This document shows positions 1 to 64,000 of a stretch of 64,000 nucleotides of DNA, one piece after another (positions within the stretch are counted from its first letter, which is position 1; the number at the start of each line of letters is the position of its first letter). The notes under the pieces were generated by a model. The model saw nothing but the letters and a program-made list of their open reading frames with translations, was not told the DNA's origin and ran no database searches. Both the position numbers and the translations under genes were made by a program. Source of the DNA: Shigella phage Sf18; the sequence record MF158044; one strand, written 5' to 3'.

Positions 1-2
1 CA

Positions 3-860
3 ATGTTTAAAAAGATTGAAAACTTTTATGAGAAAACATTGGACGAAAGAACTGTAACTCAATTCAAAGATAAGTTTATTTACACAAGTCTATTGAAATC
101 TATCACAGATGAGTTACAATTATTAGAGGATATCAGTAATCAGTTATATACTGAAAGAAATATTCGTGTAGGTGTTGGCACACAACTTGATAACATCGGG
201 GCTTTGATTAAAGTCCCTAGACCTATTGGTGCTGATGATGACACTTACAGAGCTATCCTCTACATTCAAATTTTCTTAAGACGTTCTGACACCACACCAA
301 GCTTCTTACAAAGAGCTGTTATGACTCTTTACAACGCATCATTCAGCCAGATTTTTGAGCACATTACGCCAATGACTGGTGGAATTGTTATCCGTGTAAA
401 CACTCGTAATAACGTGTTAGATACAGCATACACACTTTCTAAGATTGCTGCAACAACTATTGGTTCAGCAGTTATCCTTAGAGATGTTACCTTAAATGGT
501 ACTGCTTGGACTCCTGTAGAGGTTGCTGATTCATCTCTGGCAATTACTGATGAGAACAATAACTGGTTTGTAACAAACACTAACAAGGGTCTTATTACGA
601 ACAACACAGGTGGCTCTCTAGAAGCAAATAAATTAGGTAGTTTTGCAGATGCAGGTGTAAGGGATGGTTATGTAAGAGTGGATAAAACTGGTGGAAGTAC
701 CAGTAAAGATTATTTAAAAGTCAGCAAAACAAACAATAGCAACGACTATTTCATTGCTGGTAAAGAAACAGTAGCAGGTGGTGATTATGGGATTATGGCA
801 GAAGTCGCCCAAATCGTCAAAGGCAGAAAAGATAAATCTCAACAAGAAGGAAGTTCATAA
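3..860 (+). CDS. tail/baseplate-associated structural protein (possibly 5'-truncated at window edge)
   Basis: 285-aa ORF opening 2 nt from window start, directly upstream of two tail-fibre genes; no catalytic motifs; call by synteny only. Confidence 0.35.
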
Positions 861-1159
861 TGTCTCTTTCATGGTCTACAGATACAGTTGATGCTGATGG
901 TAACCAGCTTAAAGTTTTACCACCTCCAGAAATTCAAGCCACTGGCCTATTAAGGGGTGAGCCTATGGGTCGTCAGTGGTTTAACTATATTATCAACTAT
1001 TTGCTTAACAAAGTAAATGGTACGGTTGGAGAGGTTCGTTCATTTGCTACGGAGCAACCTGATTTAGTTTCCAATGGTTGGGAATTAATTGACACAGTAA
1101 CAGGAACTGCACCCACTAGCACGACTAACCTTTACACATACGAATATAAAGGGAGCTAA
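860..1159 (+). CDS. hypothetical protein in tail-fibre module
   Basis: 99-aa ORF, start overlaps upstream stop (TAATG); sits between structural genes. Confidence 0.35.
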
Positions 1160-1161
1160 TA

Positions 1162-2337
1162 ATGCCAGTAGGTGAAATTCAAATTAGTGCATTGCCTCAA
1201 GCCTCGTTGCCTATTGATTTAAGTGATATCTTTCACCTTAAGCAAGGTATTGAGGATAAACGATGCACACTTGAGCAATTACTTGCTCCACACGCATCTT
1301 TAAGAAATAACCCACACGGTGTTACAAAGGTTCACGTAGAACTTGGTAATGTTGTTAACGCACTCCAATTAGTGGCTGCTAATAACTTGTCAGACGTGGT
1401 TAGTGTTGAAGAGGCTAGGCAGAACCTTAATATTCTATCAAGTGATGAAGTTAATGCTCTTATCCAGAATCACATTAATGACAAGAATAACCCTCACAAC
1501 ACTAACAAGATTCAAGTAGGTTTGTCTAATATTCAAAACTGGACATATTCAAACTCTTACTCTGAAGACGCTGATAAGTATGCTACTGCAAAAGCTGTGA
1601 ATGCTTTATATAGAGCTATCCAGAATAGCTATCCAATCGGTACTATTCATTTGTCAGTTAACCCTGCAAACCCATCTACATATTTACTTTGTGGTGGTAC
1701 TTGGGAGTTAGTTTCTAAAGGAAGGTCTCTTGTCGGTTATGACACAGATACAAGACCTGTAGAATCAGTATTTGGTTCTGCTACTGTAACACTTACACAA
1801 AATAACATTCCAAGTCACACACACTCTGTATTACTAACTGGTGGTGGACACTCCCACAATGCAACAGTAGTAATTTCTAACTTTGACTATGGGACTAAGA
1901 GCACATCAAGTTTTGATTATGGTTCTAAGGCCACAAACGACTCTGGAAGCCACGCTCATAACGTTAATGGTTCTGTAAGCAGTGCTGGTAGTCACAGCCA
2001 CAGGATTCCATTGAGGGGTTCTGACAGGGGTGGTGTGAATGCTATTACGGCAACGGCTGATGCAGGTGTTGGTAATGCGTCATATACAGACTTTGATGGG
2101 GTTCACACACATACCTTCAACGTTAATTCTTCAGTTGGTGGTAACCACTCTCACAGTGTGTATATCGGAGCACATGGACACAGTGTTGCAATTGGTTCAC
2201 ATGGACACTCAGGTACTGTGACAGTTCAATCTTCTGAGCACACTCACTCAGGTACAACTGGTGCATTTGGTGCTGGACAAGCATTTAATATTGAGCAACC
2301 TTCTTATGTTGTATATGTTTGGAAGAGAACTGCGTAA
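1162..2337 (+). CDS. tail fibre protein with His-x-His repeat tip
   Basis: Good SD (GGGAG); N-terminal NPHxxTK.QVGL repeats typical of phage fibres; C-terminal run of HxH motifs (HTHS, HSHN, HAHN, HSHR, HTHT, HSHS, HGHS, HGHS, HTHS); ends WKRTA. Confidence 0.65.
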   Translation: MPVGEIQISALPQASLPIDLSDIFHLKQGIEDKRCTLEQLLAPHASLRNNPHGVTKVHVELGNVVNALQLVAANNLSDVVSVEEARQNLNILSSDEVNALIQNHINDKNNPHNTNKIQVGLSNIQNWTYSNSYSEDADKYATAKAVNALYRAIQNSYPIGTIHLSVNPANPSTYLLCGGTWELVSKGRSLVGYDTDTRPVESVFGSATVTLTQNNIPSHTHSVLLTGGGHSHNATVVISNFDYGTKSTSSFDYGSKATNDSGSHAHNVNGSVSSAGSHSHRIPLRGSDRGGVNAITATADAGVGNASYTDFDGVHTHTFNVNSSVGGNHSHSVYIGAHGHSVAIGSHGHSGTVTVQSSEHTHSGTTGAFGAGQAFNIEQPSYVVYVWKRTA

Positions 2338-2382
2338 TTATTTTATAAGGGGCTACACAGCCCCTAGAAAGAGGATTTATAA

Positions 2383-4761
2383 ATGGCTGAATATAAGCTA
2401 AGTGAGCTAAACAGTATTGATACAGTTCGCTCAGAAGATTTACTTCACCTAAGAATTATCAAAAGGTCTGATATGCTAGGTGATGAAGACCGTAAAATGA
2501 CCTATGCAAATTTCCTTGCCTCTTTCAAACTAGAAAGATTCTTACAACTAACTGGTGGGGATATGACAGGGAATCTTGGCATCGTCAAATTAAGATACGG
2601 TGGAAAAGACTTATTAGACCCAACAGGTTCTTCTGAGGTTATTCTCGGTGACACTGCCAAGACCTTTAGAATTAATGCAAGTGCTTTAAGACTAACTGTA
2701 AATGATGCCACAAGGTCTGCAACAGTTTACCACACACTTAATAAACCATCTCCTAATGAATTAGGTATGAGAACTAACACTGAAAATGATGCAAGATATG
2801 CTATGAAAGAAACTGAAAATACTTTCTTGGCAAGACAAATCATTAATATCAACGGTGTTGGTTTAACACTTAAAAGTATCTTACCAGATGGTGGAGCATA
2901 TATTGAAGCAAGAGACTCAAATAATGCTTTGAGATTCACAGTTGGTAACTTGACTTCTGGTACTGATGTTACATTAGTTAACAGCAAAGGTGCTACGTTG
3001 ACTCTTGGTACAAACTCTGTTAGTGTTGACAAGAACTTTGAAATCAATGGTCAGGTTCAGCCTAATAACTGGAATAACCTTGATGCAAGATTCTTTACAC
3101 AGACTGCTGCTGACCAGAGATTTGCAAGACTTAATGCAAGTAATAACTTTGTTGGGGTTAACAACTTCAACGGGAAGACTTATGTTATTGCAGATAGTAA
3201 TGCACTTAACTTAAGAGCGGCTACAGAGAATGCTGCATTATTTATGCGTGGTTACAACAGTGCTGGGACAGGTGCTTGGTATGTGGGTCAACCAGATGGT
3301 ACGCAGTCTGAGATTGTTTTAGCAAACCAGATGACAAATGTTAACTTGAAAATTGCTACAGAGTTTTCATTTAACAAAGCTATCAACGTAACTGGTCAGG
3401 TAAAACCAAGTGACTTTGCAAACTTTGATACAAGATATGTTCCAAGCTCTTTAACGAACGTTCTTGCAAGAACTAATGCTGCAAACGTTTTTACTAACCC
3501 ACAAACTATTGTTACTACAGATGCTGCTTTCACATTGCAAAGTGGGACAGCTAATTCATCACTGTATATTGTTGGCGCTAATGCAGACGGCAACAGACGT
3601 TGGTATATTGGTAACGGTGAAGGCAGTAGGCCAAATTCTCTGTTCCTGTACAACTATTCAAGTGGTGGTGTACAGTTAGAAATTGCTGACACTTTCATGT
3701 TCAACAGAAGCGTATCAGTAACTGGTCAGGTTCAGCCTACAGATTGGACAAACTTCGACTCAAGATACTACACACAGTCTGCTGCAAACTCTAGATATAT
3801 GTTATCTGGTGTATCTGGAACTGGAACCGAAGTCGGTGATGCAACAGGTATTGCTTGGAATGCAAAAACAGGTTTGTACAATGTTACAAGTGCAAGTGGT
3901 GGTTCAACTCACTTAGTTTACCAAATGTACCTTGGAATTGGCGCATCCACACCTTCTGCACAGCTTAGGTTCGAATACAAAAATGGTGGAATCTACTATA
4001 GAACAGCAAGAGATAGTTTTGGCTTTGAAGAGTCTTGGGCTAAAATCTATACAGATAAGGCTAAGCCTACACCTTCTGAACTTGGTGCTTACACCAAGGC
4101 TGAAGTAGACCAACGTATTGCTTCTGCTGTAACTGATTCTACAGACCTCAAGAAAGTGTATCCAGTTGGTATTGTGACGTTCTTTGCTTCTAATGTCAAC
4201 CCAAATACAGCTTTCCCAGGCACTACTTGGACTTACTTGACAGAGGGTGCAAACAGAACCATTAGAATCGGTTCTGCAAATGGTTCCGATGTGAAAGGGC
4301 TTGGTGGTGCTGATACAGTTGCATTAAGTGTTGGTCATATCCCTGCGCACACTCACAGCTTCTCTGGAACAACCACTACCTTTGATTATGGAACTAAGTA
4401 CACAGACGCTCAAGGTGCTCACGACCATGACAGAGGTAACATGGAAATCTCTGGTGACTTTGGTTTCTTCAGAAGTGACGCAAACAGCTTTTATACAGCA
4501 AGTGGGGCGTTTGCTATCTCAGGTTCACAAGCCTCTAGAGGTTATACTGGTTCACAGTTCACTTATGGTACACCAGTTAACTTCTACGCATCAAGAACTT
4601 GGACAGGGAGAACAAGTTGGGTAGGTGCTCACGGTCACGGTGTAGGCATTGGTGCTCACAACCACACATTCAGTGGTAACACTGGTGCAACTGGTTCTGG
4701 TACAGCATTCAGTGTTCTTAACACTTACATTAAATTAATGGCTTGGGTAAGAACTGCATAA
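2383..4761 (+). CDS. long tail fibre protein
   Basis: 792 aa; GGDMTGNL motif; three internal repeats of (V/N)(T)GQV.P.D..NFD.RY; C-terminal HxH block (HTHS, HDHD, HGHG, HNHT); ends WVRTA like preceding gene. Confidence 0.7.
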   Translation: MAEYKLSELNSIDTVRSEDLLHLRIIKRSDMLGDEDRKMTYANFLASFKLERFLQLTGGDMTGNLGIVKLRYGGKDLLDPTGSSEVILGDTAKTFRINASALRLTVNDATRSATVYHTLNKPSPNELGMRTNTENDARYAMKETENTFLARQIININGVGLTLKSILPDGGAYIEARDSNNALRFTVGNLTSGTDVTLVNSKGATLTLGTNSVSVDKNFEINGQVQPNNWNNLDARFFTQTAADQRFARLNASNNFVGVNNFNGKTYVIADSNALNLRAATENAALFMRGYNSAGTGAWYVGQPDGTQSEIVLANQMTNVNLKIATEFSFNKAINVTGQVKPSDFANFDTRYVPSSLTNVLARTNAANVFTNPQTIVTTDAAFTLQSGTANSSLYIVGANADGNRRWYIGNGEGSRPNSLFLYNYSSGGVQLEIADTFMFNRSVSVTGQVQPTDWTNFDSRYYTQSAANSRYMLSGVSGTGTEVGDATGIAWNAKTGLYNVTSASGGSTHLVYQMYLGIGASTPSAQLRFEYKNGGIYYRTARDSFGFEESWAKIYTDKAKPTPSELGAYTKAEVDQRIASAVTDSTDLKKVYPVGIVTFFASNVNPNTAFPGTTWTYLTEGANRTIRIGSANGSDVKGLGGADTVALSVGHIPAHTHSFSGTTTTFDYGTKYTDAQGAHDHDRGNMEISGDFGFFRSDANSFYTASGAFAISGSQASRGYTGSQFTYGTPVNFYASRTWTGRTSWVGAHGHGVGIGAHNHTFSGNTGATGSGTAFSVLNTYIKLMAWVRTA

Positions 4762-4847
4762 TTACCTTGTTGACTAACTGTCAAGATGGTGTTAATATTT
4801 CTTAGTAGGTATTCTCACCATCTTGGCTCAAGAAGTAAGGTGATTAA

Positions 4848-5042
4848 ATGCCAACCATTCTAGCAATCCTCATGAAAAACCTTGGGGCATTCTTTTGGAA
4901 GCTTCTTTTTTCTCTTCTCAGTGAATACATGATTGAAAAAGTGTTCTTTAAGCTTGCAAGATACCTTGCGAGTAAAACAGATACACCTATTGATGATGAA
5001 TTTGTAGATACCTTGGAAAAGGCTTTTAAAGGTGAGAAATAA
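4848..5042 (+). CDS. small membrane protein
   Basis: 64 aa, hydrophobic N-terminal half, SD AAGGTG upstream. Confidence 0.35.
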   Translation: MPTILAILMKNLGAFFWKLLFSLLSEYMIEKVFFKLARYLASKTDTPIDDEFVDTLEKAFKGEK

Positions 5043-5416
5043 TGAAGTGGCTTGAAGATGCTTTTAAGAATAATATTGGTGCAATCGTTGTAGGTATTTT
5101 CAGTGTAATTGGTATGTACACTACAATGCAGGTCTCTGATGGTAAACAGGAAGTGTCTATCACAAATAAGTTACAACAGTTGGATGGTTACTCAAAAGGT
5201 AACTATTCAGCTATTCGTGACTTACAATCTGATATGAAGCTCCTACAATTAGGGATGGAGAACCAGAAAGTTCAGCTAGAGAATGTTAAGGGAGAAAACG
5301 CTAAGTTGACTAAGACCCTTGATAAGTTCTCTGACAGTGTTAACAACTTAGCACAATCTGTATCAGCTTTGCAAGCAATTACAGAACAAAATACCCAAAG
5401 CACTAAAAAGAAATAA
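5042..5416 (+). CDS. membrane-anchored coiled-coil protein
   Basis: 124 aa; N-terminal TM helix (IGAIVVGIFSVIGMY) then heptad-like polar region; ATGA overlap with upstream ORF. Confidence 0.4.
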   Translation: MKWLEDAFKNNIGAIVVGIFSVIGMYTTMQVSDGKQEVSITNKLQQLDGYSKGNYSAIRDLQSDMKLLQLGMENQKVQLENVKGENAKLTKTLDKFSDSVNNLAQSVSALQAITEQNTQSTKKK

Positions 5417-5420
5417 TTCT

Positions 5421-5448
5421 AAGGCTCCTTTTTACGGGAGCCTTTTTT
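5421..5448. terminator. bidirectional intrinsic terminator between convergent genes
   Basis: AAGGCTCC-loop-GGGAGCCTT hairpin followed by TTTTTT on + strand; lies between + strand ORF ending 5416 and - strand thyA ending 5453. Confidence 0.45.
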
Positions 5449-5452
5449 GTTT

Positions 5453-6352
5453 CTACTTACCTACTGATAAAGGTGCTTCAATCTTACCAGCATGTTTATA
5501 CCCTTTCAACCCACCTAGGAAGTCATCTGCTGTCATATGTCTCAAATCTTCAAGAGACTTTAAATCTTGATGAATTTCAAACTTAGGTGCTGGAAACTCT
5601 TCATTGCCAAGAAGCTGAAAAACCTGCGACATATGGTTCTGATAGATTTGAGTATCACCATAAGTCCCTACCAGATATCGCGGTGTATATCCCGTCAGTT
5701 TACACAACACCTCCAAGATAAAGGCATAGGAAGCAATGTTAAATGGTAACCCTAAGAACGTATCACAAGAGCGCTGATACCATTTCAAATCCACCTCATT
5801 AGTATTCGAGATGTAAATCTGAAAAAGTACATGGCAAGGTGCTAATGCCATATAGTTACTTGATATATCTGCTGCATTCCATGCGTTAACGAGCATGTAA
5901 CGGTCTGTAGGAGACTTTCTCATCTTCTCTACAAGATTACTCAACTGGTCTACAACAACTCCACCATGACCTTCGTAGGCTCTCCATTGGACTCCATAGA
6001 TTCTTCCTCCAGCGTCCTCCAGCCAATCATTCTCTGTAGCATAGGTTGTTTTCAACCAACGTTTAAAATCATCTGTCCAGATAGTCCAACGCTCTCCGTC
6101 GTTCTCTCCCCAAGTTCTGTAACGCAAATGGCCTAGTTGGTTTTCACCGTTCATAAACCATAATGCTTCACCGAGGACTTGACGCATAAATGTTTGTTTT
6201 GAGGTGATTAATGGAAATCCACTACGCATATCAAAACGGAACTCAGGTGGAGCAAAGGTCGAAATCACTGAGCCAGTTCTGGTTTTACGCAACTCACCAA
6301 CTGATAAAACATGGTTTAAAATAGCTTTGTAGCTTACATCTGCTTGTGACAT
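5453..6352 (-). CDS. thyA: thymidylate synthase
   Basis: 299 aa; conserved ThyA blocks (FPLIT.K, WNAADI, ALAPCH active-site Cys, DTFLGLPFNIASYA). Confidence 0.9.
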   Translation of the reverse strand: MSQADVSYKAILNHVLSVGELRKTRTGSVISTFAPPEFRFDMRSGFPLITSKQTFMRQVLGEALWFMNGENQLGHLRYRTWGENDGERWTIWTDDFKRWLKTTYATENDWLEDAGGRIYGVQWRAYEGHGGVVVDQLSNLVEKMRKSPTDRYMLVNAWNAADISSNYMALAPCHVLFQIYISNTNEVDLKWYQRSCDTFLGLPFNIASYAFILEVLCKLTGYTPRYLVGTYGDTQIYQNHMSQVFQLLGNEEFPAPKFEIHQDLKSLEDLRHMTADDFLGGLKGYKHAGKIEAPLSVGK

Positions 6353-6353
6353 A

Positions 6354-6899
6354 TTAGAAACGTCCTCTTACTTGTGGAACATAGGTATCAAAAACCACAG
6401 ACTCATCTTCTGAGGGTTTGGACTGTACTTTAGCAAATAATTCTGTGTCATACAAGTACTGGAAGAAACCCTCATAAGGTAGCTTGACAGTAGCCTCTTC
6501 AGTAACTTCCTTAATAACACTGTGGAAAACTACGTCAGCATACGGCAAAGCTGAGATTAAGATATTGGCTCCACCGATTACTAAAACATCTTCATCAATA
6601 GAGCTATCAATATACTTCAGGAAAGCCCCAAAAGCTTCAGGCTTAACTCTTGCTTTACAATGAGAGTCATCTTTAAAATCCAGACCATAAAAGTCAAGAG
6701 AGTTTGTCAAGACAATGTTCTCACGGTTTGGCAAAGGCTTGCTCCCAAGAGTCTTCCAAGTTTCGCTACCCATCAAGACTAACTGGTTAACAGTCTGCTT
6801 CTTAAACTCTGCCATATCTTGTTTATTACGAGGCCAAGGCATTCCAGTAGCTGTGCCAAACTCCCCGTTAATACCACTTGCAAAAATTAACTTAATCAT
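6354..6899 (-). CDS. dihydrofolate reductase
   Basis: 181 aa; DHFR-like N-terminus (IFASGINGEFG..GMPW) and GG dinucleotide-binding region (LVIGGANI); adjacent to thyA as in T4 td/frd. Confidence 0.75.
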   Translation of the reverse strand: MIKLIFASGINGEFGTATGMPWPRNKQDMAEFKKQTVNQLVLMGSETWKTLGSKPLPNRENIVLTNSLDFYGLDFKDDSHCKARVKPEAFGAFLKYIDSSIDEDVLVIGGANILISALPYADVVFHSVIKEVTEEATVKLPYEGFFQYLYDTELFAKVQSKPSEDESVVFDTYVPQVRGRF

Positions 6900-7168
6900 T
6901 TTGTAAATCCTTTGATAATGAACCAGTTCAGAACACGCTTCACAATCCTGTTTGGATGGTAAATAAGGTGGGGTTGTGGTTCATAACTTCCATAAGCCCA
7001 AAAAGATAAAATCTTTCCACATCCACAGCAACGGGTGTACTCTTCAGCGATGTTGCCAGAGACAATCTCTGAAACTTCACCTTGGAAGTTCTCACCTCCA
7101 CAATGGCAGCATTTAACTGGCTCACCATCATTCATGTAACACTGTGATACTCCGCTTAAGATTTTCAT
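6896..7168 (-). CDS. Cys-rich zinc-ribbon protein
   Basis: 90 aa with CCHCGG and CCGCGK cysteine clusters; ATGA overlap with DHFR. Confidence 0.4.
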   Translation of the reverse strand: MKILSGVSQCYMNDGEPVKCCHCGGENFQGEVSEIVSGNIAEEYTRCCGCGKILSFWAYGSYEPQPHLIYHPNRIVKRVLNWFIIKGFTK

Positions 7169-7680
7169 TTTTTGTTTACCTTAAAAGTACGTTCAAATTT
7201 TAGTATGAAATCAAGGTCATCAACTTCACTTGACAAAAAATCTTCAAAGTGTTTTGGAACAAAGTCTAAGAAACTCATAGAACCAAAGTCACCTGTCAGT
7301 TTGATAGTGCCTTGTTCATACTCAGCAGTTACTACATGACCACCTTCAGTCTGCTTAACAATCTCTACAATATCAGCTATGAAGATGTTTAGCAATGCTT
7401 TAAAACTTCTTGGATACTGTGTATCTGAGTACAGTTCAATACTTGGCTCCAGATTAACTTCAATAGAACGGCTATCCCGTAGCTCTGGAGTAAATAAGTG
7501 AGCAGGAAGAACACACAGAGAGTCAGCAGTGTCTTCATCAATGAACTCAATAGTTCCTGCATCATAGTTAGTGTCAATCAAGAATGTCTTCTCAGTATGA
7601 TTTGTGGACTTCATATGCTCAGACAACATTGATTTCAAGAACTCTGCTTCAGGCTGGCAAAGGGTAATTCCAATTTTCAT
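7165..7680 (-). CDS. hypothetical protein
   Basis: 171-aa ORF, operon-like packing, no recognisable motif. Confidence 0.4.
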   Translation of the reverse strand: MKIGITLCQPEAEFLKSMLSEHMKSTNHTEKTFLIDTNYDAGTIEFIDEDTADSLCVLPAHLFTPELRDSRSIEVNLEPSIELYSDTQYPRSFKALLNIFIADIVEIVKQTEGGHVVTAEYEQGTIKLTGDFGSMSFLDFVPKHFEDFLSSEVDDLDFILKFERTFKVNKK

Positions 7681-7681
7681 G

Positions 7682-8185
7682 TTAAACCTCTACAAAAGTA
7701 TCTTTGTCATTATCGTACTTGAAGAATTTTATACACTTTTGTGTATTCCAGTCAACCTTTTCATCATAAGCAATACCTTTTGCTACACGCTTTCCAATGG
7801 TCTGTATAATGATTTCACGGAGCTTTCCATACTCCTTCCAAGGTCTTGAGCCAATAGTTATATTATATTTGTTATAGCTATCAATTGCTTGTTCGTTATA
7901 GCGTATCTCCATAGGACTTGCAGGTTTGTACAGATGGGGTAGTAAATTCCAACCCATATGACCTTCTTCTTTGGCTAGTTCTAGTTGGTGAAGATATTCA
8001 TTCAACCGTCCATCTTCCTCAAGCCACCTGTGAAGTGTCTGCAAGCCTAAGATGTTGTTGTTAAAGTGTGATGCACGTTTCACAGAACCTAAATCACAAC
8101 GATAATCTGACTTTGGTAGTGACAGTATGCTGCCTTGCAATACACTGTACCCAAAGTATAAATTGAGTTTTAAGGGAAGAGACAT
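7682..8185 (-). CDS. hypothetical protein
   Basis: 167-aa ORF, no recognisable motif. Confidence 0.4.
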   Translation of the reverse strand: MSLPLKLNLYFGYSVLQGSILSLPKSDYRCDLGSVKRASHFNNNILGLQTLHRWLEEDGRLNEYLHQLELAKEEGHMGWNLLPHLYKPASPMEIRYNEQAIDSYNKYNITIGSRPWKEYGKLREIIIQTIGKRVAKGIAYDEKVDWNTQKCIKFFKYDNDKDTFVEV

Positions 8186-8529
8186 TTGATATCCTCATTT
8201 TTAAACACAAAAGTTGTGTAGTTGTGACCATCAACATCTAACCAGACAGCCTTAACATCAACACCATCTAGGTTCTCTGACAACTCTTTGATGAAGTGGT
8301 CTCGCACCTTTTTAGCACTTGTAGTTTCAAGTTTGATGTTAGAGATTGCAGAGCCAATTGCCATATAACCTCTTACACGGTTTGCTTCAGTATGTTTCAT
8401 ACCACCAGTTGTGTAAACCTCTTTCAAGGTCTCCAGAATTGCATTACCATAAAGCTTCTCTGCTGGAGTTGGTTTACCATAGAAGCCAATTGCAAAGTTA
8501 TCGTTAAAGATTGCATTTTCACGTTTCAT
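8170..8529 (-). CDS. hypothetical protein
   Basis: 119-aa ORF, no recognisable motif. Confidence 0.4.
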   Translation of the reverse strand: MKRENAIFNDNFAIGFYGKPTPAEKLYGNAILETLKEVYTTGGMKHTEANRVRGYMAIGSAISNIKLETTSAKKVRDHFIKELSENLDGVDVKAVWLDVDGHNYTTFVFKNEDIKCLFP

Positions 8530-8530
8530 A

Positions 8531-8830
8531 TTAATCTGCCAGCCTTAAGTTAAAGTTTACACCAAGTTTTGTACAAGCATTAAGCATGTACTCTAAAGAA
8601 ATCTTCTGAGGGTCGTTAATGATATTTGACACACGACTCTGTGAGATTTCACAAACAGTTGCTACTTGAGCCTGAGAAAGTTTTAGCTTCTCAATCTCTT
8701 TAGAGAATCTGAAAGATACAAAGTCTTTCATCTCTTCTATATCCATTGGACAGACATAACTCTCCATTTCAGCCTCTCTATCAGCCTCCCAAGAATCTTG
8801 AGGTGCATATGGGTCAAAGACTTCATTCAT
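8531..8830 (-). CDS. HTH (XRE-like) DNA-binding protein
   Basis: 99 aa; acidic N-terminus then helix-turn-helix-like segment QAQVATVCEISQSRVSNII. Confidence 0.4.
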   Translation of the reverse strand: MNEVFDPYAPQDSWEADREAEMESYVCPMDIEEMKDFVSFRFSKEIEKLKLSQAQVATVCEISQSRVSNIINDPQKISLEYMLNACTKLGVNFNLRLAD

Positions 8831-9026
8831 CTTTCTTTCTCCGTTTTCGAGAAGTGTCTATTAACGAATCAAGATTAGTTGCTCTGACGTTTTCACGAGT
8901 CCCATTAATGTAGTTATCTAAAGACTCTACAACGGTTGCAAAATCATTAGCCCAAACTCTGTAAATAACTACTCCGTCATCATCGACCACTTCACCATAG
9001 TCTGTTCTACAGATGTTCTTCTTCAT
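8823..9026 (-). CDS. hypothetical protein
   Basis: 67-aa ORF overlapping upstream stop; basic C-terminus. Confidence 0.3.
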   Translation of the reverse strand: MKKNICRTDYGEVVDDDGVVIYRVWANDFATVVESLDNYINGTRENVRATNLDSLIDTSRKRRKKDE

Positions 9027-9028
9027 GA

Positions 9029-9409
9029 TTATAAACCCATGCAGTGACGATTTTCAATAAAGTATTGAACACCTTTGAAAGACTCACGCATAAAGTTGTC
9101 TTTCACATCTTCTACAGTCTCAATACCTTTGCTATCAAGAAGGTCAACGTTCTGAGTAACCATCTCATCTGCTAATCTGTCATAGTAATCTCCCATAAAA
9201 TGGTAGTTGTAGTCAACCATCTTATCAGTCATTTCTTGAACAGTCTGAGCAGACAACGGTTTAGTCAACTCTCCAGCATTTGATGCAATTTTCTGTACAA
9301 TCTTACAAGATTCTAAAGCAACACCACTAAAGTTTGCTTCAGGCATCTTCATAGCCACTGCACTAAAACTCATACCAAGAGCAATGACACCAACAAGTAA
9401 CTTTTTCAT
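9029..9409 (-). CDS. secreted/periplasmic protein with signal peptide
   Basis: 126 aa; N-terminus MKKLLVGVIALGMSFSAVA is a classic Sec signal; strong SD TAGGAGGTAG and own promoter upstream. Confidence 0.45.
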   Translation of the reverse strand: MKKLLVGVIALGMSFSAVAMKMPEANFSGVALESCKIVQKIASNAGELTKPLSAQTVQEMTDKMVDYNYHFMGDYYDRLADEMVTQNVDLLDSKGIETVEDVKDNFMRESFKGVQYFIENRHCMGL

Positions 9410-9439
9410 AACTACCTCCTATATAAAATTTTGTATACA

Positions 9440-9478
9440 TTTGAGTATAAAAATAAGCTATAACACCTGACTTGTCAA
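9440..9478 (-). promoter_or_regulatory. sigma70-like promoter for signal-peptide gene
   Basis: On - strand TTGACA, about 17-nt spacer, AT-rich -10, about 60 nt upstream of the 9409 start. Confidence 0.35.
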
Positions 9479-9485
9479 CAGATTT

Positions 9486-9744
9486 TATAGCTTATTTGGC
9501 AGATTTTTTATAAGGCTACTGCCATCCTTCCGCACCCGACCTGACCTCGCCCAACCTTACCTGACTGAACCACACCCGACCAAACATCACTTAAAAACCC
9601 TTTTCAAAGACTCTTAAGTGATGTAATCGAATTTTTATGTAGCTCCGATTAACTACCCATACCTAACCCCACCTTGCCACACCGAACCAGACCAAACCCA
9701 GCCTCATTAAAAGACCCTTTTAAAGACCTTTTAAAAAGGAGCCT
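9486..9744. repeat. composite repeat module A (pentamer NNACC tracts plus two hairpin modules)
   Basis: Two tracts of about 10 tandem 5-bp units with ACC every 5 nt; inverted repeat CATCACTTAA-N19-TTAAGTGATG; palindromic TTTTAAAAG-rich block; paralogous to 10886-11170. Confidence 0.6.
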
Positions 9745-9758
9745 CCGAAGAGGCTACC
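9734..9758 (-). terminator. intrinsic terminator
   Basis: On - strand AGCCTC-UUCG-GAGGCT hairpin followed by T-run, immediately downstream of the 9767 gene end. Confidence 0.45.
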
Positions 9759-9766
9759 TAGTCAAC

Positions 9767-10207
9767 TTAGAAAGGTTTTCTACGTTGCTTGTTAATGTTA
9801 GCTTTCATGGCAGCTAAATGGTTTTGCTGTTCAATCAGTCGTGAACGTTCTTGATGACTAAGTGCCATAGTGTTCACATTCTCAATCGCTTGAGTGGCTT
9901 GTTTTAAAGCACGACCAATCTTACTAGACATTTTACGTTTTGCAATAGTTGCTTGATGTTTAGGTTCCACCACACGATAACCAACACCCATTGAAGTGAC
10001 CAGATAAATCTTCTCTTCTTTAAGAAGCTTCTCAATAAACTTCTCAAGTCGATTTAGGCGTGTAAGTGCGTAAGCTTTCATTTCATCTTCGTACTTAACA
10101 ATGTCACCTTGATAAGTCGGCTTCACAATACCTAAGAAGGTGTCCATCTCAGAGTGTGATACAGTATCACCGTAACTGAACTTTGCTGCTAATGCTTTTG
10201 TATTCAT
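9767..10207 (-). CDS. hypothetical protein (cassette gene 2)
   Basis: 146-aa ORF; flanked with 10210-10812 by paralogous repeat modules. Confidence 0.4.
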   Translation of the reverse strand: MNTKALAAKFSYGDTVSHSEMDTFLGIVKPTYQGDIVKYEDEMKAYALTRLNRLEKFIEKLLKEEKIYLVTSMGVGYRVVEPKHQATIAKRKMSSKIGRALKQATQAIENVNTMALSHQERSRLIEQQNHLAAMKANINKQRRKPF

Positions 10208-10209
10208 AA

Positions 10210-10815
<606 letters not shown>

Positions 10816-10885
10816 TTAGTTGATTGTTAAGTTGTTTGTAAAGAACCCTCAACAGAAGACTCTTTAGAAACTTGGTAGATTTTTA

Positions 10886-11170
10886 ACGTGGCTACTACCA
10901 TCCACCCTTACCTCACTTTACCTAACCTGACCTTACCAGACCCAACCGGACACTACCCTACCTAGCGAAACCTCATTAAAAGACCCTTTTAAAGACCTTT
11001 TAAAAAGGTGAGTCTCATTTTAATGTAGCTGAGACTAACTACCCTCACCAAACCGGACCAGACCCAACCCAGCCATACCAGACCATACCACACCCAACCG
11101 AACCGAACCTTACCGAGCATCACTTAAAAACCCTCTTAAAAGACTCTTAAGTGATGCTGGTGAGTACCCG
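10886..11170. repeat. composite repeat module B (paralogue of module A)
   Basis: Same components as 9486-9744 (NNACC pentamer tracts, CATCACTTAA inverted repeat, CCTCATTAAAAGACCCTTTTAAAGACCTTTTAAAAAGG block) but with the two hairpin blocks in swapped order. Confidence 0.6.
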
Positions 11171-11377
11171 TTGGTTTATGCTGCTCAGTATACTCACCAA
11201 ATTTTCTATGTCAACAACTTTATATTAAAAATTCTCTGACTACTGCATTTACTACAAATGATAACAGAGTAAGGGCTAAGGCTGATTTGTATGTTATGCT
11301 TAACAGTTTACTTATGAAGTAAGATAATGATAAAACAACAAAAACAAACAGGATAATTGCGCTAAACATGCTAACCT

Positions 11378-12478
11378 CTATTCATAATCTCGTATAACAA
11401 GCCCAACAGGGAACTGTAAAGACCCCTTACGAGTCATCTTCTGGAACTGAACCGTTAAAGGCTTCCCGATAAACTCTTCAGGATGTTCAGCAAGATACTT
11501 TTTCTTCTCGTGTGTAGTTTTCCATGAAACATCTACAAAGACGTTAGGAAGAGTCTCTACAACGAACTTACCATGACCACGTTTATCAGTCTTTACACCA
11601 GTTACTTTAAATTCCTGTGTGTGCATCTTCTTGTGCTTAATCAGGAAGTAAGAGCGATGACCACACTCATAGAACGAATCTGGTGAGATTGACCGATACA
11701 TTGCCCCTTCAAACTTGAGTTTAACCCAGTTGTCATGAGCATTATCAAATTCTTCCCAAGAGTTAACACGGATTGTCTGAACAGGTACAACCCTGCAAGC
11801 ATCACCGAGTTCAACGATTGGTGAATTATCAATAACTTCACGACGCTCAGGCCAAGATTTAGTCTTGTCACAGATATCATACCAGTAGAATTTAAGAAGG
11901 TGACGGTCTGGATTGTCAGCATTCTTAATCATAGATACAATATCTTCCAAGTCCCAACCATGAGCATAAATCTCCCCGTCGAAATCCTCAACATCTTTGT
12001 GCAGTTTCAGCATAAGAAGAACATCAGGAATCAACTCTACAGGAATGTTGTATACCGTGTTCTCACGAGAATATGCCGTAAAACTTTCTGAGTCAGCATC
12101 TCTTGAAATCCTGCAACGAACACCATCAAGTTTAGGTTGAGCATCGGCAGGGAATACCAGATACTTCTTGTGACTTATCTTGGAAGCATCCTGAGCAAGC
12201 TGTACACCAACCTTCTCAACATTCTCTGCTTCAGATTTTGTGTAAGCATATCCTTTACGGTCAACCTGCTTCTTGTACTTAGCAGCAACTTCAAAGAGAG
12301 CTTGCTGTTCAGCATTACGCTCATTCTTTTTACCGATGTTCTTAGGTTCTGCTGTGTACTCTTCAAACATCATCTTGCCATTTTCTTTACCATAAGTTGT
12401 GACGACTTTATCACCTACAGCAACACATGACCAGACGTTGAAAGAACCATCTTTATTTTGTTTGTACAGAATTGTCAT
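11378..12478 (-). CDS. ATP-dependent DNA ligase
   Basis: 366 aa; adenylation motif KLDGVR (KxDG) and downstream nucleotidyltransferase-like blocks. Confidence 0.8.
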   Translation of the reverse strand: MTILYKQNKDGSFNVWSCVAVGDKVVTTYGKENGKMMFEEYTAEPKNIGKKNERNAEQQALFEVAAKYKKQVDRKGYAYTKSEAENVEKVGVQLAQDASKISHKKYLVFPADAQPKLDGVRCRISRDADSESFTAYSRENTVYNIPVELIPDVLLMLKLHKDVEDFDGEIYAHGWDLEDIVSMIKNADNPDRHLLKFYWYDICDKTKSWPERREVIDNSPIVELGDACRVVPVQTIRVNSWEEFDNAHDNWVKLKFEGAMYRSISPDSFYECGHRSYFLIKHKKMHTQEFKVTGVKTDKRGHGKFVVETLPNVFVDVSWKTTHEKKKYLAEHPEEFIGKPLTVQFQKMTRKGSLQFPVGLVIRDYE

Positions 12479-12681
12479 TTACGTTTCCCACCAATTTCTA
12501 CATCAATAACTTGTGTGTCTCCACAAACATCAAACTTATGAATGATATTCTCTACAGTGTAAGTCCAACCATCAATCCTTACCCATTCACCTTCTCGTGG
12601 CACTATTGGGTTACGTTGTGCTACAGTTGTAGTTGAGTGAACAACGTCATACTTATAGATAAAATTTACCAGAACCTGCAT
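12475..12681 (-). CDS. hypothetical protein
   Basis: Start moved to internal Met (MQVLVNF) preceded by GGAGGAT SD; avoids overlap with upstream lipoprotein gene. Confidence 0.35.
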   Translation of the reverse strand: MQVLVNFIYKYDVVHSTTTVAQRNPIVPREGEWVRIDGWTYTVENIIHKFDVCGDTQVIDVEIGGKRK

Positions 12682-12682
12682 A

Positions 12683-12928
12683 TCAATATCCTCCATCAAA
12701 AACTGTGGTGTGTGACTGACTATTCTTCCCATACTTGTAAGAAGTTGTAGTCTGAGAATTTGGGCAGCGAACTACAATAACATCCCTGCTAATGGCATCA
12801 CCATTAAGCTTATAAATCTTGCAGTCTTGCATTTCTGGAGGAAGTCTGTAAGAGGCATCCTTATTCTCATAAGAAGGGTTGCACCCCACCAGTAAGACTA
12901 CTAAAGCTGGTATCAATAATTTTAACAT
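12683..12928 (-). CDS. small lipoprotein
   Basis: 81 aa; signal peptide ending in lipobox LLVGC (MLKLLIPALVVLLVGC). Confidence 0.4.
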   Translation of the reverse strand: MLKLLIPALVVLLVGCNPSYENKDASYRLPPEMQDCKIYKLNGDAISRDVIVVRCPNSQTTTSYKYGKNSQSHTTVFDGGY

Positions 12929-12938
12929 TTTAAACCTC

Positions 12939-13190
12939 TCAATAAAATAAGTCTGAAGCTTTTGAATTTACAGGATTCAAAGAACCTTCGTAATGTTCTT
13001 CATAACCCTCTTGGCAGATATTATACAGTTCTTTGAATCGGGTTTCATCAACTGGTTTAACATCTTTCTTAGCGCATAAGAAGAGATACCAATCATACCC
13101 CAAATCCCTGCACCAAGCCTCTGAGACAAAAGCTATTGATTTGTCTTCGCTCTTGAAGATTGCTAAAGCTTCTTGCTCTTTATTGCTCAC
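12939..13190 (-). CDS. hypothetical protein
   Basis: 83-aa ORF, no recognisable motif. Confidence 0.35.
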   Translation of the reverse strand: MSNKEQEALAIFKSEDKSIAFVSEAWCRDLGYDWYLFLCAKKDVKPVDETRFKELYNICQEGYEEHYEGSLNPVNSKASDLFY

Positions 13191-13323
13191 GATACTCTAC
13201 CTCTCTAAAAGTTTTATGGTAATAGATTTTGTAGTAAGCTATCTCGTTACTTTTAACATTTGTTTTAAGAAGAGTCCAGTCATAACCTTCACCAACTCTT
13301 CCCCAAATGCTATAAAGTTTCAT
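13180..13323 (-). CDS. hypothetical small protein
   Basis: Start moved to internal Met (MKLYSIW) with GGAG SD; the longer track ORF would overlap the upstream gene. Confidence 0.3.
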   Translation of the reverse strand: MKLYSIWGRVGEGYDWTLLKTNVKSNEIAYYKIYYHKTFREVEYREQ

Positions 13324-13501
13324 TAAAGATACTCCATCCAGTTTTCTGCCAAGGTTCCCCCTTGTACCATGCAGCCATTGGGTAACCCATTTCACATACA
13401 ACCTTTCCGTCTTTTATTTCAAAGAACTCATCAGATGTGAAATTTTCATTTCGAACTTTCTTGCCCTGTTTCATAGCTTCGAGAGCTTCTTCGTATGTCA
13501 T
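13310..13501 (-). CDS. DUF2829-like small protein (possible Tad2-like anti-Thoeris sponge)
   Basis: 63 aa starting MTYEEALEAMKQGKKVRN, matching from memory the N-terminal signature of DUF2829/Tad2 proteins; GGAG SD; track start is a TTG extension. Confidence 0.35.
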   Translation of the reverse strand: MTYEEALEAMKQGKKVRNENFTSDEFFEIKDGKVVCEMGYPMAAWYKGEPWQKTGWSIFNETL

Positions 13502-13707
13502 TTTTGGTGTCTCCAAAATTCGATGTCAATAAGTTCCTGTGCAATACTCTTCAGATTCCCTTTCAAGAAAACCTTTTCAGAGTTAGGTAGGCTTGCATTA
13601 TCAATGAGTCTATTCATTCTGTCAAAAAGAGTTTTCTTCCGATTCTTGATAGTCTCTTTTGAAGCACCTTGCATCATGGCAAGATGAGTTCTTCCACGGT
13701 GGCTCAT
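13498..13707 (-). CDS. hypothetical protein
   Basis: 69-aa ORF, ATGA-coupled to neighbours. Confidence 0.3.
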   Translation of the reverse strand: MSHRGRTHLAMMQGASKETIKNRKKTLFDRMNRLIDNASLPNSEKVFLKGNLKSIAQELIDIEFWRHQK

Positions 13708-13904
13708 AGACGTTCACCTTTAAGGTAACCTGTCTTATCCTTGATAATCTTACCTCCAGCAATAAAAATATCAACCTTGCGAAGATTTTCATTAGAAAGC
13801 TTGAGGTGCTTATGGCTACTGCAAATGATGATGCACATAGTCTCAATCTCACTTTGAGAATATCCAGCACATTGCAGTTGAACTTCAATTTCTGAAATAG
13901 TCAT
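13704..13904 (-). CDS. hypothetical protein
   Basis: 66-aa ORF immediately downstream of DNA polymerase. Confidence 0.3.
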   Translation of the reverse strand: MTISEIEVQLQCAGYSQSEIETMCIIICSSHKHLKLSNENLRKVDIFIAGGKIIKDKTGYLKGERL

Positions 13905-13965
13905 ACAAGTCTCCTATACAATATATAGTATAAGGTACTCTTCCATGAGCACCTTGTCAACACTA

Positions 13966-16665
13966 TTAGTGGACTTCAAGCCACGATTTACCAACTTTCC
14001 CTGCACCTGTGACCAATGTCTCTTTTCTTAGCCCAAGGTTCTTAGATGCTTGACCATAATACCAGTCAGTTACTGCTTTCACATCTGCTGTCATGCTCTC
14101 TGGACATTCCCAGCTTGTTTCATCGTGGTAAGCACAGAGTAAGCGAGCACCAATAGCTGGTTTACGACCATTCAACTTCATCAAACCTTCGTCAATCATA
14201 CGACGACATGCAAGGTTGATTGCTTCATTCTGAACTTGTGCTTCTGAACCCATCAGCAAATAGTTCAAGAGTTTGTGTGGAGACTTACACCACAGCCAAG
14301 CCCCAGCAACCTTCACAAAACCACCTTTAGAGATTGCAGCAGTTTTACCAAACACCTCTTCAAGTGCTTTCTTAGTTGCTTTGAAATCAGCTTCCAAGTT
14401 GTCTAACAGTTTCTTAATCTTCGGCAAACGCACAAAGTAAGTCTGCTTAGTCAATGCACCTTCCTGAGTAGTTGCTGCTTTAATTGTCTTGGCAAACTTC
14501 TCATCACCTGCACCGAACAACAAAGCATAGATACCATTCTTAGCTTTCTTACGTCCCTTGCTAATCTCATGAAGAAGATTCTCATCCTGAGTAGCACGAC
14601 AAGTCAAGATATCTTGCTCATCATTAAGGCTGAAGTAGATACTGTTCAGAGTGTGAGCATCAGTCCCTGAGTAAACTACGTACAAATCGTTTTCAGAGTC
14701 GTAACGCAGATACTTGTCAATCTCTGGATTCAGATACTGGTCAAAGTGTTTACAGTAGTATCTTCCATCCTCTTGACGGACAAACTCAATCTCTTCTTTA
14801 CCCTCTGTTACCGCTTTGGTGAAGTCTTTATCACCCATGAAGTTACAGAGTAGTACAAGCTGTGCAGAGTTCATATCAACAGATACTACGTTGGTTCCCT
14901 CTTCACAAATCCACACTGCCCTCATTGGCTCACCGTACACGGCAGCACCAGAAGGTACGTTTACAATACCATACTGAGTCATACGTCCAGTAGAAGTACC
15001 AAACACCATTGCACCTGCACTCAAACGACCATCTGGACGAATCTGGTTCAGCCAACCTTTCTCATCATCCTTTGAGTTCTCAATAGTCCTGCGTCGGTGC
15101 ATCAAAGTATAGTACTTCGCAATCTTCTGTCCAAGCTCACCTTCGATTGTATCATAAGAAGACTCTGTAAGCTTTGGTGAAGTCCTAATCAAGCAAGGCT
15201 CAAGCACATCTGTGTACTTCTTAACAGACCAGTTATGCTCAATGTAATAGACACCTTCATGCTCAATGTAATTCAATCCACAACGTTCAACCATCTCATC
15301 CCACTTAGGATGTTTGCGAATCATCTTTTTGTTGTCTTTGAATCTGCAAACCTTGATAGGACGACCATCAGAATCTTTTTTATAGTTCCAATCATCAGGA
15401 ATCCAACCAACGGATTTTAAGTAATCCTTCACCACAGCTACCTGAGTCATTCGTGAAACTTCAAACTCAATTGGTGTAAATGGTGCATCAATCAAACCAG
15501 TGTAGCGACTAGACTCTAACTCAAAGTGATTAACAACGTGAACGTTGTAGTACTTCACAGTTTTCACAGTCTTAACTGGCTTCCAATCTTTACACTTCTT
15601 GCCAATCTTCTCATTCAGTTCATTACAAACTGCACGAGCATCTTTCATTGCTACAAAACCTTCAGGGTACTCTTCTTTTGTGACCGTGTTAGTTGGAGTG
15701 TAGCAGTTGCGCTTCTCAACATTAAAAATCTTTGTGGTTGGCTTACCATATGGCTTGATAGGGTACTGCTTCAACTCACCTTCACGCATCTGTTCACGAT
15801 ACTTTGTCTTAGGGTACTTGGTAATCCTTTTTAAACCGTCAACGTGACCAAATGTATCTACATACTCGTTCCAAGACTTGGCAAATTCTTCACCTGTAAC
15901 TTTACCTTTTGTCTTAATAGTTGGTGGAAGGTGTGGTTCAACCTCAGCAGCCAACTCATTAGTTAACTTGTCAAGCTCTTTAACGTGGAACTGCATAAGT
16001 TCTACATCAGCTTTCCAACCGTTGATAGCTTGCTGACTCATCCAGAAAGATGTTTCTTTAGCTCGCATGTAGGTTTCATAAGTGTCAACACCACACTTCT
16101 TAAGCTTGAGGTACTCATTATCAAGAGCACGTTTAGTTTTGGCGTTAATCTTAATATCTTCTACAACACGAGTAAGAATCTCTGCATTCCAGACACCCCA
16201 CTCTTCAATCTCTGGTTTACGAACACCAACACGAGCACCCCATGCAGCCAAACCATGAGCACCTTTGTAACCTTTTGGTGTAGGTCTATCCATCCACTGT
16301 ACGCGAGATTGGATAAGTGAATCCTGAAAGAAGTCACTCCAAGGCTTGCACTTAGGATTCTCAAAGTTCCACAGGTCAGGTGCAATGTGATTAAACACCC
16401 ACCAGTCATAACCAAGACCATTGTGGATACAAAGACGTTTAGCTTTCAGTGCAAACTCAACACCTTCACGCAGACCACCTTTGATGTATTTTGTATACTT
16501 GTGACCAAGAATAGGCTCATCAGTGAACACCCACACAGCAGGTTCATCACTGTCATCTTTATAGTCTGCGAAAGCCATTACGTGTGCTTTTGTAAACTCA
16601 AGGAGCAACCCATCAGTTTCTGTATCACCAACCAAATGTAATTTTTCGAAATCTACATTGTCCAT
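13966..16665 (-). CDS. DNA polymerase, family A, with 3'-5' exonuclease domain
   Basis: 899 aa; Exo I motif DTETDG; pol motif A (VDMNSAQL), motif B (KKAKNGIYALLFGAG), motif C (YHDE). Confidence 0.9.
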   Translation of the reverse strand: MDNVDFEKLHLVGDTETDGLLLEFTKAHVMAFADYKDDSDEPAVWVFTDEPILGHKYTKYIKGGLREGVEFALKAKRLCIHNGLGYDWWVFNHIAPDLWNFENPKCKPWSDFFQDSLIQSRVQWMDRPTPKGYKGAHGLAAWGARVGVRKPEIEEWGVWNAEILTRVVEDIKINAKTKRALDNEYLKLKKCGVDTYETYMRAKETSFWMSQQAINGWKADVELMQFHVKELDKLTNELAAEVEPHLPPTIKTKGKVTGEEFAKSWNEYVDTFGHVDGLKRITKYPKTKYREQMREGELKQYPIKPYGKPTTKIFNVEKRNCYTPTNTVTKEEYPEGFVAMKDARAVCNELNEKIGKKCKDWKPVKTVKTVKYYNVHVVNHFELESSRYTGLIDAPFTPIEFEVSRMTQVAVVKDYLKSVGWIPDDWNYKKDSDGRPIKVCRFKDNKKMIRKHPKWDEMVERCGLNYIEHEGVYYIEHNWSVKKYTDVLEPCLIRTSPKLTESSYDTIEGELGQKIAKYYTLMHRRRTIENSKDDEKGWLNQIRPDGRLSAGAMVFGTSTGRMTQYGIVNVPSGAAVYGEPMRAVWICEEGTNVVSVDMNSAQLVLLCNFMGDKDFTKAVTEGKEEIEFVRQEDGRYYCKHFDQYLNPEIDKYLRYDSENDLYVVYSGTDAHTLNSIYFSLNDEQDILTCRATQDENLLHEISKGRKKAKNGIYALLFGAGDEKFAKTIKAATTQEGALTKQTYFVRLPKIKKLLDNLEADFKATKKALEEVFGKTAAISKGGFVKVAGAWLWCKSPHKLLNYLLMGSEAQVQNEAINLACRRMIDEGLMKLNGRKPAIGARLLCAYHDETSWECPESMTADVKAVTDWYYGQASKNLGLRKETLVTGAGKVGKSWLEVH

Positions 16666-16924
16666 TTTTACTCCCTCTCAAATCATTCTGGATAATACCC
16701 TACAGCAATTTTCTTCAAAAAGCAAGTTGACAAACTACTTGACAAGGTGTTAGTCTTTTCGAAGTGGGTTTTATCTTAATAGACTCCCTTTATAGATTAA
16801 CTATACAGTTTCTTTAAAAGTCTTAAAAGATTTTTAATAGCTTTTAAAAAGCTTTAAAGTTATATGTATAACATACATAAAGATAAGAGATTAAAATCTT
16901 TATAGATACTTAACAGAGGCAATC
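16666..16924. promoter_or_regulatory. divergent promoter/control region
   Basis: 259-bp AT-rich gap between divergently transcribed polymerase and + strand genes; tandem TTGACA boxes (TTGACAAACTACTTGACAAGG) and clustered CTTTTAAAAG palindromes. Confidence 0.4.
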
Positions 16925-17365
16925 ATGCAGAGGATGTACGTTCACCCAGATATCAATAACCTTGTCCAAGCTTTAGAAAGAGTTGAAGCACTTTACATCG
17001 AGGCTCAGAAGGAGTATGCTTATCAACATCGTCGAATGGTTGATGTTCAGCATGAGATAGAACTATCAAGTGGATATGACGAAGGTTTAAAGTGCTCGGT
17101 ATTTGAGCACATGAAAGAGATATCTTCAGAAAGACGTAAAGCGAAAGACACAATCTTTTTGATAGATACCTTAAAAAATAAGTTGCAAAATGGAACGGAC
17201 TTAGATAGTCTATCCCAACTGCTTCAGGATGCAGAGAATACATGGGACAGAAATTACTTCCCACGGTCTGAAAAAGGGCTTGACTTCTCTTCACAAGAAA
17301 GCTTAAGATTATCACGACTTACTATTAACAAAATGAGAGAGATTAAAGATGAAAACTGTAAATGA
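16925..17365 (+). CDS. hypothetical protein
   Basis: 146-aa ORF, first gene of rightward unit, SD AGAGG. Confidence 0.4.
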   Translation: MQRMYVHPDINNLVQALERVEALYIEAQKEYAYQHRRMVDVQHEIELSSGYDEGLKCSVFEHMKEISSERRKAKDTIFLIDTLKNKLQNGTDLDSLSQLLQDAENTWDRNYFPRSEKGLDFSSQESLRLSRLTINKMREIKDENCK

Positions 17366-18143
17366 GATTCTGGAAGAAAAAGGTATTGACGAAGCATTCA
17401 TGCTGAACACCGTTGAGACTCTTGCTATCATTATGCGTAGCAACTCACTGTCAGGAAAATTTATCCCTGAATCTCTGCGTGTTGTAAAAAACGCTGTAGA
17501 GAATGACGAAGATTTCCGTAAAGAGGTTGAATACCTGCTGTCTAATAAGACTGATGCTCTGAAGACCATCTTCATTGGTGTTGATGCCTTTGCAGCATAC
17601 ATCTTTGATGAAATGTATTCAGGTGGATACATCCAGATTACTGAGAAGGGTATTAAAGAGCTTGATAACATGAGTGATGAAGACCTTCTGAAAGCTATTT
17701 GTACGCCAGTTGCTGCGGTAATGGCATCACTAGAGAAGCGTATGAATGATAAGTCACCACGTTATGCAAAACTGGATTGGGGCTTTGATGAAGTATCTGA
17801 CAAGGCAATTCAGTATGCTGATGAGACAATGAATAAGCTGTCAGAGATTACTAATGGTCTCTCTTTAGACCCTATTCAGGTTAAAGTGACTTCAATGTTA
17901 AATGCTATCTTTAGCATCATGGGTATCCACGCTTTACTTGAAGTTTCAAAGATGTTAGAGTCTGACCCAAGCTTTGTAGAGAGCATGTCACAAGGTGCTC
18001 ATACAGCAGCACTCGGAGAAGTATTTAGTCAAACTGGTGCAGCAGTTCTTAGCACTAAGATTGCAATTAACTTCGGTGAAGAGTTTGTTCAGCAGCTAGA
18101 AGCAATGTCTGAGCGTGAACTCACTGGTTCTAAACTACAATAA
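17349..18143 (+). CDS. hypothetical protein
   Basis: 264-aa ORF, no recognisable motif. Confidence 0.4.
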   Translation: MKTVNEILEEKGIDEAFMLNTVETLAIIMRSNSLSGKFIPESLRVVKNAVENDEDFRKEVEYLLSNKTDALKTIFIGVDAFAAYIFDEMYSGGYIQITEKGIKELDNMSDEDLLKAICTPVAAVMASLEKRMNDKSPRYAKLDWGFDEVSDKAIQYADETMNKLSEITNGLSLDPIQVKVTSMLNAIFSIMGIHALLEVSKMLESDPSFVESMSQGAHTAALGEVFSQTGAAVLSTKIAINFGEEFVQQLEAMSERELTGSKLQ

Positions 18144-18159
18144 TTGTGGCATACCCTTA

Positions 18160-18184
18160 AGCCTCCTTAATTGGGGGCTTTTTA
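18160..18184 (+). terminator. intrinsic terminator
   Basis: AGCCTCC-TTAATT-GGGGGCT hairpin followed by TTTTT. Confidence 0.4.
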
Positions 18185-18200
18185 TTATGGAGTGACTTAT

Positions 18201-18941
18201 ATGAAAAGTGTTATTGCATTTACTGGAAAAGCTCGTTCTGGAAAGGATACGTCTTGCAGCATTGTAAAAAATCTATTGAATGAGGCAGGATACACTGTTA
18301 AAGTGTTTGCGTTTGCCGATAACTTAAAAGCAACTGCTGGATTTATCTTTGACTTAAACTGGCACGACCTATACGGTGATACGAAAGAAACGCCTAAAAA
18401 GTTTAGCTTAGATTTTGACAACCTTAACTCTCGTGTGGCATGGGCTTTCAATATAAACATGAAAAGCAAGGGTATACAAGATGATGCAAAACTTTGTGGG
18501 GAAATCACAGACAGGCTTATCAAAGAGTTAAAGAAAGTTGGTAAACCTACATTGCTTACAAAGCTTGGTTTGAAAAATGAATATATAATTTCCTCAAGAC
18601 AAATACAGCAGGTATGGGGTAGTGAGGTTATCCGTAAAATTCTTGGAGAGCGTTTCTGGATTACAGATTTGGCAGAACGTATTGAAAAATTCTATGGTGA
18701 TTGCGTTAAGAAAAGTCACATAGGTATTGCACTGGTATGTGATTTAAGGTTTGATATTGAAGCTGAGTTCCTTCAAAGCTATGATAGTCAGATAATTGAG
18801 ATTACAAGAAAAGATGCTATTCAGGTGGCTTCCCATAGCTCTGAACGTGGTATCTCCACTAACTTCTCTCGTGATATTATCCAGAATAATGGAACGATGG
18901 AAGAATTAGAGAGCAAACTTAAAACCATTATCAATCTGTAA
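18201..18941 (+). CDS. deoxynucleoside monophosphate kinase
   Basis: Start at internal Met (MKSVIAFTGKARSGKDT) with GGAGTGA SD; P-loop context resembles T4 gp1 dNMP kinase N-terminus. Confidence 0.6.
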   Translation: MKSVIAFTGKARSGKDTSCSIVKNLLNEAGYTVKVFAFADNLKATAGFIFDLNWHDLYGDTKETPKKFSLDFDNLNSRVAWAFNINMKSKGIQDDAKLCGEITDRLIKELKKVGKPTLLTKLGLKNEYIISSRQIQQVWGSEVIRKILGERFWITDLAERIEKFYGDCVKKSHIGIALVCDLRFDIEAEFLQSYDSQIIEITRKDAIQVASHSSERGISTNFSRDIIQNNGTMEELESKLKTIINL

Positions 18942-18944
18942 AAG

Positions 18945-19145
18945 GTGTTGAAGATGAGAGAGAATAACTTTAAAGTAATTGACCACCGTACAGTGGAACT
19001 CTCATCTCTTTCCAAAGAAGTTATGATGGAGCGACTTGAAAGGGTCGCTTCAAGAAGGAAAGAGATTGCAGAAGAAATCCATGAGCTTGATAAGATTGAA
19101 AACGGTCTTAAGGCAGAACTACAACGAAGAGGTGTGAATGGCTAA
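18945..19145 (+). CDS. hypothetical coiled-coil protein
   Basis: 66-aa charged ORF immediately upstream of primase-helicase. Confidence 0.3.
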   Translation: MLKMRENNFKVIDHRTVELSSLSKEVMMERLERVASRRKEIAEEIHELDKIENGLKAELQRRGVNG

Positions 19146-21129
19146 ACAGAGAAAACTGAAAGATGCTGGAACATTTGTAGGTCACTGTGCATGTCCACGC
19201 CCTCAATGTTTATCTTCAGATGCAGGTTCTATATATCGTCATGATGACGGTTCATATTCAATGACATGTTTCAGTTGTGGAAAAGGTTTTCCAGAGTGGG
19301 ATTTTGATAAAGGGCAGATTGTGAGTACTCATACTTCAGGTTCAGAGAATAAAAACCGTACATTTCGTGGTATGGATTTGGATGATGTGAAAGAAAACCT
19401 AGAAGCAATGGATTTAAAAGACAGGAAGATTCCTGCAAAAGTCCTTGAGCGCCTTGGTATTAAAGTTGATATTGATGATAACGGTGATATTGATGCACAT
19501 TTCTATCCAACATACAAAAAAGATGAAGATGGTAAGTTGCAACATGTAGGTTATCGTGTTCGTCACAAATATCCAGATGACTATCACAAAGAGCACTTAC
19601 GTGGGAAGTTGAAAGACTTTTCTGGTGGTGTTGGAGATATTAAAGGTGAACTGGCTATGTTCGGTTCATGGATTGCTCCAGAAGGTGGTAACCGTCTTTT
19701 CATCTGGGAAGGTGAGATGGAATGTGCTACAGCAATCTACATGACTTCTTTAGCAATTAAAGATAAGTCTAGACGTAAGAATTACTGCCACGTTTCTGTA
19801 CCATCTGGTGCTAATGTTAAGTCTATCAAAGAGAACTATCAGTATATTACTTCCTTTGATGAAATCTACCTGTGCTTTGATAATGATGAAGCAGGGGCTA
19901 AAGCAACTAAGGAAGCTGCTGGTATCTTACCTATTGAGAAAGTAAGACTGTTCCAGTATCCTGAAGGTATTAAAGACCTTAGTGAGTGGTGGACTAAGTT
20001 CTTCAAAGACAAAGATACAGTCTTAGAAGGATTTAAACAACGAATCTACAATGCACCTCGTTACTGTCCTGCTGGTATCAAGAACTTTGCAGATGGTTTC
20101 GATGCTATGAAGAATCGTGGTCAGATTCCTTTAATTCCTTTCCCAGATTCTTTCGGGGATTTGAATAAGCTGACTTATGGCGGGTATGGTTTAGGTGAGA
20201 TTACAACCCTTGCTGCACCTTCATCTGTAGGTAAATCTGCATATACTCGTGAGATGATTTACAAAGCATGGAAAGATACTGAGTACAACATCGGTGTGAT
20301 TCCTGTAGAGGATACTTACGAAGAACTTATGGAAATGCTCTGTGCAATCCATCTTAGTAAGCAGATTTCAGAGATTCCTTACGATGAGCGTAATTGGGAT
20401 GAGATTAAGGTTGCACATGCTGAGTTATCAAAAGGTCGTCGTATTCACATCGTAGACCACCAAGGGGCAATTGACCAAGATAACCTGCTGGAGTTTGTTG
20501 ACTATCTGGTTAACAGCCTTGATTGTAAGATTATCATTCTTGACCCTATTACATTGGCGCTGTCACGCTCTGATACAGATGAAGAAGAAGTTCTGTCTGA
20601 GTTACTTCGTCGCTGTAAGCGTTATCAGTATGCTCAGGTAAACGTGTGTCACGTTCGTAAGAGTGCAGGTGGTCAAAAGGCCAACTCTGAAGGTGGTGAT
20701 ATTTCTGAAGAAGATATCAAGGGTTCTGGTGCATACTTCCAGATTTCCATGAACAACATTTTGCTTATGCGTAACAAGGTTGACCCAGACCCTGTTAAAA
20801 AGAACTTGACAAAAATCAAGTTAACAAAATGTCGTCGTCATGGTAAATCAACTGGTATTGCTGGTCACACTTGGTATAATCCAGATACAGGTCGTCTTGT
20901 AAAGGCTGCTGGATGTGGTGTTGATATTGATGGTGCAGCAGAGAATATTCGTCAGCAGTTTGGTATTGGTGAGGCTGAAGACCATTACGATGACTCTATG
21001 CCACACTATGAAGATGTTGATTTTGACCGTGAATCTGGAGAGATTTACACACAAGAACAACGTGAAAGTTCCACCATTCCACCTGTGATTAACGAGGATA
21101 ATGATGACTGTCCGTTCGAAACTGATTGA
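19138..21129 (+). CDS. bifunctional DNA primase/helicase (T7 gp4-like)
   Basis: 663 aa; N-terminal Cys4 zinc finger (CACPRPQC...CFSCG), TOPRIM acidic motif (FDNDEAG), DnaB-family Walker A (APSSVGKS). Confidence 0.85.
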   Translation: MAKQRKLKDAGTFVGHCACPRPQCLSSDAGSIYRHDDGSYSMTCFSCGKGFPEWDFDKGQIVSTHTSGSENKNRTFRGMDLDDVKENLEAMDLKDRKIPAKVLERLGIKVDIDDNGDIDAHFYPTYKKDEDGKLQHVGYRVRHKYPDDYHKEHLRGKLKDFSGGVGDIKGELAMFGSWIAPEGGNRLFIWEGEMECATAIYMTSLAIKDKSRRKNYCHVSVPSGANVKSIKENYQYITSFDEIYLCFDNDEAGAKATKEAAGILPIEKVRLFQYPEGIKDLSEWWTKFFKDKDTVLEGFKQRIYNAPRYCPAGIKNFADGFDAMKNRGQIPLIPFPDSFGDLNKLTYGGYGLGEITTLAAPSSVGKSAYTREMIYKAWKDTEYNIGVIPVEDTYEELMEMLCAIHLSKQISEIPYDERNWDEIKVAHAELSKGRRIHIVDHQGAIDQDNLLEFVDYLVNSLDCKIIILDPITLALSRSDTDEEEVLSELLRRCKRYQYAQVNVCHVRKSAGGQKANSEGGDISEEDIKGSGAYFQISMNNILLMRNKVDPDPVKKNLTKIKLTKCRRHGKSTGIAGHTWYNPDTGRLVKAAGCGVDIDGAAENIRQQFGIGEAEDHYDDSMPHYEDVDFDRESGEIYTQEQRESSTIPPVINEDNDDCPFETD

Positions 21130-21382
21130 TAGTTATCTGAAGGAGGGTTTTGAACCCTTCTATTCAGAAGAAAGTAGAAAAAATTTTGTAAAAGAGTGCT
21201 TGACTAAGATAGAGCAGTTCGGTAAAGTACTCATCAACAAGGGACATGAAGTAAAGTTTGAACACTTATCAAAAGATAATGTTGAGCAGTTTGCATTAGC
21301 GATTGATGGTTTATCTACAGTTTACATCTTTACCTTGACTAATAAACATTTTGAATATGAAATATATCGGAGAGATTCATGA
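21101..21382 (+). CDS. hypothetical protein
   Basis: 93-aa ORF overlapping primase-helicase 3' end. Confidence 0.3.
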   Translation: MMTVRSKLIDSYLKEGFEPFYSEESRKNFVKECLTKIEQFGKVLINKGHEVKFEHLSKDNVEQFALAIDGLSTVYIFTLTNKHFEYEIYRRDS

Positions 21383-21516
21383 AACATTCTAAAGCATTCG
21401 AGAAAGTATTTGGCGATTCCATGAGAGCAACCACTGGTCACTCTGCTGAGTACTATGTACAGAAGCGAGTTCGTACAGGTAAGACGGCTCGTAAAGCAGC
21501 TAAGAAATCTGCTTAA
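21379..21516 (+). CDS. small basic protein (below 60-aa track cut-off)
   Basis: 45-aa ORF found by eye, ATGA-coupled to upstream ORF, SD GGAGAG; Lys/Arg-rich C-terminus. Confidence 0.25.
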   Translation: MKHSKAFEKVFGDSMRATTGHSAEYYVQKRVRTGKTARKAAKKSA

Positions 21517-21601
21517 AGTGTTTGACAAGGGAGTACGAAGTCTGTAAGATTGTACTCCTTGATAGTTGAGTTGAAAGTTAATTTGAGAAAGAGGTATTAA
21601 A

Positions 21602-22462
21602 ATGTCTAAAGTTGTTAAAATGAAAGCTCCGGTAGAGAAGTACAATGGTCAAGAACGTGAGACTCTTCGTTACCTGCTGAAAGATGTTTGGTTCTATTAC
21701 CTGAACACTATTCCACGTCCTCAAAAGGGTAAATCTGTGGATAAGCATTTTCCGGGCAAAGATTGTAACTACAGCGTTTCAATTCTGGCAAAAGATGGTA
21801 ACAAGCTCTTTAAAGAGTTCACCAAGTCTAAAAAGAGTCCTGAAGGTTGGGATAAAGTTACTACAGAGGCTGTTGATGCAGACGACTTCGAAGAGAAGTT
21901 TGGTTGTGAGCCTCCGTTTGAAGCTGACACCTATCACATCCTGAAGGTTAGCCGTTCAGCAGCATATAAAGACGGTGCTGTGTGGTCAGCAAAACAGAGT
22001 TTCCCTGTAATGCTGGTTGAAGAAATCAATGGTAAGCGTGTTGCAGTTAAGCAGCCTATGAAGAAAATCAAGGCAGCAAAATCTGATAAGCACGATGATG
22101 ATAAGACTTACGATGTAATTCATCCAGATATTGCAGTTGGTAACGGCTCATTTGGTAGTGTGATTCTGGCGACTCACTTCTACACATTTGAAGGTAACGT
22201 TCTGACCAAGCCAATTCAGGAACAATTTATCATTGATACTCTGGTTCCTTACACTGGTGGTACTGGTGGTGCTACTGAAACTGAACTGGATGAAGATGAA
22301 CTGGCAATGCTTGGTCTTGCAGGTGTTGAAGACAACGGTGAAATCACTGAAGAAGATGCAAAAGATTCTGGTGATGAAGGTAAAGGTGGTGATGACGATG
22401 ACGACGACCTGCCAAACCCAGATGATGACGACGAAGATGATTTCGAAACTGACGACGAGTAA
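21602..22462 (+). CDS. single-stranded DNA-binding protein (T7 gp2.5-like)
   Basis: 286 aa; strongly acidic C-terminal tail (DDDDDDLPNPDDDDEDDFETDDE); sits between primase-helicase and exonuclease. Confidence 0.5.
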   Translation: MSKVVKMKAPVEKYNGQERETLRYLLKDVWFYYLNTIPRPQKGKSVDKHFPGKDCNYSVSILAKDGNKLFKEFTKSKKSPEGWDKVTTEAVDADDFEEKFGCEPPFEADTYHILKVSRSAAYKDGAVWSAKQSFPVMLVEEINGKRVAVKQPMKKIKAAKSDKHDDDKTYDVIHPDIAVGNGSFGSVILATHFYTFEGNVLTKPIQEQFIIDTLVPYTGGTGGATETELDEDELAMLGLAGVEDNGEITEEDAKDSGDEGKGGDDDDDDLPNPDDDDEDDFETDDE

Positions 22463-22479
22463 TAGTCAGTAACTACTAC

Positions 22480-22510
22480 AAAGCCCTGTACAGACGTATG
22501 GGGCTTTTTC
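22480..22510 (+). terminator. possible terminator/attenuator hairpin
   Basis: AAAGCCC-loop-GGGCTTT followed by T-run, downstream of the SSB gene; loop is long so efficiency uncertain. Confidence 0.3.
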
Positions 22511-22524
22511 GTATGGAGAGTACA

Positions 22525-23565
22525 ATGGAACAATACACCTTAACAAAGCTCCCAGAGAGCGTTACACACGTCTTTATTGACTCTGATAGCATTGCTTACA
22601 AAGGTGCTTGTGTAGTTGAAAAAGCAAAGTACAAGTATGTGAATAAAATCACTGCTGAAGAATCCGATGCTTTTGATAGTGCAAAACTGGCAGCACAATG
22701 GTTGTCTGACCAAAGAGTTTTAACTGAAGAGTTAGGACTTGACTTTGATGAAGATGAATGGGAAAGACAGACTTGGAAGGAGGCTAAGAGTGAAGCTGAA
22801 GCAATTATGGCTACACAGCAAGTTCTTCAGGAGTGGTTGAAAGTCGTTGGTAAAGAACGCAAATGGATGGGTTACCTTACTGAGAAAGGTGTTCACAAAC
22901 ACAAGGATATCAAAGGTCTTGAACACCAATATCAAGGTAACAGAAAAGAAGCTGTAACACCTACACACCTAGTTGCTTGTCGTGAGTATCTTCTGTCACG
23001 ACCAGAGTTTAAGCTCCTAAAGGGGGGCTTCGAAGCAGACTCTATCGTTATTGCAAAAGCTGAGAAGATGGGTAAAAAAGCTGCTCTGATGAGTATTGAT
23101 AAAGACCTTCGTCAAGCTGAAGGAACTTACTGTATTGATATGACTTATGAGAAAGCTCCATTAATTTTCATTGCAGATAATAACGTTGGTGAGATTTGGG
23201 ATTGCCCTATCAAATCTAAACCGAAAGCTAAGAAGACAGTCGGAGTAGGTTTTAAATTCCTCTGCTATCAAGTTGTAGCAGGTGATAATGCAGACAACTA
23301 CTTCGGTTTAAAAGGTGCTGGTAAGGTTGCGGTGATGAATGCACTGGAAGGTAAAACTACCTACAAAGAGTGCTTAGACGCAATCTATGAACTTTATGCT
23401 AAGAAAGAATCTTACACTTATGAATCGTGGGATGGTCAGATTGTGACAAGAACTCCACTAGAACTGATGGAGCAACACTTCTGGATTGCTTATCAAGAAC
23501 GAAATCCTAAAGATGATTTTACGTTTAAAAAATACAATTGGGAGCCAGTTATGAATGAAGATTAA
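22525..23565 (+). CDS. 5'-3' exonuclease / flap endonuclease
   Basis: Start at Met preceded by GGAGAG; acidic cluster FIDSDSIAY near N-terminus and H3TH-like segment GDNADNYFGLKGAGKVAV. Confidence 0.55.
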   Translation: MEQYTLTKLPESVTHVFIDSDSIAYKGACVVEKAKYKYVNKITAEESDAFDSAKLAAQWLSDQRVLTEELGLDFDEDEWERQTWKEAKSEAEAIMATQQVLQEWLKVVGKERKWMGYLTEKGVHKHKDIKGLEHQYQGNRKEAVTPTHLVACREYLLSRPEFKLLKGGFEADSIVIAKAEKMGKKAALMSIDKDLRQAEGTYCIDMTYEKAPLIFIADNNVGEIWDCPIKSKPKAKKTVGVGFKFLCYQVVAGDNADNYFGLKGAGKVAVMNALEGKTTYKECLDAIYELYAKKESYTYESWDGQIVTRTPLELMEQHFWIAYQERNPKDDFTFKKYNWEPVMNED

Positions 23566-24055
23566 AGGATTTGGAAATTGCCATGTTTATGGACATTGGA
23601 TTTCACTGTGCGGGGAAATTGACCCCGCTAACTATTTTGGTTTTGTCTATTTAGTATACTGTAAGAAAACTGGACAATATTATATTGGAAAGAAACAATT
23701 TAATAACGTCACTAAGAAAAAGGTTGCTGGAAAGACCAGACGTAAAGTCGTGACAAAAGAAAGTGATTGGATGACTTACCAAACATCTTCTGAGTACATT
23801 AAGAAGGATATTGAATCTTTTGGTGAAAAAGAGTTTGACTTCTACATCATCCAGACTTACTATACGCGAGGTGGCTTAGTTTATGGCGAAGCTAACCTAC
23901 AGCATAAGTTTGACGTCATGACAAAAAGGATTGACTCTAAGCTTCGACTCTTCTACAATGCGAACATTGCAGCAATCAAGTTTCTTACAAAAGAGACTTA
24001 TGATGAAGCTGAGAAGAGAATCACTAAAATCATGAAACTTAATGAGAGAGTTTAA
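23555..24055 (+). CDS. GIY-YIG homing endonuclease (Seg-like)
   Basis: 166 aa; GIY-YIG-like motif VYLVYCKKTGQYYIGKK, conserved Arg (GKTRRK) and Glu downstream. Confidence 0.5.
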   Translation: MKIKGFGNCHVYGHWISLCGEIDPANYFGFVYLVYCKKTGQYYIGKKQFNNVTKKKVAGKTRRKVVTKESDWMTYQTSSEYIKKDIESFGEKEFDFYIIQTYYTRGGLVYGEANLQHKFDVMTKRIDSKLRLFYNANIAAIKFLTKETYDEAEKRITKIMKLNERV

Positions 24056-24056
24056 A

Positions 24057-24272
24057 ATGTTTAATAAAATCAAAAATGACCATGTTTCTAAAATCCAGAG
24101 TGGCGTAGCAGCACTGAAGGAAACTATCAGCAAAGCTAAGTCAGCTACAGAAGCTGAGATGGATGCTCTGGAATCACAAATTCAACATCTGTTAAGCAAA
24201 CGTGTTGAACTCAAAGAACGAATGGACTATATCGAGTCTCAACAAAAGTTGTTTGAAGATAAGGAGGCTTAA
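24057..24272 (+). CDS. hypothetical coiled-coil protein
   Basis: Start moved to Met after GAGAG SD (MFNKIKN); 71 aa. Confidence 0.35.
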   Translation: MFNKIKNDHVSKIQSGVAALKETISKAKSATEAEMDALESQIQHLLSKRVELKERMDYIESQQKLFEDKEA

Positions 24273-25027
24273 TGTTTAATTCCAGAGAATCCGTAAGAAA
24301 TTGGAATCTACGTTGTGGCAATAATCCAAAAGAACCATACAGCACAGAGTATTGGGAATCACTGAAAAGCCAATCTCTGTGTATGCTTGAAGAAGCTAGA
24401 GAGTTAGTCGCAGCAGTAGAAGCCAAAGACCCTGTTGAGACCCTTGATGCTCAAGCTGATTTACAGTATGTACTTGATGGTTTAATTTTCCTGACACAAC
24501 ATGACCATGATGGTGCTATCAAGGCTGTTTGTGAAAACAACAACCTCAAATACACAGATGACTATCAAGAAGCTCTACAGCGAATGTTTGATATTGAGAA
24601 ACGTACTGGTGATGAATGTTACCTGCGTCAATCAATCATCGAAGGTAAAGAGTGGTTTGCGATTATTCGCAAGTCTGATGGTAAGATTATGAAACAGTCT
24701 AATCTTCCAAAAGTTCAACTTGAAAGTTTTATTGCAGAAGTTGACGCAAAAGAATTATTTGTGGTAACATCTGACACATGCGTTATCTGCCAAGGACTGA
24801 TTGGAAGTCTTGGTAGTCTTGGCATTAAAATCTTTTCTAAAGTTGAACCAATCTCTTCAAAAGCAGATAAAGATTTCTGCCGTGAGAATGGATTATGGCT
24901 TGCGGATATTGTGTACTATGATGGTGAGAAGTTCCATGTAACCTCATATCCGAAATTGAATTATGATGCAATCAACCTCAAGCAGTGGTTGAAAGGAGTC
25001 GGTTATAATGGATTCACAGAACATTAA
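24272..25027 (+). CDS. hypothetical protein, N-terminal MazG-like nucleotide pyrophosphohydrolase fold (tentative)
   Basis: 251 aa; segment EEARELVAAVE...DLQYVLDGLIFL...NNNLKY resembles the EExxE...D helical signature of MazG-type NTP-PPases. Confidence 0.3.
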   Translation: MFNSRESVRNWNLRCGNNPKEPYSTEYWESLKSQSLCMLEEARELVAAVEAKDPVETLDAQADLQYVLDGLIFLTQHDHDGAIKAVCENNNLKYTDDYQEALQRMFDIEKRTGDECYLRQSIIEGKEWFAIIRKSDGKIMKQSNLPKVQLESFIAEVDAKELFVVTSDTCVICQGLIGSLGSLGIKIFSKVEPISSKADKDFCRENGLWLADIVYYDGEKFHVTSYPKLNYDAINLKQWLKGVGYNGFTEH

Positions 25028-25334
25028 TAAAGGTGAAGAAGTGGTGGCAAAAAGCCACTTCTCCAACTACAACCTCTCTATGACAGTGTTTATGAATGAT
25101 TCACTGTTAGACAAGTACGGAGAGAAGCCAGAAACGATTCTGGATAATGAACAAGTGTTAGCAGCAGTGTTGTATAAGTATGGCTTAAATATTGATAAAC
25201 CGTACTCTTACGAGATTTGCCAGCACAGAAATACTTTTGGTAAAGTTGTTGTAGCCCCCCTGTTCATGGGTGTAGAGCGCACAGATGACCAGTGGATTTA
25301 CTTGAAACGAAACTTGGATAGATATCATGTCTAA
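25008..25334 (+). CDS. hypothetical protein
   Basis: 108-aa ORF. Confidence 0.35.
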   Translation: MDSQNINKGEEVVAKSHFSNYNLSMTVFMNDSLLDKYGEKPETILDNEQVLAAVLYKYGLNIDKPYSYEICQHRNTFGKVVVAPLFMGVERTDDQWIYLKRNLDRYHV

Positions 25335-25662
25335 AATTAAAAAGTTAACTAAAGAAGAAATCAAAGCTGGTGAAGAACTAGGCAATGATAAGTTTGGTGA
25401 GACATTACATCATGGTGACTTTGTAATGTACACTGAAGATTGCAAAGGTCGCAGCGATATCAAATTTGGACGAGTTGTCTGCAAAGTACGTGGTAACTTT
25501 TCAATTGCAAGACTTGAAGAAGATATTAGTGAGAAACTTGACATGGCATTCGATGAAGGTAAACGTTACTGGTACATGAATACAATGTCTAAAGGTTCAC
25601 TAACAAAAGTGTCACAGAAGTTCATTGAACTCTGGGAAAGTAAAAAGATTTTTAGCATTTAA
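25327..25662 (+). CDS. hypothetical protein
   Basis: 111-aa ORF. Confidence 0.35.
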   Translation: MSKIKKLTKEEIKAGEELGNDKFGETLHHGDFVMYTEDCKGRSDIKFGRVVCKVRGNFSIARLEEDISEKLDMAFDEGKRYWYMNTMSKGSLTKVSQKFIELWESKKIFSI

Positions 25663-25670
25663 TCTCTAAG

Positions 25671-25693
25671 GGGTCTCTTCGGAGACCCTTTTT
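25671..25693 (+). terminator. intrinsic terminator
   Basis: GGGTCTC-TTCG-GAGACCC hairpin followed by TTTTT. Confidence 0.55.
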
Positions 25694-25713
25694 CACCTGT
25701 AGGATTTAATATA

Positions 25714-27948
25714 ATGATTACTACTATTCGCAAATCAGACGGTACAATCGTACCATTCGAACCAGAACGTTTAAATAAATGGGCTTCATGGGCTGACAAG
25801 AGAGGAATTATCTGGTCAGAAGTTGTAATGGAAGCTATGAAGCGTGTCTATGAAGGTTGTACAACAAAAGAAATGCACCAAGCTATGATTGACGTTTGTA
25901 TTGATAAACAAACTCAAGAGTACTCTGATATGGCTGGGAGACTACTTCTTGGCATTATCTACAAAGAAGCTTTTGGTGGATTTACAAAGGTTCCTCAGTT
26001 ACTTCCATTTGTGATGAAGATGGAGCAGATGGGGCTTTGGGAACACATGGATTACACACCTGAAGAGATTGACTACTTACAAGGTCACATCGTACATTCG
26101 AAAGATATCTCTTATGGGTATGCAGTGCTGAAGCAGTTCCGTGATAAGTATGGAATCCGTGACATTAAAAGTGGTAAGCTGTTTGAGTCTCCACAGTTTA
26201 TGTTCATGGGTATGGCTATGAAAGCCTTTGAAAGACAGCCTAAACAGCGTCGTTTAGATGATGTTATTAAGCTCTACACATATCTATCTGACCTGAAGAT
26301 TAATGCCCCTACACCGTATCTGAATGGTCTGAGAGCTACAAAATCTGGCTACGCTTCATGCTGCCTAATTAAAGCAAATGATACTGCTGAATCTCTTGGC
26401 ATTGCTACAAAAGTAGCTTATGACATGACAACTAAGCAAGCAGGTATTGGTATGCTGATGGAGACCAGAACAATTGGTGATGGAATCCGACAAAACACTA
26501 TTGAGCATATGGGAAAACTCCCTTATTATAAGCTTGTACGTGCTGCTGTAGAGGCTAATAAGCAGAAGAGTCGTGGTGGTTCAGCTAATAACTTCTTCAC
26601 TGCATTAGACCCACAGATTGAGGATTTGCTACGCTTGAAGCACCCTACAACGGTTCCTGCAAAGCGTATTAATGAAATGGATTACTCATTTGGTGCAAAT
26701 GATTACTTCTGGCAATGTGTACAGTACGATACAGATTGGTTGCTATTCTCTTACAAAGATGCACCAAGACTGTATGATATGTTCTACACAGCAAGTGCTG
26801 ATGAATTTGCTATGGCAGTAGGTCACGCAGTTCATACAGGTGTTAAACATAAACGTGTAAAGGCTCGTGAAGTTGCCAAGTTGTTTATCCAGCAACGTTA
26901 TGCTACAGGGCGTATTTACCCGTTCTTTACTAACAACGCAAACTATCATACACCTTTCAAAGAACCTTTGAAAATGTCAAACCTGTGTATGGAGATTGTC
27001 TTACCAGTTCACGGTTTTGAGGATGAAAGAGACCTGTATAGCTACACAGCCAAGAAAGAAGACGGTGAAGTTGCTCTTTGCTTCTTAGCTAGTTTGGTTG
27101 CAGGGAGAATCACAGAAGATGAATACGCTGACGTTGCTTATTATGCTCTTGCAATGGTTGACTCCGTTATTGACCTTATGGATTATCCGTATCCGTCAAT
27201 GCGTAACCATGTTCAGAAACGTCGTTCTGTTGGTATTGGTCTTACTAATGTGGCTCATTACCTTGCGAAGAACTATGTGAATTACTCATCAAGGGCTGGT
27301 AAAACTAAACTTCATGAGTTGGCTGAGATGCACTCTTACTTCTTGCATGAAGCATCTTTAAGACTCGCAAAAGAGCGTGGTGTACCAGAGTACATGCAGT
27401 TTACTAAGTACCCTGACGGTTGGGTTCCACCAAAGACTGCTAACAAGAAAATTGATGAAAAGCACGATGCAAAACTTCGTTATGATTGGGATGACCTGTC
27501 ACATCGAATTAAAGAAAATGGTGGTATTCGTAACTCTGTGTTAGAGGCTTACATGCCTAATGAGAGTTCTTCTCTGGCAACTAACACGACAAACGGCCTG
27601 TACCCTATTCGTGACTTCATCTTAACTAAGAAGTCTGCAACTGGTAACGTTCTGTTTATTGTACCTGACTATGAAGAGTTGAAGTATGTATATGAAATTG
27701 CTTGGGATATTGACACATTTGATATGATTGATTGCTATGCAATTGTTCAAAAATTCACTGGTCAAGCTATCTCTTCAGATTTCTATGTTGACTACTCGAA
27801 GTCTAAGAAGGTATCATTAGAGCAAGCTTTGAAGTACATGATTTATGCAAACCTTGTTGGTTTGAAAACTATGTACTACCTTAACAGTCGTATCGGTGTT
27901 GGTAAATCAGCACTACAAGATGCCTACTGTGAGGGTTGCGGCGTTTAG
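25714..27948 (+). CDS. nrdA: ribonucleotide reductase class Ia large subunit
   Basis: 744 aa; N-terminal ATP-cone-like region, active-site Cys blocks (NLCMEI), C-terminal redox Cys pair (CEGCGV). Confidence 0.9.
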   Translation: MITTIRKSDGTIVPFEPERLNKWASWADKRGIIWSEVVMEAMKRVYEGCTTKEMHQAMIDVCIDKQTQEYSDMAGRLLLGIIYKEAFGGFTKVPQLLPFVMKMEQMGLWEHMDYTPEEIDYLQGHIVHSKDISYGYAVLKQFRDKYGIRDIKSGKLFESPQFMFMGMAMKAFERQPKQRRLDDVIKLYTYLSDLKINAPTPYLNGLRATKSGYASCCLIKANDTAESLGIATKVAYDMTTKQAGIGMLMETRTIGDGIRQNTIEHMGKLPYYKLVRAAVEANKQKSRGGSANNFFTALDPQIEDLLRLKHPTTVPAKRINEMDYSFGANDYFWQCVQYDTDWLLFSYKDAPRLYDMFYTASADEFAMAVGHAVHTGVKHKRVKAREVAKLFIQQRYATGRIYPFFTNNANYHTPFKEPLKMSNLCMEIVLPVHGFEDERDLYSYTAKKEDGEVALCFLASLVAGRITEDEYADVAYYALAMVDSVIDLMDYPYPSMRNHVQKRRSVGIGLTNVAHYLAKNYVNYSSRAGKTKLHELAEMHSYFLHEASLRLAKERGVPEYMQFTKYPDGWVPPKTANKKIDEKHDAKLRYDWDDLSHRIKENGGIRNSVLEAYMPNESSSLATNTTNGLYPIRDFILTKKSATGNVLFIVPDYEELKYVYEIAWDIDTFDMIDCYAIVQKFTGQAISSDFYVDYSKSKKVSLEQALKYMIYANLVGLKTMYYLNSRIGVGKSALQDAYCEGCGV

Positions 27949-28003
27949 TTTGAATAACTATGAGGGTCGTAAAAGACCCTCTAAAATTAACTTGGAGAAA
28001 GGT

Positions 28004-28279
28004 ATGCTAGATTTAATTCGCAATGCGAGAATACGTAGCAAAGATAACTCACTATATTTATTTTATATTCCAAGACGGTCTTTGTATTATATTGCAGACT
28101 TAGACTTAAAAGTTAAGATGCCAGATGGTTCTTGGAAAGAACATATACGATATATTGATTGTTTTAATCCAAAGCAAACATATGCAAGACCACTTGATAT
28201 GTTCAACAAGGACAAATGGGTTGTTATGACAACAACTGAAGCCAGAAACTTTCTAGATACAGGAATCTTACCAGAATGA
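28004..28279 (+). CDS. hypothetical protein inserted between nrdA and nrdB
   Basis: Start at Met with GGAGAAAGG SD; 91 aa; position matches the nrdA-nrdB gap occupied by mobE in T4. Confidence 0.35.
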   Translation: MLDLIRNARIRSKDNSLYLFYIPRRSLYYIADLDLKVKMPDGSWKEHIRYIDCFNPKQTYARPLDMFNKDKWVVMTTTEARNFLDTGILPE

Positions 28280-29349
28280 TTAACCCACATCCAATTTTCT
28301 TAGGCGGTGAACGAAAAACTTTCGATTCACTGAATAAACACTATCCAAAAATCTTTGAACTGTATAAGCAGCAGAAAGCACAAGACTGGTCTGAAGATGA
28401 GTTCCCATTTGAACAGTCACGTTTAGACTTTGAGAGTGTCCCTCAGTCAATGTCTGGTGTAATGCTTGAGATTCTGAAATGGCAATGGGAAGCAGATACA
28501 CAGGTTGCTAAGAGTTTAGCTTTTGCCTTTGCACCATTCATCTCTGATGATATCTATGCAACTGCTATCATGAAGCAATCAGAAATTGAGAACCTTCATG
28601 CACTAACTTATTCAGAGATTGTTCGTCAGTGTATCAAGAACCCTGAAACAATCCTTGATGAGATTAACCAGAATGCTGCTGTTCAGGACAGATTGAAGAC
28701 TGTGAACAGAGCACTGGCAGAATTACTTGACGAAGGTATTAACTATCGTTTAAGCTATGTTCGTCAAGAGTTAATGGAGAAAGACCCTTTACACTTCCAC
28801 AAAGTAATCTTGAAAGGTCTCTTTGCAGTAACAGCACTTGAGGGTATTTCCTTCATGGCATCCTTTGCATGTACCTTTGCACTTGATGCACAAGATAAAT
28901 TCCAAGGGATTGCACAAGCAGTACAGAAAATTATGCTTGACGAAATCATTCACACAAAGATTGATATCGAAGCATTAAAAGAAACTTTGAAAGATGAAGA
29001 GTGGCAAGAAGCTTTCCGTCAAGTACTCCCAGAAATTAAAGTAATTCTGGATGAAGTAGTTGAAAGTGAAGAGAAATGGTCTTATTATATCTTCTCTGAA
29101 GGACGTGCTGTTGTAGGTTTGAATACAAAACTTCTTCACGAATGGGTTTACTACAACGCTGCTCCATTGTATGATATGTTTGGTATTCCAAGAGACTTTG
29201 TAGCTCCTAAAGAACCACCTTTGAAATATATGATTAAGAAGATGGAAATTGATAAAGAGCAAAACGCTAACCAAGAACAACAAAATGGTGCGTACCTTTT
29301 GAATACTGTTGTTGATGATTTAAATTCAGGATTTTTAGAGGTTCCTTAA
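28276..29349 (+). CDS. nrdB: ribonucleotide reductase class Ia small subunit
   Basis: 357 aa; ferritin-like fold with E/H di-iron ligand blocks (EIENLHALTYSEI; LDEIIHTK). Confidence 0.85.
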   Translation: MINPHPIFLGGERKTFDSLNKHYPKIFELYKQQKAQDWSEDEFPFEQSRLDFESVPQSMSGVMLEILKWQWEADTQVAKSLAFAFAPFISDDIYATAIMKQSEIENLHALTYSEIVRQCIKNPETILDEINQNAAVQDRLKTVNRALAELLDEGINYRLSYVRQELMEKDPLHFHKVILKGLFAVTALEGISFMASFACTFALDAQDKFQGIAQAVQKIMLDEIIHTKIDIEALKETLKDEEWQEAFRQVLPEIKVILDEVVESEEKWSYYIFSEGRAVVGLNTKLLHEWVYYNAAPLYDMFGIPRDFVAPKEPPLKYMIKKMEIDKEQNANQEQQNGAYLLNTVVDDLNSGFLEVP

Positions 29350-29591
29350 TGACTTATGTAATTTACTCAAAAGATGGATGCCCACAGTGTGTGACTGCTA
29401 AGAACTTTGCTCAGGCTCGTGGCTTAGACCATGTTGTAAGAATGCTTGGGAAAGATTATGAGCTAAGTGACCTGATGGATATTGCAAAGATACCTGTTCG
29501 TCAGATGCCTTTCATTATGAAGGTTGAAGACAATGAAATGAAACCTGTTGGAACACTACAGAACTTTATGGCAGAGGTGAATAATGCTTAA
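29349..29591 (+). CDS. nrdH: glutaredoxin-like protein (NrdH-type)
   Basis: 80 aa; CPQC redox motif in SKDGCPQCV; directly downstream of nrdB. Confidence 0.6.
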   Translation: MTYVIYSKDGCPQCVTAKNFAQARGLDHVVRMLGKDYELSDLMDIAKIPVRQMPFIMKVEDNEMKPVGTLQNFMAEVNNA

Positions 29592-29784
29592 ACGTTTATG
29601 GGATGGTTTTGTTGAAGATGCTCCGATGATTGCTCTGGCATTCATGGTTACTAGCCTGTTTACTGATTTAAAACAAGGTGCTCTATTTGGAGCTATGCTA
29701 GTATGGGTTATCTTTGAGATATTAGATATCAAACATGATTTGAGTGGAAAGCTTAAAAAGCTTATTGAAAAGTTTTCTAAGTAG
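29584..29784 (+). CDS. small membrane protein
   Basis: 66 aa with hydrophobic core (MIALAFMVTSLF...AMLVWVIF). Confidence 0.3.
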   Translation: MLKRLWDGFVEDAPMIALAFMVTSLFTDLKQGALFGAMLVWVIFEILDIKHDLSGKLKKLIEKFSK

Positions 29785-29795
29785 AATTAATATAA

Positions 29796-29818
29796 GGGTC
29801 TCTTCGGAGACCTTTTTT
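29796..29818 (+). terminator. intrinsic terminator
   Basis: GGTCTC-TTCG-GAGACC hairpin followed by TTTTTT; same stem as terminator at 25671. Confidence 0.55.
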
Positions 29819-29833
29819 GCATTAGGAGTCAGA

Positions 29834-31978
29834 ATGGTTAAAGTACAAATTATTAAGAAAGACGGTTCACTGGAAAACCCAAATGTAAATAAAATCGTCG
29901 AAGCAGTTACCAAGTCAGCTAATAGAGTTGGCTACAAAGAGTTACCACTAGAAGTTATCCATGCTCTTGAATCAGCCTTTATGAGACTGCTTGTCAGAGC
30001 AACTAATCAGAATGCTATGCTCATCTCTGTAGATGATGTTCACAGTATTGTGGAAGGAACTCTGGCAGAGGTAAACCATGAAATCTATGAGTCATATTCA
30101 ACCTACAGAAACTATCGTAAAGAGGTTGCACAGAATTGGGATGAACTTTACCAGAAAACTAAAGACACACTCTTCTTAGGTGACCGTGAGAATGCTAACT
30201 TTGATAGTAGCTTAATCTCTACAAAAGGTTCAATCATCCGTGGGTATCTGACAAAAGAAATCTTTAAGCAGTATCACTTGACACCAGAAGAAGCAAGTGC
30301 TATTGAAGATGGTTTCATTTATATCCATGACTTAAGAGATTTAATCTTCGGTGGTATTAACTGTTGCTTGTTTGACATTGGAAGCGTCTTGAAAGGTGGT
30401 TTTGAAATGTCCGGCATTGAATACTGCGAACCAAAGTCTGTACTTTCAGCTTTACAGGTTATTGGTGACGTTGTACTCTCAGCAACTGCACAGCAATTTG
30501 GTGGATTTACTATCCCAGAGATTGACAAGGTTCTTGTGCCATATGCTAAGAAGTCTTTTGAGTATCATCTGGAGAAAGCAAAGCAGTATAATATCACAGG
30601 GAGAGGTGGTGCATACCACTATGCTAAAGAGCAACTCCAGATTGAACTGACCCAAGGTTTCCAATCTCTGGAAATGAAGCTAAACACTGTCCCTTGCAGC
30701 CGTGGTGACTTTGCATTTACAACATTAACATTTGGTTTACTTGAACCAGATATGGCTAGTGAAGACAACCGATTGCAATTTATGATTGCGAAGACTATTC
30801 TTGATGTGAGAATGAATGGTCAAGGTAAGTCTAAGAAGCCTGTTGTATTCCCTAAACTGGTTTACATTTATGATGAGACAAGACATATGCTAGACCCTTG
30901 GCAGGGAACTCTTTATGACAAAGCTATTGAGTGCTGTTCTAAAGCTATGTACCCAGACTTCTTAAGTGTTTCTGGTCATGGTTCTGTTGCAGAAGCTTTT
31001 GAGCGTTCAGGTGCAGTCATCTCTCCAATGGGTTGCAGAGCTTTCTTATCACCATATTATGATGAAGATGGTAAAGAGTTCTACACAGGGCGAGCAAACA
31101 TTGGTGCAGTATCTCTTAATCTGCCAATGATTTACAAGTATTCTGAAGAGAATTGTTTAGACTTCTGGACAGAACTTGACAAGTATCTTGAGATGATTAG
31201 AAGCTTCCATAAAAAACGTTATGAGATGATTGCTAATATGCCAGCAAGCTCTAACCCTCTAGCATTCACACAAGGTGGTTTGTATAAAGGTCATAAGAAG
31301 CCAACTGACAAGATTGGTTGGGATACTGTGAAATCTTTTACAGCCTCTTTTGGTGTCACTGCATTGGATGAGTTAACAGTACTTGCACAAGGTAAAAGAT
31401 TACATGAGTCAGACGGTGATATTGCAAGTAAGGTTTTAAACTACCTGAATGGCAAACTGGAGCAGTTTAAACAGGAAGATGGTTTCTTGTATGCCCTCTA
31501 TGGTACACCTGCTGAGAGCCTTTGTGGTACGCAATTGAAGCAGTTTAGAAACATGTTTGGAGTTGTTAAAGGTGTATCTGATAAAGAATACTTTACAAAC
31601 AGCTTCCACATGAATGTTGGTGCAGATATTACACCATTTGAAAAGCAAGACTTAGAAGAACCTTTCTTCCATGCTTGTAATGGTGGTCATATCCAGTACG
31701 TTCGTATTGCTAATCCAGAGAATCATAAAGCTATTAGGGCTTGTGTGACAAGAGGTATGGGTAAAGGTTTCTATCAAGGTGTTAACTTTGACTTGGCAAT
31801 CTGTGAGAATTGTGGTCACCGTCCAAGTGCAGATGTTGAATTGTGTCCTAAGTGCAACTCACACGATATCTCTGTGATTAACCGTGTTTGTGGTTATCTT
31901 GGCTGGACTAAGATTAAAGGTACTTCCAGAATGAATGATGCAAAAATTGCTGAAATTCAGGATAGAAAATCTATGTAA
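29834..31978 (+). CDS. nrdD: anaerobic ribonucleoside-triphosphate reductase (class III)
   Basis: Start at Met with GGAG SD (MVKVQIIKKDG); C-terminal Cys4 cluster (CENCGH...CPKCN) and glycyl-radical motif RVCGYLG. Confidence 0.9.
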   Translation: MVKVQIIKKDGSLENPNVNKIVEAVTKSANRVGYKELPLEVIHALESAFMRLLVRATNQNAMLISVDDVHSIVEGTLAEVNHEIYESYSTYRNYRKEVAQNWDELYQKTKDTLFLGDRENANFDSSLISTKGSIIRGYLTKEIFKQYHLTPEEASAIEDGFIYIHDLRDLIFGGINCCLFDIGSVLKGGFEMSGIEYCEPKSVLSALQVIGDVVLSATAQQFGGFTIPEIDKVLVPYAKKSFEYHLEKAKQYNITGRGGAYHYAKEQLQIELTQGFQSLEMKLNTVPCSRGDFAFTTLTFGLLEPDMASEDNRLQFMIAKTILDVRMNGQGKSKKPVVFPKLVYIYDETRHMLDPWQGTLYDKAIECCSKAMYPDFLSVSGHGSVAEAFERSGAVISPMGCRAFLSPYYDEDGKEFYTGRANIGAVSLNLPMIYKYSEENCLDFWTELDKYLEMIRSFHKKRYEMIANMPASSNPLAFTQGGLYKGHKKPTDKIGWDTVKSFTASFGVTALDELTVLAQGKRLHESDGDIASKVLNYLNGKLEQFKQEDGFLYALYGTPAESLCGTQLKQFRNMFGVVKGVSDKEYFTNSFHMNVGADITPFEKQDLEEPFFHACNGGHIQYVRIANPENHKAIRACVTRGMGKGFYQGVNFDLAICENCGHRPSADVELCPKCNSHDISVINRVCGYLGWTKIKGTSRMNDAKIAEIQDRKSM

Positions 31979-32047
31979 GTAGTTGACAAGGTGGTGTAGG
32001 TCTTGATAGGCTTACATCACCTTTTTTATTGAGTATGGAATTAACGT

Positions 32048-32305
32048 ATGAGCTATGATTTTTGGCCTAAATTTTGGTTATGGTTTCTTGGGATTGCATT
32101 AGTAATTCTGATAGGTTTTGCTGTGTATGACAGTTACCACACTAAGCTTTGGATGACTGCAAACCATTGTCAGCAAACGTCACAGAGTAGAAATTACCTA
32201 TACTATATGACAGTCATATCAGGCAACACTACAATCATCGTCCCACAAATCGGGACAGAGTACCTGTATGTTTGTGATAACAACCAAACAATATGGTGGT
32301 ATTGA
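32048..32305 (+). CDS. small membrane protein
   Basis: 85 aa; N-terminal TM segment (FWLWFLGIALVILIGFAVY); weak SD. Confidence 0.3.
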   Translation: MSYDFWPKFWLWFLGIALVILIGFAVYDSYHTKLWMTANHCQQTSQSRNYLYYMTVISGNTTIIVPQIGTEYLYVCDNNQTIWWY

Positions 32306-32401
32306 TGATGATTAAGACATTCTTGTTAGTCACCTTAGTAGGCTCTGTCTTACTAGGTTTCTTGTTAGGGCTTTTATACAACACATTGAAAGGAAAGAGA
32401 A

Positions 32402-32794
32402 ATGACTAAATTAAATAAAAATCAAATGAACTGGCTTAAAGACTATGCTTTAGAGTGTGGCTCTTGTGAGAAAACTCACAGAAAATACTCAGAGTTTTAC
32501 ATAGCATGTACCCTTTTAATAACTGATTCTGTTATTGATGATGCAAAGGATGATGACATTGAACTCCCTGCGGAGTTGAGTGATAAAGTCTTAGTAGTAA
32601 CTGGAACATGGTCAGATTCATATGGTACAGAGATTGGTGACCTGTCATTCTACAGCATTGAACAAACAATGAATCCTAAGTACGTTGCTTTGATGACTCG
32701 TGCTCAGGAAGATGAACTGCTTCAGGAATTTATTAAAGAGCATTGTGAAGAGTACGTCACAAAACATGTAAGTTTTGAAGTTGAGGTGTGCTAA
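32402..32794 (+). CDS. hypothetical acidic protein
   Basis: 130 aa, SD AGGAAAGAG; stop overlaps nrdG start (TAATG). Confidence 0.4.
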   Translation: MTKLNKNQMNWLKDYALECGSCEKTHRKYSEFYIACTLLITDSVIDDAKDDDIELPAELSDKVLVVTGTWSDSYGTEIGDLSFYSIEQTMNPKYVALMTRAQEDELLQEFIKEHCEEYVTKHVSFEVEVC

Positions 32795-33279
32795 TGAACT
32801 ACATGGAAATACGAAAATTCGATACAGCAAACGGGGAAGGTGCTCGTGTCAGTCTTTTTGTAGCTGGCTGCAAGCATCACTGTGAAGGTTGTTTTAACAA
32901 GGAATCTTGGAAGTTTAATGCTGGTAAAGAGTTTACTTATGCAAACCTTTATGGCATTATGCAGATAATGAATGATGATGGAATCAGTGGTCTATCTATC
33001 CTTGGTGGAGAGCCACTTGATGATAGGAATGTTCAGACAGTAACAAATATCTGTAAGCGGATTAAAACCGTATACCCAGACAAATCTATATGGTTATGGA
33101 CAGGTTACCAGCTACATGAAAAAATTAACTTAGAAGTGATGAAATATGTTGACGTGGTAATAGATGGCAAGTATGATGCTTCTAAACCAACACACAAACC
33201 ATATCGTGGGTCTGACAATCAAATACTTTGGAGAAAAGAATATGGCTGGCAAGGCGACTGTCAATGGAGAGCAGAATAG
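32794..33279 (+). CDS. nrdG: anaerobic RNR activating protein (radical SAM)
   Basis: Start at ATG after GAGGTG SD (MNYMEIRKFD, like E. coli NrdG MNYHQY); Cys cluster CKHHCEGC. Confidence 0.85.
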   Translation: MNYMEIRKFDTANGEGARVSLFVAGCKHHCEGCFNKESWKFNAGKEFTYANLYGIMQIMNDDGISGLSILGGEPLDDRNVQTVTNICKRIKTVYPDKSIWLWTGYQLHEKINLEVMKYVDVVIDGKYDASKPTHKPYRGSDNQILWRKEYGWQGDCQWRAE

Positions 33280-33304
33280 AGCGGGTTTTCGAAGAGGTGA
33301 GATT

Positions 33305-33562
33305 ATGACCATCTCTTGCAATAGCTCACTGTTTGGAGAGTATAAGGTTAACCCTAACACTCTTGAAGATTGGCAGAAGTACACAAAGAGTCTTTTTGAT
33401 ACAACTGGATTAGACGCTTTAAAAAAGCTTGCAGAAGTTGAAGTTTTCAGAGTAAAATATAAGTCACACATGTCAAACTTCTACGCAACAAATATTGTTG
33501 AAGATGACAAAGTGGTTTCCGTAACAGAAGAAGAACTGAAGCAGTTCTGTATTAAACTTTAA
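33305..33562 (+). CDS. hypothetical protein
   Basis: Start at Met with GAGGTGA SD; an alternative start at 33242 (MAGKAT) also has a GGAG SD. Confidence 0.3.
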   Translation: MTISCNSSLFGEYKVNPNTLEDWQKYTKSLFDTTGLDALKKLAEVEVFRVKYKSHMSNFYATNIVEDDKVVSVTEEELKQFCIKL

Positions 33563-33579
33563 TAGAGAGAGATATTAAA

Positions 33580-33843
33580 ATGGGAATTTTTTCAAACATG
33601 AAAGCAGGTTTCTTAGCAGCTCTGGCAAAAGCAGCAGCTATCGTTTCAATGACTGGTAAGCAGGTTGGAGTAGACGCTTCAGCAGTTGCACAGGTTCTTG
33701 CAAGCCAGATTGAACAGCAACCTTACATCCATGTTGGACGTGGTAAAGGTGGTAAGAAGCAAGCTCATCGCCAAACTGGTGCAGCAGCAATTAAACGTGC
33801 AGCTAAAAAAGCTCGCAACCGCAACCGTAAACGTAGCAAGTAA
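33580..33843 (+). CDS. small basic protein
   Basis: 87 aa; Ala-rich N-terminus, Lys/Arg-rich C-terminus (KRAAKKARNRNRKRSK) suggests nucleic-acid binding. Confidence 0.4.
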   Translation: MGIFSNMKAGFLAALAKAAAIVSMTGKQVGVDASAVAQVLASQIEQQPYIHVGRGKGGKKQAHRQTGAAAIKRAAKKARNRNRKRSK

Positions 33844-33854
33844 GGATTATTAAA

Positions 33855-34166
33855 ATGGAAAAGATTTATAACACTCGTAAAATTCAGATTTCTATCCTGT
33901 GCCAGTTTATGGCTGATAAACACAACTCCCACTATTGTGGTACAGGTTTCCTTACTCTAGGTGGTGGCTACATTAGCTTCAAAGAAGCTGTGAAGATATA
34001 TAATGAGCACCCTGAAGATGATAAAGAGTTAAAACAACTGAAGCTTACTTATGACAAGAAGCGTAAGAAAATCATTTGTTTAAACAACCTTATCAAGCCA
34101 ACTGAAAACGTTTATGATGCAATTGGTGAAGAAGGTTTCTTAAAAGTCTTGAAAATAGCTCAGTAA
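33855..34166 (+). CDS. hypothetical protein
   Basis: 103-aa ORF with SD AAGGA. Confidence 0.4.
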   Translation: MEKIYNTRKIQISILCQFMADKHNSHYCGTGFLTLGGGYISFKEAVKIYNEHPEDDKELKQLKLTYDKKRKKIICLNNLIKPTENVYDAIGEEGFLKVLKIAQ

Positions 34167-34218
34167 ACGTATATGATTAGGGAACTGTAAAAGGTTCCCT
34201 TTTTATTTTGGAGAAATC

Positions 34219-34734
34219 ATGTACCATTCAAATCTGAAACGTGCTGCTGCAATGTCTGTTCTTCGTCTTGATTTTGATGAGCGTCAAGAGTTCATCGAGT
34301 CACATCAGTATGACCCCTCAAATTCTAATCACATGGTGCTTTGGAACCGTGGTAAGTTCCGTGATAGTGCCTTGTTCCAGTACTACCCTCATTACACTAT
34401 TGACAACCTCTATGAATACTGCGTTGTCAAGAACACTATTGCAACCCTTAATAAGCTTTGTAGATATTCTGGAAAGAAAGCTTTCACATTAGGCCACCAT
34501 AAGCCCGTGACAAAAGGTGGAGAGCACCATTGCTCTAACTGGTTTATCCAGACTCAAGAGGATAACCAGAAGCAGGGAGAGAAGCTTCCAGAAGCCCCTA
34601 AGATGACTTGGGAAGAACAGAAAGCATATCTTAAAAATAATATGCCACCAATGCTTGACAGAGAATACGCATTTCTGGCAATATCACTCTTGTTGAAGCT
34701 TGAGACAGTTTATGAGGCAACTTATCATGGCTAG
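34219..34734 (+). CDS. HNH endonuclease
   Basis: 171 aa; HNH signature GHHKPVTKGGEHHCSNWFIQTQEDNQKQ (HH...GG...N...N..K). Confidence 0.55.
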   Translation: MYHSNLKRAAAMSVLRLDFDERQEFIESHQYDPSNSNHMVLWNRGKFRDSALFQYYPHYTIDNLYEYCVVKNTIATLNKLCRYSGKKAFTLGHHKPVTKGGEHHCSNWFIQTQEDNQKQGEKLPEAPKMTWEEQKAYLKNNMPPMLDREYAFLAISLLLKLETVYEATYHG

Positions 34735-35005
34735 AGAACAATGGGATATCAAAGAGCTTATTAGCGAAGCTGGAAATGGTAGTGAGATGTATATGATACG
34801 TGGTCACGTCCCAGATGCACTTGCTATTGAGATGATAGACCACTACTCCAACGGATTCTATAAAGAGTTTGGAGAGCCAAATATTGAACGTACTTGGACA
34901 AAACCAGTACCAGACGGAACAGGAAACTGTTCAGTTATCTACCACATTGTAGACCCAAAGAAATGTAAATCAGCTATGGCTGTAACATTTGTAACTTTTG
35001 ACTGA
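34727..35005 (+). CDS. hypothetical protein
   Basis: Start moved to Met (MAREQW) with GAGGC SD. Confidence 0.3.
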   Translation: MAREQWDIKELISEAGNGSEMYMIRGHVPDALAIEMIDHYSNGFYKEFGEPNIERTWTKPVPDGTGNCSVIYHIVDPKKCKSAMAVTFVTFD

Positions 35006-35017
35006 GAGAGAGATATT

Positions 35018-35899
35018 ATGAAAACTACTATTCGAGTTCTACTTAATTCAAATTCCAAAGGTTCTCATCAAGAGACCTTCAACATTATCCAGTTCCCTTC
35101 TGGGGAGATTGGTGGTAACTTCTCAGAAGACTTAGTAGACTTTGCTGAACATGCTGCTGGTAAGATTGAAAACGTAATATTCACTGTACAAGGTTATGAC
35201 AAAGACACACTCTTTGCATTGGCTATGGCTAAAGAGGCTATTGACCGTTTGATTCCTCAGAAAGCAACCATGAAAACTGTTCTTTTTGGATTCTTACCAA
35301 ATGCTCGCTATGACCGTCACATGTTTAAAGGCGATTCAGCAGCACTTAAAGTCTTTGCAAATCTTGTAAATGCTATGGGGTTTGATGCAGTATGTGCTCT
35401 GGATACTCACAGTAATGTAGCAGAGAACTTGTTTAAGTGCTTCTACAACATCCCTCAAAAAGAGGCAGCAGTCCACTTTGCAAGTGACCCACGCATTGAT
35501 TACTTAGTGGCTCCAGATGCAGGTGCAGCTAAGAAGACTGAAGAGGCTGCTAAAGAGGTTGAGAAACCTTATATCACAATGGCAAAGGTACGAAACCTGA
35601 AAACTGGTGAAATCACTGGTATGCGAATCCTTGATGATGTAGACTTAACAGGTAAGACTGTTATGATTCTGGATGATATCTGTGATGGTGGTCGAACCTT
35701 TATCGAGGCTGCAAAGTATCTTCGTGAAGCTGGAGCAGAACGTGTAGAGCTTTATGTTACTCATGGGATTTTCTCTAAAGGTGTTGAAAATCTTCTTGAC
35801 AATGGCATCGACCATATCTACACTACAGACTCACTAGGGGATGAAAAAGACCGTGGTCTTTCCCACTTCTCACAAGTGACAGTAGCAAATATTGAATAA
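35018..35899 (+). CDS. ribose-phosphate pyrophosphokinase-like protein (Prs family; candidate ADPR-pyrophosphokinase)
   Basis: 293 aa; two PRTase-type lobes with phosphoribosyl-binding loop (VMILDDICDGGRT); directly upstream of NadV-like gene. Confidence 0.75.
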   Translation: MKTTIRVLLNSNSKGSHQETFNIIQFPSGEIGGNFSEDLVDFAEHAAGKIENVIFTVQGYDKDTLFALAMAKEAIDRLIPQKATMKTVLFGFLPNARYDRHMFKGDSAALKVFANLVNAMGFDAVCALDTHSNVAENLFKCFYNIPQKEAAVHFASDPRIDYLVAPDAGAAKKTEEAAKEVEKPYITMAKVRNLKTGEITGMRILDDVDLTGKTVMILDDICDGGRTFIEAAKYLREAGAERVELYVTHGIFSKGVENLLDNGIDHIYTTDSLGDEKDRGLSHFSQVTVANIE

Positions 35900-35943
35900 C
35901 AACTTTAGGGGCTGAAAAGCCCCACTTTGAGAGAGATAAAAAG

Positions 35944-37761
35944 ATGACTAAATCAATCTATGCAGTACCAGCAGGTCTTAATGCAGATGCTTATAAAGCG
36001 GGTCATATCTATCAGTATCCAGATGCTACACAGTATCTTATGTTGAACTTAACACCTCGTGGAGATAAATGGTTTAACTCTCCGTTAGAGATTGATGGTG
36101 TTGTAGCTTTTGGTATTCAGCGTTTTGTAAAAGACTATCTGGTAGACCACTGGAATGCAACGTTCTTTGAACGTGATAAGAAAGAAGCCATTGACGAAAT
36201 CTTGGAAATCATGAATGGTGTCCTTGGTGCAGATGCTATTGGTCGTCAACATTGGGAAGAACTTCATGACTTGGGTTACCTGCCTGTTGAAGTCTACTCT
36301 GTAGAGGAAGGTACAATTGTCCCTATGCGTGTCCCGATGATTGTCTTCAAAAACACTGTAGAAGGATTCCATTGGGTAGCTGGTTATCTTGAAGATGCTT
36401 TCTCTGCTGAAATCTGGAAGGCTTGTACGATTGCAACTATTGCACTGCATTACAAACGTATCTGTAAGCAATGGGCTGATAAGACCTGTGACAATGACTT
36501 CCATTTACCTTGGCAGTGTCATGACTTTGCAATGCGTGGTATGTCTGGCTTCACAGATGATGCGTTTAACGCAGTAGGTCACCTGACAAGTTTTAAAGGT
36601 ACTGACAGCTTCCCTGCTGTATATACAGCTAAACGTGCATATGGTCAGTTTATGAATGTAGGTGAGATTGGTAACTCTGTCCCAGCTACTGAGCACTCTG
36701 TGATGTGTGCAAACATCTCATGGAACAGTCTTAACAAAGAGGTAAGTGATTGGCATCTATCGCATTCTGACAACTTACTTGATGCAATGCGTTGGCGTGG
36801 TGAGGTAGAAACTTTCCATCGCCTTCTGACAGAAGTTTACCCAACTGGTATTGCAAGTGCCGTATCAGATACTTACAACTTCTGGCGTACTGTTACACAG
36901 ATTCTGCCAGAGCTACGTAATGTAATTCTGAATCGTGATGGTAAGTTGGTAATTCGTCCAGACTCTGGAGACCCTGTTCACATTGTTACAGGTTACAAAG
37001 CCATTGAATGGGAAACTGCTAAGTCAATGTTCTATAAGCACATGAAAGAGCTTGCACCGAACAATACACATCTGCATGACACAATCTTGAATTGTGAAAT
37101 GTCTGATATTGGCTTTGGGTTCTCTGCTTGGCTAATCTCTGAAGGTTATGAGATGGTTGTTGATAAAGAAGATTTTGAATCTGCTGATACAATCAACCTT
37201 ATTACTGCTCAGAAGACTGGACAGTTTACTGTGAAGCGTATGCTGACAGCAGAAATTGACGGAGCTATCCACACGCTGTATAACATCTTTGGTGGCACTG
37301 TTAACTCCAAAGGGTACAAAGTACTGGATGAGCACATTGGGCTAATCTACGGTGATTCTATCACTCTGGAAAGGGCTAATGATATTCTGTCACGTCTTGC
37401 TGATAAAGGTTTTGCAAGTTCTAACGTAGTGTTTGGTGTAGGTTCATACACCTATCAGTACCTGACTCGTGACACCTTTGCATTTGCTGTTAAAGCAACT
37501 CTTGCACAGATGGATGGTCAAGAAATTATGCTGGCTAAAGACCCTAAAACTGACAGCGGTCTTAAGAAGTCTGCTTTTGGTGGAGTTGTCCCTATGTGGG
37601 ATGGTGACAAGCTGGTAGCTGTAGATGGTTTTGGCTTTGCAGAGTTTGAAGGTGCAATTGACAATTGTCATAGTGCTTTGAAACTGGTATTTAGCAACTC
37701 GCAACCTTATGGTTACGTTAACCTGCGTGATGTTCGAAATACTATTGACAAGCAACTTTAA
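35944..37761 (+). CDS. nadV: nicotinamide phosphoribosyltransferase family protein (NadV/Nampt-like)
   Basis: 605 aa; Nampt-like N-terminus (AVPAGLNADAYKAGHIYQYP) and conserved core (GDSI, VFGVGSY blocks). Confidence 0.8.
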   Translation: MTKSIYAVPAGLNADAYKAGHIYQYPDATQYLMLNLTPRGDKWFNSPLEIDGVVAFGIQRFVKDYLVDHWNATFFERDKKEAIDEILEIMNGVLGADAIGRQHWEELHDLGYLPVEVYSVEEGTIVPMRVPMIVFKNTVEGFHWVAGYLEDAFSAEIWKACTIATIALHYKRICKQWADKTCDNDFHLPWQCHDFAMRGMSGFTDDAFNAVGHLTSFKGTDSFPAVYTAKRAYGQFMNVGEIGNSVPATEHSVMCANISWNSLNKEVSDWHLSHSDNLLDAMRWRGEVETFHRLLTEVYPTGIASAVSDTYNFWRTVTQILPELRNVILNRDGKLVIRPDSGDPVHIVTGYKAIEWETAKSMFYKHMKELAPNNTHLHDTILNCEMSDIGFGFSAWLISEGYEMVVDKEDFESADTINLITAQKTGQFTVKRMLTAEIDGAIHTLYNIFGGTVNSKGYKVLDEHIGLIYGDSITLERANDILSRLADKGFASSNVVFGVGSYTYQYLTRDTFAFAVKATLAQMDGQEIMLAKDPKTDSGLKKSAFGGVVPMWDGDKLVAVDGFGFAEFEGAIDNCHSALKLVFSNSQPYGYVNLRDVRNTIDKQL

Positions 37762-37775
37762 AACAGTATGATAAG

Positions 37776-37798
37776 AGGCTCCTACGGGAGCCTTTTTA
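37776..37798 (+). terminator. intrinsic terminator
   Basis: AGGCTCC-TACG-GGAGCCT hairpin followed by TTTTT. Confidence 0.55.
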
Positions 37799-37814
37799 AT
37801 TTGTGGAGAAGAGT

Positions 37815-38030
37815 ATGAGATTTAACACGGATTTATTTTATACAGATAGCACTGGATTCTTTGGGGGATATTGTGTAGCATCTTGGCAGCTATGGTTCTC
37901 AGAAGAGTACAGAGGTGATATGCAGGTTTTTGTAGAAGATTATAAGTTTCCTGCAAAACCTACTAAACGCCAGATTAGAAAGCTTCGCAGAGAGTTTCGT
38001 AAAACTTGCAAAAGGATTAACAAACTATGA
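37815..38030 (+). CDS. hypothetical protein
   Basis: Start at ATG after GGAGAAGAG SD (track begins at upstream GTG). Confidence 0.35.
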   Translation: MRFNTDLFYTDSTGFFGGYCVASWQLWFSEEYRGDMQVFVEDYKFPAKPTKRQIRKLRREFRKTCKRINKL

Positions 38031-38362
38031 AAATTAAACAGATGAATGTTAATTTAATCATTGAAGAACGTTGGGAAAACATCAAGCGCCCTGAAGATGG
38101 CCATAAGTTTATCAATGAACTGTTTCAAGCAGCACAATCAGAGTTAGCTTCTGAGATTTATACAACGGTTACTTTGAAGGTCTATATCAAAGGTCTTCCA
38201 CAGAACCATCAAGAAGCTCTTGATTTGTTTCAAGAAAGGTTTTACAATCCAAACAAAAAGATACTTGAGAATAGTTTTGCAGTATCTTCGAGTATTGTTC
38301 ATGACAGGAGTTTTGTCCTATTCAGAACTATAGGAGATAAGGTATGCAAGGTTATTGGTTAG
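38027..38362 (+). CDS. hypothetical protein
   Basis: 111-aa ORF, ATGA-coupled. Confidence 0.35.
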   Translation: MKIKQMNVNLIIEERWENIKRPEDGHKFINELFQAAQSELASEIYTTVTLKVYIKGLPQNHQEALDLFQERFYNPNKKILENSFAVSSSIVHDRSFVLFRTIGDKVCKVIG

Positions 38363-38523
38363 AAATTGTTCTTTCACTCGGTTGTATAGTTGCTATTGCA
38401 GTGTTACTATGCAAGTACTTCTCAGAGACTGAACCTTGTGATGAGTGTGAAGGTTCTGGGGTAGTTGGTATAGGGCATTGTTGCCCTTACTGTAATGGAA
38501 CTGGAAAGAAATTTAAAAAGTAA
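38344..38523 (+). CDS. small membrane protein with DnaJ-type zinc-finger motif (below track cut-off)
   Basis: 59-aa ORF found by eye; TM helix (LEIVLSLGCIVAIAVLL) then CDECEGSG...CCPYCNGTG; SD GGAGATAAGG. Confidence 0.3.
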   Translation: MQGYWLEIVLSLGCIVAIAVLLCKYFSETEPCDECEGSGVVGIGHCCPYCNGTGKKFKK

Positions 38524-38585
38524 CTTGACAGTGGCATCTATAAAATTATATAGTTTGCCACATCGACAACTAAGGAGATATTCTT

Positions 38586-40958
38586 ATGCGCATGGTAAAT
38601 GACCACGCAACGGTAATTAAAAGCTCAAGTACACTGGAAACCTCTCAGGCTCAGATTAAGATGACACCTGAAATGTTCAGTCTTCTAAGCTCAGGTGTTT
38701 ACACATATAAAGAACGTGCTGTAATTCGTGAATTGTCATGTAACGCAGTAGATGCTCACATTGATTCTGGTAACGTTGATAAACCTTTCTTGGTTCACTT
38801 ACCAACTCGTTTCGAGCCATTCTTTGAAGTTCGTGACTTTGGTACAGGGCTGACTCATGATAAAGTTATGAAACTTTACATGACCTATGGAGAATCTACA
38901 AAGAACGATTCAAACGACTACATTGGTGCTATGGGTATCGGTTCAAAGTCACCTTTTGCAATTGCTCAGTCATTCACTGTATCAAGCTATGTTGATGGTG
39001 TAGTTAACAAATACTCAGTTTACCTTGAGAATGGCATCCCTCAAGTAACTAAGTTGACTACTAACCCAACTACAGAGCCAAATGGTTTAGCTGTTCGAGT
39101 AGCGGTATCCGATAACCGTATCAACAAGTTTCATGAAGAAGCGAGCAATGTATACTCGTACTTTAAAGTTAAGCCAGAGTGTAATGTTGAGTACTATGAC
39201 ATTCTTGAAGCAATGACTTCCATTTCTCGTGAAGATGGTGTCTATGATGCAATGAAGTACAAAGAGAACTGGCGTTCAAATAGTAACAGTGTCCATTTCA
39301 ATGTAATCATGGGTAATATTGCTTATCCTGTTGAAATGGGTGAGTTGCTTGGTTCAGAGTTTACAAGCATTCTGCCTCAGTTCTTCCGTAGTGCTGTAGA
39401 CCTTGTTAACATCTACATGCCAATTGGTTCAGTGGCTATTGCTGCATCTCGTGAAGCATTGCAGATGAATGAGACCACTAAGACCAAGATTGTTGAAGCT
39501 GTGAAGAAAATCACTAAGACAATCGTAGAAGATGTGGTAAAAGAGATTGCTAACAAGCCAACTCTGATTGATGCTGCTCAAGCCTATGATACCATGAGGA
39601 AGGAGGCTCGTGAAATCTTTATTCACGTCCAAGATTCTCTGGAATGGCAAGGCCAGAACTTGAAAAAGCTTGAACAAAAACTGTTAGGTATCCGTCGTGG
39701 TCAGTTAACTGAAGCAGATGGTTCTCCATCATTCTTGAAAGATGATGCAGGTAACTTGAGGCTTGACAAAGATGGTAATCCAGTTCCTAATATTGGTAAT
39801 CTGTATGAACCTGTAGCATACTACAAGTACAGCAGTCTGGAGAACCGTATTCGAGCAACTTCAGCAACTTATTCACAAGATTCAGCAATGTTTAGTATCT
39901 TTGGTGCAATGAGTAAAGATAAGTTGAGCAACTATTTGTTCCTTATCAATGACCGTCGAAACAAGAACGGGTCTGAGAAGACAACTGGTAAAAACCAGAT
40001 TATCCGTGGAGCTTGCCGTGACCGTGAACAGGAAGACTCTAACTTCCGTCGCTACAACGGTATTGCTTTCTTGTTCAGCAGTCAGCAGCAATTCGATGAG
40101 TTTGTAGATTTGCATATGCTTGACAAGAGTCTGTTAAGTGTGCATACAATGTCATCTAAAGAGCACCACTATGAGAAACGTACTATTGTACGTGGTGTTG
40201 TAAAACTGTATAAAGCATTTATATGTCCAAATACCGACATAATTCGCTATACAGAGGTTAAAGAGAACTTTGATGAGATTGAAGAACCACAACTGTATAT
40301 CAAAGCACAGAGTGATGAAGTGATTGGTGGAATCTTCTCATGTTCACCAGAACGTGCTGCAACGTTGATGACAGAGTTAACTGGACAGTCAGTTTATGTC
40401 TTCCGTAAAGCCAACTGGAAAAAGATTCCTGAAGATTGGACAGAAGTCAATGAACAAGTATTGAAAGATTTTATTGATGCCACACATTGGATTGAGTATC
40501 ATCGTTTCTTGACTCACCAGTATATGACAAATAATCACGATATCACTGATTGTAATGTTATTTCTCGAAACTTTACGTTTGCTGATAAGCGTAAGTCCAG
40601 AGGCCACATTTACAGTAAAGATTTTAAGAAGACTATTTTCTTAGAAGGGAATGAAGAAGCTATAGAAGCAATGTTTGGACGCTTGGCATACACTGCTGCA
40701 CCAGTTGCTTACAAAGATATTACCAGCACTCTTGATACCATTCGTAGGAATATGAGAGGTTCTTGTAAGCCAAGAAAGGTTCTGGATAACGCTAAGAAGC
40801 GTCTTGAAAGCAAGTTCAAAGATTACTTTGAGAAACGCCGTAAAGAAAACTTCTTGCTTTCTAATCTGGATTGGAATAAAGTATCACCAGTCGAAGTTGG
40901 TAAGTTCTTAGGTTTTGATACTAAGAGCATTCCAGAAGACACTGTATGCTGGGATTAA
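38586..40958 (+). CDS. rIIA: rIIA-like protein
   Basis: 790 aa; N-terminal GHKL/Hsp90-like ATPase signature (RELSCNAVDAH...DFGTGL...GIGSKSPF); size and pairing with downstream gene as in rIIA/rIIB. Confidence 0.6.
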   Translation: MRMVNDHATVIKSSSTLETSQAQIKMTPEMFSLLSSGVYTYKERAVIRELSCNAVDAHIDSGNVDKPFLVHLPTRFEPFFEVRDFGTGLTHDKVMKLYMTYGESTKNDSNDYIGAMGIGSKSPFAIAQSFTVSSYVDGVVNKYSVYLENGIPQVTKLTTNPTTEPNGLAVRVAVSDNRINKFHEEASNVYSYFKVKPECNVEYYDILEAMTSISREDGVYDAMKYKENWRSNSNSVHFNVIMGNIAYPVEMGELLGSEFTSILPQFFRSAVDLVNIYMPIGSVAIAASREALQMNETTKTKIVEAVKKITKTIVEDVVKEIANKPTLIDAAQAYDTMRKEAREIFIHVQDSLEWQGQNLKKLEQKLLGIRRGQLTEADGSPSFLKDDAGNLRLDKDGNPVPNIGNLYEPVAYYKYSSLENRIRATSATYSQDSAMFSIFGAMSKDKLSNYLFLINDRRNKNGSEKTTGKNQIIRGACRDREQEDSNFRRYNGIAFLFSSQQQFDEFVDLHMLDKSLLSVHTMSSKEHHYEKRTIVRGVVKLYKAFICPNTDIIRYTEVKENFDEIEEPQLYIKAQSDEVIGGIFSCSPERAATLMTELTGQSVYVFRKANWKKIPEDWTEVNEQVLKDFIDATHWIEYHRFLTHQYMTNNHDITDCNVISRNFTFADKRKSRGHIYSKDFKKTIFLEGNEEAIEAMFGRLAYTAAPVAYKDITSTLDTIRRNMRGSCKPRKVLDNAKKRLESKFKDYFEKRRKENFLLSNLDWNKVSPVEVGKFLGFDTKSIPEDTVCWD

Positions 40959-40965
40959 AAATAGT

Positions 40966-40994
40966 TTGACAGGGGCTGAAAAGCCCCTTAGAAT
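40966..40994 (+). promoter_or_regulatory. sigma70-like promoter with hairpin in spacer
   Basis: TTGACA, 17-nt spacer GGGGCTGAAAAGCCCCT (perfect GAAA-loop hairpin), TAGAAT; 44 nt upstream of the rIIB-like start. Confidence 0.45.
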
Positions 40995-41037
40995 ACGAAC
41001 CACTAAGTAATTTTAAACAACAAAGAGAGATATTGAA

Positions 41038-42159
41038 ATGACTACTAAGACTAAAGCACAAATCGACGCAGAAATCTATGCACTGGTTAAAGAAGGTAAA
41101 CTGACCAAAACTGCAATTGCTCTGAAGTATAACACTTCAACCCGTTCAGTAGGTCGTGCTGTAGAGCGTCATGAAGCAACACTGCTGTCAGGGAAAACCA
41201 AAGCAAAACCTGCAAAGACTCTGAAAGATATTGCAAAGAATGCTAAGAAAGCTAAAGCGACCAAGAAAGTATCTAAGCAGAAACCTGTTGCAAAAGCTGT
41301 TAAAGAAGCAGTCAAAGCAGAGCCTGTAAATGCTCTGCATGAAGCAATGCAGAATAACAGCCAGATTGAATACATGATTACTGGTGATTCTGTTATCATG
41401 ACTTTCGGTGCAGAGTCTGAGATTGTTGAGTCAACTCATCCTAACTACACTGATATTGTAATGGCTGTTGTTTCAGGTGAGTACAAGAAAGCTTTTGAAC
41501 TGATGAACATTCGCAAGTCTATTGAGAACTTCACTCAAGGTGCTGTAACCATCAAAGGTGACAACCTGTATTACGGTGCTGTTCAGATGCGCTCAACTCT
41601 GGTAGACCGTATTCTGGATATGATGAAGAAAGGTGATAATGGTTTTGTTCGACTGATTGAATTCTTTGAAAAACTGATGGAAAACCCATCAAAAGATTCT
41701 GTAGAACAACTTTGGGGCTTTGTATCACACCTTGATGTTGAAATTGATGAAGAAGGTTATATCATCGGCTGGAAGAAAGTCACAACTCGTGGTGGTAAAC
41801 TGTTTGACTCTCGTACCTGCAAAGTTCCAAATGATTTGGGTAACATTGTAGAGATGCCACGTTGGATGGTTGATAATAACCGTCATGTAACCTGCTCTCA
41901 GGGTCTGCACGTTGGTGCTTGGGATTATGTAACTAGCTTCTCTGGTGACACTATCCTGAAAGTTCGTGTTCATCCTCGTGATGTTGTTTCAGTACCAACT
42001 GACTACAACGACATGAAAATGCGAGCTTCCCGCTATGAAGTTGCAGCGATTGTAAATAGTCGCCGTGAAGTCATCAAAGAGTGGGATGGTTCAGAAGCAC
42101 TCCACGTAGTTGTAGGTACTGCTGGTGAACTGATTTCTCAGCGTAAACGTGAAGTTTAA
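41038..42159 (+). CDS. rIIB: rIIB-like protein
   Basis: 373 aa; call rests on position immediately downstream of rIIA-like gene and size; no independent motif. Confidence 0.4.
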   Translation: MTTKTKAQIDAEIYALVKEGKLTKTAIALKYNTSTRSVGRAVERHEATLLSGKTKAKPAKTLKDIAKNAKKAKATKKVSKQKPVAKAVKEAVKAEPVNALHEAMQNNSQIEYMITGDSVIMTFGAESEIVESTHPNYTDIVMAVVSGEYKKAFELMNIRKSIENFTQGAVTIKGDNLYYGAVQMRSTLVDRILDMMKKGDNGFVRLIEFFEKLMENPSKDSVEQLWGFVSHLDVEIDEEGYIIGWKKVTTRGGKLFDSRTCKVPNDLGNIVEMPRWMVDNNRHVTCSQGLHVGAWDYVTSFSGDTILKVRVHPRDVVSVPTDYNDMKMRASRYEVAAIVNSRREVIKEWDGSEALHVVVGTAGELISQRKREV

Positions 42160-42176
42160 TAAGTAAATTCCTAAAG

Positions 42177-42199
42177 GGGCTGCTTCGGCAGCCTTTTTT
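42177..42199 (+). terminator. intrinsic terminator
   Basis: GGCTGC-TTCG-GCAGCC hairpin followed by TTTTTT. Confidence 0.55.
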
Positions 42200-42260
42200 A
42201 TTTGAAAAATGTGCAGGTTAGTGTATAATTGTCTGCATGTTTAACAAAATAGGAGTGCAA

Positions 42261-42809
42261 ATGAAGAAATTTGTTTTAGGTTTGTGCTTATTCTTTACAG
42301 CACATTTAGCTACAGCATCTGACTGTCCAGAGCTTACAATCAGCCAGAAAGTTAATATGTTAAAAGCATATAACTATGGCGAAGGGCAGATGGGAAAAGG
42401 TTGGGGAATCCCTTTAGCAGCTATAGCCTTACAAGAGTCACAATTAGGTGTCATGTTAGAAAATAAAAAGACTCATGATTATGGTGTTTTCCAGAATCAC
42501 TTGAAGACTGTTGTAAAGCGTAACAAGGTATCTCCAAAGGTTGCTAAGAAGAAGCTAGTAAGTGACTTCCATTACTCAGCGAAAGAGGCTCATAAAGAGC
42601 TATTATTCTGGACTAAGGTTCATGGCAACCCAGATGGAAAGTACTCTATGAAGCGTGTCCTAGCTTCTTATAATGCTGGTTACAAATACAAGATTCCAAA
42701 GGCTAGACAATACTCTCAAGATGTGTACAATAACATGAAACTGCTTGCTCAATGTGAGTTTGCAACAAACATTAAAAAGGTAAAATATGAGCGAATCAAA
42801 ACAATTTGA
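42261..42809 (+). CDS. secreted lytic transglycosylase-like protein (GH23/SLT-like)
   Basis: Start at Met after AGGAG; signal peptide MKKFVLGLCLFFTAHLATA; E-S motif (ALQESQLG), G-x-x-Q (YGVFQ) and YNAG (LASYNAGY). Confidence 0.5.
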   Translation: MKKFVLGLCLFFTAHLATASDCPELTISQKVNMLKAYNYGEGQMGKGWGIPLAAIALQESQLGVMLENKKTHDYGVFQNHLKTVVKRNKVSPKVAKKKLVSDFHYSAKEAHKELLFWTKVHGNPDGKYSMKRVLASYNAGYKYKIPKARQYSQDVYNNMKLLAQCEFATNIKKVKYERIKTI

Positions 42810-43482
42810 CATGGTTCTGTGTCATGCTTATGATATTAAGCCACTTGATTTAGATATCAGTTCTGCAAGTTGGTCAGATATTACTAAAGCTGACTTTGCA
42901 GATACAGCAAGAAATGTTGTATGTAGTTTTGAAGACTTTCATTCAACAAAGACACAGGTTCCTTGTCAGGATTTGCTAACAGGTAAAACTGTGTATGTTG
43001 GTCGTAACAGCCTTATCTTGGTTGCAAAGAACTTGGAAGAAAAACGTAAAATGGTCTTAGCAGACATTGACGGTGTTCTTACAAGCTTTAATAAGGAGCT
43101 TAATGCAACTCTGCTAACTGATGGTACTTACTCACAGTACACTGATTTGGTAGAATCTTGCAGAGCTAAACCAACATATGTTTTTAACATTCTGTGTGGT
43201 ATATCAAGAAATGCTGATATAGGATTCTTAACTGCTCGTGGTGAATCACAAAGAGTTGTCACACATCTTTTCCTGAATGAGAATGTAGACAGTGATTTCC
43301 TACTGTTTATGCGTGGATTTGGTGACAATGAGATTAGTGCAGAAAGTTTGAAAGTTCGTATGCTTCAGTCTTGCATTCTACCTTACTATGATGTAGTATG
43401 CTTTATAGAAGATACAGTGAAGAACGTGGCAAAGGTAGAAAGAATCTTACCACACATCAAAACAATGCTTGTTAAAAACTGA
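42787..43482 (+). CDS. hypothetical protein, possible HAD-family phosphatase
   Basis: 231 aa; motif VLADIDGVLT resembles HAD motif I (DxDG[TV]); otherwise unassigned. Confidence 0.3.
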   Translation: MSESKQFDMVLCHAYDIKPLDLDISSASWSDITKADFADTARNVVCSFEDFHSTKTQVPCQDLLTGKTVYVGRNSLILVAKNLEEKRKMVLADIDGVLTSFNKELNATLLTDGTYSQYTDLVESCRAKPTYVFNILCGISRNADIGFLTARGESQRVVTHLFLNENVDSDFLLFMRGFGDNEISAESLKVRMLQSCILPYYDVVCFIEDTVKNVAKVERILPHIKTMLVKN

Positions 43483-43493
43483 GAGAGTAAACC

Positions 43494-43958
43494 ATGCAAA
43501 ACATTATTACAGTAGCTATCGATGCTTCCGGTAACAAATCACAGGTAGTTCGTGAGATTATCAAGAGTAATTTCGATGGTAAAATCTTTCGTGCAGTAAA
43601 CGTGAAAGCTGATGGTAACATTCGTGAGTATCGTGCAATGTTGAATGTCACAAAACACGTTAAGGGTGTCGGTTCAACTACTGCTCATAAAGAAAATCTG
43701 ATGACTATCTATGATATGGGTATGGCTTCAGAGTTAGGTGCAAAAGGGATTGTACAATCCGGTGCTCCTTACCGTTCTTTCAATCTGGAAACTGCTCTTA
43801 TGCTTTCCTTTACAAGTGGTTCTCAAACTACCACTTACCTCTTCACAGATACTGCAACGGTTTCTGCGATTAAGGACAATACCATTAAGGCTGGCGTAGC
43901 TGCCGCTTCAAAAGCCTCAACAATGGCAGCAAATGTCCTTGCGAAAGTTCTTGGTTAA
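43494..43958 (+). CDS. hypothetical protein
   Basis: 154-aa ORF, SD GAGAG. Confidence 0.4.
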   Translation: MQNIITVAIDASGNKSQVVREIIKSNFDGKIFRAVNVKADGNIREYRAMLNVTKHVKGVGSTTAHKENLMTIYDMGMASELGAKGIVQSGAPYRSFNLETALMLSFTSGSQTTTYLFTDTATVSAIKDNTIKAGVAAASKASTMAANVLAKVLG

Positions 43959-43969
43959 AGTTATTATAG

Positions 43970-43992
43970 AGGCTCCTTCGGGAGCCTTTTTC
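43970..43992 (+). terminator. intrinsic terminator
   Basis: AGGCTCC-TTCG-GGAGCCT hairpin followed by TTTTT. Confidence 0.55.
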
Positions 43993-44010
43993 ATTTCTAG
44001 GAGAAGTTAA

Positions 44011-44358
44011 ATGACGTTTAAAGAATTTTGTCAAGCAGCTTTTGCAATCATTTTCTTAACAGGTGTTGGTGCTTGGGGAGGCTACACTTACAAGACCAGC
44101 CAAGTTAATGAAAAGGAGTTAACTAACCAGAGACTTGTGAGTGTTGCTAAAGATGCTTATCAAGAGGGTTTATCAAATCTTAGCTCCAATTACAAAAATG
44201 ATTTGAAAGATGTGCTTGCTAAAAACAAACACACCAAAGAGGTATTGAACTATGAAAAAACTAAGACAGTCTTTATTAATGATTGTGCTACTGAGCCTTA
44301 TGTCAGGGTGTTCAACGAACAAAGTGAACAGTACCTTCAAAAACTCCCAAGTAAGTGA
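44011..44358 (+). CDS. type II membrane protein, candidate i-spanin
   Basis: 115 aa; single N-terminal TM (AAFAIIFLTGVGAWGG) then polar, partly helical domain; overlapped at 3' end by a lipoprotein ORF in another frame. Confidence 0.35.
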   Translation: MTFKEFCQAAFAIIFLTGVGAWGGYTYKTSQVNEKELTNQRLVSVAKDAYQEGLSNLSSNYKNDLKDVLAKNKHTKEVLNYEKTKTVFINDCATEPYVRVFNEQSEQYLQKLPSK

Positions 44359-44518
44359 GAGTGACAAGTACACTCAAGAAGAAGCACGGTATGAGGTTAA
44401 AGGTACTAAAGGTGAAGACCTTGCAAGTGCTCTTGAGTTTTATCGTGATGGTTACTATGAATGTACTATTAAGGCAAACAATTTAATTGATATGATTTTG
44501 TTAGGGAATAAGCAGTAA
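44252..44518 (+). CDS. lipoprotein, candidate o-spanin
   Basis: 88 aa; signal peptide with lipobox LMSGC; own SD AGAGG; overlaps preceding ORF by 107 nt out of frame. Confidence 0.35.
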   Translation: MKKLRQSLLMIVLLSLMSGCSTNKVNSTFKNSQVSESDKYTQEEARYEVKGTKGEDLASALEFYRDGYYECTIKANNLIDMILLGNKQ

Positions 44519-44787
44519 TGACAGAGAAGAATGAAACATTTTTTGTGGAAGGTTATCTTCTGTTACCAAGACCAAGTAACACTTACATGAGATTTGACAT
44601 TATGCCAACGGTTATGGATGATGTAACTTGTCACATCTTTATGCAGGGTGTTTCTGCACAACTTAAACATGTTGGAAGAGATTGCAAAATACGTGTTGAC
44701 AACCATCCTGAAATCAACGAGAATCACTACACATGGTTCGGGGAAGATTCTAAAGAAATCTATGCAGTCCTTAAAACGAGGAAGTGA
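44518..44787 (+). CDS. hypothetical protein
   Basis: 89-aa ORF. Confidence 0.35.
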   Translation: MTEKNETFFVEGYLLLPRPSNTYMRFDIMPTVMDDVTCHIFMQGVSAQLKHVGRDCKIRVDNHPEINENHYTWFGEDSKEIYAVLKTRK

Positions 44788-44796
44788 GGTTTAGTG

Positions 44797-45123
44797 ATGC
44801 AACTAGATGGTAAGAATTATGTAGCCGTCTTTTCAGACGGTGAGAAAGAAATTGGTACAGCACAAGTCTGTCACAGTGGTAAAGAGTTTCTCTATGGGGT
44901 TGTTGCATTCATTGGTACTCGTGGAGATATGAAATCTTTTAAAGATTGTGTTGACAAGCTTGAAGAATCCATAGAGAATCATTGGTGTCTGATATGGCTT
45001 AATGCAGAGAATGTTAAAGAACGCTATGCAAAAGTTGGTATCCATATTGAAAGCATCGAACATGTTGACCTGTTTGAGCTAACTGAAAAGGTGATGTATG
45101 AAAGCAATTCTGGTAAGAAGTAA
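44797..45123 (+). CDS. hypothetical protein
   Basis: Start at ATG after GAGGT SD (track begins at GTG). Confidence 0.35.
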   Translation: MQLDGKNYVAVFSDGEKEIGTAQVCHSGKEFLYGVVAFIGTRGDMKSFKDCVDKLEESIENHWCLIWLNAENVKERYAKVGIHIESIEHVDLFELTEKVMYESNSGKK

Positions 45124-45334
45124 AGTTACACGTCAAGTGTTAGTAGGGGCTATATTTGTTGGACGGGATGAGGTAATACCATTCATGAACCCCTTGATTC
45201 ACTACAACTTCAAGATAGGGGATTTTAAACACTACCTGAATCCTCTGCTTACAAGATTAAGCTTAGAAGAGTTTAAGTGTAATTACTCTTATGAAGGTGA
45301 TACATACTTCCAAGAGGTAATATCAAATGGCTGA
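45098..45334 (+). CDS. hypothetical protein
   Basis: 78-aa ORF. Confidence 0.3.
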   Translation: MKAILVRSKVTRQVLVGAIFVGRDEVIPFMNPLIHYNFKIGDFKHYLNPLLTRLSLEEFKCNYSYEGDTYFQEVISNG

Positions 45335-45527
45335 TTTCTGCACTAAGTGTTCTGTTGAGATGTTTGGAAAAGACACAGGGGACTTAAAAGGCCTCTTTAC
45401 AAAAGCAGAGTTTGAAGCTGGTTCAGCAATGCCAGTAATCTGTGAAGGTTGTGGTGCTTTATGGGTAGACCATGAAGGTAACCGAGTTAAACCATCTGAA
45501 GATAACGAACGTTGGGAGCATTACTAA
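45327..45527 (+). CDS. small zinc-ribbon protein
   Basis: 66 aa with CxxC...CxxC (CTKCS...CEGCG). Confidence 0.35.
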   Translation: MADFCTKCSVEMFGKDTGDLKGLFTKAEFEAGSAMPVICEGCGALWVDHEGNRVKPSEDNERWEHY

Positions 45528-45528
45528 T

Positions 45529-46323
45529 ATGGGTATCGTAAAAATTATTAAAGGTGATATCTTTAAAGACTTTGATGGTAAGAAATTTGATATCATTGGT
45601 CACGGTTGTAACTGCATGAACTTGATGGGTGCAGGTATTGCAGCAACAATTGCTAAACGCTACCCAAAAGCTTATGAAACTGACGCTGAAGTTTATGCTA
45701 CAGTAGGTGGTGAAAATCATAACCCTAAGCATCTAATGCTTGGTAACATCTCTGTAGCACGTTTTAAGCAGGGTCGAATTGCTAACCTTTACACTCAGGT
45801 TATCACTGGCAAAGATGCACGATACAACGCCTTAGAAGCAGCTTTACAGCGTCTTAACAACTACTGTAAAGTTAATCAACTTAAGAAAGTTGGGCTTCCG
45901 ATGATTGGTGCAGGGATTGGTGGTCTTGATAGCATGGCTGTACTGTCCATTATCAACCAGACTATGAAGGATGTTGACGTTTATATGTATGTCTATGAAG
46001 ATAAGATGTACAGTCAGTTGACTAGTCCTGTTACTGGTTGGGAGAACTTCAGTGAGCCTCAATACTTTGATGGTGTTGCTGTGGTAGGCAAGGATAAAGT
46101 TACCCTCAAGGTGAAGCGTAATGGCAAGGTACACACCAGTTACCCTCCGGTTGAGAAGTACAATCGAAGTAACGCTCAAGTTACCCACCCGTTACAAGGT
46201 CACCACCACAGAGCGGTAACGTTTAGCGATGATGCAAGTGTATATATCAATGCGACTACAGAAGAGTTTGCAGAAGATTATATCACACATGAAAACGTAA
46301 ACTATGTTGAAGCACGTAACTAA
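45529..46323 (+). CDS. macro-domain protein (ADP-ribose binding/hydrolase family)
   Basis: Start at Met (MGIVKIIKGDIF); macro signatures GDIF, DIIGHGCNCMNLMGAGIAATI, VGLPMIGAGIGGL; C-terminal 120 aa unassigned. Confidence 0.55.
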   Translation: MGIVKIIKGDIFKDFDGKKFDIIGHGCNCMNLMGAGIAATIAKRYPKAYETDAEVYATVGGENHNPKHLMLGNISVARFKQGRIANLYTQVITGKDARYNALEAALQRLNNYCKVNQLKKVGLPMIGAGIGGLDSMAVLSIINQTMKDVDVYMYVYEDKMYSQLTSPVTGWENFSEPQYFDGVAVVGKDKVTLKVKRNGKVHTSYPPVEKYNRSNAQVTHPLQGHHHRAVTFSDDASVYINATTEEFAEDYITHENVNYVEARN

Positions 46324-46391
46324 TAAGTTACCCAGATAAACATAGACAAGCCCTCCAAAGTTTGAGTTTAAAATCTCAGGTAAGGGGGGCT

Positions 46392-46576
46392 TTTTCATTT
46401 TAAATTTGTGCAGGTATAGTTGCATAGAACTCTGGACAGATTTCTTTAGCTGAACTCCAAAGGGAAAATTCATTTCAAATTTGTGCAGGTTTAGACTCCA
46501 AAGGGATTTTTCATTTTCAATCTGTGCAGATGCAGTTGGACTCCAAAGGGAAAATTCATTTTCAGTTTGTGCAGGT
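46392..46576. repeat. tandem array of four ~42-bp repeats with TTTGTGCAGGT core
   Basis: Units (CTCCAAAGGG)(A/T)TTCATTT(Y)MARTYTGTGCAGRT at about 46392, 46466, 46507, 46552; followed by C-rich tract 46596-46630; related motif upstream of SLT-like gene at 42203-42230. Confidence 0.55.
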
Positions 46577-46749
46577 AGGTAGCTGTAGGAAACCAGCCCC
46601 ACCACCCCCTCTTACTCCCCTTCCTCCCAAAAGTCAAGAGAAAAATTTGTAGAGAACTCAAAAATAATTCTTGACTAGATTCCTGTTTTAGTGTATCCGC
46701 ATACGTGCGTTCTATTCACGAAGCATCGAAAATATTTTTAAAAATTTTG

Positions 46750-46778
46750 TTGACTTCATAAATCCAGTCTTATAGTAT
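46750..46778 (+). promoter_or_regulatory. type-B early promoter (first of array)
   Basis: TTGACT, spacer, TATAGTAT, then ATTTGCATCAACGGGAAACATCCC and conserved leader AACAATCCTAAACTGGAG. Confidence 0.4.
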
Positions 46779-46827
46779 TTGCATCAACGGGAAACATCCC
46801 AACAATCCTAAACTGGAGAATCTAAAA

Positions 46828-47034
46828 ATGTTATATCAACGTGAGTTAATGATTGTTGACAACAACAAAACAAATAAACGTCGTTTCTATATGCTAATTT
46901 GTGATGTTTGGCAACGTATCTCAGAAAAGGATTTTGATGAATATGTTGATACGTCAATCAGGTCTGATTGTTATTTGACAACTCACACAAGGCATTACAC
47001 AAGGCATACAGCCATTTATTACTATAACGTTTAA
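46828..47034 (+). CDS. small hypothetical protein (array gene 1)
   Basis: 68 aa; preceded by conserved leader CCTAAACTGGAGAATCTAAAAATG. Confidence 0.45.
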   Translation: MLYQRELMIVDNNKTNKRRFYMLICDVWQRISEKDFDEYVDTSIRSDCYLTTHTRHYTRHTAIYYYNV

Positions 47035-47045
47035 AAGGCTTGACA

Positions 47046-47204
47046 ATGGTTAAAGAAAACGATGTAATACAATACAAAGATTTAGACGGATACCCAAAAA
47101 TTGGTAAAGTCTTCTATCTCTATAAGTCTGCTATGGGTAATGATTGTATAGCCCTTACAAATGGCGACAAAATAACCATGAAAGATTTTATAAAAATTAA
47201 TTAA
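47046..47204 (+). CDS. small hypothetical protein (below track cut-off)
   Basis: 52-aa ORF found by eye; stop TAA fused to the type-A cassette; weak SD. Confidence 0.25.
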   Translation: MVKENDVIQYKDLDGYPKIGKVFYLYKSAMGNDCIALTNGDKITMKDFIKIN

Positions 47205-47293
47205 ATAAAGTGCTTTACATGGGGTTTAAAAGCTAGTATCTTAAGCCCCCAGATAAAGAGCTTTACCAACAATCCTAAACTGGAGAATCTAAA
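47205..47293 (+). promoter_or_regulatory. type-A cassette copy 1
   Basis: TTTACA-N17-TATCTT promoter-like hexamers embedded in 9-bp hairpin GGGGTTTAA/TTAAGCCCC, then CCCCAGATAAAGAGCTTTACCAACAATCCTAAACTGGAGAATCTAAAATG. Confidence 0.5.
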
Positions 47294-47674
47294 ATGAAAT
47301 ATCGTGCGCCTAAATTTATCAACAAAGAAAACTTTCGTAGTATCTTAGAGGAAACTATGAAAGAAAACTTCAAAGGAAAAATAATTGTTGTTCACGCTTA
47401 CAATTTTAAGTATGATGTTAATGGTAACCGTATTAACCACTACAAAGCTACTATGCTTGACGGTACATTATCCGGTGAAAAAGCTATCATAAATGCTATT
47501 GCAGGACGTGGTAAAACTGTGATACGCTGTGAAAAAAGACGCTATCAAGGCGGTAAATATGGGTATGAAGATGCAATGTACCATCTTGATAAAATGGGGT
47601 ATGATGTAGAGAAAGCTGGAGTATCTCAAACTATTGGTAGTGACGGCTACGTTACAGTTTTCAAAATTAACTAA
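47294..47674 (+). CDS. small hypothetical protein (array gene)
   Basis: 126 aa; conserved cassette leader and SD. Confidence 0.5.
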   Translation: MKYRAPKFINKENFRSILEETMKENFKGKIIVVHAYNFKYDVNGNRINHYKATMLDGTLSGEKAIINAIAGRGKTVIRCEKRRYQGGKYGYEDAMYHLDKMGYDVEKAGVSQTIGSDGYVTVFKIN

Positions 47675-47765
47675 ATAAAGTCCTTTACATGGGGTTTATA
47701 GTTAGATAAGATAAGCCCCAGATAAAGAGCTTTACCAAACAATAACCTAAACTGGAGTATCAAAA
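47675..47765 (+). promoter_or_regulatory. type-A cassette copy 2
   Basis: TTTACA-N17-TAAGAT with hairpin GGGGTTTAT/ATAAGCCCC; leader variant CCTAAACTGGAGTATCAAAAATG. Confidence 0.5.
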
Positions 47766-48023
47766 ATGGCTACTATCAAAAACATCATTGTATCTGCAAA
47801 ATCTCGTGATGACGCTCGCGCAACTGCTAAAAAACTAAATGGTAAAGTGGTTGACAACGGAAAAGAATCTGCTGTAAGATGGGGCGTAAAATGTGATAAG
47901 GAAATTACTTTAAAACGTAGTTCCTATGACCTTTTCAAAGGTGTAAAAGCAATCGGTAGAACTAACGTCTACACGAAGAAAGGTTATAAAATGCACTTAT
48001 CATTAACTGACAATTTAATCTGA
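47766..48023 (+). CDS. small hypothetical protein (array gene)
   Basis: 85 aa, basic; cassette leader. Confidence 0.5.
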   Translation: MATIKNIIVSAKSRDDARATAKKLNGKVVDNGKESAVRWGVKCDKEITLKRSSYDLFKGVKAIGRTNVYTKKGYKMHLSLTDNLI

Positions 48024-48114
48024 TAAAGTGCTTTACATGGGGTTTATAGTTAGATAATATAAGCCCCAGATAAAGAGCTTTACTAACCAATAGTCCTAAA
48101 CTGGAGAATCTAAA
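48024..48114 (+). promoter_or_regulatory. type-A cassette copy 3
   Basis: TTTACA-N17-TAATAT with hairpin; conserved leader. Confidence 0.5.
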
Positions 48115-48627
48115 ATGAATTTTGTTGAAGCTACCTTTGAAGTCCAAAAAGAAAAATTCACTATCATCTATGAAGCTGTTAATATTTGTGAAGCATCCCA
48201 TTGTGTGGAGAATTGGAAGTTTACCGATGAGCACAAAGGCGGGGTTACAATCAAACTTAAAAATCCAGAGCGTAACGGGTACAAATATGCAATTCCACAG
48301 CATTACAGCCTTTCACAATTGATGAGTGATTATGCTAAACAAGGCCGCGAAAATCCATCTATAGAGGCTTACAAGAGCTTACAAGATGAATTACAAAGAG
48401 ATTTAGAGGCTAACAGCTACGTGCTATTTGCAAAGGTAGAAGATAAAGAAGGTAATACAGTATTAAATAGCTTTTCTCTTGCTTATGGCTTCGATTGGTG
48501 CTATCTTGACGGGGAAGATTTAGATTCACGATTAGAAGAGGAAGTGTCGAACTCCGATGGAGAATCTGAAGTAATGGAACGTTTAGAAGCCTTGAAAGAT
48601 TCTGTTATGAATATCTTTAATATCTAA
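48115..48627 (+). CDS. hypothetical acidic protein (array gene)
   Basis: 170 aa; cassette leader; acidic C-terminal third. Confidence 0.5.
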   Translation: MNFVEATFEVQKEKFTIIYEAVNICEASHCVENWKFTDEHKGGVTIKLKNPERNGYKYAIPQHYSLSQLMSDYAKQGRENPSIEAYKSLQDELQRDLEANSYVLFAKVEDKEGNTVLNSFSLAYGFDWCYLDGEDLDSRLEEEVSNSDGESEVMERLEALKDSVMNIFNI

Positions 48628-48711
48628 AAGTGCTTTACATGGGGTTATCAAGTTGATAAGATAGCCCCAGATAAAGAGCTTTACAAACAATCCTAAACTG
48701 GAGAATCTAAA
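48628..48711 (+). promoter_or_regulatory. type-A cassette copy 4
   Basis: Hairpin variant GGGGTTATC/GATAGCCCC (compensatory change keeps pairing); TTTACA-N17-TAAGAT. Confidence 0.5.
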
Positions 48712-49008
48712 ATGTTTATTGCCGCAAACGTTAGAACTAAATTAAGCCAGCTATTAAGTAATATCCAATTCATTGAATCTATGCGCCGTACATCTGAAGC
48801 CGTAGAGTGGTATCATGGAAAGATTAACAAAAAGGAAGTAATAATTTGTGTATGGAACTTTTGTAAAGAATACAAAAAACCATTGCTTCAGGTTGATATC
48901 TATGATAACACTAATAAGTCATCGATTAAGACCACTAGAGATATGGTTGATTCATATGAAATTAGTCACACTGGTAAACTATTCCACAAAGGTAAAAACA
49001 AATGTTAA
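48712..49008 (+). CDS. small hypothetical protein (array gene)
   Basis: 98 aa; cassette leader; stop overlaps next start (ATGTTAA). Confidence 0.5.
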   Translation: MFIAANVRTKLSQLLSNIQFIESMRRTSEAVEWYHGKINKKEVIICVWNFCKEYKKPLLQVDIYDNTNKSSIKTTRDMVDSYEISHTGKLFHKGKNKC

Positions 49009-49349
49009 TCACATACGTTGCAATTTTTATCTCTATTGTGGCGCTCTATAAAGCCTTACAAGCGCACAGTATAGCTAATAAGGCACTTACAAGGGATTTA
49101 AAAATAAACCTTGTACGGGGCTTTCTAGAGCGTTTAAGCTTAGAACAATTGAAACGCTTAGAGATGAGCTTTCGATTCAAAGCAGAAACATACCGGATTG
49201 ATAACATCCTAGACGGGGATTTTAAATTAATCAGTGATTATGACATACTTCTTGAGTCAATTCAAGATATAAACCTGAAAGATTATTATATCGTGATAGC
49301 GCAAGAAATTAATAAAAAAGAGCTTGCAATGCAGAATCAAAACAAGTAA
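49002..49349 (+). CDS. small membrane protein (array gene)
   Basis: 115 aa; N-terminal TM (ITYVAIFISIVALY); last 11 codons (KKELAMQNQNK) lie inside a type-B promoter and are shared with ORF 52598-52738. Confidence 0.45.
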   Translation: MLITYVAIFISIVALYKALQAHSIANKALTRDLKINLVRGFLERLSLEQLKRLEMSFRFKAETYRIDNILDGDFKLISDYDILLESIQDINLKDYYIVIAQEINKKELAMQNQNK

Positions 49350-49352
49350 AGT
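49324..49352 (+). promoter_or_regulatory. type-B promoter overlapping gene 3' end
   Basis: TTGCAA-N17-TAAAGT; the TAA of the -10 hexamer is the stop codon of ORF 49002-49349. Confidence 0.45.
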
Positions 49353-49629
49353 ATTCATCAACGGTACTAATGACGGTCGAACTTTGAACGTAACTTTAAA
49401 ACACTATATAGACGGTGTATTAAACTTTGAAGAGTTAAGAGCAGAACAGCACCTATTAGATTGGCAAGTAGCAGGTTTACAAAAAACCGCCACAGGATAT
49501 GGAAAGAAAATTCCTACATCTTGGAAAGTTCGATACCTTGGAAAGTTACGCAGAATTTATCAAGATGTTTACAGTAATAGCGGCGTAAGTTACATTATTG
49601 TTAGTGGTAAAAAATTGTATTTAGTCTAA
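49324..49629 (+). pseudogene. ORF without canonical start or leader (possible 5'-truncated gene)
   Basis: 101-aa frame open only from TTG at 49324; no in-frame ATG and no CTAAACTGGAG leader; begins inside the type-B promoter; ends at a normal type-A cassette. Confidence 0.25.
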
Positions 49630-49718
49630 TAAATTGCTTTACATGGGGTTATCAAGTTGCTAAGATAGCCCCAGATAAAGAGATTTATCTAAAACTAACC
49701 TAAACTGGAGACTAGAAA
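49630..49718 (+). promoter_or_regulatory. type-A cassette copy 5
   Basis: Hairpin variant GGGGTTATC/GATAGCCCC; leader variant ACCTAAACTGGAGACTAGAAAATG. Confidence 0.5.
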
Positions 49719-50126
49719 ATGACTAATGTTAATCACAAAGAAGTTGCAATTTTGAAAGCACGTTTGACCATTAACCGCATCAACATTGTAACATCAGCAG
49801 CACCAGACGAAACACTACATAATATCATCGGTAAAATTCAGGGCGCAGTAGTAGACACAAAACAGCTTAAAGAATCCTTGCAAGATGTAGCAGCAGGAGC
49901 TATAATTGACGGTGCTCAATATGAGATGAAGGAAATGCTGTCAAAGTCAAAAGTAATGAATAAAGAACTTGACTTGAAAATGTTTAGATTTGCTGTTAAA
50001 GTGTGGCTATGTGTTGATTTTGATGCAAACTTTGCAATTGCTGATTTCTTTGCAACATGGTTACAGCGTAACTTACCGGTTGAAGTTTTCCGTGAAATCT
50101 GCGATGCAATTTATTCAGAAATTTGA
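49719..50126 (+). CDS. hypothetical protein (array gene)
   Basis: 135 aa; cassette leader. Confidence 0.5.
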   Translation: MTNVNHKEVAILKARLTINRINIVTSAAPDETLHNIIGKIQGAVVDTKQLKESLQDVAAGAIIDGAQYEMKEMLSKSKVMNKELDLKMFRFAVKVWLCVDFDANFAIADFFATWLQRNLPVEVFREICDAIYSEI

Positions 50127-50155
50127 TTGACACTGCAAAAGCATAGTAGTAAAGT
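50127..50155 (+). promoter_or_regulatory. type-B early promoter
   Basis: TTGACA-N17-TAAAGT starting on the base after the upstream stop codon; followed by conserved leader. Confidence 0.5.
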
Positions 50156-50198
50156 ACTCATCAGACAACGAAACAACCCTAAACTGGAGATTCAAAAG

Positions 50199-50447
50199 AT
50201 GAAAACAAAAACACAACTCAAAAGTATGATGAAAAATGGTTTTCTCGATGATGTATACAAAGAATGTAGACGGTATGGGGAAATAAAAAGTAATTTCGAT
50301 TTTGAGTACACGTATACAGTGAATTTCAAAACTAACGAACGAAAAACAGACCTTGTAACTGAGATTCAAATAGAATACAAAGATTTATTATGGACTTTTG
50401 AACTTGTAAAAGGTTTATGCACATCGGCAGGTTATAAAAACATCTAA
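50199..50447 (+). CDS. small hypothetical protein (array gene)
   Basis: Start at internal Met (MKTKTQLK) after CTGGAGATTCAAAAG; the track N-terminal extension would translate the promoter. Confidence 0.45.
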   Translation: MKTKTQLKSMMKNGFLDDVYKECRRYGEIKSNFDFEYTYTVNFKTNERKTDLVTEIQIEYKDLLWTFELVKGLCTSAGYKNI

Positions 50448-50532
50448 AAGTGCTTTACATGGGGTTTATAGTTAGATAAGATAAGCCCCAGATAAAGAGC
50501 TTTACCAACAATCCTAAACTGGAGAATCTAAA
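50448..50532 (+). promoter_or_regulatory. type-A cassette copy 6
   Basis: Consensus copy: TAAAAGTGCTTTACATGGGGTTTATAGTTAGATAAGATAAGCCCCAGATAAAGAGCTTTACCAACAATCCTAAACTGGAGAATCTAAAATG. Confidence 0.5.
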
Positions 50533-51090
50533 ATGAAATGCTTTCATGGTACTACACAAGAAAACTTTGTAAACCTTATCAATGGCGGTGATAAACCATC
50601 AGGAGCTTGGAATTGCTCTGATATGGATGGATGTTTTTACGTCTACCCTGTTAACAAGTTCTATGATGTAGAGAATCTGGATGACGAACAAATCACAGAT
50701 GAAGGTATTAGAAACGCGCTTGATAGCGCAAGCATTACAGCAGCCTATCAAATGAAGTCACAAAAGCTTGTTATCTTGGAACTGGATATTCCAGAAGATG
50801 ATTTACAAGATGACTGGAGCTGTGAGAACATGAGCGACGTAGCAAGCTTTACAGAATATTTCGATAAAGAATGGATTAAAAAGGTTTACACAACTGAATT
50901 TAATGCTATGTATGCGCCTTTCTTTGTCCCTAACCTAAACAATAGAAATTTAGGATATGTACCAGACGAACTACGCAACATTGCAGAAATAGTCCAACGT
51001 AGTGATGGGATGAGCAATGTATATTGTGATATCTTTGACACCATGCAATGCAACGTAACAGAAACGGTTATAAACGACTTAACAGCATAA
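50533..51090 (+). CDS. hypothetical protein with ADP-ribosyltransferase-like N-terminal motif (tentative)
   Basis: 185 aa; N-terminal CFHGTTQENFVNLI resembles the HG[ST]...N..I signature of H-Y-E class ART folds (PARP/Tpt1-like), followed by Tyr cluster FYVYPVNKFY; cassette leader. Confidence 0.3.
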   Translation: MKCFHGTTQENFVNLINGGDKPSGAWNCSDMDGCFYVYPVNKFYDVENLDDEQITDEGIRNALDSASITAAYQMKSQKLVILELDIPEDDLQDDWSCENMSDVASFTEYFDKEWIKKVYTTEFNAMYAPFFVPNLNNRNLGYVPDELRNIAEIVQRSDGMSNVYCDIFDTMQCNVTETVINDLTA

Positions 51091-51153
51091 ACCATAGAAT
51101 CACACCAGTTCACTAGAAAAGCCCCGCACAGGGGCTTACAAGAGGCTTAAAAC

Positions 51154-51384
51154 ATGCTTACTACAATCTATCTTATTCTATCTATCTGCAATGGTTCACA
51201 GTGTGACTTTAAAGGTTTAGAAGAGTTTACAGGTAGCGAAAATAATGCTATTGTTGCCTGTCAGATAGCAAGGCAAGACTACCCAACATCGGATGATATC
51301 CAATGTTACTATAAGTCAGAAGATGATGAAGGTATTTACTTTGATAGTGTGAATGGTGAATATGAGATTCTTATAGAAAAGTAG
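51154..51384 (+). CDS. small hypothetical protein (array gene)
   Basis: 76 aa; SD CAAGAGG; preceded by GCCCC-GCACA-GGGGC hairpin. Confidence 0.4.
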   Translation: MLTTIYLILSICNGSQCDFKGLEEFTGSENNAIVACQIARQDYPTSDDIQCYYKSEDDEGIYFDSVNGEYEILIEK

Positions 51385-51413
51385 TTGACACTGAAAACGC
51401 AAGAAAGTAAAGT
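51385..51413 (+). promoter_or_regulatory. type-B early promoter
   Basis: TTGACA-N17-TAAAGT immediately after upstream stop; then ATTCATCAACGGGAAACATCCC and leader. Confidence 0.5.
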
Positions 51414-51462
51414 ATTCATCAACGGGAAACATCCCAACAATCCTAAACTGGAGATTCAAAAA

Positions 51463-51684
51463 ATGTTGCAAGTTCTTAACGTAAAAACCATTGATTTTAA
51501 ATTCTCAAATGTTCGTCGTACCTATTTACAGCCGTTTAGTAAACCTGTTAGGATTCCCAACGATGACGCTAAAAAGTTGATTGATGAAATTCTAGCTAAT
51601 GGCGGTTATCTGGCTAGTCATAAGCAGTATAATGATGAGGATGGAAGCCTGATAAATGAGTTTACATATTATTACTACAAATAA
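51463..51684 (+). CDS. small hypothetical protein (array gene)
   Basis: Start at internal Met (MLQVLNVK) after CTGGAGATTCAAAAA. Confidence 0.45.
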   Translation: MLQVLNVKTIDFKFSNVRRTYLQPFSKPVRIPNDDAKKLIDEILANGGYLASHKQYNDEDGSLINEFTYYYYK

Positions 51685-51775
51685 CTAATAAAGTGCTTTA
51701 CATGGGGTTTATAGTTAGCTAAGATAAGCCCCAGATAAAGAGCTTTACCAACAATCCTAAACTGGAGAATCTAGA
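51685..51775 (+). promoter_or_regulatory. type-A cassette copy 7
   Basis: TTTACA-N17-TAAGAT with hairpin; leader CTGGAGAATCTAGAATG. Confidence 0.5.
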
Positions 51776-51973
51776 ATGTTATCACTGATGCAAAAACTTT
51801 CTACCTTGTGGTGTTTAAAAGGTGTAGAGTGTAACCTTAACATGGAAGGTTCAAAGATAGACCTAAAAATAGTATACAATGGAGAAATACTATTCTCACA
51901 GAATAGCAGTCATCCACACTTCAAAGATAATGCAATTATGGCCGTGAATAATCTGATGGATAGAATTTATTAA
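51776..51973 (+). CDS. small hypothetical protein (array gene)
   Basis: 65 aa; cassette leader. Confidence 0.45.
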   Translation: MLSLMQKLSTLWCLKGVECNLNMEGSKIDLKIVYNGEILFSQNSSHPHFKDNAIMAVNNLMDRIY

Positions 51974-52058
51974 AGTGCTTTACATGGGGTTTAAAAGCTA
52001 GTATCTTAAGCCCCAGAGAAAGAGCTTTACCAACAATCCTAAACTGGAGAATCTGAAA
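51974..52058 (+). promoter_or_regulatory. type-A cassette copy 8
   Basis: Hairpin variant GGGGTTTAA/TTAAGCCCC; -10-like TATCTT. Confidence 0.5.
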
Positions 52059-52400
52059 ATGGCCTATGTAACAATTATCACCGATAAAGAAAATTCGTCA
52101 TGGTCTACCCAAGTTAACGACAAAATGAAACCTATGCAGTGTCTCAAGTACTTTGAGCAATGGAACAGGGGAGAAGATGTAAGCCCCTTTCAAGTGATGC
52201 AGATTGTACATGTTGACAATGAAGGGAATAAAACTACCCTTAACACTGAATACTATGCTACACGTTTCGAAACTCGCAAATCAGCTATGCAGGAGTTAAG
52301 AGAAAAGGGATATAGTCACATTGCCGCGCTCATTTGGTCTGATTTGCTTAAAAAACAGTCATTAACCTATGTTAAGCCAGAAAAAATCTTTATAAGCTAA
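52059..52400 (+). CDS. hypothetical protein (array gene)
   Basis: 113 aa; cassette leader. Confidence 0.5.
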   Translation: MAYVTIITDKENSSWSTQVNDKMKPMQCLKYFEQWNRGEDVSPFQVMQIVHVDNEGNKTTLNTEYYATRFETRKSAMQELREKGYSHIAALIWSDLLKKQSLTYVKPEKIFIS

Positions 52401-52597
52401 TCAACAACTTATAAAAAATCTTTTGAAAAACTATTGACAATGCCCCTTGACAAGTGTAACTTTGTTCGAGGGGGTTTATCTAAAAGGGGTTAACTTAATA
52501 GATTCTTTATAGATAAGCGTAAAAAGTACTTGCAAAGGTCTAATCATATCTATATAGTATCTTCAAAAGGCAACTTCCTAAACTGGAGAATCACTAA
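52401..52597 (+). promoter_or_regulatory. intergenic control region with stacked promoter-like boxes
   Basis: TTGACAATGCCCCTTGACAAG (two -35-like boxes) and TTGCAA-spacer-TATATAGTA, then leader CCTAAACTGGAGAATCACTAAATG. Confidence 0.35.
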
Positions 52598-52738
52598 ATG
52601 TTAGATATCATTAAAAACCCTATCCTTTGCGGTATGATTGTTTCTGTTGTGTTGCCATTAGCAATGCTCATCATTGGTGAAATCTCAGATAAACTTTTTG
52701 ATAAAAAACTACTTGCAATGCAGAATCAAAACAAGTAA
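52598..52738 (+). CDS. small membrane protein (below track cut-off)
   Basis: 46-aa ORF found by eye; TM core (ILCGMIVSVVLPLAMLIIG); conserved leader; C-terminal KKLLAMQNQNK encoded by the type-B promoter sequence. Confidence 0.4.
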   Translation: MLDIIKNPILCGMIVSVVLPLAMLIIGEISDKLFDKKLLAMQNQNK

Positions 52739-52741
52739 AGT
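52713..52741 (+). promoter_or_regulatory. type-B promoter overlapping gene 3' end
   Basis: TTGCAA-N17-TAAAGT; identical over about 45 nt to 49324-49362; followed by hairpin GGGGAGG-GAGA-CCTCCCC and leader. Confidence 0.45.
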
Positions 52742-52802
52742 ATTCATCAACGGGGAGGGAGACCTCCCCACTAAACAAAATTCCTAAACTGGAGAATCTA
52801 GA

Positions 52803-53330
52803 ATGAATAAGTTTAATGCTGTTAATGCAATCCGTAGCCGTGAAGTGATGAGCAAGCCTTGTAAAGATACTTGGGAATTTACCTTAAAGAGCAAAGTTTT
52901 TGCAGTTATCACAAAAGGGGAAGATAAGCAGTTTTATGTACACCGACCAAATGTAAAAGCGGTAACAGCCAACAACTTTATGGGGGCTATTTCTCTTATT
53001 CTGAATGATTATATGGCTATAGTCGCAGAAATTCACGAAATGGCTATTAAGGCAACTAAAAACGAGTTAAACCGCTTTAAAATGGCTTATGAGCGCTCTA
53101 TTAAGTCCCATAATCTTTTTATTGCAATCCACTATACAGGCATGTATGCTATGGGAACGGGTAACCAACAATACCCACTCTATGAAGTGGAAAACATCTT
53201 TACAAGTGACTACCCAACAACTAATTTTAAAATTACGTTAGGGGAAGCATTAAATAGGGGAATTAGGCTTTACGAACAATCTTTAAAAAACTTAGAAAAT
53301 TCCCTTGACGAAATCATCACAAATCTATAA
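52803..53330 (+). CDS. hypothetical protein (array gene)
   Basis: 175 aa; cassette leader. Confidence 0.5.
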   Translation: MNKFNAVNAIRSREVMSKPCKDTWEFTLKSKVFAVITKGEDKQFYVHRPNVKAVTANNFMGAISLILNDYMAIVAEIHEMAIKATKNELNRFKMAYERSIKSHNLFIAIHYTGMYAMGTGNQQYPLYEVENIFTSDYPTTNFKITLGEALNRGIRLYEQSLKNLENSLDEIITNL

Positions 53331-53333
53331 AGT
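53305..53333 (+). promoter_or_regulatory. type-B early promoter
   Basis: TTGACG-N17-TAAAGT, with TAA as the upstream gene's stop; then CTTATCAACGGGGAGGGAATGACCTTCCCC hairpin and leader. Confidence 0.45.
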
Positions 53334-53390
53334 ACTTATCAACGGGGAGGGAATGACCTTCCCCAACAATCCTAAACTGGAGACTAGAAA

Positions 53391-53654
53391 ATGAATAATC
53401 AAGAAATCACTATCCTGTTACAAATCGGTACTGACAAAGAAGATATCCAACTTTGCAAACGTATTGAAAGTGATTGGTTCAACGGTGAAATCATCGCAGA
53501 ATCTTATGAAGTAGTCGGATTCATGAATGGTGAAATTGTAAGCCATTTCGGTTTAACTAAATCTGAAGCCGTTGCAAAGTATGACGTTTTATCTTGTGAG
53601 ATTCTTACAAAATACAATGAAAAAAGACTTGCAACTTATGCAGCAATGAATTAA
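53391..53654 (+). CDS. small hypothetical protein (array gene)
   Basis: 87 aa; leader CCTAAACTGGAGACTAGAAAATG. Confidence 0.5.
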   Translation: MNNQEITILLQIGTDKEDIQLCKRIESDWFNGEIIAESYEVVGFMNGEIVSHFGLTKSEAVAKYDVLSCEILTKYNEKRLATYAAMN

Positions 53655-53657
53655 TAT
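53629..53657 (+). promoter_or_regulatory. type-B early promoter
   Basis: TTGCAA-N17-TAATAT, with TAA as the upstream stop; then TTTCAACGGGGAGGGAGACTTCCCC hairpin and leader. Confidence 0.45.
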
Positions 53658-53719
53658 TACTTTCAACGGGGAGGGAGACTTCCCCACTAACCTAAATTCC
53701 TAAACTGGAGAATCTGAAA

Positions 53720-53971
53720 ATGGCTACTATCCACGCAACTGTTAACAATTTTGGCTTCCATGTATTAGATGTTAAATTTGATATGGTTGGAACTGGCGAT
53801 GTTTTTGGCATGGTTGATATGTGTCTAAAAGCAACTATTCAGGACTACAATCAATCTGAGTGGTTCTGGAAAGAAGTAAAACAAGAAGTCTTAAAGGATG
53901 GCAAATCCTCTTACTATTGGGGTGATTCTCTTATCACGCTTTACTATGAAGTTGACGGCTTCAATAACTAA
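53720..53971 (+). CDS. small hypothetical protein (last array gene)
   Basis: 83 aa; cassette leader. Confidence 0.5.
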   Translation: MATIHATVNNFGFHVLDVKFDMVGTGDVFGMVDMCLKATIQDYNQSEWFWKEVKQEVLKDGKSSYYWGDSLITLYYEVDGFNN

Positions 53972-54012
53972 CAAGTCGCCGCAACGGGGCAAATAGCCCC
54001 AGACACCTTTAC

Positions 54013-54035
54013 AGCCCCTTAGATGGGGCTTTTTT
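54013..54035 (+). terminator. intrinsic terminator closing the rightward unit
   Basis: AGCCCC-TTAGAT-GGGGCT hairpin followed by TTTTT; a second hairpin CGGGGC-AAATA-GCCCC sits just upstream. Confidence 0.55.
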
Positions 54036-55581
54036 ACGTCTTCCTAGAATCTTACCATTGATTCGATAGAATCTATCCCATACATTTAGAATAATAACTC
54101 TATAGCTTACTCTATATCCTCTTATCAAATCAACTTAAATATAAGCCCATAACCCGAAAGGGAAGGGCAATCCCTAAAACGCTCTATAACGCTCTATACG
54201 GGCTTATCATCTCATCTTAAGCAATCATATTAACCTGCTCTTAAAAGCCCTTTATAGAGCTTTCTAGAGCCTTAAAAGAATCTTATAAGGGTATAAGCTT
54301 TATTATCTCGTTAGTATCTTGTGAATGGTTAAACAGGGGCTTGATAATAGCTTTAAAGTATGTTATGGAGTCTTCAAAGTAACGTAAAAGAACCTTAAAA
54401 GTAACGTAAAAGTTAGCCCCCTTTACATTCTCTTAACAAAATCTTAACAAATGCTACATAGTTATGCTTGTTAGCCCCTTGTTAAATCCTTGTTAGAGGT
54501 ATGTTAAGAGCTTGTTAGCCTCTTTGAAGTCCCTGTATAAGCCCCTAGAAAGCCCTATAAAGAGCTATACAGGTAGTTGGGGTGTAGTTACTAGGGAGAA
54601 CCTTAGAAGAGGCTATATAGAGCTATACAGAGCTTTTAAGAGGGCTTTATAGAGAATCACTAAGAAGGGAAGGGAACTATAGACCAAGAGATAGTGACCA
54701 TGTTAATAGCTTGTTAAAAAGGTTTAGAACTTGTTAGCACCTTGTTAATTATCTTAACAAAATAACTCTTAAGATTTAACTATTTAGCAACTTATAAGCA
54801 ACTTGTTAGACCCTTGTTAGTAGTGTTACAGACTGGTTAAGCTCTTGTTAGTTCTGTTAAGAGGCTGTTAAGAACTTTGAAGAGATGTTAAGAGCTTGAG
54901 AGAGTTGTTAAGAGATTGTTAATGATATTTTAAGATTTTGCAAAGGGGATGTTACAGGGCTGTTTAGGGCTACCAAGCAGATATACACCCTAAGTAGATA
55001 TTTTTCAGATTCTCCAAAGACCCTAAAAAGTAACCTACCTAGTCTATTTTATAAAAATTTTATAATTCTGAATAACTATCTATACACTATCTTATATAAA
55101 ACAGGAATTAACAGGCTTATAAGATACCTTGTTAGTACCGTGTTAGACCTTGTAGGATAAGCCTAAGAGGTTGATTCTTAAGAACAACCGAATCAACTAG
55201 AAGGGAATACCTGTTTAGTGTTATATAACAGTCTATATAGAGGCTTAGTAATACCTAGTGATTCTGCTATATAGGGTACTATCGTTTACCTAGAGATTAA
55301 GATGGCTATAGGGGCTTCTAAGGGGCTAGGAAGAGGTTAGGAAGGTGATTGTATAGGGTTGATTAATGGTAGGCTTAGAAGGCTTTATAGAGGGCTATAT
55401 AGAGAGCACTATTTAGGGACTAAGAGGTTATATAGATACTATATAATACTATATAGAGATGATGCTTAGAGAGGGTGTTTAGAAGGGTATAGATATTTTA
55501 TCACATATCATGGTGACCCAAGATGAACGGAGTGAATCCCAAATTTTATAAAAATTATAAATTTCGTAAATTTTACTCAAT
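54036..55581. repeat. ORF-free repeat-dense region (candidate origin, packaging or terminus region)
   Basis: No ORF of 60 aa or more on either strand across about 1.6 kb; dense short degenerate repeats (CTTGTTAG, GTTAAGAG, TATAGAGC, TTAGAAGG, AGTAACGTAAAAG x2) and AT-rich palindromes ATTTTATAAAAAT. Confidence 0.6.
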
Positions 55582-55602
55582 AAAAAGCCCCAATTAAGGG
55601 GC
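55582..55602 (-). terminator. intrinsic terminator closing the leftward unit
   Basis: On - strand GCCCC-TTAATT-GGGGC hairpin followed by TTTTT, directly after the stop of the 55612 gene. Confidence 0.5.
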
Positions 55603-55611
55603 TGTATAGTT

Positions 55612-56283
55612 TTACATCACTTCACTAAGCATAGTTTGCAATGAAGTTTTAGAAGTCTGGAAGAAGTGTGTGAACCCATTATGACGTTCTCTTACCTGAA
55701 TCATTATCTGGTCACCCTTAATCGGGTGTGAACTAATATGGTATTCATTCATGTTCAGTACAACACCCAAACCATCTATAATGTGTCTGAGTATGTCATA
55801 TTCAACAAATTCTTCTTTACCTGTGACCTTGATACAAACACCCTTGTTAGTTCTTTTAGGGTTTATATCTTCCATAACCAGCATTTGTTGTCCACCAAGA
55901 GAAATCATAGAGAACTCTTTACGGTTCTGCTGCTTAACATACATCTCGAGTTTCTTCAAAGTATCTTCATAGAACGGGTAAGACTTCTTGACAAAGATAC
56001 CTTCAAGTGGCTCTTTACCTGTTAGATTTCTACGATAATTCATCCGATGAATAAGACGATACAGGTCACTTTTCTCATCTTTGGTAAAGTGTCTGTCTAC
56101 ATCTTTAACACTAAATGTGATATAATTACTCTCAAGTTCAAACTTTTTCATCTCTATCAAATCCTTAAAGCATTTCTTAGTAATCGCTTCCCATTCTTCG
56201 GAGTTCTTTCTCTTCCTCTTCAGATGGGGAACCATATCTGCTAAGTTCTTCCAACTCTTCTTCAGTAGGTGTCCCATAATCAC
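55612..56283 (-). CDS. hypothetical protein
   Basis: 223-aa ORF, last gene of the leftward unit. Confidence 0.4.
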   Translation of the reverse strand: MIMGHLLKKSWKNLADMVPHLKRKRKNSEEWEAITKKCFKDLIEMKKFELESNYITFSVKDVDRHFTKDEKSDLYRLIHRMNYRRNLTGKEPLEGIFVKKSYPFYEDTLKKLEMYVKQQNRKEFSMISLGGQQMLVMEDINPKRTNKGVCIKVTGKEEFVEYDILRHIIDGLGVVLNMNEYHISSHPIKGDQIMIQVRERHNGFTHFFQTSKTSLQTMLSEVM

Positions 56284-56714
56284 ATCTTAAGTTTGAAAGT
56301 GTTTTTACCATTGACCTGAATATACCCATCATTTTCAACTATCCAGTGTGCGGTTGAGAATGCACTATATGCGTTTGCTTCACCATAACCAAGGAACTTA
56401 CCATCACACATACTTTCAATATGTATTGTGCCTACTGGTTCACCTGTATCAACGGTTTCTACAATATAGAGTGTGTTTAGCTTTATGGAACTAGCCTTAG
56501 TCTCTTCTTTGAAGCGTTCAGGTAGAGACATATCAAGCCCTTCAGTTATTACAGATTGCATGTAAGCTTCTGAACACTCCCAGATAAAGCTATGAAGAAG
56601 AACCTTTGCAGCATGTCTTGAACAACCAAGGTCTTCGACGATATCTTTATACATATCATCTTTAGTACCGTTGTTAAGCAAAGCTTTACGCACTACCTCT
56701 TTAACATTCTTCAT
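56280..56714 (-). CDS. hypothetical protein
   Basis: Start moved to internal Met (MKNVKEVV) with GAGGA SD; the longer track ORF overlaps the upstream gene by 65 nt. Confidence 0.35.
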   Translation of the reverse strand: MKNVKEVVRKALLNNGTKDDMYKDIVEDLGCSRHAAKVLLHSFIWECSEAYMQSVITEGLDMSLPERFKEETKASSIKLNTLYIVETVDTGEPVGTIHIESMCDGKFLGYGEANAYSAFSTAHWIVENDGYIQVNGKNTFKLKM

Positions 56715-57003
56715 CTTTCCAATCCTCATCTCTCTCAATTTGAAACTCATCAGGTAACTCTGCAATAGCTTTCAAGTAATAAGCTTCTTGAATACTGCAA
56801 AGTTCTTCATAACCACCATTCATAAGCCAGTTGTAACCAGCAGGTACACCATTATCATCGCAGAACCCTGTGTAGAACATTGCTTTATGAATCATGTTAA
56901 GTGGCTTGTAAGCAACTTCAACGATGTAGAAAGTGTTATCTTTCCAACCACCCTTTGGAGGATGGATACCTTTAACACCTCTGGATTGTGGAGTCATAGT
57001 CAA
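56701..57003 (-). CDS. hypothetical protein
   Basis: 100-aa ORF. Confidence 0.4.
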   Translation of the reverse strand: MTMTPQSRGVKGIHPPKGGWKDNTFYIVEVAYKPLNMIHKAMFYTGFCDDNGVPAGYNWLMNGGYEELCSIQEAYYLKAIAELPDEFQIERDEDWKDEEC

Positions 57004-57443
57004 CCTTTAGAAATTTTTATATCAATGATATTCAAAAGTGCTTGTCTAGATAACTTACCAGATTTTAAGTATGGAAGCAATGGTTCTAGTGCATTATCAA
57101 TCTTAACAGACATTTCTAAGATTTCTTTTGCAATATCTTCTTGAAGGATACTGTATGTGCAAACCCCACTTACATCTTTCTCATCAAACATTGCAATCTG
57201 GATATCAAAAACTTTGTGGTCAGCATGTGCTATGCCTCTGTACAAGAAGTTTTTATCAAACGTGATAATCTCCCCGCACTTAAATGTCATTCCTTTATCA
57301 CCTTCACCAATGATGAAATCATTAGTGAGTTCTACTGAGAATGGATAACGGCCTTGTTCAATGTTTCTGACTGTACCAAATGCTACACGCTCTCTCGTTG
57401 CATAGTTTACAAGCTCTACTACTTCATACTTCTTAAGTTCCAT
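57000..57443 (-). CDS. hypothetical protein
   Basis: 147-aa ORF. Confidence 0.4.
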   Translation of the reverse strand: MELKKYEVVELVNYATRERVAFGTVRNIEQGRYPFSVELTNDFIIGEGDKGMTFKCGEIITFDKNFLYRGIAHADHKVFDIQIAMFDEKDVSGVCTYSILQEDIAKEILEMSVKIDNALEPLLPYLKSGKLSRQALLNIIDIKISKG

Positions 57444-57485
57444 TTTCGCTACCTCTAAACAGGGGCTTTTACACCCCTTGACAGA

Positions 57486-57695
57486 TTACTCTTCAGCAGA
57501 TTCTTTATCTTTCTTTGAAGAAGTCTTTTTATCTTTCTTCTTAGTCTCAGTTGCTGCAATAGCAATGTCAACAAGCTGTGCTAAGTCAGATTTAATCACT
57601 GTTACTGGTTGTTCGTTGTAGAAACCTTTCTCAAGGTACTCTTTGAACTCTTCCAGAGTGTTAAAGCCAAAAGGCTTGACAGGTGTTCTAATCAT
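57486..57695 (-). CDS. small hypothetical protein
   Basis: 69 aa; Lys-rich C-terminus (KKDKKTSSKKDK). Confidence 0.35.
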   Translation of the reverse strand: MIRTPVKPFGFNTLEEFKEYLEKGFYNEQPVTVIKSDLAQLVDIAIAATETKKKDKKTSSKKDKESAEE

Positions 57696-57765
57696 TTACC
57701 CTCCGAGATATCTTTTAAGATTTTCTGGTTAATCATTTCCGCAATAGCATAGCGGATACAAATTA

Positions 57766-58272
57766 CTAAAATTTTAGGTTGCATTCTTTACTTACCTCTT
57801 CAAACTTACTCTCAAACTCTACAATCTTCTTCTTGTAAGTCGTCATTCTCCAATATGAAAGTATGATACCAACTATTGGCAGTACAAACAAGTACCAAAT
57901 CTCAGAAATCTTCTTCTCAGCTTGGTTAAAGGTTAAATCTTGCATGTACACACTTCCAAAAGAGATGATACAAATCATAGCAAGAACTACAGAGACCATA
58001 ATTGCTAGACCTGCCCATCCTCTGGTGTTATACTCAGCATTTCTACGCTTATTTTCAAGATTGATAAGTTCATTGTAGTCTGCTGAGAAGTCTCTGTAGA
58101 AAGCTTTCAAGTACTCTCTGCTGTAACCTTCAAAGCATCCTGTGCCAAACCAATTTTCACCTCCGAAGTGTGAAATAGTTCCTGCGTCACCGTTTGCTTT
58201 CACAATCTTGAAAGATACATGGTGCTTAGATTGCTCATAAGAAATCTGGTCTCTTGAATCTTCATAAATCAT
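57766..58272 (-). CDS. membrane protein
   Basis: 168 aa; two predicted TM helices (LAIMVSVVLAMICIISFGSVY; LFVLPIVGIILSYW). Confidence 0.4.
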   Translation of the reverse strand: MIYEDSRDQISYEQSKHHVSFKIVKANGDAGTISHFGGENWFGTGCFEGYSREYLKAFYRDFSADYNELINLENKRRNAEYNTRGWAGLAIMVSVVLAMICIISFGSVYMQDLTFNQAEKKISEIWYLFVLPIVGIILSYWRMTTYKKKIVEFESKFEEVSKECNLKF

Positions 58273-58487
58273 TGTTCAATCCTCTTTAATCGTGCATTCC
58301 ACTCTCTATCAATCATTCTCTGGAATGTCTTACCTCTGGGAGTAACGTTCTTAAGTGATTCTTCAGTACATACTAAGATATCACCTCTGGCAAACTTGCC
58401 ATAACACTGTTTAGTCTTCTTAGCTCGTCTGTACTGCTCAGAAACAGAGAGCTTCCAGTATTCACCTAAAGTTGTAAACTTTTTCAT
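58269..58487 (-). CDS. small hypothetical protein
   Basis: 72-aa ORF, ATGA-coupled. Confidence 0.35.
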   Translation of the reverse strand: MKKFTTLGEYWKLSVSEQYRRAKKTKQCYGKFARGDILVCTEESLKNVTPRGKTFQRMIDREWNARLKRIEQ

Positions 58488-59299
58488 TCTTTCACCATTG
58501 CGTTGTAGAATTGCCTTTGAATCTCTTCAGCAATCTGATAAGGTGTGAAACCAGCTTTTAACATCATTCTTACTGTGTACTCAATGTCATTCTTATTAAC
58601 CACATGGTCTGTGACACTGATTGCTTCTTTTAACTCTTCCACATTCTTTTTAGCATCTTCACAAGCGCTGGTCAACATGGAGTTAAATTTCTTTTGTGGT
58701 GTAGTCCAAGCATGACTATGTGGATTTGCATCACAGAAATACTTGAAGTAATCTCTGACGTTATCTACAACCAGAGTTTGATGACCGTCCTCTTTAGTTG
58801 TGTATCGAGACTCTTGCTCAGGTAAGTCTGCAAGTCTGTGTGTAGGAGCCTCAATAGTAACATCAATCGTTCTAACCTTTGGAGTTACCTCTTTCTTCAG
58901 AGTCGGAGTTGCCTCAAAAGTTGCCTTTTCAGTTTCTTCTTCATCCCCTACCACAGTATCTTGTAAAGAAATACCCAGAAGCTTTCTGAAGCTTCCTGTG
59001 AAGGTTAAGTTTTCAATATCAGTGGTCGAATAGACTTTACCAGCCCATAAGTGTGCTTCTGGACCAAGTGATGTTGCTGGATAAATCTTGAAATGTAATG
59101 TCTTCATAGGTCGGAAGTACACAACCCCGCTATCAGACACATACGTAACAAATGCCTTAGTTCTTTGGGCTGGTGAAGCCTTTACATAAATGTAAATTGT
59201 GTCTGTCTCTTTAACTTTAACCATTTTATCTCTCCAATAAAAAAAGGGAACCACCTTTCGATAGCTCCCATCATACAAAATTCTAGATATTACTGTCAA
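58484..59299 (-). CDS. hypothetical protein
   Basis: 271-aa ORF. Confidence 0.4.
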   Translation of the reverse strand: MTVISRILYDGSYRKVVPFFYWRDKMVKVKETDTIYIYVKASPAQRTKAFVTYVSDSGVVYFRPMKTLHFKIYPATSLGPEAHLWAGKVYSTTDIENLTFTGSFRKLLGISLQDTVVGDEEETEKATFEATPTLKKEVTPKVRTIDVTIEAPTHRLADLPEQESRYTTKEDGHQTLVVDNVRDYFKYFCDANPHSHAWTTPQKKFNSMLTSACEDAKKNVEELKEAISVTDHVVNKNDIEYTVRMMLKAGFTPYQIAEEIQRQFYNAMVKE

Positions 59300-59889
59300 G
59301 TATATTTTCTAGGCAGTAATTTACTTTTTCTGCTTCGAACATCTTCAAGGATAGCTATGAAGTCATCAGAAGCACCCTTCCAAGGGCTGAAGTTTGGGAT
59401 ATGCTGACGAATAGCTTCAATAATCGTCTTCATTCCTGTGTTCTTCATCCACCAATCTGAGCTTGAAGCAGTCATAACAAAGAACTGCTCATCATCGGTT
59501 AAGATGACCTCTTTAGTGAATGGGGAAGTGTACGTAGTGATAACTGAACCACCATTCATGTAATATGTACGCTTGTGGACTTTATCAAGCATATCATGTA
59601 GGTCACCAAACAGTTTCACAACCTCTTGGTGGTTAATGTCTTTCTCAAGGTCTAAACGATACTTCAGAAGTGCTTCATCAACTTCTTTAGATGAGAACTT
59701 AAAGTACTGTACATCTTCAATGATACATGCAGAGATGTTGTTCACATCCATAGTCAATTTGACAACTTTTGCTGGTGAGTTAATGTTTGGCTGGAACGCA
59801 GCAAGCACACCCTGAACATTACCGTAGTGTTGGACTAATGCAACTTGTGGAGAATCAACTCCACCCTTTTCTTTAATGTGTACACTCAT
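59296..59889 (-). CDS. hypothetical protein
   Basis: 197-aa ORF. Confidence 0.4.
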   Translation of the reverse strand: MSVHIKEKGGVDSPQVALVQHYGNVQGVLAAFQPNINSPAKVVKLTMDVNNISACIIEDVQYFKFSSKEVDEALLKYRLDLEKDINHQEVVKLFGDLHDMLDKVHKRTYYMNGGSVITTYTSPFTKEVILTDDEQFFVMTASSSDWWMKNTGMKTIIEAIRQHIPNFSPWKGASDDFIAILEDVRSRKSKLLPRKYT

Positions 59890-59890
59890 A

Positions 59891-60241
59891 CTATAACTTC
59901 CTCACTAAATACTTTTTAAGTGGTGTCTTTGGTTTTTCAAAGACCTCAATAGAATCTATTTTGATGCCCTCACCACGCATACCTGTGGATTGGTAGATGT
60001 AGAACTCAAGCATCCCTATATTTTTAGCTGGCATATCATGCTTAACAAAGATGGTCACTGACTCTTCACTTTTAAAGATTACTGTACCATCTTTATACAC
60101 AAGCTTATCAGGTTGTTTATAGTCAAGCATATCAAACATCAGAAATAGTCTTTGCTGACATTTGTCCAGCCTTGTTGACAGGGCTTCTTGTATATCTGCA
60201 AAATTCTTATAAACAACGATGTGGAGCTTAAGCATCTGCAT
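59891..60241 (-). CDS. hypothetical protein
   Basis: Start moved to internal Met (MQMLKLH) to limit overlap with upstream ORF. Confidence 0.3.
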   Translation of the reverse strand: MQMLKLHIVVYKNFADIQEALSTRLDKCQQRLFLMFDMLDYKQPDKLVYKDGTVIFKSEESVTIFVKHDMPAKNIGMLEFYIYQSTGMRGEGIKIDSIEVFEKPKTPLKKYLVRKL

Positions 60242-60521
60242 ATTCTCTGACGAAGAAGTAGTTGATTTTGTTATCAGATACCAGAAGGTCATAGCAAGTA
60301 ATTTCGAACTTACTCTTTTCAGCATCATAGCTTGTGTATGGCTCGGAAACTTGCTTTGTTGACACTTTTGGGTTATTAGGGTTTAAAAGGCCACCATAAA
60401 GTTTCTTAATGGCCTTTGTCACCACACTCCAGATAACATCATCAGTGAGTTCTTCGTACAGGTCAAACTCAGCTTCATAGCTGAAGTCATTAATTGGAAA
60501 GATAACCTGTACTTTACTCAT
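60228..60521 (-). CDS. hypothetical protein
   Basis: 97-aa ORF. Confidence 0.35.
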   Translation of the reverse strand: MSKVQVIFPINDFSYEAEFDLYEELTDDVIWSVVTKAIKKLYGGLLNPNNPKVSTKQVSEPYTSYDAEKSKFEITCYDLLVSDNKINYFFVREYADA

Positions 60522-60522
60522 A

Positions 60523-60903
60523 TCAAACTACCTGTGTAACTTGCAACGCTTCTGTTACGGAGATATCACCGACTTTTTCTTCTTTGATGAAGGTGAAAGT
60601 TAGAAGGGTTGGTTCTGAAACCTCATCTTCCAAAGGTACACCATTCAGTTCATCAAAGATAGCCTGTGTAGTCCAATCTTCCTGACCGTCTGGGTAGTGG
60701 TAAGCATATTTGTGAAAATTCAGGTCAAACCATCCAAAAATTGGACAACCATCTGCATCATCACCACGGTATGATAGTATGCTACCTGACTCAAACTGCA
60801 ATTTCAGTCTTCCATTGTCTTGGAAAATAATTGCTTTTGCAAAATCACCAGACTCATCTAAATCGTGACCGGATGTGTCAACCAATACATCAATCTTATT
60901 CAT
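60523..60903 (-). CDS. hypothetical protein
   Basis: Start moved to internal Met (MNKIDVLV) with GAGAGAGG SD. Confidence 0.35.
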   Translation of the reverse strand: MNKIDVLVDTSGHDLDESGDFAKAIIFQDNGRLKLQFESGSILSYRGDDADGCPIFGWFDLNFHKYAYHYPDGQEDWTTQAIFDELNGVPLEDEVSEPTLLTFTFIKEEKVGDISVTEALQVTQVV

Positions 60904-61306
60904 AATAACCTCTCTCAGCTTTCTCAATTTTATCCAGAAGTTTGATACACTCATTGTTATGGTATGTAGCCTCACTCTGGTGTAACTTCTTCTTCTGCTC
61001 AAGTAGAAATTTATAGTAACCTGATAACTGCTCTCTTGTCAAGGGGTGTTCTGAAATAATATCAAGAGAACTTTCACCTAAAGGTGAGAACATACCATTG
61101 TCATCCACGTTGTACAGTTCACCAGCAAAGAAGCCTTTGTTAGCCATTGTGATAGGTGAGCGTTCAATGACCTCAACAACAAACTTTGTGAGCACCTTGT
61201 CACCCATAGTAATCAACTTGGTTCCTGCAATACGAACCTTCATACCACTTCTTGTGTACTTGAAAGTACCATTATCATTCGCCCAAAGCTTCATAGTTTT
61301 CTCCAT
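60896..61306 (-). CDS. hypothetical protein
   Basis: 136-aa ORF immediately downstream of the terminator after the endolysin. Confidence 0.4.
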   Translation of the reverse strand: MEKTMKLWANDNGTFKYTRSGMKVRIAGTKLITMGDKVLTKFVVEVIERSPITMANKGFFAGELYNVDDNGMFSPLGESSLDIISEHPLTREQLSGYYKFLLEQKKKLHQSEATYHNNECIKLLDKIEKAERGYYE

Positions 61307-61312
61307 AGAAAT

Positions 61313-61335
61313 AAAAAAGGCTCCCGAAGGAGCCT
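61313..61335 (-). terminator. intrinsic terminator after endolysin gene
   Basis: On - strand AGGCTCC-TTCG-GGAGCCT hairpin followed by TTTTTT. Confidence 0.5.
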
Positions 61336-61344
61336 CTTAATCTA

Positions 61345-61815
61345 CTATTTTGGATAAACAGCGTCAAGGTAAATCTTGGCTTCCAAACTACGTCTATTTT
61401 GTAGACCCTTGGAAGTTACTTTTTGACCATTCACTGTAATCTTGTTCCACCACTGCATAGCTTCTGCACAACCAGCTTTGTTACCAGCATTGTGACGCTT
61501 GATAAAAGTTGAATCCTGCATAGCACCGATGCCAATGTTGTAAGTCTCTACAACAAGTGCGTCAAATTCGTTCTGCGTAGTTGGAACCTTAATTGCTCTG
61601 TTTACTGCACCTACATAGTTCTCAACATCTGCAAGGAGATATTGTTCAGCTTGCTCGGCAGTAATCTTCATCCCCATCGTAACAGGTCTTCCGTTGATAC
61701 GAATTGTACCATAACCAATTGTAGGGATTCCAGCAGAGTCTTTATAGGCTTCTAAACGAAGCCCTTCAAAGAACTTAATGGCTTCTAAGCCTTTACTTGA
61801 GAGTTGCATTATCAA
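61345..61815 (-). CDS. endolysin, T4 e-type lysozyme (GH24)
   Basis: 156 aa; catalytic-region signature FEGLRLEAYKDSAGIPTIGYG and downstream blocks typical of phage lysozymes. Confidence 0.7.
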   Translation of the reverse strand: MIMQLSSKGLEAIKFFEGLRLEAYKDSAGIPTIGYGTIRINGRPVTMGMKITAEQAEQYLLADVENYVGAVNRAIKVPTTQNEFDALVVETYNIGIGAMQDSTFIKRHNAGNKAGCAEAMQWWNKITVNGQKVTSKGLQNRRSLEAKIYLDAVYPK

Positions 61816-62696
61816 CCTCCTACTGCGTTAATAACCACCTTGGCAGATTGGGATGTGATTGAGCCACCTACACCAGTTACAACACAAGAGTAAGTACCTT
61901 CATCATCAGCTTTAGAAGTCGGTGTCTTTTCATATGTTGCAGATGTTGCTGAAGGGATATCTACATCATCTTTCTTCCACTGATAACCAGTTGCACCAGT
62001 GGCTACGATGCTAAGGGTGAGTGTATCTCCCTCTGTAATCTCTTGGTTAGTAGGTTGCTGTGTAATCACAGGCAGTGCATTCACAGTTACTGTGGCAGCG
62101 TTGGAATTAACACTTGAGCCACCTTCACCAGAAACTACACAGGTGTATGCGCCAGCATCAGTAGGGACTACGCCATTCTTAGTATATGTTGCAGAGGTTG
62201 CTCCAGAGATGTTTGATGCACCTTTCTTCCACTGATAACCAGTTGCACCAGTAGCAACAACTGAAAGTGTAAGTGTTCCACCCTCGTTAACAGTTTGGTC
62301 AGTTGGCTGCTGTGTAATAACTGGAGGTGTGATTGCATCCTTCAACTTTGCATTAAGCATGGAGAAAGGTTTAACCCTTGCCAACCATTCACAATAAACT
62401 GTGTCAACATCCTTCCCATTGATGATTGCATACTGCAAGTCCATGAAGAAGTCAGCAGTCCTCATCTGAGCACCAACTGAATATAAAAGTTCTTCACTAA
62501 ATGGAACTGTGTAGTCTGGTGTGTAATTGAAGTCAGTAACTTCTGGAATATCAGACTCAGGCCACGGTGAGCTATATGTCAGAGGCAGAACGGCCTCTTG
62601 ATACTTTCTGAAGTCGTATCTTTTGCCAGCTTTAACATTCGCTACAAAGTCTTTAACGAACTCTTTAAAATCTGGATATGTCTTTGCTTTAATCAT
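61812..62696 (-). CDS. Ig-like domain protein (possible virion decoration protein)
   Basis: 294 aa; N-terminal domain paralogous to the upstream ORF; two C-terminal Ig-like repeats (PVITQQPT...YQWKK...G.Y.C.V). Confidence 0.45.
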   Translation of the reverse strand: MIKAKTYPDFKEFVKDFVANVKAGKRYDFRKYQEAVLPLTYSSPWPESDIPEVTDFNYTPDYTVPFSEELLYSVGAQMRTADFFMDLQYAIINGKDVDTVYCEWLARVKPFSMLNAKLKDAITPPVITQQPTDQTVNEGGTLTLSVVATGATGYQWKKGASNISGATSATYTKNGVVPTDAGAYTCVVSGEGGSSVNSNAATVTVNALPVITQQPTNQEITEGDTLTLSIVATGATGYQWKKDDVDIPSATSATYEKTPTSKADDEGTYSCVVTGVGGSITSQSAKVVINAVGG

Positions 62697-63061
62697 TTCT
62701 TAGCCTCTAATCTTGCATTTAGTCTAAAATAACCTTTGTGCTGCGGTGAAACATCACCTACAACAACTCCGTCAATCTTATAGCCTTTACCCATCACATA
62801 TTGAATATCCATCAAAAATGTACCAAGACCAACGATATGAAACATTGGGTAAAGAAGTTCTTCAGTATCTGGTAGAGGAATTTTAGGTGTGTATTCGGAA
62901 TATGTTTCGGTAGGGTTGATATCCTTCTCAGGCCATTTGCTATCACGCCATGTTAAGGGTGTCGGAAGTACATCATCAAGATTATACCTGTCACCTTCTT
63001 GAACACTTTGGACATAAGATTGTAGGAAGCAATAAAAGTCTTTTCCACTCTTTGCCTTCAT
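62693..63061 (-). CDS. hypothetical protein, paralogue of N-terminal domain of 61812-62696
   Basis: 122 aa; aligns by eye with the neighbour's N-terminus (KAK..DF...VQ.V..G.RY...LP..L...WPE.DI...YTP...P..EELLY...F.MD.QY). Confidence 0.4.
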   Translation of the reverse strand: MKAKSGKDFYCFLQSYVQSVQEGDRYNLDDVLPTPLTWRDSKWPEKDINPTETYSEYTPKIPLPDTEELLYPMFHIVGLGTFLMDIQYVMGKGYKIDGVVVGDVSPQHKGYFRLNARLEAKK

Positions 63062-63075
63062 TATCTATCCTTAAC

Positions 63076-63097
63076 AAATAAAAGGGGCTTTCGCCCC
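63076..63097 (-). terminator. intrinsic terminator
   Basis: On - strand GGGGC-GAAA-GCCCC hairpin followed by T-run, between 63105 gene end and 63061 gene start. Confidence 0.45.
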
Positions 63098-63104
63098 ATA
63101 AAAC

Positions 63105-63695
63105 TTAAGCCATAGTCTTAAGCATGTTTTTAAGTTTTTTGAGATTCATTGTCTCATCCAACTTAAATCCAAATCCATTGACGTACTCAATGAAATCAGA
63201 TTTCTTACTCAGAGATAACGCATAGTTCATGTCGAAGTCATTACTTGGAGTGGACTCTGGAGAGGTGTTCACATCGAAAGAAATCTCTGTGGAAGTATCT
63301 TCAGACTCTCTGAGGTTATCAATCACAACACATGTGTAGTTTGCTGGAGAGAATGATGTTGAACCAGCTACATAACTGTATTTAGCATTGTGGATAAGAT
63401 TTGAGAATACTTTGAAGAATGTTTCTGAATCATGACACACCAGTTTAAATTCACTATTAGCACCTAAAGACATAAGTGAATATGGGCTTTCACCATCAAT
63501 GTTATAATCTGGGTTCATTGACTGAACAGTAACACGCATCAAGTTATTTGCAATTGTTTTCTGTTTAAATGAATTAGGTACGTAGTGCATACCTCTTTCA
63601 CATTGATTGACCAACTCTTTAAGAAGGTCATCAGAATATGGTGAAGTGATTGATACAGACCCATCACCATTATAATTAAAACTCACGTTTAACAT
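63105..63695 (-). CDS. hypothetical protein
   Basis: 196-aa ORF. Confidence 0.4.
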   Translation of the reverse strand: MLNVSFNYNGDGSVSITSPYSDDLLKELVNQCERGMHYVPNSFKQKTIANNLMRVTVQSMNPDYNIDGESPYSLMSLGANSEFKLVCHDSETFFKVFSNLIHNAKYSYVAGSTSFSPANYTCVVIDNLRESEDTSTEISFDVNTSPESTPSNDFDMNYALSLSKKSDFIEYVNGFGFKLDETMNLKKLKNMLKTMA

Positions 63696-63922
63696 TTATC
63701 AGTTCTCCTACGATTGATAATCTTGCTGCAATAGAGAAATGAAGCAAATTCACTGGAAGAAACCATTAGAACCTGTTCACTAGATTGAGCTATTGCTCTG
63801 AAATACATACCAGTTAGTGCATCATAGTGCTTATTCTTTCCAATTGAAGTGATATACCCATGACTCTTTGCAGTTTGGTATAAATCAATAATATCTGTGA
63901 TTTCTAGTTGGGAGCTACACAT
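63689..63922 (-). CDS. hypothetical protein
   Basis: 77-aa ORF. Confidence 0.35.
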   Translation of the reverse strand: MCSSQLEITDIIDLYQTAKSHGYITSIGKNKHYDALTGMYFRAIAQSSEQVLMVSSSEFASFLYCSKIINRRRTDKC

Positions 63923-64000
63923 AAATAATCCTCTTGTCGTCTATAATTTTGAAAGTATAGGTACAAACCAATTTCAGAGGATTTGTAATAGAGTAATTCT

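What the first reader, a model, noticed from the sequence alone, without database searches (positions are those of the whole stretch)
40966..40994. Promoter whose 17-nt spacer is a perfect hairpin; same hairpin reused upstream of the NadV-like gene
Upstream of the rIIB-like gene, TTGACA and TAGAAT are separated by exactly 17 nt that form GGGGCT-GAAA-AGCCCC. The identical hairpin (ACAGGGGCTGAAAAGCCCC) recurs at about 35905-35923 before the NadV-like gene. Together with the type-A cassettes this shows a recurrent design in which stable hairpins are embedded in promoter spacers, which could couple termination of upstream transcripts to re-initiation or form regulated cruciforms.
Basis: seen in the sequence. 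Interest (0 to 1): 0.4.

Follow-up and report, generated by a model that had tools for sequence, protein, structure and literature searches.

The report
Phage promoter wrapped around RNA hairpin
The phage's rIIB gene has a conserved host-type promoter whose two recognition boxes flank a small stable hairpin that probably marks the end of the upstream rIIA message; T4-like phages are already known to use this promoter-plus-hairpin design ("PeSL"), so this is a new example, not a new principle.

Summary
TTGACA (40966-40971) and TAGAAT (40989-40994) are 17 nt apart, and the spacer is the hairpin AGGGGCT-GAAA-AGCCCCT (-13.5 kcal/mol).

The window is a Mooglevirus-like Ounavirinae phage. Hexamers and stem are conserved in 30 relatives down to Felix-O1-like phages, while the loop and flanks vary. 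More distant relatives keep a different hairpin at the same rIIA-rIIB junction, with or without a promoter.

Hairpins overlapping promoters recur in the window (13 of 27 intergenic promoter-like sites against 11 of 139 inside genes). As a class these hairpins fold better as sense RNA, with UNCG/GNRA loops on the coding strand and G·U pairs. The promoter-embedded ones lack a U-tract.

Published PeSL cassettes of T4-type phages have the same architecture, and I confirmed this on phage phi1 sequence.

Best reading (0.55): a sigma70 promoter for rIIB built around an RNA hairpin that ends or protects the rIIA transcript. The promoter's own transcripts lack the hairpin. A cruciform role is unsupported.

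Novelty: new member of a known kind. Interest about 0.3.

The parts
38586..40958 (+). rIIA gene (upstream cistron); the hairpin starts 12 nt after its stop codon
   Evidence: ORF list. Matches 'rIIA protein' of Shigella phages Sf17/Sf14 at 98.6-98.9% nt identity.
40955..40965 (+). AT-rich tract (TTAAAAATAGT) just upstream of the -35 box, overlapping the rIIA stop codon
   Evidence: Sequence. Same layout as phi1 PeSLs, which read TAAAAAGTTGTTGACA.
40966..40971 (+). -35 box TTGACA
   Evidence: Identical in 29 of 30 hairpin-bearing relatives (TTGACT in L007).
40971..40988 (+). Hairpin AGGGGCT-GAAA-AGCCCCT filling the promoter spacer (arms 40971-40977 and 40982-40988, loop 40978-40981)
   Evidence: -13.5 kcal/mol. 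Stem invariant except one mismatch variant; loop varies among GAAA, GCAA, TTGA and TCAA in relatives.
40989..40994 (+). -10 box TAGAAT
   Evidence: TAGAAT or TAAAAT in all 30 hairpin-bearing relatives.
40999..41002 (+). Predicted transcription start zone (about 6-8 nt after the -10 box). Transcripts from this promoter would not contain the hairpin.
   Evidence: Inference from standard sigma70 promoter geometry; not mapped.
41023..41040 (+). Shine-Dalgarno-like AAGAGAG and the rIIB start codon (ATG 41038)
   Evidence: conserved block in the alignment.
41038..42159 (+). rIIB gene (downstream cistron served by the promoter)
35907..35923 (+). Twin hairpin (A)GGGGCT-GAAA-AGCCCC between the PRPP-synthetase gene (stop 35899) and nadV (ATG 35944). 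No promoter boxes.
   Evidence: -12.8 kcal/mol. Stem conserved and loop hypervariable in 22 of 28 relatives; the other six have an extra ORF there instead.
2348..2365 (+). Third member of the same stem family, AGGGGCT-ACAC-AGCCCCT, between two tail-fibre genes. No promoter, no U-tract.
38525..38561 (+). rIIA promoter TTGACA-18-TATAGT with hairpin arms GTGGCA/TGCCAC enclosing the spacer and the -10 box. Source of the read-through RNA that would carry the 40971 hairpin.
   Evidence: -13.1 kcal/mol.
21522..21563 (+). Another promoter (TTGACA-17-TAAGAT) enclosed by a hairpin (AAGGGAGTAC/GTACTCCTT)
   Evidence: -14.4 kcal/mol; sense -14.0, antisense -9.6.
37745..37796 (+). Promoter TTGACA-16-TATGAT followed 3 nt later by the terminator AGGCTCC-TACG-GGAGCCT-TTTT. 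The predicted start lies inside the 5' arm.
   Evidence: conserved in 28 relatives.
47205..47293 (+). Type-A cassette: TTTACA, then a hairpin GGGGTTT...AAGCCCC enclosing the spacer and -10 box, then the leader CCTAAACTGGAGA. First of eight copies (others: 47675-47765, 48024-48114, 48628-48711, 49630-49718, 50448-50532, 51685-51775, 51974-52058).
   Evidence: Cassettes 47205 and 48628 bound a 3-ORF indel relative to Sf14, whose junction cassette is a chimera of the two.

Best explanation
This is a PeSL-type composite element. A host sigma70 promoter (TTGACA-17-TAGAAT with an AT-rich upstream tract) drives rIIB. Its spacer is occupied by a small GC hairpin that acts in RNA, not in the promoter DNA. 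Transcripts that start at the rIIA promoter (38525) and read through the rIIA stop codon fold this hairpin 12 nt past the stop. There it most likely defines and protects the 3' end of the rIIA message, through pausing or partial termination and as a barrier to 3' exonucleases. Transcripts born at the rIIB promoter start about 10 nt downstream of the hairpin and never contain it. The overlap packs the end of one transcription unit and the start of the next into 29 bp and lets rIIB be expressed independently of rIIA. Shown here: the anatomy, its conservation, the recurrence of the design, the sense-RNA bias of the hairpin class, and the missing U-tract. Inferred: promoter activity, the start site, and what the hairpin does to the RNA.
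For: The promoter scores 11 of 12 with a 17-nt spacer. In 30 hairpin-bearing relatives the hexamers and stem are conserved, while the loop and the 13 nt after the -10 box diverge; the spacer is 17 nt in Moogle-like and 18 nt in Felix-O1-like phages. At the same rIIA-rIIB junction other Ounavirinae carry different hairpins. Yersinia phage P778 has TTGACA-17-TTAAAT inside a 15-bp stem with G·U pairs (sense -22.7, antisense -8.1 kcal/mol). IMG/VR locus L030 has TTGACA-17-TCTAAT with a hairpin over the -10 box (sense -12.1, antisense -7.5). Erwinia phage phiEa21-4 (GGGCUG-GAAA-CAGCCC) and Pectobacterium phage Wc4-1 have a hairpin but no promoter. So the hairpin is more widespread than the promoter and does not depend on it, as also holds for the promoterless twin before nadV. 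Class-level evidence for RNA: 11 of 12 intergenic tetraloop hairpins carry UNCG or GNRA on the coding strand, including those next to minus-strand genes, and none carries the reverse orientation (corrected with the Sf17 annotation). All 30 hairpin elements fold better as sense than as antisense RNA. Without pre-selection, 29 of 32 co-directional intergenic regions do so, against 189 of 300 coding windows (p = 9e-5). Hairpins sit 7-13 nt after the upstream stop codon in most cases (28 nt for 51119) but 16-49 nt before the next start codon, which fits a 3' element of the upstream cistron. In Felix O1 RT-PCR, ORF1 (rIIA) peaks at 25 min and ORF2 (rIIB) at 10 min, which fits separate control (PMC3185647). 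The published PeSLs have the same architecture; a whole PeSL (206/205) gave promoter activity and an isolated stem-loop (211/210) reduced downstream lacZ in reporters (PMC2839356). Real phi1 PeSLs read TTGACA-GGGGATC-ACC-GATCCCC-TATACT.
Against: No 5' or 3' transcript ends have been mapped for any Ounavirinae phage that I could find. The hairpin itself is a perfect palindrome, so only its GAAA loop argues for the sense strand (sense -13.5, antisense -12.6). Felix-O1-like relatives carry non-special loops (UUGA, UCAA), and two loci (L015, L031) have a C·A mismatch on the sense strand that would be G·U on the antisense strand. The stem is nearly invariant among alignable relatives, so there is no true covariation. 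The tail after the hairpin is U-poor (score 1.0), so the attenuation part is weak. The stabiliser role rests on analogy from my own knowledge (T4 intercistronic tetraloop hairpins, E. coli REP elements).
Confidence: 0.55

Rival explanations
1. Efficient terminator plus re-initiation. The hairpin is a strong intrinsic terminator that stops essentially all rIIA transcription inside the rIIB promoter, and rIIB depends wholly on its own promoter.
For: In RB49/phi1, the stem-loop of PeSL211/210 placed between a promoter and lacZ reduced expression about as much as rrnB T1 (PMC2839356). The phi1 in-spacer stem-loops are also followed only by the -10 box.
Against: The tail after the stem is TAGAATAC, with a score of 1.0. 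Nine of this phage's ten U-tract terminators score 3.8-5.0; the tenth (9740) scores 1.34 because two C's precede its T-run. The twin hairpin before nadV sits inside an apparent operon with no promoter after it, so a strong terminator there would silence nadV. The sequence of the construct tested in the paper was not available.
Confidence: 0.15
2. No functional link. The hairpin (an RNA element, a recombination hotspot, or a remnant of a mobile cassette) and the promoter simply share a very short intergenic region in a compact genome.
For: The hairpin exists without a promoter at nadV, at the tail-fibre junction, and at the rIIA-rIIB junction of Erwinia and Pectobacterium phages. Intergenic regions are very short throughout.
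Against: Overlap is far commoner than chance: 13 of 27 against 11 of 139, and 6 of 20 against 11 of 139 with the repeat family collapsed (p = 0.009). Three different geometries of overlap occur at the same junction in different lineages. The stem fits exactly between the hexamers in both the 17-nt and the 18-nt spacer versions.
Confidence: 0.15
3. Operator. The 18-bp palindrome AGGGGCT-N4-AGCCCCT in the spacer is the binding site of a dimeric phage regulator (for example the Cro/CI-type HTH protein encoded at 8531-8830) that shuts off the promoter.
For: It is a perfect palindrome in the classic repressor position between -35 and -10. The arms are conserved and the centre is free to vary. The phage encodes an HTH regulator.
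Against: The complete Sf17 genome holds only three copies, and only one lies in a promoter; the others sit between tail-fibre genes and before nadV. Other promoter-embedded hairpins have unrelated arm sequences, loops up to 19 nt and G·U pairs that are mismatches in DNA. That pattern fits structure rather than sequence recognition.
Confidence: 0.08
4. DNA-level structure. The palindrome extrudes as a cruciform, or stiffens the spacer, and makes the promoter sensitive to supercoiling.
For: Loop inversions among relatives (TACG to CGTA; central TG to CA) show that these palindromes do pair within one DNA strand or recombine arm-to-arm at least occasionally.
Against: A 7-bp GC arm with a 4-nt centre is very short for extrusion at physiological superhelicity (my own knowledge). 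The hairpin class is strand-asymmetric, which DNA cruciforms would not require. The same hairpin occurs away from promoters.
Confidence: 0.07

Closest known systems
PeSL (promoter-early stem-loop) cassettes of T4-type phages RB49/phi1, PST/T4 and nt-1/KVP40 (Arbiol et al. 2010, PMC2839356; Comeau et al. 2014, PMC4122927)
   Same: Near-consensus sigma70 promoter with an AT-rich tract upstream. A G-run/C-run stem-loop lies most often between -35 and -10 or over the -10 box. A Shine-Dalgarno site and start codon follow. No U-tract follows the in-spacer stem. Real phi1 examples: TTGACA-GGGGATC-ACC-GATCCCC-TATACT and TTGACA-GGGGATCGGTGATCCCC-T-TATAAT-AC, against TTGACA-GGGGCTGAAAAGCCCC-T-TAGAAT-AC here. 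The same genome also has a repeated cassette family in a hyperplastic early region that bounds indels, with a chimeric junction cassette in Sf14.
   Different: The host phage belongs to Ounavirinae, not the T4-like Straboviridae, and I found no paper using the term PeSL for this group. This particular element sits between two conserved, syntenic genes (rIIA, rIIB), is not one of the repeated cassettes, and shows no indel at its site. Its hairpin also exists alone elsewhere and in relatives that lack the promoter.
Rho-independent (intrinsic) terminators, and terminator-promoter pairs in compact phage genomes
   Same: A GC-rich stem with a stable tetraloop shortly after a stop codon, next to the promoter of the following gene.
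   Different: No U-tract, whereas the phage's ten U-tract terminators (nine with UNCG or GAAA tetraloops) have 5-7 T in the next 8 nt.
Intercistronic stable tetraloop hairpins of phage T4 mRNAs (Tuerk et al. 1988) and REP-type 3' stabilisers of E. coli operons (my own knowledge, not checked here)
   Same: Small, very stable hairpins between cistrons, with UNCG or GNRA loops on the sense strand, placed just past the stop codon. They are thought to block 3' exonucleases and set the relative stability of cistrons.
   Different: Those elements are not described as forming the spacer of a promoter. The function here is untested.
Hairpin promoters of phage N4 virion RNA polymerase (my own knowledge)
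   Same: A short DNA hairpin is part of a phage promoter.
   Different: N4 promoters have a 3-nt loop, no sigma70 hexamers, and need a phage-encoded RNA polymerase. Here canonical hexamers flank a 4-nt-loop hairpin, and no phage RNA polymerase is annotated (PMC3185647).

Membership tests
PeSL (promoter-early stem-loop) composite element | Near-consensus sigma70 promoter (-35, about 17-nt spacer, -10) | tested here: met
   TTGACA-17-TAGAAT, 11 of 12; conserved in relatives.
PeSL (promoter-early stem-loop) composite element | [quoted passage not shown] | tested here: met
   TTAAAAATAGT at 40955-40965 includes the rIIA TAA. phi1 PeSLs read TAAAAAGTTGTTGACA.
PeSL (promoter-early stem-loop) composite element | Stable stem-loop with a G-run and C-run placed between -35 and -10, or overlapping a box | tested here: met
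   AGGGGCT-GAAA-AGCCCCT fills the spacer, -13.5 kcal/mol. Same position as in phi1 PeSLs and as described in PMC2839356.
PeSL (promoter-early stem-loop) composite element | Shine-Dalgarno site and start codon of the downstream gene at the 3' end | tested here: met
   AAGAGAG 41023-41029 and ATG 41038.
PeSL (promoter-early stem-loop) composite element | The stem-loop terminates or attenuates transcription coming from upstream; the promoter is active | not testable with these tools
   No transcript mapping found. Sequence only: no U-tract. Indirect: Felix O1 ORF1 and ORF2 peak at different times.
PeSL (promoter-early stem-loop) composite element | Member of a repeated family in hyperplastic regions, flanking ORFans and marking indels by cassette-cassette recombination | tested here: not met
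   For this element: it lies between conserved, syntenic rIIA and rIIB, the region is 100% covered at about 98.7% in relatives, and there is no indel. For the eight type-A cassettes of the same genome the feature is met: the early region is only 50-65% covered, a 3-ORF indel is bounded by cassettes, and Sf14 has a chimeric junction cassette.
Rho-independent terminator | GC-rich hairpin immediately followed by a U-tract | tested here: not met
   The hairpin is present, but the tail is TAGAATAC: 2 T in 8, score 1.0, against 3.8-5.0 for nine of the ten U-tract terminators of this phage.
N4-type hairpin promoter | 5-7 bp stem with a 3-nt loop, recognised by a phage-encoded virion RNA polymerase, without sigma70 boxes | tested here: not met
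   4-nt loop, with canonical hexamers flanking it. No RNA polymerase gene in the Sf17 annotation. The Felix O1 paper states the phage encodes none.
Palindromic repressor operator | The same palindrome recurs at the promoters of a regulon and is recognised by sequence | tested here: inconclusive
   Three copies in the genome, one in a promoter. Other promoter hairpins have unrelated arms and G·U pairs. Protein binding is not testable here.
Rfam RNA families | Match to a curated covariance model | tested here: not met
   Nothing meaningful in 34000-54500 at E up to 1.

The most novel reading that the evidence does not exclude
Promoter-embedded hairpins are a general, possibly convergent device of virulent enterobacterial myoviruses, now seen in Ounavirinae as well as T4-likes, and they work on two levels. 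As sense RNA they end or protect upstream messages. As DNA palindromes they pair within a strand often enough to flip their loops and to seed cassette recombination, and may thereby also tune the promoter they sit in, for instance on replicating or supercoiled DNA. On this reading the rIIB element would be a regulated switch rather than a passive overlap.
Probability: 0.1. Interest if true: 0.55.

Novelty: new member of a known kind. Interest (0 to 1): 0.3.

Why it matters
It extends the PeSL design (a host-type promoter fused to a stem-loop) from T4-like phages to the Felix-O1/Moogle group, which is used in Salmonella and Shigella typing and therapy. For that group the 2010 Felix O1 genome paper states that it is not known how transcription gets past the many terminators or how it is timed. 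The comparative data add three points that the PeSL papers did not address. The hairpins are strand-asymmetric, as expected of RNA elements. At the rIIA-rIIB junction the hairpin is more widespread than the promoter. The same junction has been solved with three different overlap geometries. Practically, it supplies a promoter and transcription-unit boundary for annotation and for engineering these phages. It is not a new principle.

Tried and rejected
1. Covariation test on the hairpin. The stem is almost invariant in all alignable relatives, so there are no compensatory pairs to count. More distant relatives have unalignable hairpins, which shows structural persistence only.

2. Transcript-mapping literature for Felixounavirus, Ounavirinae or Mooglevirus. 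None found. The CRISPRi-ART paper on SUSP1 covers rII function only.

3. Supplement of the PeSL paper, to see whether the tested stem-loop had a U-tract. Not held.

4. Rfam. No family matched.

5. The first automated tetraloop census misfiled four hairpins, including the target, as 'in CDS', because of spurious or over-extended ORFs from my crude gene caller. I corrected this by hand against the Sf17 annotation.

6. N4-type hairpin promoter: rejected (canonical hexamers, 4-nt loop, no phage RNA polymerase).

7. RNase III site: rejected from my own knowledge (7 bp is too short).

8. Duplication as the source of the twin hairpin: cannot be decided. The AGGGGCT/AGCCCC stem is a favoured stem in this phage (three sites in this orientation, and three more in the reverse arrangement AGCCCC...GGGGCT), so convergence within a small design space is as likely as copying.

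9. Hafnia phage SarahDanielle has only 20 nt between rIIA and rIIB, with neither hairpin nor promoter, so the element is not universal in the subfamily.

Full report
**Observation**

The sequence is as described. The rIIA stop codon TAA is at 40956-40958, TTGACA at 40966-40971 and TAGAAT at 40989-40994. The spacer between the boxes is 17 nt, GGGGCTGAAAAGCCCC plus T. The stem can be read as 7 bp (AGGGGCT / AGCCCCT, loop GAAA), so it borrows the last A of the -35 box and the T just before the -10 box.

- The consensus scan gives 11 of 12 matches with a 17-nt spacer.
- The 29-mer folds at -13.5 kcal/mol, z = -4.2, with 0 of 200 shuffles as stable.
- A random 17-mer of this composition contains such a hairpin with P = 6.6e-4.
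- The 16-mer occurs exactly twice in the window, against 0.01 expected.

The second copy (35908-35923) lies between the PRPP-synthetase gene (stop 35899) and nadV (ATG 35944). That copy has no -35 or -10 box.

**Where the window comes from**

The rII region is 98.6-98.9% identical over its full length to Shigella phages Sf13, Sf14 and Sf17. These belong to Ounavirinae, genus Mooglevirus, close to Felix O1. Their annotation names the flanking genes as ribose-phosphate pyrophosphokinase, nicotinamide phosphoribosyltransferase, rIIA and rIIB. The hosts are enterobacteria. The Felix O1 genome paper states that the phage encodes no RNA polymerase and no known specificity modifiers (PMC3185647), so sigma70-type boxes are the relevant promoter model.

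**Conservation**

I collected the rIIB-upstream region from 30 IMG/VR loci and phage Mordin. Thirty of these 31 sequences (Mordin and all loci but L030) carry the same element.

- The -35 box is TTGACA in all but L007, which has TTGACT.
- The stem AGGGGCT/AGCCCCT is invariant, apart from a G-to-A variant in L015 and L031.
- The -10 box is TAGAAT or TAAAAT.
- The loop varies (GAAA, GCAA, TTGA, TCAA), and the 13 nt after the -10 box and the bases before the -35 box differ between genera.
- The spacer is 17 nt in Moogle/SUSP-like phages and 18 nt in Felix-O1-like phages. In both, the stem fills it exactly.

Further out in the subfamily the sequence changes, but a hairpin persists at the same junction:

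| Phage or locus | rIIA-rIIB junction | Sense / antisense fold (kcal/mol) |
|---|---|---|
| IMG/VR locus L030 (57% rIIB identity) | TTGACA-17-TCTAAT with a hairpin AAGUGGUC/GGCCACUU over the -10 box | -12.1 / -7.5 |
| Yersinia phage P778 | TTGACA-17-TTAAAT inside a 15-bp stem rich in G·U pairs | -22.7 / -8.1 |
| Erwinia phage phiEa21-4 | Hairpin GGGCUG-GAAA-CAGCCC, no sigma70 boxes | -12.6 / -13.9 |
| Pectobacterium phage Wc4-1 | Hairpin, no sigma70 boxes | -13.0 / -13.9 |
| Hafnia phage SarahDanielle | 20-nt gap, neither hairpin nor promoter | not applicable |

So the hairpin is more widely distributed than the promoter. Where both occur they overlap, in three different geometries.

**The twin hairpin and its family**

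In 22 of 28 relatives the nadV-upstream hairpin keeps the GGGGCT/AGCCCC stem. Its loop is hypervariable: GAAA, GCAT, TACA, TTCA, TGAA, TAAA, TCAA, TGAC, TTTA. It is followed by A(C/T)TTTG and never has promoter boxes. The other six relatives have an extra ORF there instead. A third copy of the stem (AGGGGCT-ACAC-AGCCCCT, 2348-2365) lies between two tail-fibre genes. The hairpin is therefore an element in its own right. The rIIB promoter is one place where a promoter is built around it.

**A recurrent design**

I compared promoter-like sites in intergenic regions upstream of genes with equally good promoter-like hits inside coding regions. Thirteen of 27 intergenic sites fold at -8 kcal/mol or better between the -35 box and about +14, against 11 of 139 inside genes (Mann-Whitney p = 1.8e-4; Fisher p = 2.5e-6). 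Collapsing the eight-copy cassette family to one gives 6 of 20, p = 0.009.

Examples:
- The rIIA promoter at 38525: TTGACA, arms GTGGCA/TGCCAC around the spacer and TATAGT.
- The promoter at 21522.
- The promoter at 42202.
- The eight type-A cassettes: TTTACA, then GGGGTTT...AAGCCCC around the spacer and TAAGAT.

A sister design places a terminator hairpin 1-3 nt after the -10 box, so the predicted start falls inside the 5' arm. It occurs at 34149, 37745 and 43939.

**RNA or DNA?**

The target hairpin is a perfect palindrome, so I asked the question of the class.

1. Of 12 intergenic GC hairpins with 4-nt loops, 11 carry UNCG or GNRA on the coding strand. This includes three next to minus-strand genes (9740, 61318, 63084). 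None carries the reverse-complement loop (corrected). A strand-blind DNA model would predict equal numbers.
2. All 30 hairpin elements fold better as sense than as antisense RNA, by 3.0 kcal/mol on average.
3. Without any pre-selection, 29 of 32 co-directional intergenic regions fold better as sense RNA. For length-matched coding windows the figure is 189 of 300 (p = 9e-5).
4. The promoter-enclosing hairpins of P778 and L030 contain G·U pairs that would be C·A mismatches on the other strand.
5. Most hairpins sit 7-13 nt after the upstream stop codon (28 nt for 51119), but 16-49 nt before the next start codon.

These points place the action in the sense transcript, at the 3' side of the upstream cistron.

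**Terminator or not?**

Tail scores are bimodal. Of the ten hairpins followed by a T-run (seven UNCG tetraloops, plus 63084, 31988 and 34179), nine score 3.8-5.0. The tenth (9740) scores 1.34, because two C's precede its T-run. The target scores 1.0, its nadV twin 0.9, and the other promoter-embedded or leader-adjacent hairpins 0.0-0.7. So the element is not a canonical intrinsic terminator. At most it is a weak attenuator or pause site.

**Comparison with what is known**

Arbiol et al. 2010 (PMC2839356) and Comeau et al. 2014 (PMC4122927) described PeSLs in T4-type phages. [quoted passage not shown] A Shine-Dalgarno site and start codon follow. A whole PeSL (206/205) gave promoter activity and an isolated stem-loop (211/210) reduced downstream lacZ in reporters, and recombination between PeSLs shuffles ORFans in hyperplastic regions.

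I extracted real PeSLs from phage phi1:
- TTGACA-GGGGATC-ACC-GATCCCC-TATACT
- TTGACA-GGGGATCGGTGATCCCC-T-TATAAT-AC

The element here reads TTGACA-GGGGCTGAAAAGCCCC-T-TAGAAT-AC, which is the same architecture. phi1 also has promoterless hairpins such as GGGGGC-GAAA-GCCCCC.

The PeSL hallmark of cassette-mediated shuffling also holds in this genome, but for the type-A cassettes rather than for the rIIB element:
- The early region 44-54.2 kb is only 50-65% covered in the closest relatives, although the rII region is fully covered.
- Sf14 lacks three ORFs (47296-48627) bounded exactly by two cassettes.
- The single Sf14 junction cassette is a chimera of those two cassettes.

The rIIB element itself sits between conserved, syntenic genes and marks no indel.

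**Mechanism and rivals**

My best explanation (confidence 0.55) has three parts. The host sigma70 polymerase starts rIIB transcripts about 6-8 nt after TAGAAT, so these transcripts lack the hairpin. Read-through RNA from the rIIA promoter folds the hairpin 12 nt past the rIIA stop. There it pauses or partly terminates transcription and blocks 3' exonucleases, which defines the rIIA 3' end and uncouples the two genes.

This agrees with Felix O1 RT-PCR, in which ORF1 (rIIA) peaks at 25 min and ORF2 (rIIB) at 10 min.

Rivals:
- Efficient terminator plus restart (0.15). The U-poor tail and the promoterless twin inside an operon argue against it.
- Coincidental overlap (0.15). The enrichment and the repeated, differently built overlaps argue against it.
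- Palindromic operator (0.08). Only one of three genomic copies lies in a promoter.
- Cruciform or spacer mechanics (0.07). The stem is short and the class is strand-asymmetric.

None of these can be settled without transcript mapping. I found no such data for this phage group.

**Verdict**

The feature is real, non-random and conserved. The termination-restart idea matches a published model but is only weakly supported by the sequence, and the cruciform idea is not supported. It is a new member (in Ounavirinae) of a known kind (PeSL-type composite promoter/stem-loop elements). Interest is about 0.3.

Noticed in passing
window 37776-37793 against loci L041, L042, L051; window 40971-40988 against L009-L031; window 35908-35923 against L039-L059: Hairpin loops flip to their exact reverse complement among relatives. 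The terminator loop TACG becomes CGTA (four changes at once, in 3 of 28 loci). The centre of the rIIB-promoter hairpin is TG or CA (13 against 9 loci), with both states on the same downstream haplotypes and no intermediates. The nadV-upstream loops include the reverse-complement pairs TTCA/TGAA and TAAA/TTTA. This looks like recurrent small inversions driven by the inverted arms.
   Followed up: partly
window 44000-54200 (cassettes at 47205-47293, 47675-47765, 48024-48114, 48628-48711, 49630-49718, 50448-50532, 51685-51775, 51974-52058): The early region is hyperplastic: only 50-65% is shared with the closest relatives, in 4-10 pieces. Eight about-90-nt promoter/hairpin/leader cassettes lie between small ORFs. 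Sf14 lacks three ORFs (47296-48627) and carries a chimeric junction cassette. Sf14 also has a tandem duplication bounded by a cassette. This is PeSL-like modular shuffling in an Ounavirinae phage.
   Followed up: yes
window 46807-53711 (15 sites) and 42261-42809: The leader CCTAAACTGGAGA occurs 15 times upstream of early ORF starts (0.11 expected) and contains GGAG. A gene annotated in phage Mordin as similar to the T4 RegB endoribonuclease (which cuts GGAG in early Shine-Dalgarno sites) lies just after rIIB. This suggests RegB-like inactivation of early mRNAs. Copies at 50178 and 51442 fall inside my called ORFs, so those start codons are probably further downstream.
   Followed up: no
window 52749-52772, 53340-53372, 53665-53695, 51116-51140: A second kind of early cassette: a GGGGAGG...CCUCCCC (or AAGCCCC...GGGGCUU) hairpin without promoter boxes and without a U-tract, placed 13-28 nt after a stop codon and followed by the same leader.
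   Followed up: partly
window 46324-46827 and 42202-42229: A 504-nt non-coding stretch holds four repeats of about 40 nt ending in ...CATTT(C/T)AAATTTGTGCAGGT (46405, 46480, 46521, 46566). A similar ATGTGCAGGT lies in the spacer of the TTGAAA-16-TATAAT promoter after the rIIB terminator. It may be a regulator site or another promoter class; Mordin annotates repeat regions here.
   Followed up: no
window 9410-9766 and 10813-11377: Two long non-coding stretches among minus-strand replication genes. They hold repeated units of ACC-rich runs (CCTGACC, CCGACC, AACC...), each ending in AAAGACCCTTTTAAAGACCTTTTAAAAAGG-like palindromic A/T blocks. No CDS is annotated there in Sf17.
   Followed up: no
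window 53972-55611: A 1.6-kb non-coding region dense in short repeats (CTTGTTAG, TATAGAG, GTTAAGAG). It coincides with the ends of the linear Sf17 record, so it is probably the genome terminus or terminal-repeat region.
   Followed up: no
loci L033, L034, L036-L038, L043 (upstream of nadV): Six relatives carry an extra ORF directly upstream of nadV in place of the hairpin-bearing junction, an indel at the site of the twin hairpin.
   Followed up: no
window 31983-32030: TTGACA is immediately followed by a 16-bp G·U-containing hairpin plus TTTTTATT (sense -23.3, antisense -10.9 kcal/mol). This is a full terminator whose stem-loop covers the spacer and -10 region of a possible promoter.
   Followed up: partly

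What the first reader, a model, noticed from the sequence alone, without database searches (positions are those of the whole stretch)
42261..42809. Signal-peptide-bearing lytic transglycosylase-like protein
The protein has a cleavable Sec signal and the three hallmark motifs of family GH23 lytic transglycosylases (E-S, G-x-x-Q, YNAG) in the right order. Virion-associated transglycosylases are usually domains of large tail proteins without signal peptides; a small secreted one suggests an exported accessory lysis enzyme or a role in superinfection. Its upstream region carries the TTTGTGCAGGT-type motif.
Basis: partly seen in the sequence, partly recalled or inferred. Interest (0 to 1): 0.4.

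Follow-up and report, generated by a model that had tools for sequence, protein, structure and literature searches.

The report
Secreted SLT-like wall enzyme, T4 Vs.1 family
This is a real phage gene for a small enzyme exported to the periplasm and built like a cell-wall-cutting lytic transglycosylase; it belongs to the long-recognised but never functionally tested T4 Vs.1 family, so the call is correct and mostly ordinary.

Summary
Window 42261-42809 (+) encodes a 182-aa protein with a cleavable-looking Sec signal (predicted cut ATA|SD after residue 19). The E59-S60, G75-V-F-Q78 and Y137-N-A-G140 motifs occur in that order.

The window is a Mooglevirus (Felix O1-like) phage, 99.5% identical to Shigella phage Sf15.

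- **Pfam:** the protein alone scores below the SLT cut-off (18.4 vs 21.3 bits).
- **Family evidence:** 81 of 98 homologues hit SLT. A family profile hits EtgA (E=1.4e-5).

It is an orthologue-level relative of T4 Vs.1 (PHROG 600, E=3.6e-57). SLT similarity in Vs.1 was published in 2006. Near-identical proteins are already deposited as "putative lysin".

The gene has its own near-consensus sigma-70 promoter directly after the rIIB terminator, so it is probably early. The phage has a separate GH24 endolysin, a holin and spanins.

Asp73 aligns with lysozyme D52 and EtgA D60, so transglycosylase versus muramidase chemistry is undecided. The biological role is inferred only; my best guess is holin-independent conditioning of the wall, or accessory lysis. 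Interest is low to moderate.

The parts
42173..42204 (+). Rho-independent terminator that closes the rIIA-rIIB unit (GGGGCUGC-UUCG-GCAGCC stem, then a U run)
   Evidence: RNA fold -15.6 kcal/mol, z=-2.57; sequence; a terminator is annotated at the same place in phage AYO145A
42202..42229 (+). Sigma-70-type promoter TTGAAA-16 nt-TATAAT (11 of 12 matches); predicted start near 42236
   Evidence: a promoter is annotated at the equivalent place in AYO145A; the -10 box and the TTTGTGCAG core are conserved there
42210..42218 (+). TGTGCAGGT core motif lying in the promoter spacer
   Evidence: other exact copies at 46407, 46482 and 46568
42252..42255 (+). Shine-Dalgarno GGAG, 5 nt before the ATG
   Evidence: sequence
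42261..42809 (+). CDS, 182 aa: Vs.1-family secreted SLT-like peptidoglycan glycosidase (mature form 163 aa, 18.7 kDa, pI 9.8)
42261..42317 (+). Sec signal peptide, residues 1-19; predicted cleavage A19|S20
   Evidence: 92 of 98 homologues have a hydrophobic N-terminus; low pLDDT for residues 1-20
42324..42326 (+). Cys22, N-terminal partner of the inferred disulfide
   Evidence: Invariant in the close alignment. Co-occurs with the C-terminal Cys: 37 with both, 0 with N-terminal only, 4 with C-terminal only, 57 with neither
42435..42440 (+). [quoted passage not shown]
   Evidence: E59 in 98/98 and S60 in 96/98; aligns with E-S of EtgA and of C-type lysozyme; helix boundaries
42477..42494 (+). 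D73-Y-G-V-F-Q78 beta-hairpin motif (GxxQ). D73 aligns with EtgA D60 and lysozyme D52
42669..42680 (+). Y137-N-A-G140 motif
   Evidence: Y, N and G invariant in 98/98
42753..42755 (+). Cys165, C-terminal partner of the inferred disulfide
42787..43482 (+). Downstream gene, apparently co-transcribed: polynucleotide kinase/phosphatase-like protein (231 aa)
   Evidence: PHROG 3970 E=4.9e-128; SLT-PNK adjacency conserved across Ounavirinae
43494..43958 (+). Third gene of the apparent unit, 154 aa, function unknown (PHROG 2267)
43968..43999 (+). Terminator-like hairpin that closes the three-gene unit, just before the spanin genes
   Evidence: a terminator is annotated at the same place in AYO145A

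Best explanation
The gene encodes a small periplasmic peptidoglycan glycosidase with the GH23 / lytic-transglycosylase fold. It is the Felix O1-group counterpart of T4 Vs.1.

Proposed sequence of events:
1. Host RNA polymerase transcribes the gene soon after infection from a near-consensus sigma-70 promoter that follows the rIIB terminator. The PNK-like gene and a 154-aa ORF are transcribed with it.
2. The Sec system exports the pre-protein, and signal peptidase I cuts after Ala19.
3. The 18.7-kDa basic mature protein folds in the periplasm. A Cys22-Cys165 disulfide ties its two ends together.
4. The enzyme binds a glycan strand in its cleft, and Glu59 protonates the MurNAc-(beta-1,4)-GlcNAc bond.
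5. The product is either 1,6-anhydroMurNAc (transglycosylase route) or, with Asp73 assisting water as in lysozyme and possibly EtgA, a reducing MurNAc end.

The enzyme reaches the wall without a holin, and the phage has a separate cytoplasmic GH24 endolysin plus holin and spanins. I therefore infer limited nicking or conditioning of the sacculus during the latent period, which assists final envelope disruption. It would be an accessory, not the primary, lysis enzyme.

Shown here: gene, signal-peptide features, fold, active-site residues, family, promoter and terminator. Inferred: export, disulfide, catalysis, early timing, biological role.
For: Identity and fold:
- PHROG 600, full length, E=3.6e-57.
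- BLASTP to T4 Vs.1: 33% identity, E=2e-14.
- 81 of 98 homologues hit Pfam SLT, best 1.2e-11.
- Family profile against PDB: EtgA E=1.4e-5, with E-S, D/GxxQ, YNAG and the final Tyr aligned.
- AlphaFold model: pLDDT 87.6, pTM 0.81.
- Nearest viral models are Vs.1-like 'transglycosylase SLT domain' proteins.

Catalytic residues: E59, G75, Y137, N138, G140 and Y151 are invariant in 98 sequences. dN/dS is 0.125.

Export:
- Hydrophobic N-terminus in 92 of 98 members.
- Strict co-occurrence of the two terminal cysteines (37 both / 0 N-only / 4 C-only / 57 neither), as expected for a disulfide formed in the periplasm.

Timing:
- TTGAAA-16-TATAAT promoter directly after a terminator, conserved in AYO145A.
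- T4 vs.1 is classed early RNA / middle protein (PMC9697503 supplement).

Accessory role:
- A separate signal-less GH24 endolysin lies at window 61345-61815 (-) (Sf17 gp017). A holin is elsewhere. Spanins are 1.2 kb downstream.
- In a T4-like contig the homologue sits directly beside the endolysin gene and near the antiholin.
- Precedent: Kayvirus Tgl is a signal-peptide-bearing phage LT-like enzyme with an early-type promoter, shown to act as an additional endolysin (PMC7150955).
Against: - The protein alone is below Pfam SLT's gathering score (18.4 vs 21.3 bits). Foldseek E-values against PDB are weak (best 0.013).
- My paper searches found no report of an enzymatic assay for any Vs.1-family protein.
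- Established T4 genetics (my knowledge, not tested here): gene e mutants fail to lyse. So Vs.1 cannot replace the endolysin, and any lytic contribution must be small.
- Unregulated export of an active muramidase should harm the host before progeny are made; Tgl lyses E. coli. Activity must therefore be low or controlled in a way I cannot see.
- The promoter is a consensus match only. No transcript data exist for this phage.
- Proximity to rII and the spanins is weak guilt by association.
Confidence: 0.6

Rival explanations
1. It is the phage's main endolysin. It would be a Sec-secreted or signal-anchor-release (SAR) endolysin that accumulates in the envelope and lyses the cell when the membrane is depolarised.
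For: It has an N-terminal export signal, a muralytic fold, and spanin genes 1.2 kb downstream. Some records call it 'putative lysin'.
Against: A canonical T4-lysozyme-like GH24 endolysin without a signal is present in the window (61345-61815 -) and is annotated as the endolysin in Sf17. A holin gene is also present. The N-terminus is strongly hydrophobic with an AXA cleavage site, unlike the weakly hydrophobic Gly/Ala-rich SAR domains. T4 carries the homologue yet depends on gene e for lysis (established knowledge). The promoter looks early.
Confidence: 0.05
2. It is a virion-associated enzyme that opens the peptidoglycan during DNA injection, like PRD1 P7, the T7 gp16 N-terminal domain or T4 gp5.
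For: Structural similarity to PRD1 P7 and to tail or internal-virion LT domains. No muralytic domain is annotated in the Mooglevirus tail genes.
Against: A cleavable Sec signal sends the protein out of the cytoplasm, where virions assemble. The gene sits in the early region behind a host-type promoter, far from the structural genes. The T4 homologue is early/middle. The protein is not listed in the Sf14 virion mass-spectrometry table (PMC11821841), although that table may not be exhaustive.
Confidence: 0.05
3. It is a periplasmic wall-remodelling enzyme whose purpose is not lysis. Like EtgA or VirB1, it might make local openings for a trans-envelope assembly such as the spanin complex. Or it might alter the sacculus for lysis inhibition, superinfection exclusion or muropeptide signalling.
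For: The closest solved relative by sequence profile is EtgA, a secretion-system-specialised enzyme with the same E/N/D/Q/YNxG/Y residue set. The gene lies between rIIB and the spanins. T4 vs.1 lies 2.2 kb from rI. The homologue is near the antiholin in L011. SLT-PNK adjacency recurs in Ounavirinae and a T4-like contig, and PNK-spanin adjacency recurs in T4 and Ounavirinae. Early, holin-independent export fits a pre-lysis job.
Against: No partner protein or docking motif was identified. Gene neighbourhoods differ between lineages: regB/vs in T4, rIIB/PNK here. No spanin requirement for such an enzyme is known. There is no experimental evidence of any kind.
Confidence: 0.2
4. It is a catalytically weak or inactive peptidoglycan-binding protein. 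It could act as a decoy or inhibitor, for example by shielding the wall or titrating host lysozyme inhibitors.
For: Below-threshold Pfam score. No activity has been reported for the family.
Against: The full catalytic complement is invariant across 98 diverse homologues (E59 98/98; Y-N-x-G 98/98; Y151 98/98). Purifying selection argues for a retained active site.
Confidence: 0.07

Closest known systems
Bacteriophage T4 Vs.1 (NP_049725, '20.7 kDa protein'), PHROG 600
   Same: Same family: full-length PHROG 600 match (E=3.6e-57) and 33% identity, E=2e-14. Similar length (181 vs 182 aa). Both have an N-terminal signal peptide, an E-S motif, GxxQ and YNxG. Pre-replicative expression is measured in T4 and inferred here. 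Function is unknown in both. SLT similarity was noted in 2006 (PMC1524935).
   Different: T4 Vs.1 has Ala where this protein has Asp73, and it lacks the Cys22/Cys165 pair and the basic C-terminal tail. Neighbours differ: regB and vs in T4, rIIB and PNK here.
EtgA / IagB / IpgF, the type III secretion-specialised peptidoglycan glycosidases (PDB 4XP8, 8URN)
   Different: EtgA is docked and activated by the T3SS rod protein EscI and is encoded inside a secretion-system locus. Here the context is a phage early operon with no such partner.
Family-1 lytic transglycosylases of Gram-negative bacteria (Slt70, MltC, MltE, MltF; Pfam PF01464, CAZy GH23)
   Different: The bacterial enzymes are larger, multidomain or lipoproteins, and lack the Asp at the position of D73 (Slt70 has Ala there; PMC10880428). 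This protein alone does not reach the PF01464 gathering score.
Kayvirus Tgl (Staphylococcus phage secreted LT-like accessory endolysin, PMC7150955)
   Same: A phage-encoded small LT-like enzyme with a signal peptide, exported by the host. It is transcribable by host RNA polymerase like an early gene, sits near but apart from the main endolysin, and is proposed as an additional endolysin.
   Different: Gram-positive host. It is related to IsaA/SceD and was not recovered as a homologue in any search here. Its activity has been shown experimentally, unlike this protein's.
C-type (hen egg-white type) lysozyme, GH22
   Different: Much weaker overall structural and sequence similarity than to GH23. 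The YNAG motif and helical C-terminal lobe are GH23 features. The four lysozyme disulfides are absent.

Membership tests
Pfam SLT (PF01464) / CAZy GH23 family-1 lytic transglycosylases | Protein scores above the curated Pfam gathering cut-off | tested here: not met
   18.4 bits, E=0.0017, against a cut-off of 21.3. However, 81 of 98 homologues match SLT at E<=0.01, best 1.2e-11, so homology is established through the family.
Pfam SLT (PF01464) / CAZy GH23 family-1 lytic transglycosylases | Lysozyme-like alpha-helical fold with a substrate cleft | tested here: met
Pfam SLT (PF01464) / CAZy GH23 family-1 lytic transglycosylases | Catalytic Glu followed by Ser at the C-terminal end of a helix | tested here: met
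   E59-S60 at the end of helix 49-60. E in 98/98 and S in 96/98.
Pfam SLT (PF01464) / CAZy GH23 family-1 lytic transglycosylases | Downstream motifs G-x-x-Q, A/S-Y-N-x-G and a conserved Tyr | tested here: met
   G75-V-F-Q78 (G 98/98; Q 73, H 23). S136-Y137-N138-A139-G140 (Y, N, G 98/98). Y151 98/98.
Pfam SLT (PF01464) / CAZy GH23 family-1 lytic transglycosylases | Non-hydrolytic cleavage that gives 1,6-anhydroMurNAc products | not testable with these tools
   Needs LC-MS of muropeptides. Asp73, which aligns with lysozyme D52 and EtgA D60, leaves hydrolysis possible.
T4 Vs.1 family (PHROG 600) | Full-length sequence homology to Vs.1 | tested here: met
   PHROG 600 E=3.6e-57 over residues 1-170 of 182. 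T4 Vs.1 BLASTP E=2e-14. tblastn hits in T4-like phages labelled Vs.1 or '20.7 kDa protein'.
T4 Vs.1 family (PHROG 600) | About 160-200 aa, single domain, with an N-terminal signal peptide | tested here: met
   182 aa. 92 of 98 family members have a hydrophobic N-terminal core. Representatives are mostly 160-200 aa and align from profile position 1.
T4 Vs.1 family (PHROG 600) | Pre-replicative (early or middle) expression | tested here: inconclusive
   Only a consensus sigma-70 promoter after a terminator. Early timing is measured for T4, not for this phage.
Secretion-system-specialised glycosidases (EtgA/IagB/IpgF/VirB1 type) | Small Sec-exported enzyme with the E/N/D/Q/YNxG/Y active-site set | tested here: met
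   Profile alignment to 8urn_A, E=1.4e-5. Residue list from PMC10880428. E59, N68, D73, Q78, Y137-N138-G140 and Y151 are present.
Secretion-system-specialised glycosidases (EtgA/IagB/IpgF/VirB1 type) | Encoded within, and docked to, a type III/IV secretion or pilus apparatus | tested here: not met
   Neighbours are rIIA, rIIB, PNK and spanins in a phage genome, with no secretion-system genes. So it works like this family but is not a member.
Canonical holin-dependent or SAR endolysin | The phage's lysis-essential muralytic enzyme: cytoplasmic (no signal), or with a weakly hydrophobic uncleaved SAR domain; late expression | tested here: not met
   It has a strongly hydrophobic signal with an AXA site. 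A separate GH24 endolysin is present. The promoter is early-type.
Virion-associated lytic transglycosylases (PRD1 P7, T7 gp16, phiKZ gp181) | Component of the virion, encoded among structural or late genes | tested here: not met
   It lies in the early region, 30 kb or more from the tail genes. It has a signal peptide. It is not in the Sf14 virion MS table.

The most novel reading that the evidence does not exclude
The enzyme may not be a minor lysin. It could be a dedicated early periplasmic 'hybrid' muramidase/transglycosylase of the EtgA type. Two unrelated myovirus lineages (Straboviridae Vs.1 and Ounavirinae) would use it to re-engineer the sacculus before lysis. Possible purposes are letting spanin complexes or lysis-inhibition machinery work through the wall, or making the infected cell refractory to superinfecting phage. 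This reading would explain its recurrent placement beside rII/rI, PNK and spanin genes.
Probability: 0.15. Interest if true: 0.55.

Novelty: already known. Interest (0 to 1): 0.25.

Why it matters
The gene adds no new kind of system. It is a correctly spotted member of the Vs.1 family, which is widespread: at least 623 clusters at 50% identity, and matches in 1,800 phage records.

The family does have residual value. It is a conserved, early-expressed, holin-independent wall enzyme present in T4, and none of my paper searches found a tested function for it.

Two points from this analysis make it easy to test. First, the Felix O1/Moogle clade carries the lysozyme-type Asp (D73) that T4 Vs.1 lacks, which gives a natural pair for asking whether these enzymes hydrolyse or transglycosylate. 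Second, the gene is a self-contained promoter-to-terminator unit, so it is easy to delete.

A small, basic, self-exporting muralytic enzyme could also interest people designing enzybiotics.

Tried and rejected
- **Single-sequence PDB search and 10-sequence profile.** Top hits were an ankyrin design and PRP4 kinase. These are short chance alignments and I rejected them. Only the 98-sequence profile gave meaningful hits.
- **NCBIfam and PADLOC.** Nothing relevant, so there is no link to a defence system.
- **Lipoprotein reading of 'LGLC' at residues 6-9.** Rejected: Leu at -1 violates the lipobox, Cys9 lies only 8 residues from the N-terminus, and it is not conserved.
- **Longer ORF from ATG 42237.** Rejected: no Shine-Dalgarno, it lies at the predicted transcription start, and annotators do not use it.
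- **SAR endolysin, main endolysin and virion enzyme.** Rejected; see the rival explanations.
- **Literature.** Searches for functional work on Vs.1 or on the Felix O1/Moogle homologue found only the 2006 domain note and T4 omics timing. One search was wasted on statistical 'vs. 1' noise. The Bas63 cryo-EM paper does not mention the protein.
- **Model geometry.** I could not read the AlphaFold coordinates. The Cys22-Cys165 distance and the E59/D73 geometry were not measured.

Full report
**1. What is at the coordinates**

Window 42261-42809 (+) is an intact ORF of 182 codons. Its ATG is preceded by GGAG at 42252-42255. The mechanically longest ORF starts at ATG 42237. That codon lies 7-8 nt after the -10 box of the promoter described below and has no ribosome-binding site. 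Relatives annotate the 549-nt version.

The window is a Mooglevirus (Ounavirinae, Felix O1-like myovirus). The stretch 41000-44500 is 99.5% identical to Shigella phage Sf15 and 97-99% identical to Sf13/14/16/17/19, KPS64 and Citrobacter phages Michonne and Maleficent. The protein is 100% identical to one encoded by Shigella phage Henu12.

**2.

- **Signal peptide.** The N-terminus reads MKK / FVLGLCLFFTA / HLATA | SD. It has a basic n-region, an 11-residue hydrophobic core (Kyte-Doolittle 2.54) and a c-region. A17-T18-A19 is the only site that satisfies the -3/-1 rule. No signal-peptide predictor was available, so this is sequence reading plus hydropathy. The feature belongs to the whole family: 92 of 98 homologues have the same hydrophobic N-terminus. 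The AlphaFold model is low-confidence only for residues 1-20 and for the C-terminal tail.
- **Motifs.** E59-S60, G75-V-F-Q78 and Y137-N-A-G140 are present in that order. E59, G75, Y137, N138, G140 and Y151 are invariant in a 98-sequence alignment with 24% mean column identity.
- **Selection.** dN/dS against the 76%-identical Felixounavirus orthologue is 0.125.
- **Upstream motif.** The text is AATGTGCAGGT rather than TTTGTGCAGGT. The 9-mer TGTGCAGGT is exact at 42210-42218.

**3. What the protein is**

On its own the protein is just below Pfam's SLT threshold (E=0.0017, 18.4 bits vs 21.3). The single-sequence PDB search gave only noise. Family-level evidence is decisive:

- PHROG 600 matches full length (E=3.6e-57; the family is labelled 'unknown function').
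- A profile search returned 149 relatives, many carrying PF01464. Some are named 'Vs.1 conserved transglycosylase SLT domain protein' (Aeromonas phages 65 and phiAS5).
- 81 of 98 aligned members hit SLT, best 1.2e-11.
- An exhaustive profile search found 623 clusters at E<=1e-3, mostly 160-200 aa and aligned from profile position 1.
- T4 Vs.1 itself aligns at 33% identity, E=2e-14.
- The 98-sequence profile hits the EscI-EtgA fusion structure (8urn_A, E=1.4e-5) across all motifs. C-type lysozymes follow (E=0.003-0.02), then Slt70 (0.05).
- Foldseek against PDB gave the same families with weak E-values. Against viral models, the top hits were Vs.1-like SLT proteins (E about 1e-8).

**4. Lytic transglycosylase or lysozyme?**

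Asp73, in the segment T-H-D-Y-G-V-F-Q-N, aligns with the Asp of Y-D-I-G-I-M-Q-I-N in EtgA and of D-Y-G-L-F-Q-L-N in C-type lysozymes. EtgA D60 is equivalent to lysozyme D52 and is needed for full EtgA activity. [quoted passage not shown]

This protein carries the whole EtgA residue set: E59, N68, D73, Q78, Y137-N138-x-G140, Y151. Across the family, position 73 is Ser (46), Asp (33) or Ala (16). T4 Vs.1 has Ala there, and the Kolesnikvirus orthologue has Ser.

Glu59 is therefore the only universal catalytic residue. That fits a transglycosylase-type single-acid mechanism for the family. A lysozyme-like assisted hydrolysis in the Felix/Moogle clade is not excluded.

**5. Evidence for periplasmic life**

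There are two supports besides the signal peptide.

- **Cysteine pair.** Cys22 is the third residue of the predicted mature protein, and Cys165 is near the end of the fold. The two co-occur strictly across the family: 37 sequences have both, 0 have only the N-terminal one, 4 have only the C-terminal one, and 57 have neither. Related sequences inflate the Fisher p-value, but the pattern is what a disulfide gives.
- **Charge.** The mature protein is basic (pI 9.8, 18.7 kDa).

**6. Expression unit and neighbours**

rIIA (38586-40958) and rIIB (41038-42159) lie upstream. A strong hairpin with a U-run follows at 42173-42204 (-15.6 kcal/mol). It overlaps a TTGAAA-16-TATAAT promoter at 42202-42229 (11 of 12 matches).

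Downstream come a PNK/phosphatase-like gene (42787-43482), a 154-aa ORF (43494-43958) and a terminator-like hairpin (43968-43989). The i- and o-spanin genes follow (44011-44518).

The AYO145A genome annotates a terminator, a promoter and the second terminator at the same positions. The order rIIA-rIIB-SLT-PNK is kept in Felixounavirus, and the order SLT-PNK is kept in Kolesnikvirus.

The phage's canonical endolysin is a signal-less GH24 protein at window 61345-61815 (-) (Sf17 gp017). A putative holin follows the tail fibres.

T4 vs.1 is classed early RNA / middle protein (PMC9697503 supplement). Early timing here is inferred from the host-type promoter and this parallel. It has not been measured.

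**7. Contexts elsewhere**

- T4: regB-vs.1-vs, 2.2 kb from rI and 4.2 kb from e.
- A T4-like metagenomic contig: endolysin, then the Vs.1 homologue, then the ValRS modifier, with the antiholin further along.
- Another T4-like contig: the Vs.1 homologue lies directly upstream of PNKP.
- T4 again: the spanin genes pseT.3 and pseT.2 lie directly upstream of pseT.
- A chimallin-encoding jumbo phage carries a 254-aa variant.
- A Campylobacterota chromosome carries a copy two genes from an OmpA-family gene.

The recurrent closeness to lysis and envelope genes is suggestive, not probative.

**8. Most likely mechanism**

Shown here: a real, constrained gene; signal-peptide features; the GH23 fold; a complete active site; membership of the Vs.1 family; its own promoter and terminator.

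Inferred: Sec export and cleavage at A19|S20; the Cys22-Cys165 disulfide; Glu59-catalysed cleavage of MurNAc-GlcNAc bonds; early expression; and a role as a holin-independent enzyme that conditions the wall or assists lysis.

The best functional precedent is Kayvirus Tgl. It is a signal-peptide-bearing phage LT-like enzyme with an early-type promoter, shown experimentally to be secreted and muralytic, and proposed as an additional endolysin (PMC7150955).

I put about 0.9 on the identity (exported GH23-like glycosidase of the Vs.1 family). I put about 0.35-0.4 on the accessory-lysis or conditioning role specifically. Overall confidence is 0.6.

The main counter-arguments are these:
- No member of the family has been assayed.
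- T4 e mutants do not lyse despite having Vs.1 (established knowledge).
- An unregulated exported muramidase should be harmful early in infection.

**9. Rivals**

- **Main or SAR endolysin (0.05).** Contradicted by the separate GH24 endolysin and by the cleavable-type signal.
- **Virion enzyme (0.05).** Contradicted by the signal peptide, the early location, and absence from the Sf14 virion MS table (that table may not be exhaustive).
- **Non-lytic remodelling, EtgA-like (0.2).** Not excluded. This is the most interesting alternative.
- **Inactive binding protein (0.07).** Contradicted by the invariant catalytic residues.

**10. Comparison, novelty and verdict**

The protein works like a family-1 lytic transglycosylase and, most closely, like the small secretion-system enzymes of the EtgA type. 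It is not a member of the EtgA group, because it has no secretion-system context. It is a member of the T4 Vs.1 family.

SLT similarity in Vs.1 was reported in 2006, corroborating earlier PSI-BLAST matches to lysozyme (PMC1524935). Sf14/17/19 and KPS64 already annotate this very protein as 'putative lysin, lysozyme-like domain IPR023346'. The finding is therefore correct but already known at the level of identification.

What remains open is the biology of the family. Interest is 0.25.

Noticed in passing
window 46380-46620 (+): An intergenic array of about 3-4 copies of a 41-45-nt unit, ACTCCAAAGGGAAAATTCATTTTCAATTTGTGCAGGTTTAG (TRF: period 45, 2.9 copies, 74% matches). Each copy ends in the TGTGCAGGT core that also sits in the spacer of the target gene's promoter. 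The units resemble decayed copies of a terminator-tail plus -35 plus spacer cassette. They could also be regulator binding sites or iterons.
   Followed up: partly
window 46596-46632 (+): A C-rich, polypyrimidine tract (ccccaccaccccctcttactccccttcctccc) lies directly after the repeat array. It is followed by strong-looking promoters (ttgactaga..., ttgacttcat...tatagtat) ahead of the next small early gene.
   Followed up: no
window 42787-43482 (+): The 'polynucleotide kinase' gene (231 aa, PHROG 3970) matches T4-type PNK profiles only over their C-terminal phosphatase part (residues 77-219 against profile positions 151-278 of 295). It may be a 3'-phosphatase with a different N-terminal domain. 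Its start overlaps the SLT gene by 23 nt in some annotations and follows the stop in others.
   Followed up: no
window 42261-44518; L013 259-1719; L014 (T4 134002-135781): Gene linkage recurs across unrelated myoviruses. A Vs.1-like gene lies directly upstream of PNK in Ounavirinae and in a T4-like metagenomic contig. PNK lies next to the spanin genes in both T4 (pseT.3-pseT.2-pseT.1-pseT) and Ounavirinae. I have no functional explanation.
   Followed up: partly
window 44252-44518 (+): The o-spanin ORF begins MKKLRQSLLMIVLLSLMSGC, which has a good lipobox (LMSGC) when read from ATG 44252. KPS64 and Sf17 annotate a shorter 198-nt CDS that would start inside or after this signal. The start may be mis-annotated in relatives.
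   Followed up: no
window 42756-42806 (+), residues 166-182 of the target: A basic C-terminal tail (EFATNIKKVKYERIKTI) is found only in the Moogle/Felix-type orthologues. It is predicted helical but with low confidence (pLDDT 50-75). It could be a membrane- or LPS-interacting amphipathic helix.
   Followed up: no
L005 8001-8507; L012 6001-6765: The Vs.1-like family is not confined to phages. A 168-aa copy sits in a Campylobacterota (Candidatus Marinarcus) chromosome, two genes from an OmpA-family gene. A 254-aa variant occurs in a chimallin-encoding (nucleus-forming) jumbo phage contig.
   Followed up: partly

What the first reader, a model, noticed from the sequence alone, without database searches (positions are those of the whole stretch)
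44011..44518. Overlapping membrane-protein / lipoprotein gene pair resembling an i-spanin/o-spanin unit, far from the endolysin
ORF 44011-44358 has one N-terminal TM helix and a polar periplasmic-type domain; ORF 44252-44518 starts inside it in another frame and encodes a lipoprotein (lipobox LMSGC). That overlapped architecture is characteristic of two-component spanins. The endolysin (61345-61815) is about 17 kb away on the other strand with no holin next to it, so lysis genes appear dispersed. A superinfection-exclusion pair is an alternative.
Basis: partly seen in the sequence, partly recalled or inferred. Interest (0 to 1): 0.45.

Follow-up and report, generated by a model that had tools for sequence, protein, structure and literature searches.

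The report
Known Felix O1-type overlapped spanin genes
These two overlapping genes are the inner- and outer-membrane spanin pair that Felix O1-like phages are thought to use to break the host outer membrane at lysis; the pair is already catalogued in close relatives, so the finding is correct but ordinary.

Summary
ORF 44011-44358 (115 aa) has one N-terminal transmembrane helix. ORF 44252-44518 (88 aa) starts inside it in the +1 frame, overlaps it by 107 nt, and encodes a lipoprotein (signal MKKLRQSLLMIVLLSLMSG|C, Ser at +2).

The window is a Mooglevirus (Ounavirinae), 98.9% identical to Shigella phage Sf15. Relatives such as Michonne, Moogle, Mordin and Sf13-19 already annotate these genes as i-spanin and o-spanin. 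Kongari et al. 2018 (SpaninDB) list Felix01 and Moogle as overlapped spanins with the same 107-nt overlap. The Moogle genome paper states that the lysis genes are "scattered around the genome".

- The pair is conserved in about 266-305 phage records.
- Nucleotide divergence in the overlap is less than half that of the flanks, as expected for dual coding.
- Distant homologues of both proteins sit in a canonical holin-endolysin-holin-spanin cassette in Salmonella phage Sasha.
- One periplasmic Cys in each subunit is invariant across the seven phages aligned.

Caveats: no member of this family has been tested experimentally, the mature o-spanin has no proline, and the coiled-coil prediction is borderline.

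Verdict: already known, low interest.

The parts
43968..43999 (+). Intrinsic terminator hairpin (GAGGCTCC-TTCG-GGAGCCTT) plus T-run, ending directly in front of the i-spanin ribosome-binding site
   Evidence: Pattern scan. RNA fold -16.4 kcal/mol, z = -2.3. Annotated as a terminator in Michonne. Conserved in Mooglevirus and Felixounavirus, and replaced by different-sequence hairpins plus a T-run in Hafnia phage Zyzzx and Erwinia phage FIfi106.
43999..44004 (+). Shine-Dalgarno AGGAGA for the i-spanin, 6 nt before the ATG
   Evidence: Sequence. The same AGGAG is recorded for Felix01 and Moogle in SpaninDB Table S1.
44011..44358 (+). i-spanin gene (115 aa): N-terminal TMD at about residues 6-26, periplasmic domain of about 88 aa, conserved C-terminal motif EK-T-x-x-x-F-x-N-x-C-x-x-x-x-Y-x-x-x-(F/Y)-N including Cys92
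   Evidence: ORF. Hydropathy. phrog_1152 'Rz-like spanin' at E=5.6e-38. Annotated as i-spanin in relatives. Listed in the SpaninDB JH2 family. Invariant residues across 7 phages.
44239..44242 (+). Shine-Dalgarno GAGG for the o-spanin, inside the i-spanin coding sequence, 9 nt before the ATG
   Evidence: Sequence. A ribosome-binding site is annotated at the equivalent position in Michonne and Moogle.
44252..44518 (+). o-spanin gene (88 aa precursor): SPII signal at residues 1-19, lipobox LMSG|C (Cys20 codon 44309-44311), Ser at +2, flexible linker at residues 20-53, C-terminal helix at about residues 54-83 carrying Cys71
   Evidence: ORF. Lipobox scan. phrog_4180 at 8e-49 and a weak match to phrog_456 'Rz-like spanin' at 1.6e-3. 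Annotated as o-spanin in Michonne and Moogle. AF2 secondary structure, low to moderate confidence. Invariant C20, C71, G54, N76 and L78 across 7 phages.
44252..44358 (+). 107-nt dual-coding overlap. It encodes i-spanin residues 81-115 (its most conserved motif) and, in the +1 frame, o-spanin residues 1-36 (signal peptide plus the start of the linker)
   Evidence: Frame and overlap length. Nucleotide divergence is less than half that of the flanks. The same 107-nt overlap is tabulated for Felix01, FO1a, FSL_SP-010 and Moogle.
5042..5416 (+). Putative class III-type holin (124 aa, one N-terminal TMD). It is part of the same dispersed lysis system, about 39 kb from the spanins
   Evidence: TM scan. 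Annotated as 'holin' or 'putative holin' in Mordin, Sf14, KPS64, BPS17L1 and others. The Michonne paper names a putative class-III holin. PHROG function is unknown. There is no experimental evidence.
61345..61815 (-). Soluble endolysin (T4-lysozyme/GH24 type) at the end of the tail gene cluster
   Evidence: PF00959 at E=1.8e-39. phrog_7 endolysin. Annotated as 'lysozyme' after a tail protein in Michonne.

Best explanation
The two genes encode a two-component spanin of the Felix O1/JH2 family in the 'overlapped' architecture.

Shown by sequence:
- gp(44011-44358) is a type-II inner-membrane protein with an N-terminal TMD and a periplasmic domain of about 88 aa.
- gp(44252-44518) is made from its own ribosome-binding site in the +1 frame.
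- It carries an SPII signal with a lipobox Cys. Ser at +2 should send the 69-aa mature lipoprotein to the inner leaflet of the outer membrane.

Inferred by analogy with lambda Rz/Rz1 and T4 PseT.3/PseT.2:
[quoted passage not shown] These parts are the i-spanin motif EK..F.N.C....Y...FN and the o-spanin helix LEFYRDxYxxC..xxNxLID.
- The single conserved periplasmic cysteines (C92 and C71) make homotypic intermolecular disulfides.
- The complexes accumulate harmlessly while the peptidoglycan mesh keeps them apart.
- Lysis would start when the holin (probably 5042-5416) lets the soluble lysozyme (61345-61815) destroy the murein. The spanin complexes would then oligomerise, fuse the inner and outer membranes, and release the progeny.

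As in T4, the lysis genes are dispersed. The spanin pair lies in the rII/PNK block of non-structural genes, behind a conserved terminator.
For: - Gene anatomy fits the spanin rules: TMD, lipobox, Ser at +2, +1 frame, 107-nt overlap, own ribosome-binding sites.
- The i-spanin matches phrog_1152 'Rz-like spanin' at E=5.6e-38.
- Relatives 95-99% identical annotate the genes as i- and o-spanin. These include genomes curated by the Center for Phage Technology.
- SpaninDB lists Felix01 and Moogle in the JH2 i- and o-spanin families as overlapped pairs (PMC6139136).
- The Moogle and Michonne genome papers name the i-spanin, o-spanin, holin and lysozyme, and state that they are scattered.
- Both proteins have homologues in the canonical cassette holin-endolysin-holin-i-spanin-o-spanin of Salmonella siphophage Sasha. 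Pairwise BLASTP gives 9e-12 for the i-spanin and 2e-9 for the o-spanin.
- An overlapped pair is also present in kuravirus 172-1; pairwise BLASTP for its o-spanin gives 2e-11.
- The lipoprotein partner is present in 8 of 8 loci examined.
- Invariant periplasmic Cys residues occur in both subunits across the seven phages aligned. This fits the rule that 507 of 528 two-component spanins have at least one periplasmic Cys near the C-terminal interaction site.
- The overlap evolves at less than half the rate of the flanks.
- The summed periplasmic length of about 157 aa lies inside the catalogued range of 62-300.
- T4 likewise keeps its spanins next to pseT and away from the e and t genes.
Against: - No member of this family has been tested experimentally, as far as the searchable literature shows. 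The assignment rests on topology signals, architecture and context.
- The o-spanin PHROG (phrog_4180) is labelled 'unknown function'.
- No Pfam or NCBIfam spanin model matches either protein.
- There is no detectable sequence similarity to T4 PseT.3/PseT.2.
- The mature o-spanin has no proline, unlike Rz1.
- Coiled-coil support is weak. Pepcoil gives one coiled coil in Moogle and none in Felix01. My own heptad score did not rise above shuffles, although it did not for lambda Rz either.
- The AF2 models are low confidence, with pLDDT 54.5 and 60.
- The genes are not next to a holin or an endolysin in this phage.
Confidence: 0.88

Rival explanations
1. The pair is an envelope-located superinfection-exclusion or receptor-masking system, in the manner of T4 Imm/Sp, T5 Llp or Cor. 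It would be expressed early to block DNA injection or adsorption by other phages, and would not be a lysis device.
For: The genes lie in a block of non-structural genes beside rIIA/rIIB, far from the endolysin. The o-spanin PHROG has no assigned function. There is a sub-threshold PDB profile hit to a phage surface-exposed lipoprotein, 4eqq, at E=0.032 with no stretch passing the threshold.
Against: - There are no PADLOC or NCBIfam hits.
- The 4eqq hit is not significant and covers only the low-complexity linker.
- Homologues of both proteins sit inside a classical lysis cassette in phage Sasha.
- Strict pairing of a TM protein with an overlapped OM lipoprotein in every lineage examined (Ounavirinae of several genera, a kuravirus and Sashavirus), with conserved C-terminal Cys motifs, is the spanin signature.
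- Known exclusion lipoproteins act alone.
- T4 shows that spanins can sit among early genes next to pseT.
Confidence: 0.04
2. Only the TM protein is functional. The overlapping 88-aa ORF would be a chance open frame or is not translated, so the 'pair' would be an artefact of reading two frames.
For: Several GenBank records omit or truncate the second ORF: Sf17 65 aa, Zyzzx 59 aa, 172-1 57 aa, and FIfi106 with none. One comparative paper reports that only the i-spanin was found in phage vB_Si_DR094.
Against: - The full-length ORF with signal peptide and lipobox is intact in every locus examined, including those where it is unannotated.
- Its non-overlapping 3' part shows mostly synonymous change, 18 synonymous vs 10 non-synonymous codon differences against UAB_Phi87.
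- The protein is 26-43% identical across distant phages, with an invariant lipobox Cys, C71, G54, N76 and L78.
- It has its own ribosome-binding site.
- Mis-called or missing o-spanin CDSs are a documented gene-caller artefact, affecting 260 of 528 systems.
Confidence: 0.02
3. The pair is spanin-like but has a modified or additional role. One option is a periplasm-spanning tether involved in lysis timing or lysis inhibition together with rIIA/rIIB. Another is cooperation with the nearby secreted lysozyme-like protein (42237-42809), rather than simple inner-outer membrane fusion.
For: The pair is conserved in synteny with rIIB, the secreted SLT-like protein and the PNK-like gene in Mooglevirus and Felixounavirus, and with the 'putative lysin' and PNK-like genes in Hafnia phage Zyzzx. 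A conserved terminator immediately upstream suggests controlled, low expression. The o-spanin is proline-free and helical, unlike Rz1.
Against: Nothing positive links the proteins to lysis inhibition. The same proteins occur without the rII or SLT neighbours in Sasha and 172-1. T4-type o-spanins also lack a proline-rich region, yet complement lambda Rz/Rz1.
Confidence: 0.06

Closest known systems
Felix O1 / JH2-family overlapped two-component spanin (SpaninDB; Felix O1 p014/p015, Moogle gp122/gp121, Michonne gp139/gp138)
   Same: The proteins are orthologues. The i-spanin is 97% identical to Michonne, 90% to Moogle and 77% to UAB_Phi87. The o-spanin is 89% identical to Moogle and 82% to UAB_Phi87. 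Lengths, the 107-nt +1 overlap, the ribosome-binding sites, the upstream terminator and the synteny are all the same.
   Different: There are only trivial differences. The window's o-spanin is one codon shorter (CAA to TAA) and has a few substitutions.
Phage lambda Rz/Rz1
   Same: The logic is the same: a type-II inner-membrane protein plus an outer-membrane lipoprotein encoded in the +1 frame, with periplasmic cysteines and a presumed C-terminal interaction. The presumed function is outer-membrane disruption by membrane fusion.
   Different: - Architecture is embedded in lambda and overlapped here.
- There is no sequence-family match. The best PHROG is phrog_1152, the o-spanin hit to phrog_456 is only weak, and Pfam has no match.
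- Rz1 is 40 aa when mature, proline-rich and unstructured. This o-spanin is 69 aa, has 0 Pro and has a predicted C-terminal helix.
- Lambda's genes lie in the S-R-Rz cassette. Here they are dispersed.
Phage T4 PseT.3/PseT.2
   Same: Protein sizes are similar: 117 and 99 aa in T4, 115 and 88 aa here. The o-spanin is not proline-rich and has a C-terminal helix. In both phages the genes lie near a polynucleotide kinase/phosphatase gene and far from the holin and endolysin in a large virulent myovirus.
   Different: - There is no detectable sequence similarity.
- T4's architecture is 'separated' with a 4-nt junction, and the genes lie upstream of pseT. Here the overlap is 107 nt and the genes lie downstream of the PNK-like gene.
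- In T4 the i-spanin has no Cys and the o-spanin has 2 periplasmic Cys. Here each subunit has one.
Salmonella phage Sasha gp55/gp56 and kuravirus 172-1 gp053/ORF53 spanins
   Same: The pairs show remote homology: for Sasha, 28% (i-spanin) and 31% (o-spanin) identity at E 9e-12 and 2e-9; for 172-1, 31% o-spanin identity at E 2e-11 (i-spanin 22% in the alignment). They are also overlapped and share the conserved Cys-containing C-terminal motifs.
   Different: In Sasha the pair is the last part of a contiguous lysis cassette. Those o-spanins have 3 Pro and 2 periplasmic Cys, against 0 and 1 here.

Membership tests
Two-component spanin (general definition, Summer 2007 / Kongari 2018) | The i-spanin is a small protein with a single N-terminal TMD and a periplasmic C-terminal domain (type II topology) | tested here: met
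   One hydrophobic segment at about residues 6-26 and none elsewhere. AF2 helix at residues 3-20. The Moogle orthologue is flagged as TMD TRUE, with the periplasmic domain starting at K28, in SpaninDB Table S1. The N-in/C-out orientation is inferred, not measured.
Two-component spanin (general definition, Summer 2007 / Kongari 2018) | The o-spanin has an SPII lipoprotein signal with a lipobox Cys and no inner-membrane retention signal (no Asp at +2) | tested here: met
   The precursor reads MKKLRQSLLMIVLLSLMSG|CST. It matches the pattern [ILMFTV][^REKD][GAS]C after a basic n-region and a hydrophobic core, and +2 is Ser. The lipobox Cys is invariant in 7 phages. Actual lipidation is not testable here.
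Two-component spanin (general definition, Summer 2007 / Kongari 2018) | The two genes are adjacent in an embedded, overlapped or separated arrangement, with the o-spanin in another frame when they share DNA | tested here: met
   Overlapped arrangement, +1 frame, 107 nt shared, which is 0.31 of the i-spanin length. The values are identical to Felix01 and Moogle in Table S4.
Two-component spanin (general definition, Summer 2007 / Kongari 2018) | At least one periplasmic cysteine lies near the C-terminal interaction region, for intermolecular disulfides (507 of 528 systems) | tested here: met
   Cys92 in the i-spanin and Cys71 in the o-spanin are both invariant across the seven phages aligned. 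The rule is described. Disulfide formation itself was not tested.
Two-component spanin (general definition, Summer 2007 / Kongari 2018) | The combined periplasmic length is sufficient to span the periplasm (catalogued range 62-300 residues) | tested here: met
   About 88 plus 69 gives about 157 residues.
Two-component spanin (general definition, Summer 2007 / Kongari 2018) | The periplasmic domain of the i-spanin is helical or coiled-coil. This is frequent but not universal; more than 120 of 528 have no predicted coiled coil | tested here: inconclusive
   AF2 predicts helices at 39-55, 65-79, 82-91 and 95-111, but with pLDDT of only 54.5. Published Jpred gives 66% helix for Moogle. Pepcoil gives one coiled coil (52-79) in Moogle and none in Felix01. 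My own heptad score did not differ from shuffles, and it did not discriminate for lambda Rz either.
Two-component spanin (general definition, Summer 2007 / Kongari 2018) | The pair is required for outer-membrane disruption, with spherical non-lysing cells in Mg2+ when defective, or it complements lambda RzamRz1am | not testable with these tools
   This needs an experiment. No published test was found for any Felix O1-family spanin.
Two-component spanin (general definition, Summer 2007 / Kongari 2018) | The genes are linked to the holin and endolysin in a lysis cassette. This is typical but not defining; T4 and Felix O1-like phages are exceptions | tested here: not met
   The holin candidate is at 5042-5416 and the endolysin at 61345-61815 on the minus strand, about 39 kb and 17 kb away. 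Remote homologues in phage Sasha are in a cassette.
JH2 / Felix O1 i-spanin and o-spanin sequence families (SpaninDB threshold: at least 40% identity over at least 40% of length) | Sequence identity to family members is above the family threshold for both subunits | tested here: met
   The i-spanin is 90% identical to Moogle and 77% to UAB_Phi87. The o-spanin is 89% and 82% identical.
Lambda Rz / Rz1 sequence family | Rz-type sequence with CC1-linker-CC2, and Rz1 with a penta-proline stretch | tested here: not met
   No Pfam or NCBIfam match to any spanin family. The mature o-spanin has 0 Pro, against the PPPPP stretch in Rz1.
T4 PseT.3 / PseT.2 sequence family | Detectable sequence similarity to PseT.3 and PseT.2 | tested here: not met
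   BLASTP gives E=3.1 for the i-spanin and no alignment for the o-spanin.
Superinfection-exclusion / defence lipoproteins (Cor, Llp, Ltp, T4 Imm/Sp) | Sequence match to a known exclusion or defence protein family | tested here: not met
   PADLOC gives 0 families. NCBIfam gives only sub-threshold signal-peptide matches. The PDB profile hit to the lipoprotein 4eqq has E=0.032, with no stretch passing the threshold.

The most novel reading that the evidence does not exclude
The Felix O1/JH2 spanin family has never been tested at the bench. It could be a mechanistically distinct spanin type. The o-spanin is proline-free and its business end is a single Cys-bearing amphipathic helix. That helix would pair with a short Cys-bearing motif of the i-spanin (EK..F.N.C....Y...FN) rather than with long coiled coils. 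Dosage may be set by read-through of a terminator that is conserved directly in front of the genes throughout the Ounavirinae examined.
Probability: 0.15. Interest if true: 0.3.

Novelty: already known. Interest (0 to 1): 0.08.

Why it matters
It matters little as a discovery. The pair, its overlapped architecture and the scattering of lysis genes in Felix O1-like phages have been in GenBank annotations, in SpaninDB (2018) and in genome announcements (2015).

Its practical value is for annotation quality. Many related records still truncate or omit the o-spanin, so the correct start (the 88-89-aa form with the lipobox) is worth propagating. A modest open point is that this widespread family, found in hundreds of therapeutic and biocontrol Salmonella, E. 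coli and Shigella phages, has never been tested functionally. Its o-spanin also differs in composition from the lambda paradigm.

Tried and rejected
- **Homology to T4 PseT.3/PseT.2:** none was found. The shared proximity to a PNK-like gene is therefore synteny-like at best. The window's 'PNK' aligns only with the phosphatase half of PseT.
- **Family and structure libraries:** Pfam, NCBIfam, PADLOC and PDB sequence searches of both proteins gave nothing significant.
- **My own heptad-periodicity score for coiled coils:** it did not separate even lambda Rz from shuffled sequence, so I dropped it as uninformative.
- **AlphaFold2 with shallow alignments (16 and 14 sequences):** pLDDT was 54.5 and 60. 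I used only the secondary structure, with caution, and did not run fold searches because low-confidence models give meaningless matches.
- **A sigma-70-like promoter (TTGCGA-17-TATTAT, 43939-43967) overlapping the terminator:** the -10 element is not conserved in UAB_Phi87, so I do not propose it.
- **PHROG scans for a holin among the small TM proteins of the window:** none carries a 'holin' label. The holin candidate rests only on relatives' annotations and its topology.
- **Literature search for experiments on Felix O1-type spanins:** only annotation-level statements turned up.

Full report
**1. Observation**

ORF 44011-44358 encodes 115 aa. It has one hydrophobic N-terminal segment at about residues 6-26 and a polar remainder. 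An AGGAGA ribosome-binding site lies 6 nt upstream.

ORF 44252-44518 starts inside the first ORF in the +1 frame and shares 107 nt with it. It has its own GAGG site 9 nt upstream. Its product is an 88-aa lipoprotein precursor, MKKLRQSLLMIVLLSLMSG|CST.... The mature part is 69 aa with Ser at +2, one further Cys (C71) and no proline.

On the + strand of 41001-46500 this is the only ORF (45-140 aa) with a lipoprotein signal. The T4-lysozyme-type endolysin at 61345-61815 on the minus strand is also real (PF00959, E=1.8e-39). No small membrane protein lies next to it.

**2. Source of the window and existing annotation**

The region is 98.9% identical to Shigella phage Sf15. It is 95-98% identical to Shigella phages Sf13-Sf19 and Citrobacter phages Michonne and Mordin, which belong to Mooglevirus (Ounavirinae).

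In Michonne and Moogle, both annotated by the Center for Phage Technology, the two genes are already called i-spanin and o-spanin with the same coordinates and ribosome-binding sites. Sf17 names them the same way but gives the o-spanin a truncated start.

Kongari et al. 2018 (PMC6139136) list Felix01, FO1a, UAB_phi87, Moogle, Mushroom, WV8 and others in the 'JH2' i-spanin and o-spanin families. They class the architecture as 'overlapped' with a 107-nt overlap.

[quoted passage not shown] Both the feature and the 'dispersed lysis genes' remark are therefore already published.

**3. Independent evidence gathered here**

- **Family match.** The i-spanin matches phrog_1152 'Rz-like spanin' at E=5.6e-38. 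The o-spanin matches phrog_4180 (no assigned function) and, weakly, a spanin PHROG.
- **Distribution.** tblastn finds the i-spanin in 305 phage records and the o-spanin in 266.
- **Conserved pairing.** I inspected eight related loci: Michonne, Sf17, Moogle, UAB_Phi87, Hafnia phage Zyzzx, Erwinia phage FIfi106, kuravirus 172-1 and siphovirus Sasha. In all eight, a lipoprotein ORF in another frame overlaps the 3' end of the homologous TM-protein gene, even where GenBank omits or truncates it.
- **Context by homology.** In Sasha the homologous pair is the last element of a canonical holin-endolysin-holin-i-spanin-o-spanin cassette. Pairwise BLASTP gives 9e-12 for the i-spanin and 2e-9 for the o-spanin. 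This ties the family to lysis by context.
- **Invariant residues in the i-spanin.** The seven-phage alignment shows an invariant motif E82-K83...F88.N90.C92....Y97....N102.
- **Invariant residues in the o-spanin.** The same set of phages shows an invariant lipobox C20 plus G54, C71, N76 and L78. Each subunit therefore keeps one periplasmic cysteine near its C-terminal part. This fits the disulfide rule derived for spanins.
- **Dual-coding constraint.** Against UAB_Phi87 the 107-nt overlap differs at 10.2% of positions, compared with 24-26% in the single-coding parts. Against Moogle the figures are 8.3% and 12-14%. This indicates constraint in both frames.
- **How the two frames share the DNA.** The overlap pairs the i-spanin's most conserved motif with the o-spanin's signal peptide and linker, which tolerate change. 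The conserved o-spanin helix lies outside the overlap.

**4. Structure**

AF2 models built from shallow alignments are of low confidence.

- **i-spanin (pLDDT 54.5).** The model shows the TMD helix and four periplasmic helices.
- **o-spanin (pLDDT 60; about 70-76 in the C-terminal part).** The model shows the signal helix, a disordered linker at residues 19-53 and one long C-terminal helix at 54-83.

Published predictions for the Moogle orthologues give 66% helix for the i-spanin. Pepcoil finds one coiled coil at residues 52-79 in Moogle but none in Felix01.

Coiled-coil character is therefore borderline. Since more than 120 of the 528 catalogued i-spanins have no predicted coiled coil, its absence would not refute a spanin assignment.

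The lack of proline separates this o-spanin from lambda Rz1 but not from T4-type o-spanins.

**5. Mechanism (inferred)**

By analogy with lambda Rz/Rz1 and T4 PseT.3/PseT.2, the proposed sequence is as follows.

1. The inner-membrane protein and the outer-membrane lipoprotein bind through their C-terminal regions.
2. They form disulfide-stabilised complexes that span the periplasm.
3. The complexes stay inactive while the murein is intact.
4. Once the holin-released lysozyme removes the cell wall, the complexes fuse the two membranes.

The holin is probably the 124-aa single-TMD protein at 5042-5416. It is annotated as a holin in Mordin, Sf14, BPS17L1 and others.

None of these steps has been demonstrated for this family.

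**6. Context**

The pair lies downstream of four genes:

- rIIB (41038-42159);
- a secreted lysozyme-like protein (42237-42809);
- a PNK-like phosphatase (42787-43482);
- a 154-aa protein of unknown function.

T4 also keeps its spanins beside pseT. However, the T4 proteins show no sequence similarity to these, and the gene order differs.

A strong terminator hairpin ends just before the i-spanin ribosome-binding site. It is conserved in Mooglevirus and Felixounavirus. In more distant Ounavirinae it is replaced by different hairpins followed by a T-run. How the pair is transcribed is unresolved; read-through is the most likely route.

**7. Rivals**

- **Superinfection-exclusion pair.** This finds no support. 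It is also hard to reconcile with the Sasha cassette and with the strict pairing of the two proteins.
- **Chance ORF.** This is excluded by conservation and by the substitution pattern.

**8. Verdict**

The feature is an already catalogued member of a known spanin family in a known dispersed arrangement. Interest is low.

Two minor points remain. The family has not been tested experimentally. The o-spanin start is mis-called in many public records.

Noticed in passing
window 42237-42809 (+); probable true start 42261: This ORF encodes a lysozyme-like/SLT-like protein with a cleavable-looking signal peptide (MKKFVLGLCLFFTAHLATA|SD). It lies between rIIB and the PNK-like gene, only 1.2 kb upstream of the spanins. 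Pfam SLT matches at E=0.002, below the cut-off. phrog_600 has no assigned function. Sf17 annotates it as 'putative lysin' and Michonne as 'lysozyme-like domain'. No PDB sequence match was found. A secreted muralytic enzyme in a non-structural gene block is unexplained.
   Followed up: partly
window 12683-12928 (-): This is a second small lipoprotein gene (81 aa, MLKLLIPALVVLLVG|CNPS...). It matches phrog_902, which has no assigned function, and has no PADLOC or NCBIfam match. It has no overlapping TM partner. It is a better candidate than the spanin pair for a Cor/Llp-type exclusion lipoprotein, but this is untested.
   Followed up: partly
window 5042-5416 (+): This 124-aa protein has one N-terminal TMD and a long polar, heptad-rich C-terminal domain. 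It is annotated as 'holin' (class III type) in Mordin, Sf14, BPS17L1 and others, and is over 88% identical throughout Felixounavirus and Mooglevirus. PHROG assigns no function, and there is no experimental evidence.
   Followed up: partly
window 43968-43999 (+), and the equivalent positions in L001, L002, L005, L006, L007 and L008: The terminator hairpin directly 5' of the i-spanin ribosome-binding site is conserved across Mooglevirus and Felixounavirus. Hafnia phage Zyzzx and Erwinia phage FIfi106 have hairpins of different sequence followed by a T-run at the same place. The spanin cistrons therefore sit behind a terminator throughout the Ounavirinae examined. The transcription route is unknown.
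   Followed up: partly
L002 4334-4531; L005 2546-2725; L004 2778-2951; L006 2441-2716: The o-spanin CDS is truncated in Sf17, Zyzzx and 172-1, so the signal peptide and lipobox are lost. It is not annotated at all in FIfi106, although the full-length lipoprotein ORF is intact in each. Truncated 73- and 68-aa forms also dominate the metagenomic protein clusters.
   Followed up: yes
window 42787-43482 (+): The protein annotated as 'polynucleotide kinase' (231 aa) aligns only with the C-terminal phosphatase (DxDGT/HAD) half of T4 PseT. No kinase-domain similarity was seen, so it is probably a phosphatase only.
   Followed up: partly
window 44513-44520 (+): The window's o-spanin ends one codon earlier than in relatives. 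A CAA-to-TAA change gives ...GNKQ* instead of ...GNKQQ*. The start/stop junction with the next gene is therefore TAATG instead of ATGA.
   Followed up: yes
window 1-64000: ARAGORN finds no tRNA or tmRNA gene in the window. Felix O1-like genomes are reported to carry tRNA clusters, and Moogle an ssrA-like gene, so those must lie outside this 64-kb window.
   Followed up: no
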